In this document: positions 1-64,000 of the stretch, piece after piece
How positions within the stretch are numbered: position 1 is the first letter of the stretch
Layout: each line of letters opens with the position of its first letter
NCBI RefSeq assembly: GCF_046119375.1
Contig: NW_027362762.1
Location: forward strand, 262,942,001 to 263,006,000
Source of the DNA: Phyllobates terribilis
Taxonomy: Eukaryota
DNA length: 64,000 nucleotides
Direction: 5' to 3'
Notes under the pieces: generated by a model
Database searches by the model: none
What the model saw: the letters and a program-made list of their open reading frames with translations, nothing else
Told to the model about the DNA's origin: nothing
Program-made: the position numbers and the translations under genes

Positions 1-608
1 AGCCTTAAAAATTGTGTATTATATTGCTTTTCACCAAAATTAGAAGGATTAAGAGGAAAGAATATAATCAGCCCTGATATCTAGGGCTATTGATAGGAGT
101 TCCAGCAGCAGAAAGAATGTGCAATGAACCCTATTCTGTACCATACTAGCTCTCCACAAACTTTGTCTAACTTGTGCTATCAGCAGGAATAATATTTTCT
201 TCAGAATTAGTCCTTAGAAGGACTGATAGAGTAGATTTCTGATAGTGGTGTGGTATCTCTGTTTGAAATAATCGCCAATTCTCTCCCTCGCTCAGCTGCA
301 GCTCTCCCTACTCTGTCTTTGACCAGTAGACTGTGATGGGCATAGGGTCCCAGGTCTGATATAGACCCGATGACACTATGCGGCCAGCCAATCACTGTAA
401 TGCCACAACAAACATGGCTACGACATTACAGTGACTGTCACGCAATCCCTACATACTAATTGGCTGCCTAAAATGCGCCCAACATGCAGGGTGGGGACTC
501 GAGCTCCAGCCCGAGCATTTCAAAATCACTCGCCAAGCACCGAGCAACTCAAGCACTGTGATGCTCTGGCGAGTAATGAATAGTGGCGAGCATGCTCGCT
601 CATCACTA
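1..608 (-). mobile_element. hAT (Ac-like) transposon 5' end, running off the left edge of the window
   Basis: Ends in CGAGCATGCTCGCTCATCACTA, the reverse complement of the TAGTGATGAGCGAGCATGCTCG terminus at 29980. Positions 1-600 are reverse-complement homologous to 4399-4796/10746-10970 and 29980-30600. Confidence 0.85.
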
Positions 609-632
609 ATACTTATATATTTAATTAACGTA

Positions 633-1977
633 CACTTGAAACCAGACGTTTACATACAGTATATGAAAAGACACATATGCATGTTTTTCTCAATATCTGA
701 GGTGAAATCACAATAAACCTTTCCCGATTTAGGTCAATTAGGATTACCATAATTTTTAATATTTGCCAAATGCCAGAATAAGAAGAAAGAGAGAAAGTTT
801 TAAGACATTTTAATTACTTACTGCAAAGTTAAAAGTTTACATACAGTAAAATTACTATGCCTTTAAATAATTCTGGACTGTCCATATGATGATGTTATGT
901 TGTTATGTGTTTGGAAGCTTCTGATAGTTTTTTTGGCAACATCTGAGTTAATTAGAGACACACCTGTGGATGTATTTTAAAGCACACCTGAAACACACTG
1001 CTTCTTTGTGTAGCATCATGGGAAAGTCTAAAGAAATCATCCAAGATATCAGGAAGAGAATTGTGGACTTGCACAAGTCTGGCTTATACTTGGGTACAAT
1101 TTCAAGATACCTGAAGTTGCCTCATTCATCTTTACAAACAATTATATGCAAGTACAAAGAAGATGGGAATGTCCAGCCATCATACCACTCAGAAAGGAGA
1201 CGGGTTCTGTGTTCCAGAGATGAACGTGCTTTGGTCCGACATGTGCATATCAACACAAGGACAAAAGCAAAATACATTGCGAAGATGATGGCAGAAGCTG
1301 GTAAGATTGTGTCAATAATCACAGTTAAAAGAGTACTGTATCAACATGGGTTTAAAGACCACTCTGCCAGGAAGAAGCTGTTACTCCAAAAGAAACATAA
1401 AAAGCCAGATTAATGTTTGCAAATGCACACAGGAACAAAGACCTTAATTTTTGGAGACATGTCCTGTCGCCTGATGAAACTAAAATTTAACTTTTTGGGC
1501 ATAATGACCATCATTACGTTTGGAGTAAAACGGGAGAAGCTTGAGAGCCTAAGAATACCATCCCAACTGTGAAACATGAAACATGGGGGTGGCAGCATCA
1601 TGTTGTGAGGTTGTTTTTCTGCAGGAGGGAGGGGTTCACTTCACAAAATAGATAGCATCATGAGAAAAGAAGATTATGTGGCAATACTGAAGCAACATCT
1701 CAAGACATCAGCCAGGAAGGCGGAAATGGGTCTTCCAAATGGACAATGACCTTAAGCATACTGACAAAATGGTAACAAAGTGGCTTAAGAATAACAAAGT
1801 CAATGTGGTCTTCACAAAGCCCTAATTTCAATACTATTGAAAATTTATGAGCAAAGCTGAAAAGGCAGGTGCGAGCAAGGCGACCTACAAACCTGAATCA
1901 GTTACACCAGTTTTGTCAGGAGGAATGGGCCCAAATTCCGACCAACTAATTTGAGAAGCTTGTGGAAGGATATCCCA
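633..1977 (+). mobile_element. Tc1 transposon, Sleeping-Beauty-like, 3'-truncated
   Basis: TA followed by the TIR CACTTGAAACCAGACGTTTACATAC. Transposase starts at 1018 (MGKSKEIIQDIRKRIVDLHKSG), with frameshifts/stops after ~1400. Homology stops near 1977 and the right TIR is missing. Confidence 0.9.
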
Positions 1978-1997
1978 ATTCAAAATGCATCCGGTTT

Positions 1998-2040
1998 TCA
2001 CTAATCATGATTAAATTATTAATTTAATCATGATTAGTGA
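1998..2040. repeat. Perfect 20-bp-arm palindrome at the Tc1/hAT junction
   Basis: TCACTAATCATGATTAAATT-ATT-AATTTAATCATGATTAGTGA. The right arm contains the TSD ATCATGAT and the first 6 bp of the hAT TIR. Confidence 0.9.
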
Positions 2041-2699
2041 TGAGCGAATATGTTCGAAATGCAATCTCAATAGTTAAATTCGACACGAATATGGCACATT
2101 CGGATTCGTGATCGGAAAGGTGAGAATTTTTACTTAAATTCGGGAAAATTGGTGACATTCGGCGAACAAGGGAGGGAAAATTATTGCGGTGCAACTACAG
2201 TGTTTTTAACAGTTTGGCTAGCATACTGCTTGTGTATGATGAGCGGGCGTACGTGTTTAATGAGTGGAGGGGCTGGGGACAGCTCCGAAGAGGTCAGAGG
2301 AGGGGCTCGCTTGTAATCTTTTCTTTTTTTTTTTCATCCTGTAACTTTAAGTGAGCAAATTGCGGCTTGCTAATCAGAGCACAGGAAGAATCCACACTGT
2401 TCAGATACAAGGGCTTCTGCCATTGGCTGCTGAATTCACATGTCTTCTCTATATAAAGAGCGGCCATATTCCATCAGCGACATTTTATGCATGTCACTGT
2501 TCACAGATGCTGCTGCTGAGTGTGCTCCTGTTTAATGAGAGATATTAGCTAGATAGATAGGGGGTTGTTTGAAAGTCAGATAGTTTCGATAAGTAGTCTG
2601 CTGTGTGCCTGTGAAATCGACCTTGCAGCACATTTTTTTTTCCTGTGCAATTACTGAGGTTCAGACAAAAACAGCAGGGCCCAATGTTAGTGAAAGCAC

Positions 2700-3727
2700 T
2701 AGTGAACCAACACCGTCATGTCCTATCCAAAGACAACTGACAACTTCTGTTACTGGACGGGCTACTCCACTCCCTTTCTTTGGCAGCCACACAGCGATAT
2801 GCCTTGTTGATAAGGACCACAAAGAGCATATGCTCCAGTGGATGGCAAGCGCTGCTACAAGTGGCCTCTCTTCTTCTTCCTCCACCTCAACATCACACAC
2901 AGTACAGTCCACAGAGGCCCTTGCTTCCCCTCCGTAACAACTGTCCAACTGCCCACCTGACTGTAGAAAACCACAGATGGTTGAGTCTGTAGAATTGTTC
3001 ACCCATTCTATACCATGGGCATCAGAAGCGTACTCCAAACATTCACAGAGTCAAGAAGAAGAGGAAAGCATCTGCACCGATGCCCAAATATTTTTTAGGT
3101 TGGATTCGGAGTAGGACGAAGTAGGGTCTGAGCAGGTTCTTGACCCTCATCACCATACATTAACCACAAGTGAGGGAGGTGATCCTGATGAGACTCAGAT
3201 ACCTGAGGCTCATGCAGACTGTAATGTGCTGTCAGGGCAACAAGAGGAGAAGGGTCACAGAGGGCAAGGAATGGGATAACTCATTGGATGATGTAGAACA
3301 TACTACTTGGTGTGAACCCAGCGTCACGCAGCTGAGTAGCTCATCTGAGATGGTGGAGGAGGAAGATGACGAGGTTACGTTTCGCCCTATGGCGCAGGCA
3401 CGGAGTGATGCAAGCACGAGGAGTACAAGTCTACCATGTGGTGAACGACTGGAGAGGATGGTGCAAGAGTATCTAGAATGCAATATGAATACCATCAGGG
3501 AGATTTTGGACCCTTTTACATTTTGGTCTTCAAAAATGGATGAATGGCCAGAGCTCACCTGTCACGCCTTAGAGGTTTTATCATGCCCGGCAGACAGCGT
3601 TTTCTCAGAACGTGTCTTCTGCGTTGCTGGTGGTGTCCTGATGAAAAAGCGCAGCTGGCTATCCCATGAAAGTGTAGACTCTCAAAGGACTTTTGCACCC
3701 CAATCGCAGACTGTACAGACTAGGTGA
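2700..3727 (+). pseudogene. Internally deleted hAT transposase (acidic N-terminus joined to C-terminal dimerisation domain)
   Basis: HMLQWMAS and QMVESVELFTHSI...ICTDAQ match the N-terminus at 48692. RLERMVQEYL...WPELTCHALEVLSCPADSVFSERVF is the hAT C-terminal dimerisation motif. No BED finger or catalytic core. Stops at 2935 and ~3112. Confidence 0.85.
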
Positions 3728-3829
3728 TGTTGTAGTTTTTAGTGTGCTGCATTGATCTCGTGGAATTGCAGTCTGTGATATGCCTTCTGTGCCTGCTTTT
3801 GCTGCTGCTGCAGGTTTTAGGCCCTATTT

Positions 3830-4398
3830 TTTTTAAATGTGAACACTCCTGATTGTGTCTCCATCTGCTGGGTTGGTTGCAGTGGAAGAGGTGTCGGTCC
3901 CCATTACACTACTTATACTCTAGTGAAATTGATGCCACTTTGGTGGTTTTAAGCCCTCATTTTTTTTAAATGTGAGCACTCCTGATTGTGGCTCCATCTA
4001 TTAGGTTGGCTGTAGTGAAAGACGTGTCGTTCCTAATTCTACGATTTTTACTGTAGTGATACTGATGCCACTTCGCTGGTGTCTGCCACCAATTTTTGGA
4101 AATGTGTAGAATCCTGATTAGGTCTCCATCTATTGTGTTGGCTGTAGTGCAAGAGATTTTTATCTCCACTAAACTACTTCTACTCTGGTGAAATTGAATT
4201 GATGGCACTTTGGTGGTGTTAGGCCCTAATTTAGGGAAATGTAAATACTCCTGCTTGAGTCTCCATCTACTGGGTTGGCTGTAGTGGAAGAAGTGTTGTT
4301 CATAATTCTACTATTTGTACTGTAGTGAAATTCATGCCACTTTGCTGGTGTCTGCAACAAATTTTTGGAAATGTGGAAGCTCCTGATTAGGTCTCCAT
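3830..4398 (+). repeat. Diverged ~133-bp tandem repeats in the hAT-1 3' region
   Basis: The motif CTCCTGATT..GTCTCCATCT recurs at ~3847, 3979, 4111, 4247 and 4380, and again after 21630. Confidence 0.75.
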
Positions 4399-4796
4399 TA
4401 GTGATAAATGAGCATGCTCACCACTGCTCGGTACTCGCCCGAGCATCTCACAGCTCGACATGCTCGGCGAGTATCTCCGGGATGCTTGAGCGGGAGCTCG
4501 GGTGCCCGCCCCCGCATATTTGGCACTCTTTAGACAGCCAATTAACATGCAGGTATTGCGCACCATGCACTGTAATGCCGTAGCCATGTTGGTTGTGGCA
4601 TTACACTGATTGGCTGACGGCATAGTGACATTGGGTCTATAGAAGACCCGGTGACCCTATGCTTGTCACAGTCTACCCCAGAAACAGGCAGAGTAGGGAG
4701 AGGTGCTGCTCAGTGAGGGATAGAATTGGTGGTTTAATAGTTAGGTATAGGTATTCCACAGCAAAATATATATGCATCTGAAATAACAGTCCTTCT

Positions 4797-7084
4797 TGTA
4801 AAATACCTGGCGGCGTCCTTGCATAGTGGTCCATCTCCCACTGTGCAAGAGCGCGCACTTGATCTCCAATCCAGAATGTCTCTCTGGCTTCCCTCCATGC
4901 TGTCTGTTTGCTTCTGCTTCTGCTGCTTAAGGGCGGTGCCCGATCACTTCCTGCTTTTTGCACCTGCTGCAGGCACACCCCTTGTGCGTCCTCAGCCTAT
5001 TGCTGTCTGTCACCTGCTATTTAAACCAGCTGCTCCAATTAACCCATGCCTGAGCATTGTGTTTCATTCAGTGTGCTCTTTCACTCTGAATGTGCCAGGT
5101 CCTTTTCTGTGTTTGCTTGCCTGCCTTTCCTGGAGGCTGTGTTTCCAGGCCTGTCTGAACACGCTCCTTGCCTGTTCGTTCCACCTTCTAGTGGCCGCAT
5201 ACCTAGACCCGCTCCTGTATCTTGTCTGTCCTGTCTGAACACGCTCCTAGCCTGTTCCTCCCGCCTTCTAGGGGCTGCATACCTAGACCCGCTCCTGTAT
5301 CTTGCTACTGTTTCTGTTCTTGTCTGTATACTCTCCTAGCCTGTTTCCTGAGTTTCTCTTTGTCCGTACCTTTCCTTTTTCTGCAGAGTCTGAACTCGTA
5401 CCTAACTCCTGCTCGTTGTCACTGTACTTCCGTTTGTGAGTTAGTGGTCCTCTCGCTACTTCACTGTAAGTACCCTGTGGGTATCTGGTTCTGCCTTTTC
5501 CTTCCTGCCTGTTCCGTGTGTACAGAGCCCTGTCCCCCCCAGCTCTGCCTTGCTCACTGCTCTGGCGGTTCTAGCCTGCTCTGCCTTGCTCACCGCTCCG
5601 GCGGTTCTAGCCTGCTCTGCCTTGCTCACCGCTCCGGCGGTTCTAGCCTGCTCTGCCTTACTCACCGCTCCGGTGGTTCTAGCCTGCTCTGCCTTTGCTC
5701 ACCGCTCCGGCGGTTCTGGCCTGCTCTGACCCTTTGCTCACTGCTCCGGCAGTCTTGCTCCGCTCTGACCCCTTGCTCACTGCTCCGGCAGTGTTGCTCC
5801 ACTCTGACCCTTTGCTCACCGCTCCGGCAGTCTTGCTCCGCTCTGGCCCTTTGCTCACTGCTCCGGCAGTCTTGCTCCGCTCTGACCCTTTGCTCACCGC
5901 TCCGGCAGTCTTGCTCCGCTCTGACCCTTTGCTCACTGCTCCGGCAGTCTTGCTCCGCTCTGACCCTTTGCTCACTGCTCCGGCAGTCTTGCTCCGCTCT
6001 GACCCTTTGCTCACTGCTCCGGCAGTCTTGCTCCGCTCTGACCCTTTTCTCCTGCTCCGGCAGTATCGCTCCGCTCTGACCCTTTGCTCACCGCTCCGGC
6101 AGTCTCGCTCACCGCTCTGACCCTTTGCTCACTGCTCCAGCAGTCTTGCTCCATTCTGACCCTTTGCTCACTGCTTCGGCAGTCTTGCTCCACTCTGACC
6201 CTTTGCTCACTGCTCCGGCAGTCTCGCTCCGCTCTGACCCTTTACTCACTGCTCCGGCAGTCTCGCTCTGCTCTGCTCCTTTGCTCACTGCTCCGGCAGT
6301 CTCGCTCTGCTCCTTTGCTCACTGCTCCGGCAGTCTCGCTCTGCTCTGACCCTTTGCTCACTGCTCCGGCAGTCTCGCTCTGCTCTGACCCTTTGCTCAC
6401 TGCTCCGGCAGTCTTGCTCTGCTCTGACTCCTTTGCTCACTGCTCCGGCAGTCTCGCTCTGCTCTGACTCCTTGCTCACTGCTCCAGCAGTCTCGCTCAG
6501 CTGACCCTTTGGTCACCGCTCCAGGCGGCCTTGTCCTGCTCTACTCTCGCTCACCGCTCCAGGTGGCCTCGTCCTGCTCTACTCTCGCTCACCGCTCTAG
6601 GCGGTCTCGTCTTGCCCTGCTCTTGCTCACCACTCTGGGCGGCCTTACTCTGCTGTGTTTTTCCGCCACATCTGTGGCTCTGTTCCTGAGTCCCAGTGTG
6701 TACTGGGTCCTATCCCGCCTGTGTTCCTACCTGCTAGTGCCTCCCTGTCTGCACTCTAGCCGTGCTTGCCTGTACCCCCCTGCCTGCATACCCGCCTGCC
6801 TGCATACCAGTCGTGCCTGCCTATACCCACCAGTCTGTGTGCCAGCCTAACCTGTCTGATCCTGTATCCCCCTGTGTGGGTCAACAGCCGTGTCCGGGGT
6901 CTGTCCTGGAGTAGCACCTGGTCCCTCTGCTCGGTTCCTCCATGGTGCACTGGCGTCGTATGCCGTCGTGCGACCCTGGTCGGATCGAGTGAATACCTAG
7001 TTACGCCCCTCCAGGCATTCACTCTCCGGCATGGTCCAGTGGAATCACACGCACACGCCGCTCAGCCCGGGCGTGTGCATTACA
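4797..7084 (+). repeat. 5' LTR of element A (2288 bp), with internal 36/39-bp VNTR
   Basis: TGTAAAATACC...GCATTACA. TATTTAAA at 5018-5025. Tandem CTGCTCCGGCAGTCTTGCTCCGCTCTGACCCTTTGCTCA units at ~5560-6520. Confidence 0.92.
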
Positions 7085-7086
7085 GC

Positions 7087-7096
7087 ATGCTCAGGC
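7087..7096 (+). promoter_or_regulatory. Putative self-priming primer-binding site of element A
   Basis: ATGCTCAGGC lies 2 nt after the LTR end and is the exact reverse complement of GCCTGAGCAT at 5048-5057, 30 nt after the TATA start. Confidence 0.75.
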
Positions 7097-7188
7097 CATG
7101 GTTCCCGTTGAGCCCCACGGCCTTCGCTCTCTGAGACGTTTTCCAGTGAATACGTGCATTAAAAATAAATTAAAAAAAATATATATAT

Positions 7189-8553
7189 ATGTTTTTTTCT
7201 TTAGCTGAGTTCCAGGCGAATTACGCACCCGTCCAGATGGATCTTTCTGCACTCGTTCCTGCGGATCCACCACGGTACTATGGGGATCCAAGACAGAGTC
7301 GTGCATTTGTGGAGCAATGCATGCTACACTTCAAGTTCTACCCTCCTTGTTTTCCCACCGATCGGGCTAAGGTGGGATTCATGATGTTTTACCTAGCGGG
7401 TGATGCCTTGAAATGGATCACCCCCCTATGGGACGCACAGGATCCTATCGTCCTGGATATAATGGCCTTCCTGGTGGCCTTTCTAATGGTCTTCGATGAT
7501 CCTAACCCGGAGGCTCCTGCTGAAGCTTCACTTCCCAATATCCCGGAGCAGCCCCGATGGGTAATGTGTGTGGGTAGCGCACTAGTCCTCCTGCCCGAAG
7601 AGATTACTGCCCATCCAGATTCCACACAGGATGACTACGCTCTTCGGAATACTTCTCCCAACCTCAAGAGGCAGTCCAGACGTGCTAGGCATAGAGGCAA
7701 GCCGTCACGCCTGGGTCTGTCCTCCCAAAGACCTTGTGATCCCAACCTTGAAGTCCCTGCTGAAGCTTCATTTCCCTGTATACCGGAGCAGCCCCTACAG
7801 GTAACATGCGTGGGTAGCGCACCAGTTCTCGTGCCCGAAGAGACTTCTGCCCACCTAGAATCCTCCGGGATACCACCTGATGACAAATGGAGAGAGACTT
7901 CCCTACACCCAGTACCCGATACCTCGTCCGCTCCGTCCTGTGAGCCTGACAATGGGTACCTCAAAGCGGTAGTTAACCCCGAGTCTCTACACCCCTCCGA
8001 CCAGGCGGAGGACCTCCAGTTGTCTCCAGAACCCTTCGGGGTGCTACCTGGTAGCAAATGGACAGAGACTCTCCTATACTCGGTACCTGATACCTCGCCC
8101 GCTTCTTCCAGTGAGTCCGACCTAGTGTACTCCGAAGCAGAGGTTACCCCCGAGTCTCTGCACTCTTCTGACCCGGCGGAGGTCCCCCAGTTGTTTCCTG
8201 AATCCTCCGGGGTACCACCTGATAACAAAGAGACAGTGACTTTTCTACACCTTGTACTTGATACCTCGCCCATTTCATCCTGTGAGCTTGACAAGTTGCA
8301 CCCCGATGCAGAGGAAACCCCCGAGTCTCTGCACCCCTCCAACCCGGCGGAGGGCTTCCAGTTGTCTCTTGAACCCTCTGGGGTGCTACCTGATAATAAG
8401 TGGAGAGAGACTTCCTTGTGTGCTGTTCCTGGTACTCCACCCGTTTCGTCTGTTGCTGAGGATGGCTGGATAGGAGGTAGCATCCTAGCTACCCAGATGA
8501 GACCAGTTTTTCCGGTGGACAGTGGAAGTGATCTCCTTGAAGTGAAGGATTGA
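7189..8553 (+). CDS. Truncated retrotransposon Gag (capsid N-domain, PEG10/RTL/LDOC1-like) fused to Pro/acidic tandem repeats, 454 aa
   Basis: PPRYYGDP..FVEQCMLHF..DRAKVGFMMFYLAGDALKW..FLMVFDDP is followed by two ~41-aa repeats and ~3.5 57-aa repeats. No CCHC, PR, RT or IN. An upstream ATG at 7098 is out of frame across an A/AT/T run. Confidence 0.8.
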   Translation: MFFSLAEFQANYAPVQMDLSALVPADPPRYYGDPRQSRAFVEQCMLHFKFYPPCFPTDRAKVGFMMFYLAGDALKWITPLWDAQDPIVLDIMAFLVAFLMVFDDPNPEAPAEASLPNIPEQPRWVMCVGSALVLLPEEITAHPDSTQDDYALRNTSPNLKRQSRRARHRGKPSRLGLSSQRPCDPNLEVPAEASFPCIPEQPLQVTCVGSAPVLVPEETSAHLESSGIPPDDKWRETSLHPVPDTSSAPSCEPDNGYLKAVVNPESLHPSDQAEDLQLSPEPFGVLPGSKWTETLLYSVPDTSPASSSESDLVYSEAEVTPESLHSSDPAEVPQLFPESSGVPPDNKETVTFLHLVLDTSPISSCELDKLHPDAEETPESLHPSNPAEGFQLSLEPSGVLPDNKWRETSLCAVPGTPPVSSVAEDGWIGGSILATQMRPVFPVDSGSDLLEVKD

Positions 8554-8616
8554 CCCTCGAATTCCCTGCGGAATATTCTGGCAGGCCTGAAGAAGAGGGG
8601 GCGTAAGGGGGGGTAT

Positions 8617-10715
8617 TGTAACATACCTGGCGGTGTCCTTGCATAGTGGTCCATCTCCCACTGTGCAAGAGCGCGCACTTGATCTCCAATCCAGAATGTC
8701 TCTCTGGCTTCCCTCCATGCTGTCTGTTTGCTTCTGTTTCTGCTGCTTAAGGGTGGCGCCCGATCACTTCCTGCTTTTTGTACCTGCTGCAGGCACACCC
8801 CTTGTGCGTCCTCAGCCTATTGCTGTCTGTCACCTGATATTTAAACCAGCTGCTCCAATTAACCCATGCCTGAGCATTGTGTTTCATTCAGTGTGCTTTT
8901 TCACTCTGAATGTGCCAGGTCCTTTTCTGTGTTTGCTTGCCTGCCTTTCCTGAAGGCTGTGTTTCCAGGCCTGTCTGAACACGCTCCTTGCCTGTTCGTT
9001 CCGCCTTCTAGGGGCCGCATACCTAGAAACGCTCCTGTATCTTGTCTGTCCTGTCTGAACACGCTCCTAGCCTGTTCCTCCCGCCTTCTAGGGGCTGCAT
9101 ACCTAGACCCGCTCCTGTATCTTGCTACTGTGTCTGTTCTTGTCTGTATACTCTTCTAGCCTGTTTCCTGTGTTTCTCTTTGTCTGTACCTTTCCTTTTT
9201 CTGCAGAGTCTGAACTCGTACCTAACTCCTGCTCATTGTCACTGTACTTCCGTTTGTGAGTTAGTGGTCCTCTTGCTACTTCACTGTAAGTACCCTGTGG
9301 GTATCGGGTTCTGCCTTTCCCTTCCTGCCTGTTCCGTGTGTACAGAGCCCTGTCCCCCCCAGCTCTGCCTTGCTCACCACTCCGGCGGTTCTAGTCTGCT
9401 CTGCCTTACTCACTGCTCCGGCGGTTCTAGCCTGCTCTGCCTTGCTCACCGCTCCGGCGCTTCTAGCCTGCTCTGCCTTACTCACCGCTCCGGCGCTTCT
9501 AGCCAGCTTTGCCTTTGCTCACCGCTCCGGCAGTTCTGGCCTGCTCTGACCCTTTGATCACTGCTTCGGCAGTCTTGCTCCGCTCTGACCATTTGCTCAC
9601 TGTTCCGGCAGTCTTGCTCCACTCTGACCCTTTGCTCACTGCTCCGGCAGTCTTTCTCCGCTCTGACCCTTTGCTCACTGCTCCGGCAGTCTTGCTCCGC
9701 TCTGAGCCTTTGCTCACTGCTCCGGCAGTCTTGCTCCGCTCTGACCCTTTGCTCACTGCTCCAGCAGTCTTGCTCCGCACTGACCCTTTGCTCACTGCTC
9801 CAGCAGTATCGCTCCGCTCTGACCCTTTGCTCACTGCTCCGGCAGTCTCGCTCCACTCTGACCATTTGCTCACTGCTCCGGCAGTCTTGCTCCGCTCTGA
9901 CCATTTGGTCACTGCTCCGGCAGGCTCGCTCTGCTCTGACCCTTTGCTCACTGCTCCGGCAGTCTCGCTCTGCTCTGACTCCTTTGCTCACTGCTCCGGC
10001 AGTCTCGCTCCACTCTGACCATTTGCTCACTGCTCCGGCAGTCTTGCTCCGCTCTGACCATTTGGTCACTGCTCCGGCAGGCTCGCTCTGCTCTGACCCT
10101 TTGCTCACTGCTCCAGCAGTCTCGCTCAGCTCTGACCCTTTGCTCACCGCTCCAGGCGGCCTTGTCCTGCTCTACTCTTGCTCACTGCTCCAGGCGGCCT
10201 CGTCCTGCTCTACTCTCGCTCACCGCTCTAGGCGGTCTCGTCTTGCCCTGCTCTCGCTCACCACTCTGGGCGGCCTTACTCTGCTATGTTTTTCCGCCAC
10301 ATCTGTGGTTCTGTTCCTGAGTTCCAGTGTGTACTGGGTCCTATCCCGCCTGTGTTCCTACCTGCTAGTGCCTCCCTGTCTGCACTCTAGCCGTGCTTGC
10401 CTGTACCCCCCTGCCTGCATACCCGCCTGCCTGCATACCAGTCGTGCCTGCCTATACCCACCAGTCTGTGTGCCAGCCTAACCTGTCTGTTCCTGTATCC
10501 CCCTGTGTGGGTCAACAGCCGTGTCCGGGGTCTGTCCTGGAGTAGCACCTGGTCCCTCTGCTCGGTTCCTCCTTGGTGCACTGGCGTCGTATGCCGTCGT
10601 GCGACCCTGGTCGGATCGGGTGAATACCTAGTTACGCCCCTCCAGGCATTCACTCTCCGGCACGGTCCAGTGGAATCACACGCACACACCGCTCAGCCTG
10701 GGCGTGTGCATTACA
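8617..10715 (+). repeat. Second LTR of element A (2099 bp)
   Basis: Direct repeat of 4797-7084 with scattered substitutions and a different VNTR copy number. Preceded by the purine tract GAAGAAGAGGGGGCGTAAGGGGGGGTAT. Confidence 0.92.
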
Positions 10716-11099
10716 GCATGCTCAGGCTATGGTTCCCGTTGAGGACTTCTGAGGACTGATACAGCTGCATATATAAATCCTGATGATAGCAGAAGTTAGG
10801 CAGGCAGAGTTTGTTAACACTGTATACAGCAGAATAGGGTCCATTGCATGTTCTGTCTACTGCTGCTCTTACAGATTTCCATAGCTTTAGATATCAGGGC
10901 TAATTTTTTTTTTTACTCTTAATCCTGATTATTTGCTTAAAAAAGCAATACAGTACACAATTTTACTTCTCCATTTGCTTTTTGGCAGAATACAGCCAGA
11001 TTTTTGAATGGGGGGTTGCATGCACGTGTCTTCTTGCGCAAAGTGTCATCTGGAGCTAAGTGGCAGTTACTACATCGGCCATGGACTAACACCCGTCTG

Positions 11100-11580
11100 C
11101 ATCTCTCTTCATACAGGTACAATTTCTGCTTGCTGCACAATTCCTCTGCTTACTGTATGTGTCATCTGCTGCTCTGTTCCACTGAATCAATTTAATGGAA
11201 AAATCTCTGCTTGCTGAACAATTCCCCTGCTTGCTGTATGTGTCATCTGCTGCTCTGTTCCCCGGAATCAATTTAATGGTACAATCTCTGATTGCTGCAT
11301 AATTCCTCTACTTACTGTATGTGTCATCTGCTGCTCTGTTCCACTGAATCAATTTAATGGAACAATCTCTGCTTGTTGAACAATTCCCCTGCTTGCTGTA
11401 TGTGTCATCTGCTGCTCTGTTCCCCTGAATCAATTTAATGGTACAATCTCTGCTTGCTGCACAATTCCTCTGCTTGCTGTATGTGTCATCTGCTGCTCTG
11501 TTCCCCTGAATCAATTTAATGGTACAATCTCTGCTTGCTGCACAATTCCTCTGCATGATATATTTCTGCTATATGTCATC
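11100..11580 (+). repeat. 81-bp tandem array (~6 copies) inside hAT-2
   Basis: GTCATCTGC recurs at 11161, 11242, 11323, 11404 and 11485. Confidence 0.85.
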
Positions 11581-11589
11581 TCTTACATT

Positions 11590-14500
11590 CCATTCAATAC
11601 TTACTGATACTTACTCTCTTTAAGCTATGTTTCTGTTTGTTTTCACTCTCTCCCCAATAGTCCTCAACTTTCTACTAACCCCCCTAATCCCTGCACCTAG
11701 TAATAAACTCTTCATCTCTCCCTCCATCCTCCCCATCCATCTCACCTCCTCCTCAGAACTATTCCTCAATATTCACTCCTGTATCTCCAAACACAGACAG
11801 ACACTTCATGCCCTCTCCTGCTCCCACCTGCTAACAATTTCCCTGCTACTTCTCACTGTTGGCTACATCCCTCCAAGTCCTGGTCCTCCTCACCACATCC
11901 CCACAGTCACTTCCACCTTCTATCTACGATCTATCACAAACTCTCGCAACCTTTCTAACCTCATAGCCATTCACCCAGTCCCCAATTCCCCAGTCGCACT
12001 AACAGGATCTCTATGGAACGCTTTCTCCGTCTGCAACAAACTTCCCTACATTCATGATCTTTTCATCACTAACAAACTTTCCTTCCTTGCCATCACCGAA
12101 ACCTGGCTCACCTCCTCTGAAAAAGCCTCACCAGCTGCACTCTTGTACAGCAGATTCCACCTTTCCCATACCCTCTGCCCCCGCAGCAAACATGGTGGAG
12201 GCGTAGGTTTTCTCCTGTCCGATACTTGCACCTTCACCCAAATCCCACTGCCATCCTCCGTTACTCTCCCCTCTTTTGAGGTTCACTGTGTGCGCATCTA
12301 CTCCCCCTCCAACCTCCAACTGGCTGTCATTTACCGCCCCCCAGGGCCAGCCACCACCTTCTTCAACCACTTCACCACCTGGCTGCTTCATTTCCTTTCC
12401 ACTGACATTACCACTATCATCATGGGCGACTTCAACATCCCCATTGACACATCCCACTCATCTGTCTCTAAACTCCTATCCCTCACTTCCTCCTTCGGCC
12501 TTGCTCAATGGTCTTTCTCAGCCACTCACAAAGATGGCCACACACTGGACCTTGTCTTCACCCGCCTCTGTTCCCTATCAAACCTCTCTAACTCTCCTCT
12601 CCCTCTTTCTCACCACAACCTACTTACATTCTCTGCCCTCTCCTCTCCAGGTCCACAATCCCCACTTCACAAAATTGCCCACCCTCGCAGAAATCTCAAA
12701 CACCTTGACCTATACTCACTCTCTGATTCCCTCCTCTCTCTTACAGATATAAATTCCTTACACAATTCAGATGTTGCTGTTGCTTTATATAACACCACAA
12801 CAGCTGCAGTGTTAGAACCTTGCTGTTAGGTTTTTTTTCCTTTGCTGGTCACATGACCTTGTTGGCCTATTTAATCCTGCTCCGCCCTTCTGGCTTTGCT
12901 GGACTTCATTGTATATCTACTTTCTAGCTAGCCTGTGCTCTGTATCTAGCTCTGTTAGTTTGCTTGGTCTACGGACCTCTATGTTCTATCTATTTTGTTT
13001 GTTCGTCTGTCTGCTACTATTTCTGTTAGGAGGTGTCCCATATTCCTCCCAGTCCTTAGTACTTGTAGGGATTCCCTCCCCACATCTATAGGTCCCCGTA
13101 CAGACTAGATTAGGACTTTAGCAGGTCTGATCGCAGGATCAGGTTCCCTGTTACATCGTAGGGATTCAGCTGAGTCCTATAGTAGGGACAGATCTCCTCT
13201 CTTTCCTTAGCTTTGGTAGCAGAACATAACATGCAGCTCTCGATTCAGTCGCCCCTCTCACACATACCAAAGCTTGCACAATCAAAAGGCAACCCTGCCA
13301 CACCAACCTGACTAAAGAACTGGGATGGGCCTCCATGGTTGCTGAGTGAAGATGGAAAAGGTCCCATTCCAACGAGCACTTCATTGCATTCAAACAATTC
13401 CTCACTATTTTCAAGTCCAAATTCACTGCAGCAAAACAAACCTACTTCCTATCCTCCCTGTCTCACAACCCTAAACAGCTATTCAACACTTTCAATTCTC
13501 TCCTCCATCCCCCAGCGCCTCCTCCCTCTCCTCTCAGCTGAAGAATTTGCTTCATTCTTCAAGCAGAAGATTGACATCAGACAAAGCTTTTACCTAAAGT
13601 TCCCACAGCCCCTTCTCATATCTACTCAACCATCATCATCCAAAACCAACTTCTCCAACATTACAGAAGATAAAGTTTCCTCTTTACTCTCCAAATCACA
13701 CCTCACCACCTGTGAACTTGACCCAATCCCATCCCACCTCATCTCTAACCTTACCAGTCTTCATCCCAACCCTAACCCACCTCTTCAACCTATCACTAAC
13801 AACTGGTGTCTTCCCCTCATGTTTCAAACATGCCTCAATCACACCCATCCTCAAAAAGCCCACCTTGACCCATTCTCTCTGACTAGATATCGCTCCATAT
13901 CACTTCTCCCCTGTGCCTCAAAACTACTGGAACAACACGTCCACCTTGAACTGTCCTCCCACCTCTACTCCTGCTCCCTCTTCGACCTTTTACAAGCTGG
14001 CTTCTGACAGCATCACTCCACTGAAACTGTCCTGACTAAAGTCACCAACGACCTACTAACCGCCAAATCCAAGTTACACTACTTTGACTTCCTCCTCCTG
14101 GACCTGTCATCTGCCCTCGACACAGTGGACCCAATTACTACAGACTCTCATCTCTTGGCATCACGGACTTGGCCCTATCTTGGATCTCTTCATACCTAAC
14201 AGACAAGACATGCAGCATCTCCCACTCACACACCACCTCCTTATCTCACCCCATATCTGTCGGTGTTCCCCAAGGCTCAGTTCTATGGCCCCTTCTCTTC
14301 TCCATCTACACCTTTGGCCTGGGACAGCTCATAGAGTCTCATGGCTTTCAGTATCACTCCTATGCTGATGACACACAGATCTATATCTCTGGACCTGATA
14401 TCAACTCCTTACTAACCAGAATCACACAATGCCTGTCTGCTATTTCATCCTTCTTCTCTGCTAGATTTCTAAAACTTATCATGGATAAAACAGAATTCAT

Positions 14501-15356
14501 CAGCTTTCCCCCACCTCACTCAATGCCCCCATCTGACCTATCCATCAAAGTTAATGTCTGCCCACTATCCCCAGTCCCACAAGCTCTCTGCCTCAGGGTA
14601 ACCCTGGACTCTGATCTCTCCTTCAAACCACAAATCCAAGCCCTTTCCACTTCCTGATGACTCCAACTCAAAAATATCTCCCAGATCTGCACATTCCTCA
14701 GCAAAGACTCTGCCAAAACGCTAGTGCACGCACTCATCATCTCTCGCCTCAACTACTGCAACCTCCTGCTCTGTCGCCTCCCTTCTAACACTCACGCACC
14801 CCTCCAATCTATCCTAAACTCCGCTGCCCGACTAATCCACCTGTCCCCCCACTATTCCCCAGCCTCTCCCCTCTGTCAGTCCCTTCACTAGCTCCCCATT
14901 GCCCAGAGACTTAAGTTCAAGACCCTAACCTTGACATACAAAGCCACCCACAACCTGTCTCTTCCATACATCTGTGACCTAGTCTCCGGGTACTTACCTT
15001 CACGCAACCTCCCATGCACCCCCCCTACTCTGGAACTCTATACCCCAAAATATCAGACTCTTGCCTACCATGGAAACCTTCAAAAGGAACCTGAAGACCT
15101 ACCTCTTCCGACAAGCGTACAACCTGCAGTAACCACTGCTCCACCATACTGCTGCACAACCAGCTCCACCATCACCTATGGTATCCTAACCCATCCCTTG
15201 TAGATTGTGAGCCCTCACAGGCAGGGTCCTTTCTCCTCCTGTACTTTGCTGACTCATTTTGTTCAAGACTATTATAAGTGTTTTTTGCTTTGCATAACCC
15301 TTTTTTCACATGTAAATCGCCATGGACTAAATGGTGCTATAATAATAAATAATAAT
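11590..15356 (+). mobile_element. L2-clade LINE, near full ORF2, decayed, interrupted by a solo LTR
   Basis: APE motifs ITETWL, GGGVG, VIYRPPG, GDFNI and THKDGHTLDLVF. RT motifs [27 protein letters not shown] and YADDTQIY. 3' end CATGGACTAAATGGTGCTATAATAATAAATAATAAT. Multiple stops and frameshifts. Confidence 0.9.
12810..13231 (+). mobile_element. Solo LTR of family B (422 bp) in the L2
   Basis: TGTTAGAACC...CATAACA, near-identical to the LTRs at 16493 and 20159. 5-bp TSD TGCAG (12805-12809 and 13232-13236). Confidence 0.95.
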
Positions 15357-15753
15357 CTTTTTTTTTTCTTCTATTCACATTGCTGTATTGTGGAAACAGA
15401 GAAACTTTTCCATCATCGGATGTGACCCCATATTACTGCAGTAATAATACAGACATTTTGTGGAGCATGCCAAATATTACCCTCCATTTAAAGTCTGCCA
15501 CTTGGGTGTTGTTCATCCTATTCACACTTGGCCACTGACCAATACCACATCTATAAGACCACTTCCTAAAACCATGGTCATCAGACATGATCCCATATTA
15601 CTGCAGTAATAATCCTGAAATTTTTGGGAGCGTGTCAAATATTATACTCCATTTAAAGTCTGCCAGTTGTGTGTTCAAACCTATTCACAGTTGGTTGCTG
15701 ACATACCATATCTGTGAACAATGTTGTCAGAGTATTACTCCACTTTCACGGAC

Positions 15754-16260
15754 TGTGGTAAAATGGCTTGCTTGGCTGTATACGCAGGTAGACATGGAAC
15801 ACTGTCTCTCTAAGTTTTTTGGTTGGTTTATTAAAACGTCATAAACGAACCTAGAGTTCATAAAGGAAATACAACCCATTTGGCATAACGGCAAAAACAA
15901 AATACAAAGATGCAGCACAGTCCGTATATTGGCCGGGTTACGGCCACTCAGAGTTAACCACAAACGGTTCAGCACAATACATGCAAGCTCCTCCCTGGAG
16001 CAAGTCTCTCCAGATACTGTCCCCCAACACTTGATTCAAAAGGCTGGACATAACCAGACCACACCCTGAGGTGGAGATATGGAGAAAAACCTCCCGCCCG
16101 CTCTATGGTTGTTCTCATAAAACACGCCCTTTTAAACATGGCTGATTAACCCTCTCTACATCTATCATGCAGGGGAAAACTTCCATGTTTCATATCACAG
16201 ATGGCAATAGCTCAGTGAAACATATCTCCCCTCCAGTATTCTGCCAGTGACTATGTCACA
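15754..16260 (-). mobile_element. Solo LTR (family E, 507 bp)
   Basis: TG...CA ends (TGTGGTAA...TGTCACA). 4-bp TSD GGAC (15750-15753 and 16261-16264). AATAAA on the minus strand. Related to 20974-21475. Confidence 0.8.
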
Positions 16261-16926
16261 GGACTGACAATAAAACATTCCAAAACTAAGCTAAATTGAA
16301 TTTTCCTGGAAGAAATGTCAAGAAACATTCTTTGAAGGGTCATGACTTGTATAGAAGGCCAAATAAATTAGAAAAAAAACTATAAAACACACAGCAGGAT
16401 CTTTAGTATAAAAACCAGACTTGCCAATGTAACCACTTAATCCTTGCAAGCTTCAACACAATGTTCACAAGATAGACAGCAGCAGTGGTCGCTGTTATGT
16501 TCTGCTACCAAAGCTAAGGAAAGAGAGGAGATCTGTCCCTACTATAAGACTCAGCTGAATCCCTACGATGTAACAGGGAACCTGATCCTGCGATCAGACC
16601 TGCTAAAGTCCTAATCTAGTCTGTACGGAGACCTATAGATTTGGGGAGGGAATCCCTACAAGTACTAAGGACTGGGAGGTATATGGGACACCTCCTAACA
16701 GAAATAGTAGCAGACAGACGAACAAACAAAATAGATAGAACATAGAGGTCCGTAGACCAAGCAAACTAACAGAGTTAGATACAGAGCACAGGCTAGCTAG
16801 AAAGTAGATATACAATGAAGTCCAGCAAAGCCAGAAGGGCGGAGCAGGATTAAATAGGCCAACAAGGTCATGTGACCAGCAAAGGAAAAAAAACCTAACA
16901 GCAAGGTTCTAACAGTACCCCCCCTT

Positions 16927-19900
16927 CTAAGAGGATCCTCCGGATCCCCTAGGACCAGGCTTATCAGGAAATCTCCTGTGAAACGCTCTGATAAGTCTGG
17001 ACGCGGAAACATCATCTGACCTCACCCAAGAGTTATCCTCGGGTCCGAAACCTTTCCAGGCCACAAGATACTGCAAACTACCTCTATACCGTCTAGAGTC
17101 AAGGATGCGAGAAATTTCATATTCCCCGTCCTCCACCACCGGAGGAACAGAGGCAGAGGCGTCACCATCCGACACAAGAGCTTTTTTTAACAGAGAGACA
17201 TGAAAGACCGGATTAATTCTCCAGGAGGTAGGAACCTCCAACCTAACAGCAGATTGGTTGACAACCTGAAGCACCTTAAAGGGCCCTACAAACTTGGGAC
17301 CCAATTTCTTAGAAGGAATCCTCAACCGCAGATTCCTAGAGGACAACCAAACCATGTCACCAACAGCGAACAAAACCTCCTGTCGTTTCCTATCAAAGTA
17401 GTCTTTAGATTTTCTGTTGGCCTCCTGAAGATTACCACGCACATCCGTCCAAACTCTTTCCAAATCACCGGCTATGGGAGAAAAACTGCGAGACAAGGCA
17501 TCCGCCTTAACATTCTTAGTACCAGGGATGTAAGTAACGGAGAAATTAAACCGCGAGAAAAACAGTGCCCACCTAGCCTGACGGGCATTCAGGCGCTTGG
17601 CAGCGTCAAGATATATCAGATTTTTATGATCCGTAAGAACCTGAACGGGAAATTCCGCACCTTCCAAGAAGTGGCGCCAGTGTTCAAATGCGAGTTTAAT
17701 AGCCAATAATTCCCGATTACCAATATCGTAATTCAATTCAGTCTCCGAAAATTTTTTTGAAAAAAATGCACAGGGATGTAATCCATCCCCGTTATCCTGA
17801 GACAATACTGCGCCAACCCCCACAGAGGAAGCATCAACCTCAACCAAAAACGGCCTAGTAACATCAGGCTGCATAAGGATGGGAGCAGAGGTGAACCTCT
17901 CCTTGAGATACACAAAAGCTTCAATGGCCTCAGAAGACCACTGAACCGCATCAGCACCTTTCCTGGTGAGATCAGTCAGAGGTTTGACAATACTAGAAAA
18001 ATTTTTTATGAATTTTCTATAGTAATTGGCGAAACCCAAAAACCTCTGTATCGATTTCAAACCAATAGGCCTAGGCCATTCCTGCACAGCCCGAACCTTA
18101 ACCGGATCCATCTCAAAACCTTTGCTGGAGATAATGTAGCCCAAAAAACTAATTCTCTGTACAGCGAACTCACATTTCTCCAGCTTAGCAAAAAGCGAAT
18201 TGTCCATTAATAACTGTAATACCTCACGCACGCTCCGCCAATGAGACTCCAGATCTGGCGAATAAATCAAAATGTCATCCAAATACACAACCACATTTTT
18301 ACCGATCAAAGGTCTAAGGATGTCATTAATCAGATTCTGAAAAAATGCAGGAGCATTAGTAAGACCAAAAGGCATAACCAGATTCTCAAAATGACCCACA
18401 GGAGTGTTAAAAGCAGTCTTCCATTCATCACCCTCCTTCATGCGCAACAGATTGTATGCCCCCTTAAGGTCAATTTTAGAGAACCACTTGGCCCCCAATA
18501 ACTGGTTAAACAGATCAGGAATCAATGGCAGTGGGTAAGGATTGCGTACCGTAATTTTGTTAATCTCACGAAAATCCAGACAAGGACGTAAACCGCCGTC
18601 CTTTTTTTTTACAAAAAAAAATCCAACCGCCACAGGAGACTTAGAGGGCCTAATGTGACCGGCGGCCAAACTTGTCTGTATGTATTCCTCCAAAGCCTTC
18701 CTCTCAGGAATAGTAAGGTTAAATAAACGACTTTTAGGAAGAGTCGCTCCAGGGACAAATTCAATAGAACAATCATAGTCTCTATGAGGAGGCAAAACCT
18801 GCGATTCTTTCTCAGAAAAAACTCTCCAAAAATCCTGAATAGGAACAGGCAATTCTCCCCTATCCAAAGCTGCAATACGCCCGTTACAACACTTGTCATA
18901 ACATTTATGGCTCCAGGATTTAATTTCACTGGTAGACCAATCCAGTACAGGATTGTGAAATTTTAACCAGGGCAAACCCAATATTACTGGAGAAGGCAAG
19001 TTATTCAACACTACCAAATCCAATTTCTCATGGTGAACACCATTAATAGTGAGAGGAAATTCACTGACCTTGAGAGTAATATTCTTCAAAGGGGAGCCAT
19101 CCACAGAAACCACAGCAATGGGGGATGATAAAGGTTCAGGTTTTAAATTGAGTTTTTCCACAAATCCCCCATCAATAACATTCAGTGTAGACCCGCAATC
19201 AACAAACACCCGAAATTCCATTAATTTTTCCTGAGCAATCGTGGAAGCAGCTAAAAATATACCCTTGGAATTTAAACAGGCAATACGGGCGTGACTGACC
19301 ATTTTTTTTTCTTTCTTCATACGAAGCTCACAGCCTTTAATCAAATGACCAGATTTCCCGCAATAGAAACACAAGCCTTCTGAAAAACGACGGTGTTTTT
19401 CTTGAGAGCGAGGTGCCACCGATCCAATCTCCATCGGTTCACCACTGTTAGTACACACATTATCATAACCAGAAACTGACATAGCAGAGGATTTGCTCTC
19501 ATTAACCCTAGCACGCAGTCTTCTATCCACCCGTATAGCTAATTGCATAGCCTGTTGCAAATCCTCAGGTGTAGGATAAGCAATTAGCAGGTCTTTAACC
19601 TTTTCACTGAGCCCAGCAAGAAATAGACTTTTCAGAGCAGAATCGTTCCACCCTGTTTGAGTGGACCAACGACGAAAATGTGTACAATATTTTTCCATAT
19701 TACCTGATCCTTGTTTTAAACGTCTCAACTCAGTCTCAGCTGATGCCACACGGTCAGGATCATCATATAATAGTCCTAAAGCAGAAAAAAAACTATCCAC
19801 TGATCTGAAGCATGTATCACTAGGTTGCAAAGAAAAGGCCCACTCCTGAGGCTCTTTGCGCAAAAGTGACATTATGAACCCTACGCGCTGGGATTCATCC

Positions 19901-20109
19901 CCAGAGGACTTGGGTCTCAAACGAAAATACAATAAGCAAGCATTTTTAAATGAAAAAAATTCTCGATGTTCACCAAAAAATAAATCCGGCAAACATACCT
20001 TAGGCTCCAAGAAATATGCTCCAGGACAGTTACTCACGTGCTGACGGAGCTCGGCCACTTCCAGAGAGAGTCCCTGCAGGTGTTTAGCCAAATCCTGAAC
20101 CGACACCAT
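16927..20109 (-). CDS. Gag-protease-RT-RNase H-GPY/F-chromodomain polyprotein, 1060 aa, lacking IN zinc finger and catalytic core
   Basis: Gag (RVGFIMSLLRKEPQEWA), CCHC CFYCGKSGHLIKGC, PR FVDCGST, RT YLDDILIY, and RNase H VDASSVGVGAVL..TDHKNL..KADALSR. This is joined directly to VGDMVWLS..GPKFVGPF..FHVSLLK and the chromodomain YEISRILDSR..YLVAWKGFGPEDNSW. Confidence 0.93.
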   Translation of the reverse strand: MVSVQDLAKHLQGLSLEVAELRQHVSNCPGAYFLEPKVCLPDLFFGEHREFFSFKNACLLYFRLRPKSSGDESQRVGFIMSLLRKEPQEWAFSLQPSDTCFRSVDSFFSALGLLYDDPDRVASAETELRRLKQGSGNMEKYCTHFRRWSTQTGWNDSALKSLFLAGLSEKVKDLLIAYPTPEDLQQAMQLAIRVDRRLRARVNESKSSAMSVSGYDNVCTNSGEPMEIGSVAPRSQEKHRRFSEGLCFYCGKSGHLIKGCELRMKKEKKMVSHARIACLNSKGIFLAASTIAQEKLMEFRVFVDCGSTLNVIDGGFVEKLNLKPEPLSSPIAVVSVDGSPLKNITLKVSEFPLTINGVHHEKLDLVVLNNLPSPVILGLPWLKFHNPVLDWSTSEIKSWSHKCYDKCCNGRIAALDRGELPVPIQDFWRVFSEKESQVLPPHRDYDCSIEFVPGATLPKSRLFNLTIPERKALEEYIQTSLAAGHIRPSKSPVAVGFFFVKKKDGGLRPCLDFREINKITVRNPYPLPLIPDLFNQLLGAKWFSKIDLKGAYNLLRMKEGDEWKTAFNTPVGHFENLVMPFGLTNAPAFFQNLINDILRPLIGKNVVVYLDDILIYSPDLESHWRSVREVLQLLMDNSLFAKLEKCEFAVQRISFLGYIISSKGFEMDPVKVRAVQEWPRPIGLKSIQRFLGFANYYRKFIKNFSSIVKPLTDLTRKGADAVQWSSEAIEAFVYLKERFTSAPILMQPDVTRPFLVEVDASSVGVGAVLSQDNGDGLHPCAFFSKKFSETELNYDIGNRELLAIKLAFEHWRHFLEGAEFPVQVLTDHKNLIYLDAAKRLNARQARWALFFSRFNFSVTYIPGTKNVKADALSRSFSPIAGDLERVWTDVRGNLQEANRKSKDYFDRKRQEVLFAVGDMVWLSSRNLRLRIPSKKLGPKFVGPFKVLQVVNQSAVRLEVPTSWRINPVFHVSLLKKALVSDGDASASVPPVVEDGEYEISRILDSRRYRGSLQYLVAWKGFGPEDNSWVRSDDVSASRLIRAFHRRFPDKPGPRGSGGSS

Positions 20110-20147
20110 GATGGAACAAAAAAAATCTTTCCTTAGAGAATTTACAG

Positions 20148-20156
20148 GCTGGACTT
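20148..20156 (-). promoter_or_regulatory. Putative self-priming primer-binding site of element B
   Basis: Minus-strand AAGTCCAGC lies 2 nt after the 5' LTR and is complementary to GCTGGACTT, which starts at 20492, 30 nt after TATTTAA (20522). Confidence 0.72.
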
Positions 20157-21590
20157 ACTGTTATGTTCTGCTACCAAAGCTAAGGAAAGAGAGGAGATCT
20201 GTCCCTACTATAAGACTCAGCTGAATCCCTACGATGTAACAGGGAACCTGATCCTGCGATCAGACCTGCTAAAGTCCTAATCTAGTCTGTACGGAGACCT
20301 ATAGATTTGGGGAGGGAATCCCTACAAGTACTAAGGACTGGGAGGTATATGGGACACCTCCTAACAGAAATAGTAGCAGACAGACGAACAAACAAAATAG
20401 ATAGAACATAGAGGTCCGTAGACCAAGCAAACTAACAGAGTTAGATACAGAGCACAGGCTAGCTAGAAAGTAGATATACAATGAAGTCCAGCAAAGCCAG
20501 AAGGGCGGAGCAGGATTAAATAGGCCAACAAGGTCATGTGACCAGCAAAGGAAAAAAAACCTAACAGCAAGGTTCTAACAGTCGCTTCCCTAGACACGGC
20601 ACATCATGGTTTGATATGAGCACCCAGTGCCAGAGGCGAAGCCATCCACAATTTCCATATCTCAGGAATTGTATTTGGTAGACTGGCTGCTGTGGGGATT
20701 CCTACTAACTTGAGAGCATCGTCGTCAATGTTCACAAGGTAGACAGCAGCAGTGGTTGCTCCCCTAGACAACGAGCAAACTTCTTCGTGATGGTAGAAGC
20801 CACCATCTCCTTAGCTTGCTGCTTGGTACTTTTCTGTGGGAATGAGCTTGGCTCCAAGCAGCCAGGCATATGCAGCGAATTGCACGTCATGGTTTGGTAT
20901 GAGTACCCAGTACCAGAGGCGAAGCCATCCACAATTTCCATGTCTCAAGAATTTTATTTGGTAGACTGGCTGCTGTGGGGTTTCTACTCACTTGGGAGCA
21001 TCGGTAGTCAAAACAGGAAGCGTTTCCATTTAAAGGTCCATTCTGGTTTATTGCAGTGTCATGAACTAGCCATAAGCAATGGAAAATAAACAGCCTTCTG
21101 TTCAGGCAAACAAAGTAAACAGTTCTTTAGGCAAAGTCTATTGAGAACCAGTCCTAGTCACACGGCTGTAAAGCATCCAGTACACCGGCTCAGTTTGCAG
21201 ATACCACACAGAAGGACCTCTTCCTCCTCACACAGAGACCATGTGTCAAACAATGGACTCCATTTTACCTAGCTAACCACACCCAGAGGTGATGTATGTG
21301 GGTAACCAGACCCGCCCATCTCTTTGGCTACCTGTAAAACCTGGGCCTAGATGCACCAAACAATCCTCTTATTGCTTATCTGCTGTAGACCAATATTCCA
21401 GGATTATATCACAGGCAACAGCCATCTTTGTGACACATACCTACCATCCACTATGTGTCCATTAGCCACCTTACATTGCCAAAACATTAGTTTCTCACAA
21501 AGGAGCTGAAGACACTGAGTGGCAGTAGGTGCAAGTTTCTCCAGCATGAGCTGTTTGTTAAATATCAGAGGGAGAACAGAATTGGGCTTT

Positions 21591-21629
21591 GTTATTTTAT
21601 TATTATTATTTATTATTATTATATTATTA
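21591..21629. repeat. (TTA)n-like microsatellite
   Basis: TTATTTTATTATTATTATTTATTATTATTATATTATTAT; resembles an inverted L2 tail. Confidence 0.7.
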
Positions 21630-22620
21630 TAGTCCTAATTGGAATATTTCTACTCTGGTGAAATTGTTGCCACTTTGGTGGTGTCAGCTTTTAATTTTTA
21701 GACATGGGGAGACTCCTGGTTGGGTCTCCTTCATGTGTGTTGCCTGTAGTAGTAGACTTCCCAGACGAGCAGGCCTCCACTTACTTTCAGTCAACTACCC
21801 GTGTTACTATCGTTACATTTTTGTACCTATACTAATCTATGAAGCTGATTTTTATGCCATCTGAGTGTGGCTGACCATAAAAGCAGGTTGAGCTGTTGCA
21901 TGTGGTATCAGGGCTCCCAGCACAGCAGACCTACACCGATCCCTCACCCACCTCATCTTAATTTGAAGTTCAATTCAAAGCTGTAAATGCTGGCCCAGAC
22001 CCTGATACCTCATACATGGCTCATGTCTGATTGCTGCTGTGACATTATAAAATTTGTACACTGGGTCAATCGAGGCCACTTTCCTGGTGTCTGTCCCTAA
22101 TTTGATGTGTTTTGTCAGCTTTTGGGCCCATTTGAAGGTGTTGTGTATGCATTTGTTTTTGACCCCTTTGAATCCTATGGCGTTCGGCAATGTTCGGCGA
22201 ATATTCGACTAATAAATCGGCGAATATTGCAGATTTGAAGATCGATCGATCCGAACCGAATATTGAAACATTCGCTCATCTCTAATCATGATAAGGTGGG
22301 TAATTTCATTATTACTGTATATAGTAAATACAAAGCTCATGTATGAACAGACGAAAAACTTTAAATCTGCCAAATAAAGAATGTAAAAAAATATCTGCTC
22401 ACAGTTTTCCTGTTGATTCAGTCTAATAACATCCTGGAAATATTACATTGACAGATCAGTAAAAAAAAAAACACATTCTCAATGGAATGGAACAGAGAAA
22501 GTAATTTAGGTTTAGAAAGTAGTACAGGATTTAGAGGAAGCTTTTGTTTATATCTTGACCTTCTCACCTTCACTGTCAATGACACTGAATCTGGCAGAGC
22601 TTACCTGAATTTGGACTCAC

Positions 22621-22680
22621 TTGTACTCAGCTGTTGATTTATAGCAAACATAATGAAAATAGCTAAGTTTCACCAAAGGA
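22621..22680 (-). CDS. Candidate 60-nt host coding exon (PLVKLSYFHYVCYKSTAEY)
   Basis: Acceptor TTCTTTTCTTTAAAG and donor AA|GTGAGT. Open in one frame and phase-compatible with 57310-57430. No homology recognised. Confidence 0.35.
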
Positions 22681-23305
22681 CTTTAAAGAAAAGAACATTG
22701 ACCAGTAAGCAGATGGAATCCTTGAGAACCAATTAGTGAGATTAATTCCCTTTGTCTGTTTGAATAAACTGCCTTAAAATGTTTAGAGAAAAATCAATAT
22801 TCTGTTAGTTTCAGAATGGACCTGTGTAAATGGGGAGAAATAACATCCGAAATAACAAATAATTTTAAAACTTTTTTTGTAAAGCTACGTGGAATTTCAA
22901 TATTAACAGATAACTGTTTTTCCAAAAAGAGACTATAGACAGAACTTTTATTAACCCCTTTCCAGAGTCTGTTCTCTTTAATAGGTTAAGCTATATTATG
23001 TAGAAATTCAGCTGTTTGAATGATTATGCGGCTGTGCATCATATGTAGATACACTAGATAGAAGGCAGAACCCTTTTTAACTGCATTTTAACATTACCAT
23101 ATAAACAGTGTTCAGAAAGTTCCATATATACACTGTGTGCAGAATTATTAGGCAAATTAGTATTTTGATCACATGATACTTTTTATACATCTTGTCCTAC
23201 TCCAAGCTGCATAGGCTTGAGAGCCAACAACTACCAATTAAGTAAATCTGGTGATGTGCAACTCTGTAATGAGGAGTGGTGTTGACTAATGACATCAACA
23301 CCCTA

Positions 23306-24561
23306 CACTGTGTTCCAAATTATTATGCAAATAATATTTTCTCAGATTTTCCCAAATTACCTATATGAATTGGAGTCATTGTAATTTTCCAGTCAAATAA
23401 CTATTAGAGTACAATTGAAAGGTTTTTGTACAAACTGCCTATGATAACAGTATATTTTTTAAAAAATAAAAAACTCAAACTGCACTCAAAATGCATGTTC
23501 CAAATTATTATGCACAGCAGAGTTTTCAACCTTTTCATTTTAATAAAGAACAAAAAAATGGTCATTTTTGAAATTATAAGCATTAGCAGGTTATTACAAA
23601 CTGAAATCAAACAGTTTTCAACTCAAAACTTTATTCTAGGTGATGTTACATTTGCACATAGGACCCCTTGTTCGAAAGGAGCTTCTGAACTCTCTCGTCC
23701 ATTGAATTTGTCAGGTTTGGATGGTTTCTGCTTCAATCGTTTTGCATGAGGACAGAATACCCTCCCAGAGCTGTTGCTTAGATGTGAACTGCCTCCCGCC
23801 ATCATAGACACTCCTTTTGATGATGCTCCAGAGGTTCTCAATGGGGTTGAGGTCAGGGGAGCATGGGTGCCACACCATAAGTTTGTCCCCTTTTATGCCC
23901 ATAGCAGCCAGAGATGCAGATGTGTCTCATGCTGCACATAACACATCTGCATCTCTGGCTGCTATGGGCATAAAAGGGGACAAACTTATGGTGTGGCACC
24001 CATGCTCCCCTGACCTCAACCCCATTGAGAACCTCTGGAGCATCATCAAAAGGAGTGTCTATGATGGCGGGAGGCAGTTCACATCTAAGCAACAGCTCTG
24101 GGAGGGTATTCTGTCCTCATGCAAAACAATTGAAGCAGAAACCATCCAAAACCTGACAAATTCAATGGACGAGAGAGTTCAGAAGCTCCTTTCGAACAAG
24201 GGGTCCTATGTGCAAATGTAACATCACCTAGAATAAAGTTTTGAGTTGAAAACTGTTTGATTTCAGTTTGTAATAACCTGCTAATGCTTATAATTTCAAA
24301 AATGACCATTTTTTTGTTCTTTATTAAAATGAAAAGGTTGAAAAATCTGCTGTGCATAATAATTTGGAACATGCATTTTGAGTGCAGTTTGAGTTTTTTA
24401 TTTTTTAAAAAATATACTGTTATCATAGGCAGTTTGTACAAAAACCTTTCAATTGTACTCTAATAGTTATTTGACTGGAAAATTACAATGACTGCAATTC
24501 ATATAGGTAATTTGGGAAAATCTGAGAAAATATTATTTGCATAATAATTTGGAACACAGTG
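23306..24561. mobile_element. Foldback Tc1 derivative: two inverted 3' halves (620/621-bp arms, 15-nt loop)
   Basis: TA TSD. TIRs CACTGTGTTCCAAATTATTATGCAA. 23306-23925 is the reverse complement of 23941-24561. Each arm encodes the transposase C-terminus (WHPCSPDLNPIENLW). Same family as 52707-54069. Confidence 0.93.
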
Positions 24562-24609
24562 TATATAAGGTGTGTTTAATTATTAGGCAACTTCCTTTCC
24601 TTTGGCAAA

Positions 24610-25620
24610 ATGGGTCAGATGAGAGATTTGACAGGCTCTGAAAAGTCCAAAATTGTGAGATGTCTTGCAGAGGGATGCAGCAGTCTTGAAATTTCCAAAC
24701 TTTTGAAGCGTGATCACCGAACAATCAAGCGTTTCATGGCAAATAGCCAACAGGGTCACAAGAAGCGTGTTGGCCAAAAAAGGTGCAAAATAACTGCCCA
24801 TGAATTAAGGAAAATCAAGCGTGAAGCTGCCAAGATGCCATTCGCCAGCAGTTTTGCCATATTTCAGAGCTGCAACGTTACTGGAGTATCAAAAAGCACA
24901 AGGTGTGCAATACTCAGGGACATGACCAAGGTAAGGAAGGCTGAAAAACGACCACCTTTGAACAAGAGACATAAGATAAAACATCAAGAATGGGCCAAGA
25001 AATATCTTAAGACTGATTTTTCAAAGGTTTTATGGACTGATGAAATGAGAGTGACTCTTGATGGGCCAGATGGATGGACTAGAGGCTGGATCAGTAAAGG
25101 GCAGAGAGCTCCACTCCGACTCAGACGCCAGCAAGGTGGAGGTGGGGTACTGGTATGGGCTGGTATCATCAAAGATGAACTTTTGGGACCTATTCGGGTT
25201 GAGGATGGAGTGAAGCTCAACTCACAGACCTACTGCCAGTTATGGAAGGCAACTTCTTCAAGCAGTGGTACAGGAAGAAGTAGGTATCGTTCAAGAAAAA
25301 CATGATTTTCATGCAGGACAATGCTCCATCACATGCATCTAGCTACTCCACAGCGTGGCTGGCTAGTAAAGGTCTAAAAGAAGAAAAAATAATGACATGG
25401 CCCCCTTGTTCACCTGATCTGAACCCCATAGGAAACCTGTGGTCCATCATAAAATGTGAGATCTACAGGGAGGGAAAACAGTAAACCTCTCGGAACAGTG
25501 TCTGGGAGGCTGTGGTGGCTGCTGCACGCAATGTTGATCGAAAACAGATCAAGCAACTTACAGAATCTATGGATGGCAGGCTGTTGAGTGTCATCATAAA
25601 GAAAGGTGGCTTTATTGATC
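24610..25620 (+). pseudogene. Tc1-B transposase with frameshift and stop
   Basis: MGQMRDL...VLWTDEMRVTLDGPDG...VWAGI, frameshift near 25230, then MQDNAPSH...SPDLNPIGNLW. Confidence 0.9.
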
Positions 25621-25791
25621 ACTAATTTTTTTTGTTTTTGTTTTTACATGTCAAAAATGTTTATTTCTAAATTTTGGGCACTGATATTGGTTTACCTGAT
25701 GAAAATAAACAAGTGAGATGGGATTATATTTGGTTTTTATTAAGTTGCCTAATAATTCTGCACAGTAATAGTTACCTGCACAAACAGATAT

Positions 25792-26213
25792 TGTTATGTT
25801 CTGCTACCAAAGCTAAGGAAAGAGAGGAGATCTGTCCCTACTATAAGACTCAGCTGAATCCCTACGATGTAACAGGGAACCTGATCCTGCGATCAGACCT
25901 GCTAAAGTCCTAATCTAGTCTGTACGAAGACCTATAGATGTGGGGAGGGAATCCCTACAAGTACTAAGGACTGGGAGGAATATGGGACACCTCCTAACAG
26001 AAATAGTAGCAGACAGACGAACAAACAAAATAGATAGAACATAGAGGTCCGTAGACCAAGCAAACTAACAGAGCTAGATACAGAGCAAAGGCTAGCTAGA
26101 AAGTAGATATACAATGAAGTCCAGCAAAGCCAGAAGGGCGGAGCAGGATTAAATAGGCCAACAAGGTCATGTGACCAGCAAAGGAAAAAAAACCTAACAG
26201 CAAGGTTCTAACA
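25792..26213 (-). mobile_element. Solo LTR of family B (422 bp) in the Tc1-B right TIR
   Basis: Near-identical to the B LTRs. TSD GATAT (25787-25791 and 26214-26218). Confidence 0.95.
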
Positions 26214-26654
26214 GATATCCTCATAAGATAGCCAAATCTAAAAACCCCACTCCAACTTCCAAAAATATTAAGCTTGGATATTTATGAGTATTTTGGGTTG
26301 ATTGAGAACATAGTTTTTGATCAATAATAAAAATACTCCTCTAAAATACAACTTGCCTAATAATTCTGCACATAGTGTATATAAAACAAGATGAATAAGG
26401 CTGCTACTTGTACTTGTTTTATACATCATATGAAAGTTCATGGTGTCACTTGGTGTGCCTCTGTTTCTGACCAGCTGGGTGTTACTGGTTTTATCACTAA
26501 AGGTATTTTCTAGGCTTTTGAAGTAATGTTGAATGAAAACGCACAAACACACACACACATGCAAATAATGATAATAAAAGAGAGAAAAATAAAAGCGTAT
26601 GAAAAACTATCCTCATTGTAAAGTTTAAAATAGAAAGCATATTTGAAAACTATG

Positions 26655-27937
26655 TGTCCTTGGAAAATCCTTCCAGTTCTGTGAGATTCCTGGGTCGTCT
26701 TGTATGCACTGCTATTTTGAGGTCTAGCCACAGATTTTCAATGATGTTGAGATCAGGGGACTGTGAGGGTCATTGTAAAACTTTCAGCTTGCGCCTTTTG
26801 ATGTAGTCTATTGTGGATTTTGATGTGTGTTTAGGATCATTATACATCTTTAGAAGCCATCCTCTTTTCAACTTCAGCTTTTTTTGCAGATGTAAACATC
26901 AAGAATTTGCTGAAATTTCATTGAATCCAATCTTCCCCCTACCTGTGAAATGTTCCTCGTGCCATTGGCTTCAACACAACCCCAAAGAATGATTGCTCCA
27001 CTCCCATGCCTAATGGTTGGCGAGATGTTCTTTTCCTGAAATTCTGTGCACTTTTTTCTCCACACATACCTTTGATCATTGTGGCCAAAGAGTTCTATTT
27101 TAACCTCATCTGTCCACAGGACTTGTTTCCAAAATGCATCAGGCTTGTTCAGATGTACTTTTGCATACTTCTGATGCTGAATTTTATGGTGAGGATGCAG
27201 GAAAGGTTTTTTCTGATGACTCATCCATGAAAGCCATATTTGTGCAAGTGTCTCTGAACAGTAGAACAATGTACCACAACTCCAGAGTCTTCTAAATCTT
27301 TCTAAATGTCTTTTGCAGTAAAGCAGGAGTTCTGATTTGCCCCTCTAACAATCTTACGAGCAACTCTCACTGAAATTTTGCTTTTGTCTTCCAGACCTTA
27401 TTTTGACCTCCACTCTTCCAATTAACTGTCATTTCATAATTACATTTCGAACTGAGGAAAGGGCAACTTGAAAACGCTTTGCTATCTTCTTATAACCTTC
27501 TCCTGCTTTGTGGGCCTCCACCATTTTCATTTTCACAGTACTAGGCAGCAGCTTAGAAGAATCCATGGTTGCAGTTTTTTGGCACAAGTTAAAAGTGGCT
27601 GGGTTTTTATAAAGCTGGGAAATTTGCATCACCTGGCCTTTCCTAACAATAGTGAACAAACCATAATCCTAACAGGCTACTTAAGGTCTGAAACCTTGGT
27701 CATAGTTATCTGAGCACACAAATCTCCAAGGGCGCCCAAACTTTTGCATTGGCCCATTTTCCTTTTTGTAATTTTTAAAATTTAAAAAGTGACCATATAT
27801 ATGTATTTTTTGCCTAAAATACAAAGGAAATGTGTCATCTTTATCTTTAGCCCTTTTAGATATCATTTCATTTTCATCTTGCTTAACTATTCACGAGTCA
27901 TTTGGATCAGGGGTGCCCAAACTTTTTCATGTCACTG
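26655..27937 (-). mobile_element. Tc1 transposon, decayed, 3'-truncated
   Basis: TIR CAGGGGTGCCCAAACTTTTTCATGTCACTG|TA. MDSSKLL..GEGYKKIAKRF, VLWTDEVKIELFG and [11 protein letters not shown] on the minus strand. Confidence 0.88.
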
Positions 27938-28144
27938 TATATTATTTGAATTTATTCATTGCTATGAAATCTGGGTAATTTATAAGTTGTCTGATCTGTA
28001 GACCATAGAAAATTCCTGCATTTAATTTTTCCATGGTAAGGGCAGATAACTTATGCGCTATTCATAGCCAGGTGAAAGACCATCTTTTTTCAAAGCCTTT
28101 ACAAATTCTTCCATTGGTCCTAGCTATATTTACAGTGATGGCAG

Positions 28145-28915
28145 CAGTGCTGCCACTAGGAATTTCGGGGCCACATACTGGTAACATTTTTGGGCCCCCT
28201 TGAGACTCCGCCCAGGCTCCACCCCAGCTCCGCCTTCAATTCAACTCCGCCTCCGCCCCTCAAACTTTTCACAGTCCCACCACTCATTCTTGGAAAAACT
28301 CCTCTTTTGCACCACGTTCTCAACCAAATCACACATGAACAGTTCCCTTTGAACACCATGTCACATATATAGCCAGTAGCTTTTGTTTTGGCCAAAATGT
28401 TTTTTAAGCCACCACTGCGACAAGAAGACTCTTCTGGCCGGGCCTATTCTACTCTAACCTATTAAACATTTCTTAAAATATCCAATACTCTTTTTTACTG
28501 ATGTGAAATACTGACTAAATACTGACCGTGTAAATGTATAGGTGATTACTTGTTTTCATTGAAGAACCTCTGTAAGTGTATAATTGCCACTGTATAATAG
28601 TCACAGGACACGGAGGGGTTAAATGTCCAAGTAATAATCTCAATTTGAAATAAAGAATCTTCCCCATGTTGATGTCAGAGAGAACAAGTGACCTCCATAC
28701 ACAACACAATCCACTATACAAAGACCGATAATACCACAAACAAGGGACGAATGCTGCCACATCGTGACCAGACCACATAGTGACCGAATAATACCACATA
28801 CAAGGGACAAATACCACCACACCATGATCAGACCACATATTACCACCACATAATGACTGAATAATGCCACATACAAGGGACAAATATCGCCACACCATGA
28901 CCAGATCAAGTCTAT
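28145..28915. mobile_element. Non-autonomous DNA transposon fragment with internal minisatellite
   Basis: Starts CAGTGCTGCCACTAGGAATTTCGGGGCC. Repeats CCACATACAAGGGACAAATA..CATGACCAGACCACAT at 28730-28905. No partner end found. Confidence 0.45.
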
Positions 28916-29074
28916 GAGAGCATTGTTCAGGCTTTCAGACTTGCATTGAGAGATTGTGATGTAGCTTTTTACTTCCAGCCAGTCTGAAGCAGCGCTCACT
29001 AGATGGCGCCGCAAGACCGGAGCGATGCTGAAAATTGTTGAAGACGCCTGAAGGTAAGTATGACTTAGGTTTAA

Positions 29075-29371
29075 AGGGACCCTGTCAGCACAGGATGACT
29101 GTTCAAACAAAGTCCCACCACTCGGGGTTTCACGGCTGAGCCAATCATTTAAATTCACCTGCCCATCTGTTTTTTTTCCCTCTATCTCCACCCCCCCTTC
29201 TGGTTGGGAGTCTGCATTTCACATCCTTGAAGCCAAGAAGTGACCGCCGTTCCTGGCTCTGATACTGGCGAATCCTCACAGCGCACAGTGCATACGATAC
29301 GAGGATTCACAAGTCTGCAGTCAGTGACACAGAGGGACTGTAGGCTTGTGGATTTAGACCGGACAACCCTT
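29075..29371. mobile_element. TTAA-flanked T2/Kolobok-like MITE
   Basis: TTAA|AGGGACCCTGTC ... GGACAACCCTT|TTAA. The right part is homologous to 57030-57114. Confidence 0.6.
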
Positions 29372-29401
29372 TTAAAGCTCATTCAGCCGTCGGTGAATAT
29401 C

Positions 29402-29527
29402 GGTTTGTGCTCAGACCGCAGTGCATGGACAAGCCGCAGGTCTCCAGACAGCAGCCTCACAGCATGTATGAGGCTGGGGGTCAGGATATCGGCGCCCAGT
29501 CCATGCACTGCAGCCAGAGCACAAACC
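29402..29527. repeat. Short inverted-repeat element (~126 bp)
   Basis: GGTTTGTGCTC..GCAGTGCATGGAC pairs with GTCCATGCACTGC..GAGCACAAACC. Confidence 0.6.
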
Positions 29528-30959
29528 AATTTCTCTCTTCCAATAATTACACTGTCTTAATATTAAAGATGTTTCCCAATCATATATACCCACTTATATC
29601 AATCATTCCCTCTCCCCTTCAAGTAGGGGAGGGAATGATTGTATCATACAATCACGTACTGAGATGGTGGACAAATTAATACATGGGCTTAAGTCAGCTA
29701 CTCACACAGCCAGTGGCACCCCCGCCGCACCCGCCGCCCAGTCAAGAAGAATCTAATGGGCACTTCAGCCTGTCCACCGCCTCCGCCTGCGATCATCGAG
29801 TTAATAAATGTTAACAGTGCATATTATTGCATATATATTCACCGATTATACAGTACTAGAAATATCTTTATTAGTATTCATTAAAAACCTATAAATTCTA
29901 GATTACAAAAAAAACTTAAAACATAACTTGAAAAGTAATAATATAAAAACATATATAAAAAAAATCAAGTAGTGAAGACTAGTGATGAGCGAGCATGCTC
30001 GCTACTGCTCGGTGCTCGCCTGAGCATCTGACTGCTCGAGATGCTCGGCACTCGCCGAGAATTTCCGGGGTTGCTCGGCGGGAGCTCGGGTCCCCTCCCT
30101 GCATGTTTGGCGCGCTTTAGTGCCACACACTGTATTGCCGCAGCCATGTTGGTTGTGGCATTACAGTGATTGGCTGGCCGCACAGCGTCATCAGGTCTAT
30201 ATCAGACTTGGCGCCGCCGTGCTCGTCAGTCTACTCTCAATTAGGCAGTGTAGGGAGAGGTGCTGCAGAGCTAGGGAGGGATATGGTAGTTTATTAGTTA
30301 GTGTAGGTATTCCACAAGATTCTCTACACATATACATCTCAACTAGCAGTCCTTCTGAGGACTAATCCAGCTGTATAGATATCAGTGCTAGGCAGGCAGG
30401 CAGGGTATATAGCAGACTGCAGTGCATATAGCAAGAGGGTCCATTCCAGTTCTGTCTGCTGGTGCTTTAACAGATATTATATTTGTAAAAATAGCCCCAG
30501 GTATCAGGGACCAGGGAATTTTTTTTTTATCTTAATCCTGATTATTAGCTTAAAAAGCAATCCAGAGAACACCGTTTTTCTGCGCCGTTTGCTTGTTGGC
30601 ACTGCAGAATACAGCCAGGTCCTTTCCATATTACAGCACTAAAAATCCAGCTATTTAAAACTGTAGTTTGTCCATCACACGGATCACATATAATTGCGCT
30701 GAAAATATTGCCGTTTCTGGCCTCCATTGAAATTTTGTTGCAGTGTATCAGTGAACTTATTGACACCTACACTACAGTTACCTACAGGCCAGCTATTTAA
30801 AACTGTTGTTTCTCCGTCACACGGATCACATATAAGTTCGCTCCAAATTCAGCCATTTGCAGTGAGCATGGAAGATATAGTCCTCCATTTAAAAATATGC
30901 CACAACAAACACCCACATCTTCTCGCTCGACCTTTCTGTCCCAATTAATAGGGGACAGC

Positions 30960-33785
30960 AGAACACCACTATTGAACACAGAGCAGTGAGAAAAAGTTAT
31001 TGGTTGGATAGCAGATAATGCTTCCAGTCACTTAGCCACCACCATCACCACCCTGTCTTCCACACGGTCAAGTCTCAGTAGCCTTGATCTTGGACTGCAT
31101 ATTCCTCACCCTGATCCTCCTTCCTCACACCATGCCGAGTGCCCAGAGACAACTGTTCTCACACTTGGATACTTCGAAGAGCTGTTCACTTTTCCATTTA
31201 TAGATTCGGGCCTCTCGCCCGGTCCACTTGAAGCAGGGGCAAGAGGAGATCGCATGTAGCAATGCCCAAGTGTCACAAGAGGTGGACGATGATGAGACAC
31301 AATTGCCAGAAAGTCAGGAGGAGGACCAGGGTGCGGAACGAGATGGAAGTTGCCAGTACAACTGTTAGGTCTTCCCGAGTCTGGTTGTTTATTAAAGACT
31401 CTGCCGATAACCCCAAAAAGGCCATTTGCACCACCTGCCAGGCCAGCATCAGCAGGGGTAGCAAAACTACCAGCCTGACCACCACCAGCATGATCAGGCA
31501 CATGGCAGCAAAACACCCGACTTTGTGGGACATACCCCAGGGTCCAGGAACAATGTCTGCGGGTGGCACCACTGCTTCTTCCGCTGTTGTGCATGCAAGC
31601 CAATCCCCTGTACATGGTGCATGCGAAGATGCCTCCTGCCTTGCACCTGTCAATGCACACTCTCAAGTAGCAGCATCAGGAAGCACGTCCACGTCCTTGT
31701 TTCAGCGTAGCATTCAGTTGTCCATATTCCAGTCCTTGGAATGCAAGCACAAATACGCAGCCAACGCCCCACAGGCCACAGTACTAAATTCTCACATTTT
31801 GCGACTGCTTGCGCTCGAAATGTTGCCTTTTAGGCTCATGGAGACGGAAACTTTCTGCAACCTGATGGCGGCGGCCATCCCTCGGTACTCATTCTCCAGC
31901 GGCCACTATTTCTCCCGGTGTGCCGTCCCCGCATTGCACAAGCACGTGTCCCACAACATTAGCCATGCCCTCAACAATGCACTTAAAGGGAAAGTCCTCC
32001 AAACCACCGACATGTAGACAAGTGCTTGTGGGCAAGGATGGTACATCTCACTGATGGCACACTGGGTTAACATAGTGAAAGTCGGGACCCAGTCGGACCT
32101 TGGGACGGAACACATCCTCCCGATGCCAAGGATTGCTGGCCCTAGGTCAATCAGGGTTGCCCTCACAGTCTACAGCTCCTGCATCTCATCCTCCTCAGCC
32201 TTCTCCTCATCTTCAGCCTCCATCTCTGAAATTACCACATCAGTCACAAGCTGGAAGCTCTGCAGCAATGCCTCAGCTAAGCGGCAACAGTCTGTGCTGA
32301 AGCTAATATGCTTAGGTGAAAAAACGCACAATGCTGAAGAGTTGTGGACAGCTCTGAAAGAGCAGGCAAATCTGTGGCTCATATCGCTGAACCTGCAGCC
32401 TGGCATGGTCATGTGTGACCAAAACTTACCTGGAGCTGCTGGATCTGCTTGACAAAGAACGCCACCTGTGTGCCCATTTTAGAAAGTCACCCACAGCTTC
32501 CGCCGCCCTTGCCGTGCTTTTGCAGCTTCCAGCTCACTGACTGGTGTGTAATGTCCCCACGCATTGGAACTCTACACTGCAGATGTTGGGAAGGATTTGT
32601 GAGCAGAAGAGGGCAGTTGTTGACAACCAGCATCAACAAGGCCGTCAATATTCAGTTCAGACTGCACACATAAGACCTCAGGAGTGGACATGGATGTCAG
32701 ATATCTGTACCATCCTCCAAAACTTTGAGGACTCCACCAAGATGGTGAGTGGCGATGATGCCATAATTAGCATCACCATCCCACTTCTCTGTCTTCTGAA
32801 ATGCTCTCTGCTCACAATCAAAGAGGTTGCATTGCAAGCGGAGCACAATGAGAAGGAGCAAGGAACCATACAGGCTGATTACACACTGCCCAGCCTCATC
32901 TCATCCCAACGTGGATTGGGTGACACTAAGGAGGAGGAGGAAGAACAGGAGCTAGTTTTCTGCACTATAGACGGTACTACCTACACAACTGTCATACCGT
33001 CTGTTCAGCGTGGATGGCCTGAGGACAGGGAGAAGGAGGAGAGCATGGTCAGTCATCCTCTTGATGAGGACATGGACGTCTTGCCTGTTAGCAGTCTGGC
33101 ATGCATGGCTGAGCTTATGTTACGCTGACTTTCCCGTGACCCTCGCGTTCTCAAAATTTTGGGTGACATCTATTTCTAGTTTGTGATACTTGTAGACCCA
33201 CGCTACAAGGAGAACTTTATATCTCTTATTCCTGAGGTGGACAGGTCTACAAAAATGGGGCAGCACCAAAAGGCCCTTGTTGTGGAACTATTAAAAAAAT
33301 TCCCATCTGAAAACGCTGGCGGCAGAGGTCACAGTTTGTTGGACAACCAAGGAGTACAGCCGAGAGAGACGCAACTCCAATCCAGCAGAGGCAGGGAAAC
33401 ACTGTCAAATTTCTGGGAGAGTTTTCTCAGCCTCTCTCATCAAACAGGCCCTGAGGCGCGGGGTACTCTCACAAGGAGTGCAAAGTTTGGGAAGATGCTG
33501 AGGGAGTACCTTACCAACCGTACCAACGTCCTCTGTGATTCTTCTGTGCCTTATAATTATTAGGTATCCAAGCTGGACATGTGGAATGAACTGACTCTCT
33601 ATGCCTTGGAGGTCCTGGCCTGCCCTGCCGCTAGCGTTTTATCAGAGTGGGTTTTTAGTGCCGCTGGTGGAATTATAACTGATAAGCGCATCCACCTGTC
33701 AGCTGAAAATGCTGACAGGCTGACTCTTATAAAAATGAACAAGGGCTGGATTGGGCCAGACTTCTCAACAAAACTGAATGATAGC
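30960..33785 (+). pseudogene. hAT transposase pseudogene
   Basis: BED finger (VWLFIKDS..AICTTCQASISRG..MIRHMAAKH), MLPFRLME, TTD, THWNSTLQML, LVDPRYK and CPAASVLSEWVFSAAG. Several stops and frameshifts. Confidence 0.9.
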
Positions 33786-34099
33786 AGCGTAACAAACTCA
33801 AATCTAGCGTCTTTTTTTGGGAGGTGTATTCCCATGCACCTTTTCACACCCACACATGGGTATACGCTTCCTGATTTTGGCTATTTGCTTTTGTCCTCCT
33901 CCTTCTCCTCATCCTCATCCTCCACGACTATACCAGGGTGACCGTGGTCCGTGATGCAACACCCACATAATTTTTTTAAACGGTGTTTATGATGCCCGTA
34001 AAAAAATGTTTTTATACAGTATGTTCATGTATACCCCTCAGGGGTAAATGTTTGTCAGCCCACGCACTTAGTGCATGGGCATTATAAGTATAGGAGACC

Positions 34100-34760
34100 C
34101 GCTCCTTTCTAATGGGAACATTTTTTTATAAGGCCCTCCTCCATGTCTTTTCCAAGGTGCATTGCAGTGCCTCCCAATTTTTGGCAGCCCTTGCATTCAC
34201 TGCATAGGCCAAGACAATGGGTGACCCACTTCCTAATAATGGGAACATTTTTTCATGAGGCCCTCTACGTCTCTTTCAAGGGGCATTTGAGTGCCTCCCA
34301 ATTTTTGGCAACCCTTGCATTCACTGCATAGGTAAACACAATGGGAAACCCACTTCCTAATAATGGGAACATTTTTTTTCATGAGGCCCTCTACGTCTCT
34401 TCCAAGGGGCATTTGAGTGCCTCCCAATTTTTGGCAACCCTTGCATTCACTGCATAGGCAAACACAATGGGAAACCCACTTCCTAATAATGGGAACATTT
34501 TTTTTCATGAGGCCCTCTACGTCTCTTCCAAGGGGCATTGGAGTGCCTCCCAATTTTTGGCAGCCCTTGCATTCACTGCATAGGCAAACAGTATGGGAGA
34601 CCCACTTCCTAATGATCGGAACATTGCTTTCAGGAGGCCCTCCTCTAAGTCTCTTCAAAAGTGTATTGGGGTGCATCCAAATTTTCAAAGGGGTATTGGG
34701 GTGCATCCAAATTTTCAAAGGGGTATTGGGGTGCGTCCAAATTTTGGGCAGCCCTGCCAC
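34100..34760 (+). repeat. ~125-bp and 30-bp tandem repeats in the hAT-4 3' region
   Basis: GCCTCCCAATTTTTGGCA at ~34169, 34293, 34419 and 34545. GTATTGGGGTGC(A/G)TCCAAATTTT occurs three times. Confidence 0.85.
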
Positions 34761-36420
34761 TCACTGCATACGCAATAACAGTATAGGAGACCCACTCTTT
34801 AGTAATGGGAACAACAAAACATAGCTGGCTGATGGCTCTCTAACAATAGTGAGGGCCGACTGCTGACCCTTTAAGAATTGTAAAGGCCACCTGATGGCCC
34901 TATAAAAATAGGCTTTGTGACTTTCAGAGTCCCTCCTTCATAAATGAAACAGGATGTGTCTGATTATGTCTCACACCACATGGCCAGATAAGGTTGTAAA
35001 ATGTTAAAATGACATCTCACGGTGAATGCATTTGTCATGTTTGAAAGCAAAGCTAAAGTGCAAAATGCTACGTGTGAACACAGCCCAAGGTGTGGATGAG
35101 TATTTTGGGTTTTGGTTATTTATTTTGCTTTATATACCAGTCATTACCCTGGAAAGGATGTTCCTTAACATATTTCCTAGGAAAATCCATTTTGGTTTTG
35201 TTTTTGTATGTTTTATTGTGAGTCTGTAAAAGTGGCGTAATACCTCTGACAACATTGTTCACAGAAGTGACCTGGGAGTCAGAAATGCTTCCAGGGGTCT
35301 TCCCCATGCTGTTCCCATGTCATTTTAGCACTGTTCCCATCGATTTGGGCAATTTTTAGGCCTCTGCAGACCGCCGGGGGGGAGCTGCCTGAAAAATGCT
35401 CGAGTTTCCCATAGACTTACATTGGGCTCGTTGCTCGGGTCGAGCACCCGAGCATTCCAATTTGCTCAACCCGAGCATCGAGCACCCAAGCATTTTAGTG
35501 CTCGCCCATCACTATTGAAGACTAAGTGGTAGGGATCACCCTATTTGTCAACTACTCTTTTTGCTCCTACCTGTCCCGGAGGTTGGCATCCTCTTGAAAT
35601 GCATTTGGCATCCCCACTACTCGTCAACTAGCCCTGGTCGTCCTCGCCACAGCCTCCTCAGCCTCACCCTGCCAACACAGCCTCCCCTCAGCACCATCCT
35701 CACCTTATTAGCACCAACAGCCTCCCCTCACCACCACCAGCCTCCCCTCACCACTACCAGCCTCCCCTCAGCACCACAAGGGCCCCCATCAGCACCACAA
35801 GGGCCCCCCTCAGCACCACAACATTTATTTGTATATTTAAGAGGTAATTGTGACACAGAAGAAAATCCTTAAAAAAAACAAAGTTTGACTCATTTTTAAA
35901 GGACTATTAATCTTTAAGCTTCAATACAATTCATGTAAGCCTATAAGATTGAATTAGAAAAATGTATTGTTACAGCAGTAAAGACATTCATTGTGTAAAT
36001 TGCTGGTTTGATACAATTTAAAATAACTGTAGAAGACATTTGTTTATAATAAATTAACACATCTAAAGCCATTTCTGCTTAGTAGCAGATGTGCAGTTTT
36101 CATTGTTCAATTACTTGCATAATTAAAATAATTTAGAACAAGCAATGCATAACATAGGGATATTTTCTGAGAAGCTAAGTAAACACTGGTTAAAGATACA
36201 AACAGGGTTATAATACTTTGAATGAAAAAAATACATTTTTAGAGGGATTCTTGCTTTACTGCACACATAGTTTAGAGCCTGAAATTAATAAAGAACAATG
36301 CATTATATTGGTAATATAGAATTACAATGATATAATATACCATATAAATATGAACATAGGTTTAATTGTCCATGAACTAATGTAAATAACACATTGCATT
36401 CTAAATTCTCTTCATATGTA

Positions 36421-38051
36421 CAGTACAGAACAAAAGTTTGGACACACCGTCTCATTTAAAGATTTTTCTGTATTTTCATGACTATGAAAATTGTACATTC
36501 ACACTGAAGGCATCAAAACTATGAATTAACACATGTGGAATTATATACTTAACAAAAAAGTGTGAAACAACTGAAAAAATGTCTTATATTCTAGGTTCTT
36601 CAAAGTAGCCACCTTTTGCTTTGATGACTGCTTTGCACACTCTTGGCATTCTCTTGATGAGCTTCAAGAGGTAGTCACCGGAAATTGTTTTCACTTCACA
36701 GGTGTGCCCTGTCAGGTTTAATAAGTGAGATTTCTTGCCTTATAAATGGGGTTGGGACCATCAGTTGTGTTGTGAAGAAGTCTGGTGGATACACAGCTGA
36801 TAGTCCTACTGAATAGACTGTTAGTATTTGTATTATGGCAAAAAAAAAGCAGCTAAGTAAAGAAAAACAAGTGCCCATCATTACTTTAAGAAATGAAGTT
36901 CAGTCAGTCTGAAAAATTGGGCAAACTTTGAAAGTGTCCCCAAGTGCAGTTGCAAAAACCATCAAGCGCTGAAAAGAAACTGGCTCACATGAGGACCGCC
37001 CCAGGAAAGGAAGACCAAGAGTCACCTCTGCTTCTGAGGATAAGTTTATCCGAGTCACCAGCCTCAGAAATCGCAGGTTAACAGCAGCTCAGATTAGAGA
37101 CCAAGTCAATGCCACACAGAGTTCTAGCAGCAGACACATCTCTACAACAACTGTTAAGAGGAGACTTTGTGCAGCAGGCCTTCATGGTAAAATAGCTGCT
37201 AGGAAACCACTGTTAAGGACAGGCAACAAGCAGAAGAGACTTGTTTGGGCTAAAGAACACAAGGAATGGACATTAGACCAGTGGAAATCTGTGCTTTGGT
37301 CTGATGAGTCCAAATTTGAGATCCTTGGTTCCAAACACCGTGTCTTTGTGCGACGCAGAAAAGGTGAACGGATGGACTCTACATGCCTGGTTCCCACCGT
37401 GAAGCATGGAGGAGGAGGTGTGATGGTGTGGGGGTGCTTTGCTGGTGACACTGTTGAGGATTTATTCAAAATTGAAGGCATATTGAACCAGCATGGCTAC
37501 CACAGCATCTTGCAGCGGTATGCTATTCCATCCGGTTTGCATTTAGTTGGACCATCATTTATTTTTCAACAGGACAAATGACCCCAAACACGCTTCCAGG
37601 CTGTGTAAGAGCTATTTGACCAAGAAGGAGAGTGATGGGGTGCAACGCCAGATGACCTGGCCTCCAGAGTCACCAGACCTGAACCCAATCGAGATGGTTT
37701 GGGGTGAACTAGACCGCAAAGTGAAGGCAAAAGGGCCAACAAGTGCTAAGCATCTCTGGGAACTCCTTCAAGATTGTTTGAAGACCATTTCCGGTGACTA
37801 CCCCTTGAAGCTCATCAAGAGAATGCCAAGAGTGTGCAAAGCAGTCATCAAAGCAAAAGGTGGCTACTTTGAAGAACCTAGAATATAAGACATTTTTTCA
37901 GCTGCTTCACACTTTTTTGTTAAGTATATAATTCCACATGTGTTAATTCATAGTTTTGATGCCTTCAGTGTGAATGTACAATTTTCATAGTCATGAAAAT
38001 ACAGAAAAATCTTTAAATGAGAAGGTGTGTCCAAACTTTTGGTCTGTACTG
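36421..38051 (+). mobile_element. Full-length Tc1 transposon with disrupted transposase (36835-37888)
   Basis: TA|CAGTACAGAACAAAAGTTTGGACACACC ... GGTGTGTCCAAACTTTTGGTCTGTACTG|TA. WSDESKFE, VKHGGGGVMVWGCF and SPDLNPIEMVW. Confidence 0.93.
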
Positions 38052-39124
38052 TATATAAAAAAAACAAATTAAACATTGTAATAAGAGTATTCTAAAATAT
38101 TATTTATGTATACAAACATACATCATACCTACATATTCTCATAAGATCAAGAACTTCTGTAAAAGAGGAGATTTTCTAGACAGAAATTGTTTCCTGCAGG
38201 CCTTTCACAGCCACACTTCTTTGCATTACAATGAATGTGACTTTCTTGCCTTATCATTAACCATGACAATGGAGGACAATCTCTTTAAATTTTTACAGGA
38301 CATGAACCATTTTCTATGTCTCGATATTGGTCACACCAGACAAAATGTTCCAGATACTTTGTTTTTTGGACATTTGTGTTCAGTTTTTAAGGAACATACA
38401 TTTTTTGGATGTGTCTTGAATTTTTTGTTACTATATACACTCATGGTCAAAATTGTTGGTACCCCTCGTTTAATGAACGAAAAAAACACAATGGTCACAG
38501 AAATAACTTGAATCTGACAAAAGTAATAAATTAAAAATCTATGAAAATGAACAAATGAAAATCAGTCATTGCTTTTCAACCCTGCTTCCACAAAATTCTT
38601 TAAAAAAATTAGTCTCATGAAATAGGCCTGGACAGAAATGATGGTACTCTTAACTTAATTTTTTGTTGAACAAACTTTTGAGGCAGTGGCCCCATAGCAG
38701 ATAACGCCACTGCTATGGGGCCCGTGGCCGGAGGGGGCCCGTGAGGGCCCCAAGCAGCGTGGGAACGAGGAGGATAGGTGAGTAGGAGGTTGCGGTGGCA
38801 GAGGAGCGGGTTGCGGCAGTGGAGGAGCGGGGCACACGCTGTAGCCGCTGCTGCAGCTATCACGTGTGCCCGCTGCTAAAGGTACATGAATATTCCCTCT
38901 TCTCCACTCCCATGGGTGTGGAGAAGACGGAATATTCATTCTCTTTAGTAGCGGGCACGGAGGAGCGCTGAGCCCCGGCTCCTGCTGTCAGTGCAGAGGA
39001 GTGAATGTGCCGGCAGCAGCTCACCTCGTCTTCTGAGAGCGCACGCAGCGCTGGAGCAGAGGGGAGGAAGGAAGGTGAGTATAAGTGTTTATTGTTTTAT
39101 GTGTGCAGTGATTGTGAGGATGAG

Positions 39125-40150
39125 GAAGCCACACATACCAGGATACTTGGATTAAGGAGGCCACACATACCAGGAATGGGGGATTGAGGAGGCCACACAT
39201 ACCAGGAATGGGGGATTGAAGAGGCCACACATACCAGGAATAGGGGACTGAGGAGGCTACACATACCAGGATACTTGGATTAAGGAGGCCACACATACCA
39301 GGAATGGGGGATTGAGGAGGCCACACATACCAGGAATGGGGGATTGAGGAGGCCACACATACCAGGAATGGGGGATTGAGGAGGCCACACATACCAGGAT
39401 TTGGGGATTGAGGAGGCCACACATACCAGGATTTGGGGATTGAGGAGGCCACACGTACCAGGATTTGGGGATTGAGGAGGCCACACGTACCAGGATTTGG
39501 GGATTGAGGAGGCCACACGTACCAGGATTTGGGGATTGAGGAGGCCACACGTACCAGGATTTGGGGATTGAGGAGGCCACACATACCAGGATTGGGGGGT
39601 TGAGGAGGCCACACGTACCAGGATTGGGGGATTGAGGAGGCCACACATACCAGGAATGGGGGATTGAGGAGGCCACACATACCAGGATTTGGGGATTGAG
39701 GAGGCCACACATACCAGGATTTGGGGATTGAGGAGGCCACACGTACCAGGATTTGGGGATTGAGGAGGCCACACGTACCAGGATTTGGGGATTGAGGAGG
39801 CCACACGTACCAGGATTTGGGGATTGAGGAGGCCACACGTACCAGGATTTGGGGATTGAGGAGGCCACACATACCAGGATTGGGGGGTTGAGGAGGCCAC
39901 ACGTACCAGGATTGGGGTGTTGAGGAGGCCACACGTACCAGGATTGGGGGGTTGAGGAGGCCACATGTACCAGGATTGGGGGATTGAGGGGGCCATACAT
40001 ACCAGGGATTGTGGGATTGAGGGGGCCATACATACCAGGGATTGTGGGATTGAGGGTGCCACACATATCAGGGATTGGGGGATTGAGGAGGCTACACATA
40101 CCAGAGATTGTGGGGGCCACACATACCAGGGATTGTGGGATTGAGGGGCC
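39125..40150 (+). repeat. 32-bp G-rich minisatellite (~32 copies)
   Basis: Unit GAGGAGGCCACAC(A/G)TACCAGGATTTGGGGATT; period of 32 measured at 39431-39463. Confidence 0.93.
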
Positions 40151-40339
40151 ACACCTACGAGGATGGGGAAATTTACCAGTAGCTGCTGCATTTCCCACCC
40201 TAGGCTTATACTCAAGTCAATAGGTTTCCCCATTTTTATGTGGTTAAAATTAGGGGCCTCGGCTTATATTCGCTTCGGCTTTTTTAAAATATACAGTATT
40301 TTAAAATCAGTGAGTACGTGGTGCCCATAATACTGCACA

Positions 40340-40910
40340 ACTGTGGCGTGCATTATACTATATGGGGGCTGCATTTTACCCTATGGGGTGTGTAATATAC
40401 TGTATGGAGGACTATGGGGAGTGCATTATATTCTATGGAGGACCATAGGAAGTTCATTATACTATATGGAGGATTATGGGGGGCGCATTATACTATATGG
40501 AGGTTTATGGGGGAGCATTATACTATATGGAGGATTATGGGGGCGCATTATACTATATGGAAGATTATTGGTGGTGCATTATACTATATGGAAGGCTATG
40601 TGGGGCCATTATAATATTTTGAGGGCTATGTGGGGGGCCATTATACTGTATGAAAGCAATTATACAGTGTGAAGGTTTGTGTGGGGTCCATTATACTGTT
40701 TGGAGGGCTGTGTGGGGGCCATTATACTGTTTGGAGCGCTGTGTGGGGGCCATGAGAGTGTATGGAGGGCTCTGTGGGGTTCACAGTTGCAGGATTATAC
40801 TGTGCTAAGGTCACCATGGGAGTTGAAGTGGGGTACAATAGGGTCATTATACTGTGCATGTGGAGGAATGCACCATAGGGGTATCATACTGTTTGGGGGG
40901 CACTTTGGTT
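40340..40910 (+). repeat. ~30-bp minisatellite
   Basis: Repeated CATTATACTATATGGAGGA(C/T)TATGGGG. Confidence 0.8.
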
Positions 40911-41312
40911 GGCATCATACTTTATGGGGGCAATGAAAGAGGAATCTACGACTTCAGAGAGAGGTAAATTACTATGTAAAGGCTGGAAAGTTATGAGATC
41001 TGCTCTTCTGTGACACAGACAAATATTTATTTTTTGTAGGGGGGGGGGCCAATTAGAGCTTCTGCTATGGGGCCCCATGACTTCTATGTACGCCCCTGTT
41101 TTGAGGCAATCACTGCAAACGATCAATGAGACTTCTGCACCTCTTGACAAGTATTTTGACCCACTCCTCATGAGCAAACTGCTCCAGCTGTCTCGTGTTT
41201 GAAGGTTGCCTTTTCCAGACAGCATGTTTCAGCTCTTTCCAAAGATGCTCAATATGATTTAGGCCAGGGCAAATAGAAGGCCACTTCAGAATAGTCCAAT
41301 ATTTTCATCTTA

Positions 41313-41564
<252 letters not shown>

Positions 41565-43779
41565 TTAATTTTTCCATCTGTGAACATAGAGATGATGTGC
41601 CAGTCTGTCTTTTTTATGATTTTTTTTCAACAATAGTGCTCTCCAATGAAGTCCACTTTGGATCAAACAACGACAGATGGTGCGATCTGACACTAATGTT
41701 CCTTGAGGTTGAAGTTCACCTTTAATCTCTTTAGAAGTTTTCCTGGGTTCTTTTGTTATCATTCATATTAATTATCTCTTTGATTTGTCATAAATTTTCC
41801 TCCTGCGGCCATGTTCAGGGAGGTTGGCTACAGTCCCATGGATCTTAAATTTCTGAATAATATGTGCAACTGTAGTCACAGGAAGATCAAGCTGCTTGGA
41901 GTTGGTCTTATAACCTTTACCTTTAACATGCTTGTCTATAATTTTCTTTCTAATCTCCTGAGACAACTCTTTCCTTTGCTTCCTCTGGTCCATGTTGAGT
42001 GTGGTACACACCATGTCACCAAACAGCACAGTGAGTATCTGTAGCCCTGTATACAGGCCCACTGACTGATTACAAGATTGTAGACACCTGTGATGGTAAT
42101 TAGTGGACACAACTTGATTCAACATGTCCCTTTTGTCACATTATTTTCAGGGGTACCATCATTTCTGTCCAGGTCTATTTCATGAGTTTAATTTTTTTTT
42201 AAAATTCTGTGGAAGCAGGGTTGAAAAGCAATGTCTGACTTTCATTTGTTCATTTTCATATATTTTTCATGTATTATTACTTTTGTCAGTTTCTAGCTAT
42301 TTCTGTGACCATTGTGGGTTTTTCTTTTATTAAACGAGGGGTACCAACAATTTTGACCACGTGTGTAAACTGTAAACATGAGTAGGATTAGTATATTTAT
42401 AACATGGCTGGAAATGTTAGGGCCTGTTATAAATATAATTGCAGAATCTGTAGAGTTCTCATATTACCATTGAAGCATGAATTACATGGATTAAAATCTA
42501 GCTCTTTGACCCCCAGGTGACCCTTAACTGCGGTCCAGATATCTAACCCCCCCTACCCATGAACAGGTAATTAAAGTTGATCATCTGAAAGATCACAAAC
42601 AAAATTCCTTCTTCCTCAGCTTGCAGAAGAATGGAGGAGGTGACAGATTTATGTCTGGTGGAGATAACCTATCACCTTTAGCATCAGCTAGAAATGAAAG
42701 GCAAGCAGATTATTTTAAAATCCTTTGTCCTCATTTGCAAATTATAAATGGAGATTTTTATGAACGGCATAGATTTGACAGATATAAAATTCATATTTTA
42801 GGAGTCATGACAAAATGGCGAACGTAATGCATTGTCTTACATCACTAGACGATTGTGACAACACCTCCAAATTAAAATCAGTAAGATGGATGATGCCATC
42901 TATGCCATGTCTCTTATCTATAGAAAGGTAAAATTGTGATAGGAAACATGACAGTAATATCTCCCACCTGGGACCTCCAGGGGGGAAGATATCGTGGAAA
43001 TTGGGGATCTCATAATTTTCTAAAAAGAACTAGCCACATCACTGACCAGCCCTGCTATGAGTCACCAGAGGGGAGGTATGTGGGCATGACCTGTGTTAAT
43101 AAAAGCAAATGCCAAACTATGGTCATTGTCAGTCCTGGGAGACACAGTGAACTGTGCTACTGTGCCGTTACCCCCCAAAAACAAAGAGATCCACTTCATA
43201 GGAGACAGAGCCAACCACGCGACATCAGGTTTAATACATTTGTTTTGTTTATACTTTTTATTTTATGTAATTATATATACTGCATTGTTTTGCTCCCATT
43301 TTGTAACAACTGGTATATTTTTATAAGCATGCCTAATTTTTATATTAAATATATAAAAATTGAATAGCTCTGTTGCTCTTGCTCTATAAACCGCACCCTT
43401 GAAACAATACACTATGTGTAACAGCTGTCCAATTGGCCTGTATAAATGATTGGTTATTGTGGAGTGAGCAGTGACCATACTGGGTTATATATTTAATGTA
43501 TTTGAATTGTATGTGTATATACTATACTCTCACTGTTAGTTCCCCAATAACTGGCCTAGTAATGGACATACCCGCAACCTCGTCTATCACTCATCTGTCA
43601 ATTGTGTAATTGTCCTGACAATTGGAGGCGGAGGAGTGGCAGCGGTGGGATCTGCTTGATACCCCTGTTGGTCCAATAGACAAAGTGGTGGCAGTGGTAT
43701 GATCTCCGTGATCTCTGTCGGCTGTGTTGCTTGACAGGGCCCGATTAATAAAAACTGGTGTTTTACATGCCAGTCTTAA

Positions 43780-45321
43780 AGGGAACCATGTGTCATCATG
43801 AAAATGCAGTCCAATCTGATGGCTTTAGGAGTAGCTGAGCAGATTGATACAGGTGCATCTCACTAAATTAGAATATCATCAAAAAGATAATTTATTTCAG
43901 TTCTTCAATACAAAAAGTGAAACTCATATTATATAGAGTCATTAAAAACAGAGTGATCTATTTCAAGTGTTTATTTCTGTTAATGTTAATGATTATGGCT
44001 TACAACCAATGAAAACACAAAAAGTCATTATCTCAGTAAATTAGAATAATTAACAAAAAACACCTACAAAGGCTTCCTAAGTGATTAAAAAGGTCCCTTA
44101 GTCTGTTTCAGTAGGCTCCTCAATCATGGGGAAGACTGCTGACTTGACATATTTCCAGAAGGCAGTCATTGACACCAAGTAAATGAAAGTATTTCATTTG
44201 GAAATCATGGTCCCAGAGTCTGGAGGAAGAGTGGAGAGGCACACAATCCAAGCTGCTTGAGGTCTAGTGTGAAGTTTCCACAATCAGTGATGGTTTGGGG
44301 AGCCATGTCATCTGCTGGTGTAGGTCCACTGTGTTTTATCAAGAACAAAGTCAGCGCAGCCGTCTACCAGGAAATTTTAGAGCACTTCATGCTTCCCTCT
44401 GCCGACAAGCTTTTTGGAGATGGAAATTTCATTCTCCAGCACGACTTGGCGCCTGTCCACACTGTCAAAAGTACCTATACCTGGTTTAAAAACAACAGTA
44501 TCACTGTGCTTGATTGGCCAGCAAACCCACCTGACCTTAACCCCATAGAGAATCTATGGGGTATTGTCAAGAGGAAGATGAGACACCAGACCCAACAATG
44601 CAGACGAGCTGAGGGCTGCTATCAAAGCAACCTGGGCTTCCATAACACGTCAGCAGTGCCACAGGCTGATCGCCTCCAAGCCATGCCGCATTGATGCAGT
44701 AATTGATGCAAAAGGAGCCCCGGCCAAGTATTGAGTGCATTTACTGAGCATACATTTCAGTAGGCCAACATTTCGGATTTTAAACCATTTTTCAAGCTGT
44801 TGTTATAAAGTATTCTAATTTACTGAGATAATGATTTTTGTATTTTCATTGGCTGTAAGCCATAATCATCAACATTAACAGACAAACACTTGAAATAGAT
44901 CACTCTGTTTGTATTGACTCTATATAATATATGAGTTTCACTTTTTGTATTGAAGAACTGATATAAATTAATTTTTTGATGATCTTCTAATTTAGGGGGA
45001 TGCACCTGTATATAGTTTTGTGAGAAATTATTCAGTATAACCTGTATTTCCATCATTTTAACTTCTGCACTCTCTGGGATTTTTGGTCCAGTGGACGGTC
45101 CTATCATTAACTGACAGCTTTTTTTGCATAAGAATGCATGCAGAGATAGCTATCAATCACTAATAGAGCCACCAACTGGACCAAAAATTACAAAGGTTTA
45201 AATGATTAAAACACAGTTTCTACTGATTTTTTTGCCACAAAACTATATATCAATCTACTTCCTGCTCTATAACATTGTGCTTGCAGATTGGACTGTATTT
45301 TTCAAGGTGGCAAGGTTCCTT
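43780..45321. mobile_element. TTAA-type T2/Kolobok-like MITE interrupted by a Tc1
   Basis: TTAA|AGGGAACC ... GGTTCCTT|TTCA. Confidence 0.6.
43850..45008 (+). mobile_element. Internally deleted Tc1 transposon
   Basis: TA|CAGGTGCATCTCACTAAATTAGAA ... GATGCACCTG|TA with ~200-bp TIRs. Deletion near 44176. VKFPQSVMVWGAM and PPDLNPIENLW. Confidence 0.9.
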
Positions 45322-47300
45322 TTCATGAATGGAACTGCTGGTGTAAGATGTGCCTAATTCATTAAGAAGCGCACACCTATTAATGAATTATGCGCATCCT
45401 ACAACTTGTGGGCGCCTTGCAGTAATGTTATGCTTGGAGCTGCAAATATTTTAATGCCATTTTGGCAAAGCTAGCTGAGACTGACATAAAAGCGACAAAA
45501 CTGTATTTGGCAGAATAAAAATAAGATTTTTTACTTCACTCAAATTTGGATGCTGTCCTTCTATACTATTAATAAACGTGACAAAAGTAAAAAAAAAATG
45601 TGTAACTTGATTTTTTGCAAAAAAATTTGTGATATTTAAAGGTGTTTTACACCAGGAAACTGGTGAAAACTCCTTTATGAAGCTGTTTCTAAGACAAATC
45701 CAGTAATACCTTTAACTAGATAGTCTATTTCTCCATTACCGAGAAATCATGGATATGAAAATGTGAATGAGGCTGAAGTGCTTTCAGTAGGTGGAAGCTC
45801 TTCTTAAGCCCCTTTGACATCGGGTCTATTCCCTGTCCAGTGCCGCCTCCTCCATGTGTGACAGCTTTTTTGCTTGAAGTCACACAGGTAAAGGTATTGC
45901 TGGATGGGCAGCCTTGCATTGCTGTGGTCCTGGTTTCAAATCCCACCAATAACAACATCTCCAAGGAGTTTGTATGTTCTCCTTGTGCTTGATGCAGAGA
46001 TTTACTGATAGGGAATTTAGATTGTGAGCCCAATTATGATTATTCTGTCTGTAAATTTCGACAGAACTAATAGCACTATGTAAGTTAGTAAAATAAATCA
46101 GTTTGTCTTTTAAAGAGCTGCATGCACATATCAAAAGTTTGAGGATGAAAAATCCTGCTGACTGCTTCTCTTTTAAATAAAGTATTACACTTGAAAGCTG
46201 AAAAAAAAAACAAAGCAAATTTAAATCAGTTAAATACATACAATACTCTTATTATGTCTTCCTTGCTTTCAACTGTGTTGCTAATCTCACACCATGCTGA
46301 CAAATTCCACCACTTATTAAAGGGGTTGTCCTGTCTAAAACGACAAGTCTGCAGTCACTATGTGTGACTGCAGACCTATCAATAGAGATGAGCGTTGTTC
46401 TACTCGAACTGTTCGCCAATCTCAAATTCGAGCTGTTTTGGGCGGTGTTCGAGCCGGTCGGCGAACACGAACAATTTGAGAAAAATTCGGCTGTTCGAGG
46501 TTATGTTCGATAACTGTTCGTGCACCAAAATCATAACTGGATTTTTTCTCAGTAATGATGAAAATTAATGTTAATACGCAGTTTGAGTGTACAGCGGGGC
46601 GGGGGGAGGGGCAGGGGATGGATCTCTGCAGGAACAATGAAGATCTCCATTTTTTTTTCTCTTTCCCGCATTTGCAGTGGGGAGGTGCAATCTGTCAGCC
46701 TATCAGCAGCGCACACACGGAGCGAAGTGCTTTTTTTCACACAAGCAAGGGCATGTGTGATTGGCAGTGTATGTCACATGTCCTTGCCCTATAAGACCAA
46801 GCCATTTTCCCCATCGCCACCATTTTCTCACTGCTGCAGCTGCGTGTTAGACGGCACCGCTGTTGCTGTGTGCGCTATACCTTGTTAATTTCAAGCCAAT
46901 TTTCGCACAAATATACAGATAGCTTGGGAGTAGGGAATAGTTGTGATTGCAGTCCTTTTAAGGACTAGGTTACAGCATTTCCTACGACTTTTATCAGGCA
47001 GGTCTGTGCTCTTAAATAGATAGATTGTGGGAGTAAAGACTAATTGTAATTGGAGTCCTTTTCAGGACTAGGTTACATCAGTTCCTATCAGTTTTTGCCA
47101 GGCAGGTCTGTGCCAGTGCTGTGCAAGTTTTTTTCACAGCATTTGGCTGAATCTAGCAAAGCTAATCCTTTTTGGCCTATTGCAGAGTGTGTTAGTCAGT
47201 GGAGTAGCCTATCTGTGTTGCAAGATATACCACCTGTGTATAGAATACCAATTTTTTTACTGCACCTAGTGAAGTAAAATCTTTTGGGCATAGCATCATT

Positions 47301-48575
47301 CTATTAGTCCATCTATACTGACCTCCATCAGGTTGCAAACTGAATATAATTTTTTTCTGCATCTAGCTCTGAAAAAATATTTGGGCTTCTAGCGGTGTGT
47401 GGGACTTGGTCTATTAGTCCATCTATACTGACCTCCATCAGGTTGCAAATTAAAAATAATTTTTTTCTGCATCTAGCTCTGAAAAAATATTTGGGCTTCT
47501 AGCAGTGTGTGGGACTTGGTCTATTAGTCCATCTATACTGACCTCCATCAGGTTGCAAATTAAAAATAATTTTTTTCTTCATTTATCTCTGAAAAAATAT
47601 TTGGGCTTCTAGCAGCGTGTGGGACTTGTTCTATTAGTCCATCTATACTGACCTCCATCAGGTTGCAAATTAAAAATAATTTTTTTCTGCATCTAGCTCT
47701 GAAAAAATATTTGGGCTTCTAGCAGTGTGTGGGACTTGGTCTATTAGTCCATCTATACTGACCTCCATCAGGTTGCAAATTGAATAAAAAAATTTTCTGC
47801 ATCTAGCTCTGAAAAAATATTTGGGCTTCTAGCGGTGTGTGGGACTTGGTCTATTAGTCCATCTATACTGACCTCCATCAGGTTGCAAATTAAAAATAAT
47901 TTTTTTCTGCATCTAGCTCTGAAAAAATATTTGGGCTTCTAGCAGTGTGTGGGACTTGGTCTATTAGTCCATCTATACTGACCTCCATCAGGTTGCAAAT
48001 TAAAAATAATTTTTTTCTTCATTTAGCTCTGAAAAAATATTTGGGCTTCTAGCAGTGTGTGGGACTTGTTCTATTAGTCCTTCTATACTGACGTCCAGCA
48101 GGTTGCAAATTGAATATAATTTTTTTCTGCATCTAGCTCTGAAAAAATATTTGGGCTTCTAGCGGTGTGTGGGACTTGGTCTATTAGTCCATCTATACTG
48201 ACCTCCATCAGGTTGCAAATTAAAAATAATTTTTTTCTGCATCTAGCTCTGAAAAAATATTTGGGCTTCTAGCAGTGTGTGGGACTTGGTCTATTAGTCC
48301 ATCTATACTGACCTCCATCAGGTTGCAAATTGAAAATAATTTTTTTCTGCATCTAGCTCTGAAAAAATATTTGGGCTTCTAGCAGTGTGTGGGACTTGGT
48401 CTATTAGTCCATCTATACTGACCTCCATCAGGTTGCAAATTGAATAAAAAAATTTTCTGCATCTAGCTCTGAAAAAATATTTGGGCTTCTAGCGGTGTGT
48501 GGGACTTGGTCTATTAGTCCATCTATACTGACCTCCATCAGGTTGCAAATTAAAAATAATTTTTTTCTGCATCTA
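47301..48575 (+). repeat. 110-bp tandem array (~11.6 copies) upstream of the transposase
   Basis: CTATTAGTCC starts every 110 bp from 47301 to 48511. Confidence 0.95.
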
Positions 48576-48691
48576 ACCCAGCCAATAGTTTTGGCCTAAT
48601 ACCACAGTTTGGCCACTCAGCTCTGCTCGGTTACCATCCATTGTTTTTTTGTGCAAACAACTCCAGAGTTGTGAATTAGTTAACCACCAAA

Positions 48692-51600
48692 ATGAATGGA
48701 AAAAGGCCTGCTGCTGGTGGAAAGGGGAATAGGCGTGTTGGGAAGGGGAAAAAAGGTTGTGTCCGTGGGGTAGGTGCAGAAGAAAGACCATCTTCCAGCC
48801 AAACTAAAATGTCTACTTCTTTTAGCGGACAATGTGATAAGATCCCTTTCTTACGGCCACGCCAATCGCTACAAATTCCAGATGAGGCACAAAAACAGCA
48901 GGTGCTTCAACGGATATCAAGTGCTCCTTTAAGTGGGCTCTCCTCCACATCAACTTCAACATCACAAATACTCCAGTCCTCAAAGGTGTCACCCAAATCG
49001 CACTTGCTTCCTCACAGCTCCCAAATCTCCAGCTGCCCGTCTGAGTATGAGGTAGAACAGATGGTTGAGTCTGCAGAGCTGTTTACTCATACTATAGCCT
49101 GGGAATCAGAGGTCGACTCCAGCGCTTCTGTGAATCCAGACGAGGAAATGATCTGCACTGATGCCCAGAATCTTTATGAGTCGGATCCAGGACCAGACGC
49201 AGAAGGTTCTGACCATAATGTAGACCCTCATTCCCAAACTGTAACTCCTGTTGGTGGAGACAATGAGGAAGACGATGATAAGACTCAAATACCTGATTGG
49301 AGCGACAACTTTGTTTTTTTGTCAGGGCAGGAACAGGTTGGCTCTGAGGACGACGGGTGTGATAACGCACAGGGTGATGATGATGAGGTCGGAGATCCCA
49401 CTTACTGTCAACCCACAGTCAGCCAAGAGATGAGGTCAGCAGAGGAGGTGGAGGAAGATGCTAGTGACGACGAGGTCAGGTTGCGCCTTCCTGGACAGAG
49501 ACGTAGTACTGGAAGCACGTCAACAACTGCATCCTCAAACACAACTCTGCCTCTCACCACAAGTCGTGGTGGCTCTTCAGGTCGCATGGGTGCTAAGCCT
49601 TGCATAGCCTGGGCATTTTTTCAGATCGATAAAGATGACCCAACTCGTGTTATCTGTAACATTTGTCAGCAAAAGCTAAGTAGAGGCCAAAAATACATAG
49701 TTTGAGTACTTCATGCATGAACCGGCACATGGACATGAAGCATAAGTTGCAGTGGGAAGCTCAGTGTGCTACAATGCGGTCTAGCCGGCCGGGCCAACCA
49801 CCGTCTGCCATATCTTGTGCATCCGCGGCCTCTTCATCCTCTGTGACTGGGGGGACAGCAGTCACACCTGTTTTGGGGCGCAGACCTGCCACCTCTTTAC
49901 CCGCAACAGCCAGCGTGATTGGCAGGTCATCATTTTCTTTGGAGGTGGTAACACCAGCTGGTCTTGAGCGCTGTCCGACATCGATAGCACCACCTTTGGA
50001 TCAAGGCAACCTAACATGTCCGCCTGCATCTTCCTCACAGACCGGCAGTTTGCCGGGGACACCCTTATCAACCCCGTCTAAGCACAATAGCCAGCCCTCG
50101 GTCCCTCAGATATGGACAAGTAAAAGACCATTTCCTCCTAGCCATGAGAAAGCTAAGAGGTTGAATTTCACCATCTGCAAGCTCTTGGCTACAGAAATGC
50201 TGCCTTTCCGCCTGGTGGACACAGAGGATTTTCGAGACCTTATGTCCGTCGCAGTGCCCCAGTACCAGATGCCCAGTCGGCACTACTTCTCAAAGAAAGG
50301 TGTGCCTGCGCTCCACCAGCATGTCGCACACAACATCACCGCTTCTTTGAGAAACTCTGTGTGTGACAGGGTGCATTTCACCACAGACACTTGGACGAGT
50401 AGGCATGGACAGGGGCGTTACATGTCGCTGACTGGGCACTGGGTAACTATGGTGACAGCAGGACAAGGGGCTGCTGTCCGAGTCTTGCCGTCCCCACGAG
50501 TTGTGCGTCAATCCTCTTTATGTCATTTTTCCTCCACTGCTTCTGCCTCCTCAACCTCCTCTCGGTCTTCCACCTGCACATAAAGCCTGTCTGGTCATGC
50601 CACAAGCTTTCTAACTGCGCAGAAGGGATCCTGCACACCTCCTTACTATGCTGGCAGTAGGGCTCAACGTCATCAGGCGGTTTTTACATTGAAATGTCTG
50701 GGAAATATGAGTCACACAGCTGAGGAGTTGTGGTCAGCTCTGGAGAACCAATTTCATGAATGGTTGTCTCCACTGGACCTGAAACCAGGGAAGGCCGTGT
50801 GCGACAATGCTGCAAACCTGGGTGCGGCCCTTCGCCGGGGCAATGTCACACATGTGCCTTGTATGGCTCACGTGTTGAACCTGGTTGTCCAGCAATTTTT
50901 AGCCCACTATCCCAGACTAGATGGCCTTCTGCAGAGGGCACGGTCGCTGTGTGCTCACTTCCGCCGTTCGCATCCCGCAGCTCAGCGACTTACATCTCTA
51001 CAGAAGTCGTTGGGCCTGCCACTTCACCGGCTAAAATGCGATGTGCCTACCCGGTGGAATTCAACTCTGCACATGTTGCAGCGACTGTGGCAGCACCGAC
51101 AAGCCCTGGTGCAATACGTTCTGACGTATAGCCTGGGCCAACGAGATTCAGAGGTGGGGCAAATCACGCTGGAGGAGTGGTCTCAGATCAGGGACTGATG
51201 CACCCTTCTGCACAGTTTTGAAATGGCGACGAAGATGTTTAGTGCTGACGATGCCATTATCAGCATGACTATTCCGGTGATTTACATGCTGGAGCACATG
51301 TTAAACAGAATTCGGAGTCAGGTGGTGGCACAAGAGGAGGTGGAGGAAGTAGAGGAGGAGGAGTTGTATGCGGAAGGGCTAACATCTGCAAGGTCCAGAC
51401 GGTCGGCAGCACCAAGGCGGCAGGCATGTGAGGGTGGGGGAGATGGTTTAACCAGGGCGCATGGTAGCAGCCAAACTAGTGAGGAAGGTGCAGGAGCCCA
51501 GGAAGAAGTGGAGGACGAACTGATGGAAGACTCATCAGATGAGGGAGACCTTGATCACATTTCTGTTGTGCGAGGTTGGGGGGAGAGGACAGAGGAAGGA

Positions 51601-52370
51601 AGCATGATTGTTACCTCGCCACCAACACAACAGGGACTTGGTGCTCCTGGATGCGCAACACACATGAGTGCCTTCTTGCTGCACTACCTGCAACATGACC
51701 CTCGAATTGTGAGAATTAGAAATAATCCTGACTACTGGGTTGCCACACTGTTAGATCCCCGGTACAAAAGTAAATTTGCTGAAATTATTCCTGCCATAGA
51801 AAGGGATGCACGCATGCAGGAGTATCAGCAGAGACTGTTGCAGAATCTTACATGTGCTTTTCCACAAAATACCAGTGGTGCACGTAGTGAATCTCACAGT
51901 TCCAACTTGCCAACCGTGGACCGTCAAGTGTTCAGCACTCAAACCGTAACAGAACCACAGTATCTGCAGGTAACATCAATTTTGCGGAATCATTTCACCA
52001 CTTTTTTAGCCCATCCTTTGCAAGGCCACAGGAGACAAGAAGTCTGACACATAGTCAACGCCTAGAGACGATGGTACAGGAGTATCTCCAAGTAAACATT
52101 GAAGCCACGACTGTGTCACTGGACCCTTGCTCTTTTTGGGCTTCCAATCTGGATAAATGGCCGGAGCTAGCCACTTACGCCTTGGAGATCTTGTCATGCC
52201 CCGCAGCCAGCGTTCTGTCTGAACGTGTGTTCAGCGCTGCTGGTGGTGTGCTGACAGATAAGCGCACGCGGCTCTCCACTGATAATGTAGACAGACTCAC
52301 GTTCATAAAGATGAACAAATCATGGATCCGAAACGACTTTTCTACCCCTGTGTCATCCTGGGGAGAGTAA
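48692..52370 (+). pseudogene. Near-complete hAT transposase with few disruptions
   Basis: Basic N-terminus, BED finger (AWAFF..VICNICQQKLSRG / MNRHMDMKH), FTTDTW, VCDNAAN, PCMAHVLNL, PTRWNS, LLDPRYK and CPAASVLSERVFSAAG. A few stops and frameshifts. Confidence 0.92.
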
Positions 52371-52574
52371 AAGCTTGATGATTGGTTAAAATCACCCTAC
52401 CAACCGTTTTAAGCTTTCAAATTACTAATCATGTTTATCTGTATCTTGACTGGAAAATAATTTGGGCTTTGTAGCAGTGTGCAGCACTGATCCTATTAGG
52501 CCATCTATAATAAGCTTCACCAGATTTAAAATTAAAAATAATTTTTAGCTGCATCTAGCCCGGAAAATAATTTT

Positions 52575-54140
52575 GGGGCTCCGAGATGCGCAAGACACAT
52601 AAGTGCCTTCTTGCTGCACTACCTGCAGCATGACCCTCATATTGTCAGAATTCGAAGTAATCATGACTACTGGGTTGCCACACTCTTAGATCCCCCAAAC
52701 TTTTCGATCAACCTTTTCATTTTAATAAAGACCAAAAAAATGGTCATTTTTGAAATTATAAGCATTAGCAGGTTGTTAGAAACTGAAATCAAACAGTTTT
52801 CAACTCAAAACTTTATTCTAGGTGATGTTACATTTTCACATAGGACCCCTTGTTCGAAAGGAGCTTCTGAACTCTCTCGTCCATTGAATTTGTCAGGTTT
52901 TGGATGGTTTCTGCTTCAATTGTTTTGCATGAGGACAGAATACCCTCCCAGAGCTGTTGCTTAGATGTGAACTGCCTCCCGCCATCATAGACACTCCTTT
53001 TAATGATGCTCCAAAGGTTCTGAATGGGGTAGAGGTCAGGGGAGCATGGGGGTCACACCATAAGTTTGTCCCCTTTTATGCCCATATCAGCCAGAGATGC
53101 AGATGTTTTATGTGCAGCATGAGATGGTGCATTATCATGCAGAAAAATGATCTTGCTGTGAAATACACGGTTCTTCTTCTTGAACCATGGCAGGAAGTGC
53201 TGTTTGAGAAAATCCACATACATTATGGAGTTCATCTTTAGCGCCTTCAGGGATCCTAAAGGGGCCGACAATCTCTCTCCCCATGATTCCAGCCCAAAAC
53301 ATTACTCCACCTCCTCCTTGTTGGCGCTGTAGCCGTGTTTGCGTGGGGTGTCCATCAACCAGCCATCCTCCACTCCATTCATCTGGACCATCGAGCGCTG
53401 CACGGCACTCATCCGTGAACAAAACAGTTTTGAAATCAGTCTTCATGTAATGTTTGGCCCACTGGAGCCGTTTCTGCTTGTGTGAAGTGGATAGAGGAGG
53501 TCGACAGGATGGCGTATGCACAGCTGCAAACCTCTGAAGGACCCTGCATCTTGTTGTTCGGGGGACGTTGGAGGCACAAGCAGCTTCAAAAACTTGTCTG
53601 CTGCTATGACAAGGCTTTTTTGCCGCTGCTCTTTCAACCTGACGTAATTGCCTGTAGGAAAGAGTCCTCAATTTGCCCTTATCAGCACGCACACGTGTGT
53701 ACTGTGAATCAGCTACATACTTCTTGATTGCCAAGACACTTCATCCTGATCATCGCACAATGTTGATTGTAGTCATGCCTTGACCTAAACACTCCACAAT
53801 TTGTTGCTTCTCAGCAGCCGACACATCCTTTTTCTTTCCCATTTTGGCAGAAAATGTAGGCTGCTTAATAATGTGAGAGAGCCTTCTTAAGTAGTCTTGC
53901 CTTTCATTGGACACACCTGCCAAACTAATTAGCACAGGTGTCTGCAATTGCTTACAGTGATATAAAGAGCCCTGACACACATCACCATCAATGAGTTTAA
54001 CTGACAAACAAACAAATTCTTCCCTTATCACTCCTAAACACTTTTTGCATAATAATTTGGAACGCGGTGTACATGTGCTTTTCCACAAAACACCAGTGGT
54101 TCACGTAGTGAATCTTACAGTTCTAACTTGCCAACCGTGG
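52575..54140 (+). pseudogene. Second, partial copy of a transposase segment, interrupted by a Tc1
   Basis: 52575-52697 resembles 51650-51765 (LHYLQHDP..WVATLLDP); 54072-54140 resembles 51852-51920. Confidence 0.8.
52707..54069 (-). mobile_element. Tc1 transposon (Tc1-C), 3' TIR truncated
   Basis: TGCATAATAATTTGGAACGCGGTG|TA. ATG at 53842 (MGKKKDVSAAEKQQIV), VLFTDECRAALDGPD and FLHDNAPSH. Parent family of the foldback element at 23306. Confidence 0.9.
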
Positions 54141-55930
54141 TCTGTATGGAATTGTTCAATAAAGGGCCCAAAATTAAGATAACATAGATGGGAGAGGTCT
54201 CTATGAATAGGAATTCCTAAGTATTTGATACCCTGTGAGGACCAGGCAAAGGGAAAGTTGGACTGGATGGAATCCTATATGGATTTAGGGAGGGAGACAT
54301 CGAGGGCCTCAGACTTCGCTGCATTGATTTTAAAATTTTACCATGTAACAAAGTGATCTATTTCAGCCATAACAGCAGGGATGGATATATGTGATTGAGT
54401 GATATATACTAGGACATCATCAGCAAATAGAGAGCACTTGTACTCGGTGCCTCCCACCTCAATCCACCTAATATTGGGGTTATGGCGAATTGATGAGAGC
54501 AGGTGCTCCGTCACTAGGATGTATAAGAGAGGGGACAGAGGACATCCCTGCCTTGTCCCATTGGTGATTGTGAAAGGTGATGAAAATGTTCTGACGCACC
54601 CCCTGGGCCTTGGGACACCCGGAGCCGGACCCTTTTTGGTGGATGCTGGTGGTTGTAGTCTTCGTGGCGGCGATCCGGTTCCGTGGCTCAGGGCGGTCAA
54701 ACCAGTGGCGGAACTATTTATGTGGTTTTGATGTTTAAATGTCCGACTACGCCACCCGTGGATTGCGGTCAGAGTGAACCGCCGCTACAGGGCAGACCGC
54801 TAAGGCTGGTGTTGTGGGTGCAGCAGAGCGTAGCATAACTCACCACGGGAGGAGTATAGCCTCAGGGCAGTGTATGCGGAGGATGGGGGTGATGGTGCAG
54901 GGCAGCAGCAGTAACGACACGGAGTCAGTGATGCAGTTCAGGGCCTTTACTCACAGTTCTTATTATCCAGACCACGTCTGCAGGTAACGGCTGCCCACGT
55001 CGTACTGTGCTCACCAGGTGAGGGGCTCAGACAACTCCCAGATAACTTTGGAGCGCTTCACAGGACCCCCTTTGTGTGTCCTTTGTCTGGCCTTTCTTAC
55101 CAACACTTCTGTCCGGCTGCCTCGGGCCTCCTCTTGGTAAACTTGGTGCCAGTTTCCCTGACCCTATGTGGTGCCTTCCTAGCGGGTGGAGCAAGGGGCT
55201 GCGCCACATAAAATGTCAGAGCCTCCGGTTTCTAGCTGAGGGTCGTTTCCTGCCTCCACTAGTTCGGGGACCGGTCTCCCCCTTTGGCCTGACCCCTCCA
55301 CGCAGGTGGATTCGGGCGTGCGGTGGCGACTCGCCCGTCCGCACCCCTGGGATCCCTTCATTCCTCGTTCCTGGAGCCTTCTCCGCTCCTCTTCCTTCCT
55401 TCTCCCTCTTGCAGGCCTGGGCCTCTGTTACTAGGCCCGCCTCCGGAGCAGAGCTCATGCAGAGCCCCTGCTCCCTGCCACTTCTGCTCAGACTTTTCTG
55501 CACTGAACTAAGATGGTGCCCACCTTTTATACTCCCTTCTCAATGCACCCAGGAACTGCTTCCTCCCTGCTCCTGCACTGCAGGGTTCCCCTTCCTCAGT
55601 GTTCCCTCCCCCCACTCCAGCCAGGGACAGGGACTGTCGTGCCCATCTCAGGGGCATATTGGTCGCCCTGCCCCACGGCAATGTGGTGTAATGCATGCAG
55701 GTGTCGGGTCCTGATCCACACTCCATCCTTATCTGAGAGTGAGATATCACACCTCTGGGTGAGGTGCAATACGTCTGTAGCAACCGAGCCCTCGGTGCTA
55801 CAGTTCCATTTATCTTCAGCCTAGGTGACGTATTGTGATACAGGGCCGTGATTTTGGCTATAAAAGGGTCCCCTAGACCCCTACCCCAAGCTTTTTAAGA
55901 GAATCATATATGGCGTGCCAGGAGACTCTA
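54140..55930 (-). mobile_element. Internal L1-clade RT fragment, split by a solo LTR
   Basis: Removing 54592-55802 and one TSD restores [54 protein letters not shown]. No poly(A) tail. Confidence 0.88.
54592..55802 (-). mobile_element. Solo LTR (family D, 1211 bp)
   Basis: TG...CA ends. 4-bp TSD GTTC (54588-54591 and 55803-55806). Minus-strand TATAAAA at ~55523-55529. Confidence 0.85.
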
Positions 55931-56204
55931 TGGAATGCTTTCTCAGCATCCAACGAGAGTATCTACTTACAAATTTTTAACTGCATCTAGCCCAGGAAAT
56001 ACTTTGTGCCTAGTAGCAGTGTCTGCTAGTCAGCGGATTATCCCGGCTGTTAAGCAAGCTACACCACCTGTAGTTTGGACACTTAATTTTTTCAAAGGAA
56101 ATGCTTCGGGACCACGGGATACTCAGTGAAGAGCATCAGGAGGCACCCCAAGGCATAGGGGCTGGGACTGGCACTAGGATGCCTTGCGGTGGACAGCCGA
56201 GCTC

Positions 56205-56343
56205 GATCCTTATAAAAGCTTTTTAACTGCAGCAGCTTTAGTGGACGCTACTGGAGCTGGAATTACGCGGCTGCTGGCATGAGACTTGCCCTCCAATAGA
56301 TCCTTGTAAATGGATTTAAAGTGTATTCATTCAAATTAGAGGG
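56205..56343 (-). pseudogene. Degenerate 18S rRNA fragment inside hAT-3
   Basis: GCTTTTTAACTGCAGCA..CTGGAGCTGGAATTACGCGGCTGCTGGCA..AGACTTGCCCTCCAAT..GGATTTAAAGTG is the antisense of the conserved GTGCCAGCAGCCGCGGTAATTCCAGCTCCA region. Roughly 85% identity by eye against the remembered consensus. Confidence 0.88.
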
Positions 56344-57309
56344 ACAATTTAAATTAAAAAGCTTAGAGCTGCCTCCACCACAGGGGGGCTCTCTCGACCC
56401 ACCAGCGGACAGGCACCAGTATTGGGAGAGGGGGGCTGGCCGTCAGGGTTCACCGCGGCTCTGGCACAAACCCGGCGACACGGAGGTGGCACGGGCAGGA
56501 GCGGACTGGCCGTGTCGGCTTCTCACTTTTTGGATTTTAGAAGGGCATGACATGCCTATATCTGTGTCTCCCCCTCCTTTTACTCCTCCACCTCTTTTCT
56601 TTTCGCATGACTATATGTACTTGTCACTTTTCCATGTGTTAGTTGTGTCTTCTGAGCAGTTTGTCAGCTTTTGGACACCTTTGAAGGTGTTTTCTATGTG
56701 TTTCTATGTGTTTTTGTTTGCCTGCCATTGGTTTTAACGGTGTTCGAAGGTGTTCGACGAACAGTTCGGCGAACACACGGGTGTTCGACGAACCGAACCG
56801 AACTCGAACACTACGGGGGTGGCTCAACACTACTTATCAATCCTCACAGAACTCAGCAATATGCACACTCCTGGCCAGAATCCAACTAGACTGTTTCAGG
56901 TGTGCTCATTGCAAGTGTATTGCACAAGGCCGGAAATGCTCTAGTCGGATTTTGGCCAGGAGTATTCCTACTGCATACTTGTGGTCACATGTCTGCTGTT
57001 CCCGGCGCTGACATGGGAGAATCCTCATAGTGTGCAGTGTGTGCGCTGTGCGGATTCACAAGTCTGCAGTCACAGAGTCACTGCAGGCTTGTCGTTTTAG
57101 ATCGGACAACCCCATTAAATGCACTCTACACTTAGTCCATTGTCTCTATGCTGCCAGACTCTGTACCCTAGGTTCTTGTCACTCCCTGATTGCCTCAGCT
57201 CAAAGATTCAGTCTATAAGGGCTTACTGCTTATGTCACAGTTCTCTCTTTACGTTTCTTTCTAACCACCAATATGTGAAGGGTTAAACATTGATGGTCTG
57301 TGTTCTCAC

Positions 57310-57430
57310 CGATTCTCGTAGTTTTGACAGTTGCCAACTATGTGTGCCCTGGCTGATGCCTCCAATCTTGCAAGTTCAGCAACAGTATCAACAAGAGCCA
57401 CAACATTAATTATAGGCCAAAAATGTTCAC
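57310..57430 (-). CDS. Candidate 121-nt host coding exon ((G)EHFWPIINVVALVDTVAELARLEASARAHIVGNCQNYEN(R))
   Basis: Acceptor TTTCCCTTGTTTTTGCAAAG and donor CG|GTGAGA. 39 open codons, more GC-rich than its flanks. No homology recognised. Confidence 0.45.
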
Positions 57431-58269
57431 CTTTGCAAAAACAAGGGAAATATTTCCCCAACTGCTAAATATGTTATCTTTTTTAGTACCCATACAATTT
57501 ACAATATATACACAATCCAATCCAAACATTACGCAAGAGAATCAATAAGCACCGCTCCAATGTGCTTAATGGATTTTTTCAACACATTGTGTCCAGACAC
57601 TGCTCAGTTCCACAACTCAGACTTCAGTAAACTTTGTGCAGTACCAAATGAACAGATGCCTGAGGACGTCTTCAATAGCCTATAAAGTTAAAACAACGAT
57701 AGCCTTCTGGATATACAAACTCTCATGCTTGTGGCCTAAATGAGAAAATAGAAACTTCCTTTTAAACATCATGTTTTTTTTATAATTATTTTAACATTGC
57801 CTTAGGGCCCCTCCTATGATACTCTTGGATTATAATTATTTATAGTTAATTTATTACCTTTCATACATTTGATCCAATGTAAATTATTAGTTACTAATTG
57901 TATTATTTTAGTTTTATTCTTTATTTATATTTCACAGTGGGTCATTTTCAGTCGCAGCATTTCAGAGACAAACATATATGGCTGTGATCGTACAGCCAGT
58001 GGCTGATACATGCTGCCCACGGATTTGGCAGCATGTATCATCTGATAGGTTATCTTTAAATAAATTATAACATGAAGGGGCATAAAATAACTGAAAAATT
58101 GAAAAAATATATATTTATATACAGTATTTACATATGGAGTATGTGGACTAAAAATGGTCCACTGTGAAATATGAATAATGTATAAAACTAATATAATACA
58201 AGGAGTGACTAATAATTTACATTGGACAAACATATATGGCTGTGATCATACAACCAGTGGCTGATACTT

Positions 58270-58450
58270 GCCGCCCACTTTGTGGGAACAGTTTGTGTGG
58301 GAATGGAGATTGCTAGCCAGGCACTCTCATTCAACATCATTATCTGACCTCACAAATATTCTTCCCTATAAATGGGGAAATATTTCCACAGATACACTAC
58401 AAAATCTTATAGAAAGTACTCCCAGAAGATTGGGAGTTGGTATAGTTATA
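58270..58450 (+). pseudogene. Ancient Tc1 transposase C-terminal relic
   Basis: LWEQFVWEWRLLAR..TSLSDLTNIL..W..ISTDTLQNLIESTPRR resembles Tc1 C-termini. Confidence 0.5.
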
Positions 58451-59775
58451 TATAAAAAAGTATTTACTGTAAATATACATGAAAACTAAAAAAAAAAGAT
58501 AGCTAAACAAGGTGATGACATTTTATTTTACACCCACTATATCTCACAAAAAGTAATCTATATGGAACCATTTTGCTGAAAAAGATGCATTAATAAATCA
58601 ACTTTTCCGTAAAGATGCGATTTGATTTTGGCAAAACATTTTACAAATGAGCAGATCTGACAAAATTCGAATTTGCTAAATCTCGCACATTTTCCCACAA
58701 AATGCAATTTGCAGTTATTCTCCATGAACTGAATGTCCCTTATTGTGCTCTGGGACCTCTTCTTTCCCCTGTCGTGAGCTGCATCTCCTGGACTATTCAC
58801 TCTAGGCCGGGACTTCTGGCAGTGACCAGGTCTCGGAGATCAATACTTGTACATTCTGAGATCACGCATGTGAGACGGACAGTGAACTCTGAGGCTTGGT
58901 CACTCCCAGAAGTCTAGGCCATGAGTGAACAGGCTGGAGCTACAGGCCAGGACTTCCAGGCCTCAAATGTCATTACATGTCACACGCCCATGATGTTGTG
59001 ATTTGCTTCATGCAGTGACTTCAGAGGACTAGAGTGTACAGGCTTGGAGATGCTGCTTGCAATAAGGGAATGAAGAGATAGCTGTGAGGACTAGTTGGAG
59101 GGCAATGTGCAGCAGAAGGTCTGGACAGGTGAATGGTGAGTATAATTACTTTTTTAAACTTTTGTTGTCTGTCTATAGTTCAGCAAAATCACAGCCATCC
59201 ACTATTATGCTGAATCCATGTAAAGCGAATTTTCAAACACCATATTTTCAAAAATGTGCACTTTTTTAATATTCAAGTACAATTTAATTACAATCAAATA
59301 AATTGGCTCATCTCTAGAATTGAGAAAACCTAGCCACCCACAAGTCAATCAATAATTATTGCATATTGGCCCAAGCTCACAAAGGTTACAAGGTTTATTG
59401 TAATATCAAACTCATTTAGATATTCATTACAGAAAATCTACATTTGAAGAAGCCGAGCGCTGTGCTAATGATTTTTAAAGTCTGAAGACAATAAATGCTA
59501 ATTTCATACTAATGAGGCCTTAAAATGTCTATTTATAATGATTTCATAATTCCTCAACTCCATAAATCACTAAAAGAATCTTCAATAATTCATTAGGAAA
59601 ATTACAAAAAAAATTTGTATAATTCTGTTTATTTAGTTAAAAGACACAAAGTGTCTTTTAACTAAACAGAATTAAATGAACTGAAAAATGCCTGCTATAT
59701 GTAAAAAAAAAAGAAAAAAAGCCATATGACAATTATGTAGTAACATATCATGTGACTTTTTATTATAATGCCCAT

Positions 59776-60942
59776 TGTAACGGGTCCGGGAGGCGGAACC
59801 TCTGAGCTACTATACAAGGGGGCGGCCCTTGTAAGGGAGCGGGTGGCAGTCTCTGGATGAATGGACAGGGAGATACGGCAAGTGATCAGGGCAGTCTCTG
59901 GGTGAACGGACAGGGAGATACGGCAAGTGATCAGGGCAGTCTCTGGGTAAGGGGTAGGTACGACCTGTGATGGCAGAGCCTCCGGGTAGGCTAGCAGGCA
60001 GATGGTAGATGGGTGCTCCCAGGTGAGCAAGCGAGAGTCTCTGGAATAGCAGGTGGTCACGGCACGTGACGGCGGGGCCTCCGGGCTGGCAGGCAGGCAG
60101 GTAACGGAGAAGCGCTCCCAGGTGAGCGGGCAAGAGTCTCTGGAATAGCTGGTGGTCACCGCACGTGACAACGGGACCTCCGGGCTGGCAAGCAGGCAGG
60201 TAACGGAGATGCGCTCCCAGGTGAGCGGGCAAGAGTCTCTGAGATAGCTGGTGGTCACAGCACGTGACAACGGAGCCTCCGGGCTGGCAAGCAGGCAGGT
60301 AACGGAGAAGCGCTCCCAGGTGAGCGGGCAAGCTGGTCCATAGACAGACTGACCGGAGTAGTAAAGCAGACCGTCGGACCTCAGGCAAGCAGGCAGGTAG
60401 CTGATATGCGCTCCCAGGTGAGCGGGCAGGCTGGTCCTTAGACAGACTGACAGGAGTAGTAAGGCAGACCGTCGGACCTCAGACTGGCAGACAGGTAACA
60501 AGTATTCAGGCAGGAATCAGGCAGGTAACTGGCAGGTAACTGGCAGGTAACTGGCAACGGGACCTGAGGGCTGAAGCACAGGTGAGACACAGGTGCAAAC
60601 AACATTGCTCGGGCACCTCCATTTTGGAGGAGGTGCCTTTTATATGATGAAGTCCTCCGGCCATTGGCCGGGGACTCTTTAGGGCGGCGCGCGCGGCCCC
60701 TTTAAGAGGAGGGGAGCACGCGCGCGCGCGCCCTAAGCACAGGGGCCGGGAAGGAGCGCGCGCCGAGAGCAGAGCAGGAGGAGGACGCCGGGACGGAGCG
60801 CGCGCTGACAGCAGAGCGGGGAGAGGACGCCGGGCAGGAGCGCGCGCTGACAGCAGAGCGGGGAGAGGACGCCGGGCACGGAGCAGAGCGGTGAGGGGAG
60901 CAGCGTCCCTGCCTAGCAGAGGGCAGGGACGCCAGCGCTACA
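59776..60942 (-). repeat. 3' LTR of element C (1167 bp) with 99-bp and ~40-bp internal repeats
   Basis: TGTAACGGG...GCGCTACA. Minus-strand TATAAAA at 60644-60638. Confidence 0.93.
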
Positions 60943-63185
60943 GTACCCCCCCCTTTAGGCCCCCCCTTTTTTAGGCCAGACAGAAATTTAGCTAGGATGA
61001 GAGGGGCATGGATGTTCTCCCGGGGCTCCCACGTTCTCTCCTCAGGACCAAACCCCCTCCAATCTACCAGAAAAAAGGTCTTTCCTCTTACCCTTTTGCT
61101 GGCAAGAATGTTCTCTACCTCAAACTTGTCCTCAGCAGAAACCAGAGCAGGAGGCGTACCTGTAGACTTAGAAAAAGAGTTAAGTACCACAGGTTTGAGG
61201 AGAGATACATGGAAGGAGTTAGGGATCCGTAAGTTGGCCGGGAGTTTCAATTTATAGGTTACCGGGTTGATCTGACCGATGACCACCAGTGGGCCGATGA
61301 ACCGAGACCCTAACTTATAGGAAGGGATCTTGAGTCGGACATATTTGGACGAGAGCCAGACTTTATCCCCAGGACGGAATTGAGGAGGGTCCATCGCTAA
61401 ATGCTGCCAGGGGGCAGCAGGTACTGGCAGAGGAAGAAGGCGGCCGGCCGACAGGTGTCTCGGAACTTTGTTGCGGGCGCAGGACACACAGGCAGAAACA
61501 AAGTCCATAACATCCTTGTGCAGGTTAGGCCACCAGTAGTGTCGGGTAATAAGCTGGAGGGTCTTTTTCCGACCGGCGTGGTCAGCTAGTTTAGACGAAT
61601 GACCCCAGTGTAGGATTCTCTCCCGATCAGGTACCGATACGAACGTCTTACCAGGAGGGAGACAATTTAGACTCACGGGAGCCACCTGCATTACTCTGGC
61701 GGGATCGATGGGGCAGTCACATGGTCTATGAGGTGGTGATGTCTCTGCCTCCTCCTTAACAAAGACATCAGCACTAGACCAATAAGGAATCGGAAGTCCA
61801 GGTAGATTAGCTGGGATAGGAGAGGGACGGACGGAATGGACGGGAACCAGGCAGGTTTTATGACAGGCCTGTCCCCAGTGAAGGACTTCTCCGGTTTGCC
61901 AGTCAAGCACGGGTGCATGTCTCTGGAGCCAAGGCAGACCTAGCAAGAGGGCGTGAGGGAGACCAGGCAGAACGTGAAAGGAGATACTCTCTGAATGCAG
62001 CATTCCCACCTGCAGAGTAATGGATTCGGTGATGAATTGGATGGGGCGAGGTAAGAGGCCCCCATCCACGGCAACAACAGACAAGGGTACAGCCAGAGGT
62101 TTGGTGGGGATGCGGAATTTCTCCACCAGGGACTGTGAAATAAGATTTCCGGCTGCTCCAGAGTCAAGTTGGGCTAGTTCGGAATAACGATTCTCCCCGC
62201 AGATGATTGAGACTGACAACAGCAGGGATGGAGAGGATTTATTTTTGTCTAGATCGACCCCTCTGAGTGAACCTAGATACAGGCGTTCTCCCGACCTCTC
62301 CGGGCAGGCACGGATCAGATGCTCCTTACTGCCACAGTAGAAGCAGCTCCCCTCGGCACGGCGGAAATCCTGACGGGATTTGACCATCTTGGTCTGGTCG
62401 ACCTGCATAGGCTCAGGAGAGTGTACCTGTGGAGAAACGGAAGGAATGACGGGTTCCTGGAAAGTAGGAGCTAGACGTGGAATCCTTCTCTCACGGGTGA
62501 CCTCTTTGGCACGCTCCTGGAACCGTAGGTCAATCCGGGTGGCAAGGGTTATTAGATCATCGAGAGTGGTAGGAATGTCCCGACCAGCAAGTTCATCTTT
62601 AATACGGCCGGACAGACCCTCCCAGAAGACGGATACCAGGGCTTCGTTATCCCAGGCCAGCTCCGAGGCAAGGGTACGGAACCGTATGGCATATTGGCCC
62701 ACGGTGAGGCTTCCCTGACGGAGGCGAAGCAGAGAAGATGCGGATGAGGTCCTCCGTCCGGGTTCGTCGAAGGCTTTCCGGAAAGCCATGAGAAAGGCAG
62801 GCAAGTCGGACACCAGGGGATCTCCTCTCTCCCATAGAGGATTTAGCCAGGCCAGGGCCTCCCCGGTGAGATGGGACATGATAAAGGCAATTTTGGCTCG
62901 GTCGGAGTTAAACTGGTGGGATAATAGTTCAAAATGCAGGGTGCACTGATTTATGAAGCCCCGAGCCAGGACGGAGTCGCCTCCGAAGCGAGGAGGTGCA
63001 GAGAGCCGGGGTCCGGAAAAGGATACCATGGTACTGGCGGAGGTTGTTGGTGGATCAGACAGAGTGTTCAGGCGAGTATTAACATTCCGCAGGTGACCCA
63101 GGATGGTCTCCTGTTGGGACCTCTGACGGGACAGTTCAAGACAGAGGTCCGAGAGCGAGGGAGCTTGGGTGCCACCGGGTTCCAT
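60702..63185 (-). CDS. Gag-protease-IN zinc finger-GPY/F-chromodomain fusion, 827 aa (RT, RNase H and IN core deleted)
   Basis: Gag (DRAKIAFIMSHLTGEALAW), CCHC CFYCGSKEHLIRAC, PR LDSGAAGNLI, RT start PPHRPCDCPID, IN HHCC (HSSKLADH..CVSC), PWQHLAMD joined to PPQFRPGDKVW, and the chromodomain FEVENIL..LVDWRGFGPEERTWEP. Reads through the PPT into the 3' LTR. Confidence 0.92.
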   Translation of the reverse strand: MEPGGTQAPSLSDLCLELSRQRSQQETILGHLRNVNTRLNTLSDPPTTSASTMVSFSGPRLSAPPRFGGDSVLARGFINQCTLHFELLSHQFNSDRAKIAFIMSHLTGEALAWLNPLWERGDPLVSDLPAFLMAFRKAFDEPGRRTSSASSLLRLRQGSLTVGQYAIRFRTLASELAWDNEALVSVFWEGLSGRIKDELAGRDIPTTLDDLITLATRIDLRFQERAKEVTRERRIPRLAPTFQEPVIPSVSPQVHSPEPMQVDQTKMVKSRQDFRRAEGSCFYCGSKEHLIRACPERSGERLYLGSLRGVDLDKNKSSPSLLLSVSIICGENRYSELAQLDSGAAGNLISQSLVEKFRIPTKPLAVPLSVVAVDGGLLPRPIQFITESITLQVGMLHSESISFHVLPGLPHALLLGLPWLQRHAPVLDWQTGEVLHWGQACHKTCLVPVHSVRPSPIPANLPGLPIPYWSSADVFVKEEAETSPPHRPCDCPIDPARVMQVAPVSLNCLPPGKTFVSVPDRERILHWGHSSKLADHAGRKKTLQLITRHYWWPNLHKDVMDFVSACVSCARNKVPRHLSAGRLLPLPVPAAPWQHLAMDPPQFRPGDKVWLSSKYVRLKIPSYKLGSRFIGPLVVIGQINPVTYKLKLPANLRIPNSFHVSLLKPVVLNSFSKSTGTPPALVSAEDKFEVENILASKRVRGKTFFLVDWRGFGPEERTWEPRENIHAPLILAKFLSGLKKGGPKGGGTVALASLPSARQGRCSPHRSAPCPASSPRSAVSARSCPASSPRSAVSARSVPASSSCSALGARSFPAPVLRARARVLPSS

Positions 63186-63186
63186 G

Positions 63187-63196
63187 GCCCGAGCAA
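63187..63196 (-). promoter_or_regulatory. Putative self-priming primer-binding site of element C
   Basis: Minus-strand TTGCTCGGGC lies 2 nt after the 5' LTR and is complementary to GCCCGAGCAA, which starts at 60614 in the 3' LTR copy, 30 nt after the TATA start (60644). Confidence 0.75.
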
Positions 63197-63198
63197 AC

Positions 63199-64000
63199 TG
63201 TAACGGGTCCGGGAGGCGGAACCTCTGAGCTACTATACAAGGGGGCGGCCCTTGTAAGGGAGCGGGTGGCAGTCTCTGGATGAATGGACAGGGAGATACG
63301 GCAAGTGATCAGGGCAGTCTCTGGGTGAACGGACAGGGAGATACGGCAAGTGATCAGGGCAGTCTCTGGGTAAGGGGTAGGTACGACCTGTGATGGCAGA
63401 GCCTCCGGGTAGGCTAGCAGGCAGATGGTAGATGGGTGCTCCCAGGTGAGCAAGCGAGAGTCTCTGGAATAGCAGGTGGTCACGGCACGTGACGGCGGGG
63501 CCTCCGGGCTGGCAGGCAGGCAGGTAACGGAGAAGCGCTCCCAGGTGAGCGGGCAAGAGTCTCTGGAATAGCTGGTGGTCACCGCACGTGACAACGGGAC
63601 CTCCGGGCTGGCAAGCAGGCAGGTAACGGAGATGCGCTCCCAGGTGAGCGGGCAAGAGTCTCTGAGATAGCTGGTGGTCACAGCACGTGACAACGGAGCC
63701 TCCGGGCTGGCAAGCAGGCAGGTAACGGAGAAGCGCTCCCAGGTGAGCGGGCAAGCTGGTCCATAGACAGACTGACCGGAGTAGTAAAGCAGACCGTCGG
63801 ACCTCAGGCAAGCAGGCAGGTAGCTGATATGCGCTCCCAGGTGAGCGGGCAGGCTGGTCCTTAGACAGACTGACAGGAGTAGTAAGGCAGACCGTCGGAC
63901 CTCAGACTGGCAGACAGGTAACAAGTATTCAGGCAGGAATCAGGCAGGTAACTGGCAGGTAACTGGCAACGGGACCTGAGGGCTGAAGCACAGGTGAGAC
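63199..64000 (-). repeat. 5' LTR of element C (partial)
   Basis: Direct repeat of 59776-60577. Confidence 0.95.

Follow-up and report, generated by a model that had tools for sequence, protein, structure and literature searches.

Chromodomain-type Ty3/gypsy elements of Phyllobates terribilis probably prime reverse transcription with their own RNA 5' end

Introduction

Three LTR elements, here called A, B and C, lie in a 64,000-nucleotide stretch of Phyllobates terribilis DNA (the window), and none of them has a TGG primer site behind its 5' LTR, which raises the question of what primes their reverse transcription. [quoted passage not shown] Self-priming is called a 'common feature' of the Tf1/sushi group, together with a pretzel structure, in a section of a preprint (bioRxiv 10.1101/2022.12.06.519325), and passages elsewhere place it in elements 'from yeast and vertebrates' (PMC6317226) or 'from fungi to vertebrates' (PMC4600332). 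V-clade chromoviruses (sushi-ichi, Amn-ichi/-ni/-san) occur in fish and amphibians, as stated in part of PMC2774666. A preliminary description of element A had invoked Tf1 self-priming with the first 11 nt and its proposed extension to the Tf1/sushi group, in agreement with the passages of PMC7175516, PMC6317226 and PMC4600332.

Results

Classification of the elements

The elements have the Ty3/gypsy layout of LTRs, polypurine tract and 5-bp target duplications (Table 1). B and C, each internally deleted, jointly show every Ty3/gypsy domain except the integrase core, and both have, at the C-terminal end of the integrase, a chromodomain (PF00385; E 6e-11 in B and 1e-11 in C). No domain match was found for the integrase core in the window copy of B, or for reverse transcriptase (RT) in the window copy of C. 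The gag products of A and C are 46% identical, and the gag-pol products of B and C 30-41%. For the RT-RNase H of B, the best solved structure was Ty3 RT, and the closest named relatives were frog proteins followed by fish proteins, with fungal and algal ones more distant. In a midpoint-rooted RT tree of 43 rows, which holds no named Tf1 or sushi-ichi row and excludes matches under ~150 residues, B and C together with two further families of the same genome, D and F, grouped with Xenopus and fish proteins (100/99); the window copies of C and A, having no RT, were placed through relatives. This frog/fish-type group was sister to two fungal proteins (100/99), and seven distant RTs, including four from control elements with TGG, fell outside. 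Judged by these domain, identity and tree data, A, B and C are related chromodomain-type Ty3/gypsy elements of the fungal/vertebrate chromovirus branch (Tf1/sushi, V-clade).

Table 1. Coordinates of the parts of elements A, B and C in the window
Element	Feature	Position	Strand	Remarks
A	5' LTR	4797..7084	+	2288 nt, TGT...ACA, contains 39-nt tandem array
A	TATA-like box TATTTAAACC	5018..5025	+	30 nt upstream of predicted +1
A	Predicted self-primer GCCTGAGCAT	5048..5057	+	First 10 nt of the RNA, from the predicted start
A	Putative PBS ATGCTCAGGC	7087..7096	+	2 nt past LTR; exact complement of 5048-5057
A	gag-like remnant ORF	7174..8553	+	Weak DUF4939 match, below cut-off; 46% identity to C gag
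A	Polypurine tract	8596..8616	+	-
A	3' LTR	8617..10715	+	Primer copy at 8868-8877
A	Extra 30 nt beyond 3' LTR	10716..10745	+	GC, second PBS copy, 16 nt of leader, GA; then 5-bp target duplication
B	5' LTR	20159..20580	-	422 nt; identical to 3' LTR; target duplication GCGAC
B	TATA-like start TATTTAATCC	20522	-	30 nt before predicted +1
B	Predicted self-primer GCTGGACTT	20484..20492	-	9 nt; predicted +1 = 20492
B	Putative PBS AAGTCCAGC	20148..20156	-	LTR end 20159, then GT spacer, then site
B	Single ORF	16927..20154	-	gag, protease, RT, RNase H, Tf2-type SH3, chromodomain
B	3' LTR	16493..16914	-	422 nt
C	Putative PBS TTGCTCGGGC	63187..63196	-	GT spacer, 2 nt past 5' LTR
C	ORF, internally deleted	60702..63308	-	gag, protease, integrase zinc finger, SH3, chromodomain
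C	3' LTR	59776..60942	-	1167 nt; target duplication ATGGG
C	TATA-like start TATAAAAGGC	60644	-	3'-LTR copy; 30 nt before primer
C	Predicted self-primer GCCCGAGCAA	60605..60614	-	3'-LTR copy

Structure of A, B and C

A is inserted in a host repeat, with the target duplication CTTCT at 4792-4796 and in the right-end region 10716-10750. Its 5' LTR ends in ...TTACA at 7084, followed by GC and then the PBS, and the 12 nt downstream of the LTR were identical in 29 of the 30 A junctions fetched. The 30-nt overrun at the right end could have arisen when repair joined an aberrant cDNA end, or it may be a tandem copy that has been cut down. No pol was found in A, the gag remnant being the only coding part left, and A therefore represents a non-autonomous family; the same LTR-gag remnant-LTR layout recurs in two more copies (G000 C1:708.88-708.90 Mb and C5:454.91-454.92 Mb). 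The A LTRs, ~2 kb long, are enlarged by the 39-nt tandem array, and because this array sits inside R-U5, the loop between primer and site also reaches ~2 kb. Closely spaced matches suggest that A-family elements form tandem arrays as well. By eye, the A LTR contains an acceptor-like motif and a GTAAGT donor-like motif (5372-5386 and 5466-5471, +), and another acceptor-like motif precedes the gag remnant (7190-7204, +); splicing between such putative donor and acceptor motifs would take the PBS out of that transcript.

B belongs to an abundant and very young family: each of the 150 genome matches to its RT that were scored was 100% identical at the protein level, and many frames are open over ~1375 codons. 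Two solo B LTRs, 99% identical to those of B, lie in the window at 12810-13231 (+) and 25792-26214 (-), the former splitting a LINE (11624-14657) in which remnants of an endonuclease and an RT are left. The spacer and PBS of B together read GTAAGT.

The 5' LTR of C extends beyond the window end, its primer copy starting 26 nt outside (predicted +1 at 64026). Throughout the C group the TATA box is separated from the predicted +1 by an inverted repeat, GCACCTCC...GGAGGTGC (window 60614-60639, -; loci L341-L360), and a GGAGGT-like motif upstream of +1 was also seen in several other families. One C-family copy outside the window (L058 region, G000 C2, ~262,814,600) changes frame at its gag-pol junction, which contains GGGAAAC and resembles the -1 frameshift site of PEG10. 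The window further holds DNA-transposon remnants (23304-24563, 36415-38057, 43847-45011, 30990-33130 and 48680-52047), namely BED/hAT-like ORFs and Tc1/mariner-like ORFs accompanied by inverted repeats; units of 32 nt and 110 nt are arrayed in tandem at 38982-40113 and 47190-48699, respectively.

The PBS is complementary to a segment at the predicted transcription start

In A, B and C, a segment of 9-10 nt located 30 nt past the TATA start is the exact reverse complement of a segment 2 nt past the 5' LTR, and all six motifs named in the preliminary description were recovered in place and in perfect complementarity. Its remark that no TGG site follows the 5' LTRs held for these three and for every chromovirus junction read. 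The A and C primers differ at 2 of 10 bases. Across the families compared, primer and site lie 330 to 2040 nt apart, and the sequence between them is unalignable from one family to another. The site ends 11 nt past the LTR in B, D and F and 12 nt past it in A and C, as fits primers of 9 or 10 nt over a 2-nt spacer; D and F may alternatively have a 10-nt primer over a 1-nt spacer.

We assessed chance with 3000 dinucleotide shuffles of each of the three LTRs. A match of equal length anywhere in the shuffled LTR appeared in 31 (A), 32 (B) and 8 (C) per 3000, i.e. 0.3-1%; once a TATA-like hexamer was required 28-32 nt upstream of the match, none of the 3000 shuffles of any LTR qualified (0/9000 overall).

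The first base of the primers is a G preceded by a pyrimidine, and it lies 30 nt past the TATA start in A, B and C and 31 nt past it in F; in A the preceding base is T, giving a pyrimidine-purine start at 5048. Mouse CAGE data, as summarized in a passage of PMC1779604, put the optimal TATA spacing at -31 or -30, and the 30-nt spacing is informative because it is ordinary promoter geometry. From TATA spacing and the pyrimidine-G step, which predict the start positions, we infer that the primer segment is the transcript 5' end. Three raw RNA runs yielded 1-4 partial reads each, and the one contig set cannot show starts, as contigs do not. When six families were folded from the predicted +1, the primer helix was present in the minimum-energy fold of all six, with a pair probability of at least 0.86 in five and ~0.19 in the C ensemble. 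A leader-U5 'pretzel' arm exceeded shuffles only in B (z -2.6) and not in A, C, C2, D or F354, three F loci being too short; a short R-U5 extension after the primer was present in the predicted folds, yet not above shuffles.

Further families of the same genome

From the 10.6-Gb genome we read ~1.26 Mb of contiguous sequence, window included, plus targeted loci. An exact 9-10-nt match at offset 1-2 was found in 12 of 16 chromovirus entries and, in corrected orientation, in two more; of the remaining two, an insertion splits one, and the PBS of the other carries a point change. Among seven control LTR elements that have TGG close to the end of the LTR, no self-match reached 8 nt. Additional primer/site pairs came from C2 (GCCTGTGCAA), C4 (GCCTGCGCAA), D (GTCGGTGAAA) and F (GCCGGTGATA). 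Three generalizations of the preliminary description were dropped: the families are not 'unrelated', given the gag and gag-pol identities above; the primer does not always begin with GC, as it does in A, B and C, since that of D begins with GT and the constant base is the +1 G; and its distance from the TATA start is not always the exact 30 nt of A, B and C, since in the F group the G stands at 31 nt. In D and C2 the spacing depends on which T is chosen as the start.

A pattern search that left the site open returned 1074 junctions of F type and 5474 of C type, whereas the reversed patterns gave 1 and 2; among the matches listed (100 F-type, 100 C-type) a few site types were common, and single changes were scattered besides. 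Among 20 upstream stretches of ten kb, just one (L316) offered a clean LTR-PBS junction, most others being nested or truncated. Ten predictions were written beforehand: four proved correct, one was off by a base and one was not found, in a tally that leaves out the L215 group and L268 and with predictions for D and C2 that were not blind. The correct ones concern the L181, L185 and L192/L270 groups and L184 (1 of 34 matches, after 0 of 9 earlier). For L183 the prediction missed the commonest form by one base, and the predicted form occurred once among the 100 matches listed; for L196 the predicted form was absent from 10 matches.

Primer and site covary among copies

The preliminary description had read the paired differences among A, B and C as compensatory covariation, and this persisted in larger alignments. 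We fetched 20 F and 20 C junctions, deliberately over-sampling rare site variants, and located each primer by upstream anchors, independently of the PBS. Nine F copies (seven with no usable 5' LTR anchor, two with internal LTR deletions) and four C copies (no anchor) were excluded. In the C group (n=16 copies), 147 of 160 cells pair, compared with a permuted mean of 136.0, a value reached by 2 of 20,000 permutations. Position 6 is T-A in 12 copies and A-T in 4, with zero exceptions, and position 4 alternates between C-G and T-A with three exceptions, although this C/T-G/A change can also come from two separate CpG decays. In the F group (n=11 copies), 91.7% of cells were paired (reached by 2 of 500 shuffles) and the covariation score was 0.222 (0 of 500 shuffles), while slid controls were 20-56% paired; permutation of whole copies gave a modest result, with 93 of 110 paired and 487 of 20,000 permutations reaching it. 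As kin share variants, these counts are inflated and the independent changes are fewer than they imply. Copies with a rare PBS variant did not carry the matching primer change, which is what damage after insertion would produce.

We also compared 12 primer/site types, a table whose perfect diagonal arises by selection and in which four pairs are drawn from different copies. At seven of nine positions two or three kinds of base pair occur, and none of the primers fully fits the site of another type. Since the families are related, the paired differences are true compensatory changes rather than convergence.

Discussion

Because the primer site is the exact complement of the segment 30 nt past the TATA box, A, B and C very likely prime reverse transcription with their own RNA 5' end, as Tf1 does. 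RNA polymerase II would start at the G ~30-31 nt past the TATA start, and the first 9-10 nt, whose complementarity is exact, are predicted to fold back on the site 2 nt past the LTR. The element's RNase H would then cut behind the paired bases, as in Tf1, freeing a 3'-OH from which RT would extend over the 2-nt spacer and U5-R into minus-strand strong-stop DNA. A, lacking pol, would depend on an autonomous relative for these enzymes. The spacer side in B and C (ACA, then GT) mirrors the polypurine-tract side (AC, then TGT), and the mirrored bases could give two symmetric ends that are trimmed by 2 nt at integration.

The pairing might instead be a structural element serving packaging, dimerisation or translation control by closing the R-U5 domain, with another RNA or a protein as primer. 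Long-range pairings of the 5' leader are common among retroelements, an ATG follows 1 nt past the PBS in A, C and C2, and the RNA runs, with 1-4 partial reads each, contained no priming product. A purely structural role is nevertheless improbable: in every family the helix takes up precisely the position of a PBS, 1-2 nt behind the LTR, and starts at the predicted +1; nothing else stands out as a candidate primer; and Tf1 primes with the same geometry.

We give still less weight, indeed very little, to a host RNA as the partner of the site (the 3' end of a tRNA, a piece of one, or a different small RNA), with the LTR match secondary. Half-tRNA priming does exist in some copia lineages (mentioned in part of PMC6317226), and our comparison with host tRNAs reached Lys(TTT) genes only (63 matches in an Rfam tRNA search; 30 loci fetched, all Lys(TTT)). 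A mature tRNA end, however, requires the TGG that is absent here, and a conserved host RNA is disfavoured as partner because the site varies at 7 of 9 positions over the 12 types while following the element's own LTR. Equally slight is the probability of a chance match or of a functionless local inverted duplication in a common ancestor: a 9-10-nt match arises somewhere in the LTR in 0.3-1% of shuffles and the families do share ancestry, but match plus TATA spacing was seen in 0/9000, both sides changed together between subfamilies, and they stand 330 to 2040 nt apart across sequence unalignable between families.

Self-priming independent of tRNA, as the preliminary description had proposed, is the best reading of the retained covariation, the chromodomain Ty3/gypsy membership and the absence of TGG. 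The trait is already described for the Tf1/sushi group, vertebrates included, of which A, B and C would be new members with good comparative support, and the accepted view of that group is unchanged by them. Butler et al. 2001 is the source cited for group-wide self-priming, including that of vertebrates. Our literature search, which covered few subscription papers, found no experimental test of self-priming in a vertebrate element; in the literature covered, experimental proof is limited to fission yeast, and the vertebrate case rests on sequence inspection. The abundant young frog families, with start and cleavage predictions precise to the base and natural compensatory variants, make the claim testable in a vertebrate. 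They also supply an annotation rule that locates +1 and PBS in elements that tRNA-based tools would miss.

In tRNA-primed elements, plus-strand synthesis copies the tRNA end. If it copies the primer in self-primed elements, the site would be rewritten from the primer every cycle, so covariation would arise without waiting for a second mutation. The PBS has been described as a target of tRNA-fragment silencing (in a passage of PMC7472051), which self-primed elements would be expected to escape. It is possible, though we regard it as rather doubtful, that in vertebrate chromoviruses at large the site is rewritten from the RNA 5' end each cycle and primer and site drift together freely, giving at least a dozen primer types in one frog genome on a fixed frame (+1 G, site end 11-12 nt past the LTR), even across the 2-kb loop of a non-autonomous family, in a lineage beyond tRNA-fragment silencing.

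Comparison with known systems

Like Tf1/Tf2 of Schizosaccharomyces pombe, the frog elements have a PBS complementary to the predicted RNA start, no tRNA site and an integrase chromodomain. The primer is 11 nt in Tf1 but 9-10 nt in the frog elements, with loops of 330-2040 nt, and the three-duplex pretzel of Tf1 is only partly supported. Tf1 and B have one ORF, in contrast to the GGGAAAC junction with frame change in C. Self-priming was shown by experiment for Tf1 and is predicted from sequence for the frog elements. With the vertebrate V-clade of the Tf1/sushi group they share RTs that group with Xenopus and fish proteins (100/99), in a tree that holds no named sushi-ichi or Amn sequence. The tRNA-primed Ty3/gypsy controls of the same genome resemble them in their TG...CA-type LTRs, polypurine tract and related RT, but differ in having TGG near the LTR end and no self-match of at least 8 nt, and the four controls tested fall outside the chromovirus clade.

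What the first reader, a model, noticed from the sequence alone, without database searches (positions are those of the whole stretch)
60702..63185. Element C: two independent in-frame deletions leave a Gag-PR-zinc finger-chromodomain protein
Seen: junction 1 (~61705, DCPID|PARV) removes RT and RNase H. Junction 2 (~61390, LAMD|PPQF) removes the IN core right after its first catalytic Asp. The ORF stays open for 827 codons and the LTRs are identical over the visible 800 bp. Inference: both joins fall on short Asp-codon microhomologies. Repeated frame preservation suggests selection for a particle-forming, self-processing protein that keeps only the non-catalytic IN domains, i.e. a coding parasite or dominant-negative of autonomous chromoviruses.
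Basis: partly seen in the sequence, partly recalled or inferred. Interest (0 to 1): 0.8.

Follow-up and report, generated by a model that had tools for sequence, protein, structure and literature searches.

The report
Helper-dependent jumping gene, fused frame
This is one of about 450 very young copies of a stripped-down jumping gene that has lost its copying and inserting enzymes and rides on intact relatives; it keeps one unbroken reading frame, but the leftover enzyme pieces in that frame are decaying, so the open frame or the capsid part, not those pieces, is what seems to matter.

Summary
Real and amplified. Both junctions are exact microhomology deletions from an autonomous Tf1/sushi-type chromovirus of the same genome: 1,323 bp (8-bp repeat) and 597 bp (5-bp repeat). 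Junction 2 has 452 hits; 20 of 20 fetched loci have their own 5-bp TSD. (1) The parent makes Pol by a -1 frameshift, and the ORF is single only because one extra base in the slippery site joins gag and pol. (2) The deletions are nested: 943 copies carry junction 1, and a sister subfamily (482) has another in-frame integrase deletion instead of junction 2. Frame-keeping looks favoured (0 of 5 inherited indels disrupt, against 9 of 12 one-offs; p=0.009, post hoc). But on the window's branch the protease, zinc finger, SH3 and chromodomain evolve neutrally (5 synonymous:15 replacement; parent 113:26). That argues against selection for those domains. Best reading: a helper-dependent element whose RNA gains in cis from unbroken translation and/or its Gag, as reported for mouse IAP 1Δ1. 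Neutral drift remains possible. Earlier scan notes (unchecked) describe similar internal deletions in fungal chromoviruses.

The parts
59771..59775 (.). 5-bp target-site duplication, left copy (right copy at 64355-64359, beyond the window end)
   Evidence: on locus L031
59776..60942 (-). 3' LTR, 1,167 bp, TG...CA, with 42-, 11-, 98/99- and 45-bp tandem arrays
60605..60614 (-). Self-primer sequence (3' LTR copy), about 30 nt downstream of a TATA-like box at 60636-60644; complementary to the PBS over 10 nt
   Evidence: sequence; priming function inferred from Tf1 (10.1101/2022.12.06.519325, passages)
60702..60942 (-). ORF tail read into the LTR repeats; length varies between copies; inherited from the parent
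60946..60972 (-). Polypurine tract
   Evidence: sequence
60984..61124 (-). Chromodomain (aa 688-734)
61188..61370 (-). Tf2-1-like SH3 (GPY/F) domain (aa 606-666), 4 subfamily-specific replacements in or just after it
61389..61393 (-). Junction 2: 597-bp in-frame deletion of the integrase core at a 5-bp microhomology; 452 genomic hits
61464..61628 (-). Integrase HHCC zinc finger (aa 520-574)
61703..61710 (-). Junction 1: 1,323-bp in-frame deletion of RT and RNase H at an 8-bp microhomology; 943 genomic hits
61920..62171 (-). Aspartic protease (aa 339-422), D-S-G motif kept
62285..62292 (-). Former -1 frameshift slippery site with one extra base (62288) that joins gag and pol frames; 979 genomic hits; downstream hairpin weakened
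62289..63185 (-). Gag (capsid aa ~77-216, CCHC knuckle aa 280-296)
60702..63185 (-). Single fused ORF, 827 codons
63187..63196 (-). Primer-binding site of self-priming type
63199..64000 (-). 5' LTR (1,156 bp, continues to 64354 beyond the window)

Best explanation
A non-autonomous, helper-dependent subfamily (C2) of an abundant Tf1/sushi-type chromovirus. History (shown by comparison): in one lineage of the autonomous family an extra base in the slippery site joined gag and pol, and RT-RNase H was lost; the order of these two is unresolved. That lineage split into C1 (108-bp integrase deletion) and C2 (597-bp integrase deletion), each amplified recently to about 450-480 copies. Mobilisation (inferred): LTRs, self-priming PBS and PPT are intact, so the RNA is packaged with helper proteins, reverse-transcribed and integrated by the helper's RT and IN. 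Gag mosaics with autonomous copies fit co-packaging. Why the frame stays open (inferred, not shown): translation from the gag start to the LTR helps the RNA in cis, either because no stop codon is left far upstream of the 3' end (escape from nonsense-mediated decay) or because its own Gag moiety escorts it into particles. In C2 the protease, zinc finger, SH3 and chromodomain are passengers that only have to stay in frame.
For: 452 junction-2 hits, 943 junction-1, 979 fused-site, 482 sister-junction. 20 of 20 C2 loci have distinct matching TSDs, LTR-LTR median 1 substitution. 71 of 73 other C2 copies and 34 of 37 C1 copies are open through the chromodomain. C1+C2 form one 100/100 clade nested in the autonomous family in the protease tree. 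0 of 5 inherited indels disrupt the frame against 9 of 12 one-off indels in sampled parents, p=0.009. The extra base lies in a 49-nt gag/pol overlap. The frameshift hairpin is weaker in both subfamilies (-11.5/-11.9 against median -15.1 kcal). C2 branch: Gag CA-NC 6 syn:2 rep (omega 0.11, p 0.005-0.011) against pol-derived 5:15 (omega 1.02); difference p=0.03. Precedent: IAP 1Δ1 fusion acts in cis (PMC6466679, PMC7411935, passages); RSV RNA needs a stability element after the gag stop (PMC2925335, passages).
Against: The frame test is post hoc and rests on 5 events. The three deletions alone have p about 0.08, and the lack of fixed stops among 60 pol changes has p=0.14. Slippery runs may be indel hot spots (recalled). 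The Gag signal is confounded by recombination: synonymous distance C1-C2 is 0.119 in CA-NC against 0.067 in pol parts. Shared variants inside the C2 burst look neutral also in gag (1 syn:3 rep). Element B in the same window is a single-copy in-frame deletion, so open frames do arise once by chance. One C2 copy (L048) lacks the gag start yet has a clean TSD. Ty1 shows no cis-preference for packaging (PMC3945221, passages). The C1 branch still shows constraint in pol parts (10:6, omega 0.20), which 'passenger' does not explain. No translation or expression was shown.
Confidence: 0.5

Rival explanations
1. Neutral founder effect: template switching at microhomologies made the deletions, they were in frame by chance, the extra base is a slip at a homopolymer-like site, and the lineage spread because of its LTR, short length or well-placed source copies. 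Coding plays no part.
For: 39-46% of microhomology pairs in the parent's pol are in frame. Pol-derived omega about 1 on the C2 branch; within-burst variants neutral. Star-like young bursts mean few founders. Single-copy in-frame deletion in element B. L048 has no start codon.
Against: All 5 inherited indels leave one frame. The only inherited 1-bp indel falls in the 49-nt overlap with the sign that joins the frames. Gag CA-NC omega 0.11 on C2 and pol omega 0.20 on C1.
Confidence: 0.28
2. One reading: a coding parasite selected to make a self-processing Gag-PR-zinc finger-chromodomain protein whose retained domains work (particle formation, binding to helper integrase or chromatin).
For: Protease D-S-G, CCHC and HHCC residues are kept, and no replacement at 11 checked key positions was seen in 72 copies. 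Both sister lineages lost integrase-core sequence but kept zinc finger, SH3 and chromodomain. C1 pol omega 0.20.
Against: C2 branch: protease 2:6, zinc finger 1:3, SH3-chromodomain 2:6 syn:rep. 10 of the 15 replaced pol positions are invariant in the sampled parents. SH3 score 69 to 59.7. A 1:1 Gag:protease ratio departs from the ~20:1 that retroelements need (PMC2194720, passages), so particles on its own are unlikely (inference).
Confidence: 0.13
3. Dominant-negative or host-favoured restriction factor against the autonomous family (Ty1 p22-like).
For: A fused Gag-protease product could disturb helper particle stoichiometry (inference from PMC2194720 passages). Trans-dominant Gag-derived factors are known for Ty1 (PMC4599808, search listing only).
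Against: It spreads as hundreds of dispersed selfish copies with LTRs, not as one fixed locus. The helper has 15,797 unfused slippery-site hits, and 3 of 17 measured copies have identical LTRs. No constraint on the pol-derived part.
Confidence: 0.07
4. Assembly artefact or splice-derived retrocopy.
For: None found.
Against: Hundreds of copies with distinct TSDs. Both junctions are bridged in contigs of 2 of 4 public runs laid, and the extra base in 2 of 4. No GT..AG at either junction.
Confidence: 0.01

Closest known systems
Tf1/sushi group of chromoviruses (Ty3/gypsy, Metaviridae)
   Same: Chromodomain at the integrase end, self-priming-type PBS, GGGAAAC -1 frameshift site in the parent as in PEG10 (10.1101/2022.12.06.519325 and PMC10570562, passages).
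   Different: RT, RNase H and integrase core are gone; the frameshift is hard-wired; non-autonomous.
Mouse IAP 1Δ1 subfamily
   Same: Amplified non-autonomous subfamily whose internal deletion yields one gag-pol fusion ORF and which needs full-length helpers; the fusion is reported to help in cis (PMC6466679, PMC7411935, passages; primary paper PMC2413153 not held).
   Different: IAP is a class II ERV and its fusion arises from one 1.9-kb deletion through gag and pol. Here Gag is complete, the fusion comes from an extra base at the slippery site, and two or three nested deletions followed. A cis effect is untested here.
Plant TR-GAG elements
   Same: LTR elements that move without RT or IN and keep one ORF with Gag (PMC8704663, passages).
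   Different: TR-GAG ORFs encode Gag only; this ORF adds protease and integrase remnants. If those are passengers, C2 works like a TR-GAG.
PEG10 and RTL1/PEG11 (domesticated sushi-like genes)
   Same: Gag-protease content without working RT/IN; RTL1 has also lost the frameshift and has gag and pol in one ORF (PMC10570562, passages).
   Different: Those are single-locus, LTR-less host genes. This is a mobile multi-copy element.

Membership tests
Tf1/sushi chromovirus (derivative of) | Chromodomain at the C-terminus of integrase | tested here: met
   PF00385 in the window ORF and in the parent pol
Tf1/sushi chromovirus (derivative of) | Self-priming: PBS complementary to the RNA 5' end | tested here: met
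   10-nt complement about 30 nt after a TATA-like box in the LTR; sequence only, start site not mapped
Tf1/sushi chromovirus (derivative of) | Gag-Pol by -1 frameshift in non-yeast members | tested here: met
   Parent: gag and pol in frames 0/-1, heptamer in 41 of 44 sampled copies (30 loci were chosen by that site), hairpin downstream; frameshifting itself not assayed
Tf1/sushi chromovirus (derivative of) | TG...CA LTRs, PPT, 5-bp TSD | tested here: met
Tf1/sushi chromovirus (derivative of) | Placement by RT phylogeny with named members | not tested
   No tree with named references was built
IAP 1Δ1-like coding non-autonomous subfamily (works-like) | Amplified deletion derivative with one gag-pol fusion ORF | tested here: met
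IAP 1Δ1-like coding non-autonomous subfamily (works-like) | Autonomous helper of the same family present and active | tested here: met
   activity inferred from identical LTRs in 3 of 17 copies
IAP 1Δ1-like coding non-autonomous subfamily (works-like) | Translation of the fusion needed in cis for mobility | not testable with these tools
   Only indirect frame statistics
IAP (membership) | Class II ERV ancestry | tested here: not met
   Ty3 capsid, Tf2-1 SH3 and chromodomain hits
TR-GAG | Single ORF encoding Gag only | tested here: not met
   Protease and integrase remnants in the same ORF
Gag-derived restriction factor (Ty1 p22 type) | Inhibits the autonomous element in trans | tested here: inconclusive
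   Helper remains abundant and young; no direct test
Domesticated sushi-like gene (PEG10/RTL1 type) | Single LTR-less locus under purifying selection | tested here: not met
   452 LTR-flanked copies; pol-derived omega about 1

The most novel reading that the evidence does not exclude
The hard-wired frameshift is an adaptation. By turning every translation event into a Gag-Pol-like polyprotein, the lineage became a coding parasite that enters helper particles by the Gag-Pol route with its own RNA attached. Its two sister subfamilies then separately discarded integrase function while keeping the frame, and C1 still uses some pol-derived domains.
Probability: 0.15. Interest if true: 0.72.

Novelty: new variant of a known kind. 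Interest (0 to 1): 0.45.

Why it matters
Whether defective LTR retrotransposons must be translated to be mobilised is known mainly from mouse IAP 1Δ1, and Ty1 points the other way. Here one genome holds a graded natural series (about 15,800 unfused copies, about 480 C1, about 450 C2), which makes the question testable by counting and by RNA data. It also shows that a long open ORF with tidy domains is no proof that those domains are selected. My literature searches listed no report of a chromovirus subfamily with a hard-wired slippery site; the library lacks most subscription journals and I did not search repeat databases.

Tried and rejected
A pattern for an undeleted copy with the window's exact junction-1 left flank found 0 hits: no immediate precursor with those alleles survives in the assembly. 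No intermediate with only the extra base, or with junction 1 and a whole integrase, was seen in 40 loci examined; junction 2 plus the sister junction (934) accounts for nearly all junction-1 hits (943). Whether junction 2 arose on top of the 108-bp deletion cannot be told, because it spans it. Splicing was rejected (no GT..AG). An autonomous source for C2's gag alleles was not found: a C2-specific 40-mer has 436 hits, nearly all at C2 positions in the listed part; an extinct donor is not excluded. A shared-versus-singleton test for stops had no power: 1 stop among 72 singleton changes, 0 among 14 shared. Expression: no RNA holder listed; runs X1 and X2 are RNA only by guess, so one search shows presence of the junctions, not transcription. 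About 37 further copies that I asked for could not be fetched, so counts rest on 74 C2 and 37 C1 copies, all from contigs C1 and C2 and chosen by exact motif match (the first 20 by 100% identity over 501 nt). Autonomous sample: 44 copies for gag-protease, 19 for integrase; L082 and L048 were dropped from codon counts (no gag start found). No structure or complex prediction was run. Saito 2008 (PMC2413153) was not held; no supplements were read. Labels for other elements of the window are recalled.
Full report
Setting. The window lies on contig C2 of a 10.57-Gb genome. From size and element type I take it to be an amphibian; that is inference, not tested. The element runs on the minus strand from 64354 (beyond the window) to 59776, 4,579 bp, between two copies of a 5-bp TSD. 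The LTRs (1,156 and 1,167 bp) differ by one 11-bp repeat unit and 2 substitutions.

Observation. The 827-codon ORF is real and holds Gag, protease, integrase zinc finger, SH3 and chromodomain but no RT, RNase H or integrase core. An autonomous family was found by a pattern for the integrase start (9,487 hits at up to 2 mismatches). In 20 fetched copies gag and pol mostly lie in separate frames, 17 had both LTRs measurable (median 3 substitutions, 16 of 17 with matching TSD), and identity to the window's element is 88-97% by region. Junction 1 deletes 1,323 bp at an 8-bp repeat and junction 2 deletes 597 bp at a 5-bp repeat; neither has splice ends. The parent's pol has RVT_1, RNase H and rve where these deletions fall.

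The parent has a GGGAAAC slippery site with a downstream hairpin, the same heptamer that PEG10 uses (PMC10570562, passages). In the window's element one extra base at 62288 joins the two frames. It lies in a 49-nt overlap, the only place where such a base would do so, and the hairpin is weaker in both derived subfamilies. So the long ORF needs three events, not two.

Copy numbers and order. Whole-genome pattern counts at up to 1 mismatch: fused site 979, junction 1 943, junction 2 452, unfused site 15,797. In the first 862 Mb of contig C1, 48 of 49 exact junction-2 hits have an exact junction-1 hit beside them; the other has one substitution there. Copies with junction 1 but not junction 2 form a sister subfamily, C1. 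All 37 fetched carry the extra base, the RT-RNase H loss and a different in-frame deletion of 108 bp at an 8-bp repeat, just after the D-D-E region; that junction has 482 hits. C1 and the window's subfamily C2 are about 4% apart in protease and about 7% from the nearest parent, and form one 100/100 clade inside the autonomous family (43 parents, 10 C1, 10 C2). All 20 C2 loci fetched whole have distinct matching TSDs and a median of 1 LTR-LTR substitution; C1 has a median of 2, with matching TSDs read in 27 of 34. Both C2 junctions are bridged in public runs X1 and X2, and the extra base is seen in X1 and X6, so this is no assembly error.

Is the frame selected? 71 of 73 other C2 copies and 34 of 37 C1 copies are open through the chromodomain, but they are too young for that to mean much. 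Frame changes in the purine tract after the chromodomain occur in 3 C2 and 3 C1 copies. In the parent's pol, 46% of 8-bp and 39% of 5-bp repeat pairs are in frame, so two in-frame deletions have p about 0.18 and three about 0.08. Stronger: none of 5 inherited indels of the C lineage breaks the frame, while 9 of 12 one-off indels in sampled parents do (p=0.009; I left out two truncations, purine-tract changes and subfamily-level indels). This test is post hoc. Element B of the same window is a single-copy in-frame deletion, a reminder that chance does this too.

Are the domains selected? Fixed changes were assigned to branches using the sampled parents. C2 branch: protease 2 synonymous:6 replacement, zinc finger 1:3, SH3-chromodomain 2:6; total 5:15, omega 1.02, against 113:26 among parents (p=9e-7). 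Ten of the 15 replaced positions are invariant in the sampled parents, and the SH3 score falls from 69 to 59.7 bits. Gag CA-NC on the same branch is 6:2 (omega 0.11; p 0.005-0.011; against pol p=0.03). That signal is confounded. Gag mosaics with autonomous copies exist (L033, L149, L160), and synonymous distance between C1 and C2 is higher in gag (0.119) than in pol parts (0.067), though a C2-specific gag 40-mer has only 436 hits. The replacement deficit in gag alone has p=0.05. Against a pure passenger model, the C1 branch shows 10:6 in pol parts (omega 0.20, p 0.002-0.007), and the common stem 8:11 (omega 0.47). All counts are small.

How it most likely works. Shown: intact LTRs, self-priming-type PBS and PPT; recent independent insertions; no RT or IN; an abundant helper; sequence exchange with the helper. 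Inferred: the RNA is packaged with helper Gag-Pol, primed, copied and integrated in trans. Inferred and untested: unbroken translation helps the RNA in cis. One route is RNA stability: RSV RNA decays when sequence after the gag stop is removed (PMC2925335, passages), and a fused frame would leave no early stop. The other is cis escort by the fusion, as reported for IAP 1Δ1 (PMC6466679, PMC7411935, passages). Ty1 shows no cis-preference (PMC3945221, passages), so this is not general. A 1:1 Gag:protease product is unlikely to build normal particles alone (PMC2194720, passages; inference).

Comparison and novelty. It descends from a Tf1/sushi chromovirus (chromodomain, self-priming PBS, -1 site met; RT tree not built; 10.1101/2022.12.06.519325, passages). 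It may work like IAP 1Δ1 or a plant TR-GAG (PMC8704663, passages) but is a member of neither. Three earlier scan notes describe internally deleted fungal chromoviruses (unchecked); none concerned this sequence. My nine literature searches listed no chromovirus subfamily with a hard-wired slippery site, within the limits of the library. Verdict: a real, young, amplified non-autonomous subfamily; a new variant of a known kind; interest 0.45, mainly because the graded series makes the cis-translation question testable.

Noticed in passing
window 16492-20582 (-): Element B: another chromovirus with identical 425-bp LTRs and a 1,060-codon ORF Gag-PR-RT-RNase H-SH3-chromodomain lacking the integrase zinc finger and core; its junction has 1 hit in the genome. 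A third LTR-like copy (98%) lies at about 25791.
   Followed up: partly
window ~4796-10431 (+): LTR-like pair (97%) with 39-bp arrays around a 454-codon ORF (7189-8553) whose only Pfam hit is DUF4939, followed by a 57-aa repeat; possibly a Gag-only non-autonomous element.
   Followed up: no
G000:C1:187.48-187.50 Mb (L119-L123, L149); L049: Head-to-tail arrays sharing LTRs: five C1 units in a row; a two-unit C2 array inside one TSD.
   Followed up: partly
L048: C2 copy with a ~298-bp deletion just after the PBS that removes the gag start, yet with a clean TSD.
   Followed up: partly
L033, L118, L124, L139, L149, L160: Mosaics between C2, C1 and autonomous copies, mostly in gag, as expected from co-packaging and template switching.
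   Followed up: partly
L100:3684-3806 and L100:5685-5924: Public contigs show two more well-covered variants of the family: 63 bp replaced by 11 plus a nearby 1-bp insertion at the same depth (net 51 bp) in the RT-RNase H region, and a 238-bp skip in 5' gag. They may be further derivatives and would be useful controls.
   Followed up: no
LTRs of C copies: LTR length varies from 890 to 1,308 bp through tandem arrays, often equal at both ends of one copy.
   Followed up: no
window 24610-25305, 31262-33128, 48692-52047, 11627-12829: ORF remnants that look like a Tc1 transposase, two hAT-type transposases and a LINE endonuclease (labels recalled from the translations, not searched).
   Followed up: no

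Follow-up and report, generated by a model that had tools for sequence, protein, structure and literature searches.

Apparent stepwise dismantling of a predicted -1 frameshift signal in one sub-lineage of a Ty3/gypsy retrotransposon family of Phyllobates terribilis

The Gag:Pol ratio is commonly regarded as essential, but a single frame serves many LTR elements, and a crossing between the two states is seldom seen. Single-frame Gag-Pol LTR retrotransposons include fission-yeast Tf1 and many plant chromoviruses. Here we ask how Gag became joined to Pol in a retrotransposon of Phyllobates terribilis, and what the fusion may have meant for the element. The locus lies in a stretch of 64,000 nt (referred to below as the window; NCBI RefSeq assembly GCF_046119375.1, contig NW_027362762.1, positions 262,942,001 to 263,006,000). 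The initial annotation, made from the sequence alone, had read TCG GGA GAA CGC CTG TAT CTA GG on the minus strand and had taken the G at 62288 for an extra base. This reading was confirmed at positions 62295-62270; the extra base sits just after the CCHC knuckle, inside one open frame.

The window family is by structure a chromovirus-type Ty3/gypsy element, with paired TG...CA LTRs, a short target-site duplication and a C-terminal integrase chromodomain (Table 1), and its full-length relatives have the motif order Gag-protease-RT-RNase H-integrase and no env. Among chromoviruses, the family is presumably sushi-like. The frame of the window copy runs Gag-knuckle-protease-integrase N-terminus-SH3-chromodomain, and a domain search of its 868 codons found no reverse transcriptase (RT), RNase H or integrase core. 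In a structure-chain search, the capsid sequence of its gag matched the PEG10 capsid chain at 1.9e-08. Compared with the seven-base copies (those without the extra base), its gag has a 39-nt in-frame deletion at 63034/63033. The two LTRs (locus L091) are nearly identical, with 2 mismatches and one 11-nt gap between them, and the element is flanked by a 5-nt target duplication; it is therefore a recent insertion. The LTR (59776-60942) is made of tandem units of about 11, 42, 98 and 99 nt, the numbers of which differ among copies, and the fused frame runs 80 codons into the 3' LTR. The family also occurs in tandem arrays in which neighbours share one LTR (L170-L172, G000:C1 at about 187.48-187.50 Mb; L173-L175; L312); one array consists of five units, with the target duplication at its outer ends.

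Table 1. Features of the fused retrotransposon, in window coordinates.
Feature	Position	Strand	Remarks
Chromodomain-bearing Ty3/gypsy LTR retrotransposon		(-)	total length 4579 nt
5' LTR, 1156 nt	63199..64000	(-)	locus L091; TGTA...TACA ends; starts outside the window, at position 64354 of its numbering
3' LTR, 1167 nt	59776..60942	(-)	purine run just before
Target-site duplication, 5 nt	59771..59775	(-)	ATGGG; matching copy upstream of 5' LTR
Single open frame	63308-60702	(-)	868 codons
ATG-initiated part of the single frame	60702..63185	(-)	ATG at 63185; 827 aa; stop within 3' LTR
gag: capsid and CCHC knuckle	62298..63185	(-)	PF03732 and PF19259 above cut-off; knuckle at about 62345-62298, zf-CCHC match weak
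Former slippery site (predicted), GGGAGAAC	62285..62292	(-)	non-run base is G 62288
TAG stop codon of gag in the seven-base copies	62273..62275	(-)	out of frame in the window copy
Remnant of predicted H-type pseudoknot, eroded	62231..62279	(-)	stem 1, 62279-62271 with 62254-62246; stem 2, 62263-62258 with 62236-62231
Aspartic protease	61920..62174	(-)	DSGA motif intact
Junction of 1323-nt in-frame deletion of RT and RNase H	61705..61711	(-)	873 exact copies
Integrase zinc-binding domain	61464..61628	(-)	PF17921, 4e-17
Junction of 597-nt in-frame deletion of integrase core	61388..61389	(-)	442 exact copies; defines type A, the subfamily of the window copy
Integrase SH3 domain and chromodomain	60984..61370	(-)	PF24626 and PF00385 (1.4e-11); chromodomain structures matched

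Several other elements share the window. A second, unrelated chromovirus lies on the minus strand at about 16490-20580; its ORF (20154-16927) encodes Gag, protease, RT, RNase H and chromodomain in a single frame of 1075 aa, and lacks the zinc and core domains of the integrase owing to an in-frame deletion of about 885 nt. Among 22 matches, this copy alone spans the junction of that deletion. On the plus strand, a 459-aa frame (7174-8553) begins in Gag-like fashion (DUF4939, below cut-off) and continues into a long tail of proline/serine-rich repeats; downstream of it lies a LINE-type endonuclease frame (11624-12829). A Tc1-like transposase remnant and BED-finger (hAT-like) frames were found at 24580-25305, 31232-32017 and 48680-52047, and a minus-strand segment at about 56320-56200 resembles a decayed piece of small-subunit rRNA.

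The extra base is not peculiar to the window copy. Exact pattern counts over the genome (10.6 Gb) gave 896 copies of the octamer GGGAGAAC within its flanks and 11,663 copies of the seven-base form, whose pattern permitted A, C or T at one place (all 100 listed matches read GGGAAAC); a looser seven-base pattern gave 14,253 copies, and reversed-pattern controls gave no matches. All 40 scored matches to the window site were 100% identical over 301 nt. Contigs from two public studies also span the base: the X1 contig covers 62215-62349 with 0 differences, and the X5 contig covers 62192-62349 with 1 difference and no gap. The initial annotation had called for a check of raw reads and other copies; the base is present in the contigs and in other copies, so the assembly error that it allowed for is not borne out. 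An error of assembly or sequencing, or a one-off change in a dead copy, would have some precedent in the ten other one-base insertions at the site, which are isolated and scattered over the tree; it is nevertheless refuted by the 896 copies, which occur on both strands and belong to one clade, and by the contigs of the two studies, and we regard it as hardly credible.

What the base interrupts can be read from the seven-base relatives. Twenty of these copies were fetched whole; gag stops four codons past the heptamer, with pol beginning in the -1 frame. Both frames are unbroken in 11 of the 20, and 18 have their own RT motif. The X_XXY_YYZ rule for slippery sites (PMC2800197) is satisfied by these relatives, with the heptamer in the gag frame and pol overlapping in -1. 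Such a PEG10-type G_GGA_AAC site had been postulated by the initial annotation, which named the absence of a frameshift from autonomous relatives as the finding that would count against it; the relatives have both the site and a pol in the -1 frame. According to PMC5009743, G_GGA_AAC ranks among the shiftiest heptamers, and ribosomes would be expected to slip there in the seven-base copies. A pseudoknot of 9 + 6 pairs is predicted 5 nt past the heptamer, with 98.9% of the cells paired in 12 distinct rows. Near-invariant third codon positions are more frequent among paired (7/8) than among unpaired positions (10/34; p = 0.004; the patterns that partly guided the choice of loci fix some of the bases concerned). 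The only co-varying pair, the terminal one of the stem, is A-U in 49, G-C in 3 and an A.C mismatch in 48 of 100 variant copies (hand count), and the mismatch in about half of the copies weakens the compensatory change as proof of the structure. We consider the modelled pseudoknot likely in the seven-base relatives. In the window copy, G_GGA_GAA fails the X_XXY_YYZ rule, so the slippery heptamer is absent, and the energy calculated for stem 1 is -1.6 compared with about -10.4 kcal/mol.

The order in which the signal was lost is recorded in surviving intermediates. Further one-base gains at the site were found at 30 loci, mostly GGGAAAAC, and 19 of these were grouped by a shortened gag start (a 24-nt deletion). 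The pseudoknot is intact in 19/19 of them; the 16 fetched whole are all full-length, occupy 13 distinct insertion sites and include 7 with an unbroken frame from Gag to chromodomain. In a tree built on 820 nt around the site, with the site itself left out (and L186 omitted because of its large gag deletion), a single branch (support 99/98) unites the 19 full-length GGGAAAAC loci with types A and B and excludes the 46 other rows; types A and B together are nested within it (95/92). All amplified fused copies are thus one clade. Exact matches to the junction of the 24-nt deletion were found at 23 loci, 23/23 with the extra base, which is A in 18 and G in 5. Each of the five G-bearing loci is full-length and encodes 1393-1478 aa in a single frame from which no catalytic motif is missing, and these GGGAGAAC copies already have the two changes that turn pseudoknot pairs into G.U. 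The signature of the intermediate occurs at 39 loci; among the 30 examined, RT is kept in 15 and lost in 15, the latter bearing the 39-, 1323- and 108-nt deletions. The 597-nt integrase deletion of type A covers the 108-nt one, and the exact matches to the RT and type A junctions number 873 and 442.

The intermediates on record are therefore full-length GGGAAAAC, full-length GGGAGAAC and RT-less GGGAGAAC copies. Together with the site-free tree they indicate that an extra A was gained in a full-length lineage, that A then changed to G and two pseudoknot pairs were weakened while the elements were still full-length and inserting, and that RT and RNase H were lost before the integrase deletions. 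Independent origins of the A and G forms are rejected by the tree and by the copies that share the 24-nt gag deletion. An earlier generalization, that all fused G copies lack RT (60/60 loci, of which 30 had been selected as identical to the window), was overturned by the 15 RT-bearing loci. The same RT-bearing fused copies revise the initial annotation, which had counted the fusion as a third frame-creating event: it appears to be the first event on the lineage, and it took place in a full-length element. That the extra base fuses Gag to Pol stands, but its supposed entry as a G does not, since the base was most likely gained as an A within the A-run and turned into G later. Recombination among copies is evident, and the tree is valid only for the 820 nt around the site. 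One locus (L186, the same as L212) is left unexplained by the simple order: although of type B throughout, it has older states at three sites where types A and B agree, among them an A at the slip site, and most of its capsid region has been deleted in frame. Another (L131, the same as L005), in which a type A 5' half is joined to a complete integrase in an open frame, arose by recombination with a full-length element. Losses of one base at the site, a change that leaves the frames unfused, numbered 11, and those placed on the tree are scattered.

On balance, we favour the reading that the predicted -1 signal was dismantled stepwise in one sub-lineage, and that the window copy is a late RT-less passenger, which likely spreads by means of its relatives' enzymes and whose RNA likely gains from the translation of one open frame running to the 3' LTR. 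Translation of seven-base copies would mostly terminate at the end of gag, with a smaller share of ribosomes shifting into Pol; once the extra A had been gained, Gag-Pol would become the default product. At the GGGAAAAC stage, G_GGA_AAA fits the slippery rule and may still slip (no value for its slip efficiency was found in the literature), and as the -1 frame stops 16 codons on, free Gag would be a minor product. The change from A to G would end the run and remove the residual slip. RT-less copies would be complemented in trans, and translation could benefit them in cis in two ways: Gag would be made on their own RNA and freed by the intact protease, and there would be no stop codon followed by kilobases of untranslated RNA and hence no target for nonsense-mediated decay. 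A retroviral RNA whose translation stops after gag, leaving a long 3' UTR, is reported as such a target in PMC2925335. The RT-less copies are thus likely passengers selected to translate one open frame for the sake of their own RNA; from sequence, we infer the constitutive Gag-Pol fusion in translation, and with it the expression and cis benefit of the fused copies. The changed Gag:Pol stoichiometry put forward in the initial annotation would matter in the few dozen fused full-length copies, but it matters little in the window copy because this has no RT, RNase H or integrase core.

The frames and substitutions bear on whether translation was selected. Each of the fixed deletions (24, 15 more, 1323, 108 and 489 more nt) has a length divisible by three (5/5), compared with 5 of 14 single-copy indels of at least 4 nt in 64 control copies; for the pol-internal ones alone (3/3 in frame), p is about 0.04 (hand arithmetic). 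In eight pairs of divergent full-length copies, dN/dS in Pol is 0.07-0.15. For Pol changes private to the RT-less types it is 0.66 (40 replacement, N, and 25 synonymous, S), borderline against neutrality (p = 0.07), where private was judged against 37-71 of about 12,000 relatives and imported synonymous changes can lower the ratio; L103 and L108 were left out of the dN/dS reference. Elsewhere, L169 was dropped because it did not map. Pol of type A alone has a ratio of 1.4 (17 N, 5 S, including 8 N, 2 S in the protease region), and that of type B still looks constrained (10 N, 12 S). In gag of the RT-less types, dN/dS is 0.41 (14 N, 14 S; p = 0.017), although the difference in constraint between gag and Pol is not significant (Fisher p = 0.36); the oldest shared gag changes (6 N, 2 S) look neutral. 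With the loss of RT, 12 N and 5 S were fixed in Pol, a neutral ratio. The frame is open in 54 of 61 distinct RT-less internal sequences (a sample biased toward window-like copies), and RT-less copies have expanded about twenty-fold over the fused full-length ones, with mean pairwise distances of 0.0055 in type A and 0.0082 in type B. Because all fixed deletions are in frame while the Pol remnant is near neutral, an open frame kept up without protein constraint points to a putative benefit of translation itself.

At the full-length GGGAGAAC stage, 3 of the 20 private changes fall in the 38 positions of the signal (p = 0.0008, with the target set after seeing the data), which may reflect selection against slipping or release from constraint. 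Its stem has 9 synonymous and 4 replacement changes that are absent from 71 other copies (p = 0.003); this richness in synonymous changes suggests that the proteins of the full-length stage still mattered, although import from unsampled relatives could mimic it.

The same history could also have run its course with no selection on the fusion. The lineage would then always have been complemented in trans, the extra base would have hitch-hiked, and RT-less copies would have spread because their LTR was good, their genome short or their source copy well placed. We think this unlikely but with an appreciable chance of being right, as the low distances within types A and B trace each subfamily to one or few sources and hence to few independent events, the deletion junctions lie at short repeats, and the single-copy 885-nt integrase deletion in the unrelated element of the window is in frame as well. 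Shared-versus-single selection tests within groups (run without same-flank duplicates, unplaced contigs and one tandem copy) were also not significant (p = 0.19 and 0.59), and they are underpowered. The excess of in-frame fixed deletions over the controls, the clustering of changes in the frameshift signal and the synonymous bias on the stem of the full-length GGGAGAAC stage all argue against it. Alternatively, the Pol remnant may matter as protein, with a Gag-tethered protease, the integrase ends and the chromodomain steering the packaging or integration of the passenger. The DSGA protease motif is kept in both types and the integrase D-D-E motifs in type B, the Pol of which shows the more conservative changes given above, and zinc domain, SH3 and chromodomain outlast both deletions; but type A, with its 442 copies, lost the integrase core, and its substitutions in Pol and in the protease region, like those fixed when RT was lost, make this role improbable. 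It is also conceivable, if rather doubtful, that the lineage passed through an inverted frameshift: Gag-Pol would have become the default product once the extra A was present, with free Gag made by slipping, the slip would then have been actively silenced, and the fused full-length elements would have been mobile on their own proteins, unlike engineered fusions.

Selection on the open frame of a passenger, the reading that we prefer, has a counterpart in mouse IAP 1-delta-1, the gag-pol fusion of which is reported to act in cis (PMC6466679). Both are non-autonomous, have one gag-pol fusion frame, are enzyme-deleted, have been amplified beyond their full-length source lineage and need proteins in trans, the last being presumed for the window family. 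In IAP 1-delta-1, however, a 1.9-kb deletion makes the fusion and removes part of gag, whereas in the window family a one-base gain in the slippery site of a full-length element apparently came first, and gag, knuckle and protease are kept whole; moreover, IAP is retrovirus-derived and the window family belongs to Ty3/gypsy. By analogy, the window element would work like IAP 1-delta-1, but it is not one.

The likeness to PEG10, with its G_GGA_AAC heptamer, 5-nt spacer and pseudoknot (PMC2800197; PMC11011659), extends to the heptamer after the Gag zinc knuckle, the 5-nt spacer, the pseudoknot (predicted here, and compared by layout), the protease in the -1 frame and the capsid similarity. PEG10 is a single domesticated gene that retains its frameshift, whereas the window family is mobile, has more than 12,000 copies and lost the frameshift in one branch; a domesticated gene of the PEG10/RTL type is ruled out by the 442 type A copies, the near-identical LTRs and the fresh target duplication. 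Lineage-specific loss of a frameshift fusion is described for the domesticated gene RTL3 (PMC11011659). In a 2003 survey of 51 animal elements, pol was in -1 in 28 and in +1 in 2, other arrangements being common, and engineered in-frame gag-pol fusions are stated to give inviable retroviruses (both PMC5009743); a Ty3 fusion mutant is capsid-limited, to judge from a title cited in PMC4974528. In contrast to these engineered fusions, the naturally fused full-length elements inserted again and again, and the intermediates are preserved together in one genome. No account of stepwise frameshift loss within a mobile family was found in the literature searched, which mostly excluded subscription papers.

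Four natural states of one signal thus coexist in a single genome, a few percent apart, and their slip rates and RNA stabilities are directly comparable. If our reading is right, the family would be a second and independent example of a passenger whose fused frame stayed open once its enzymes were lost, and could serve to separate selection at the protein level from selection at the RNA level.
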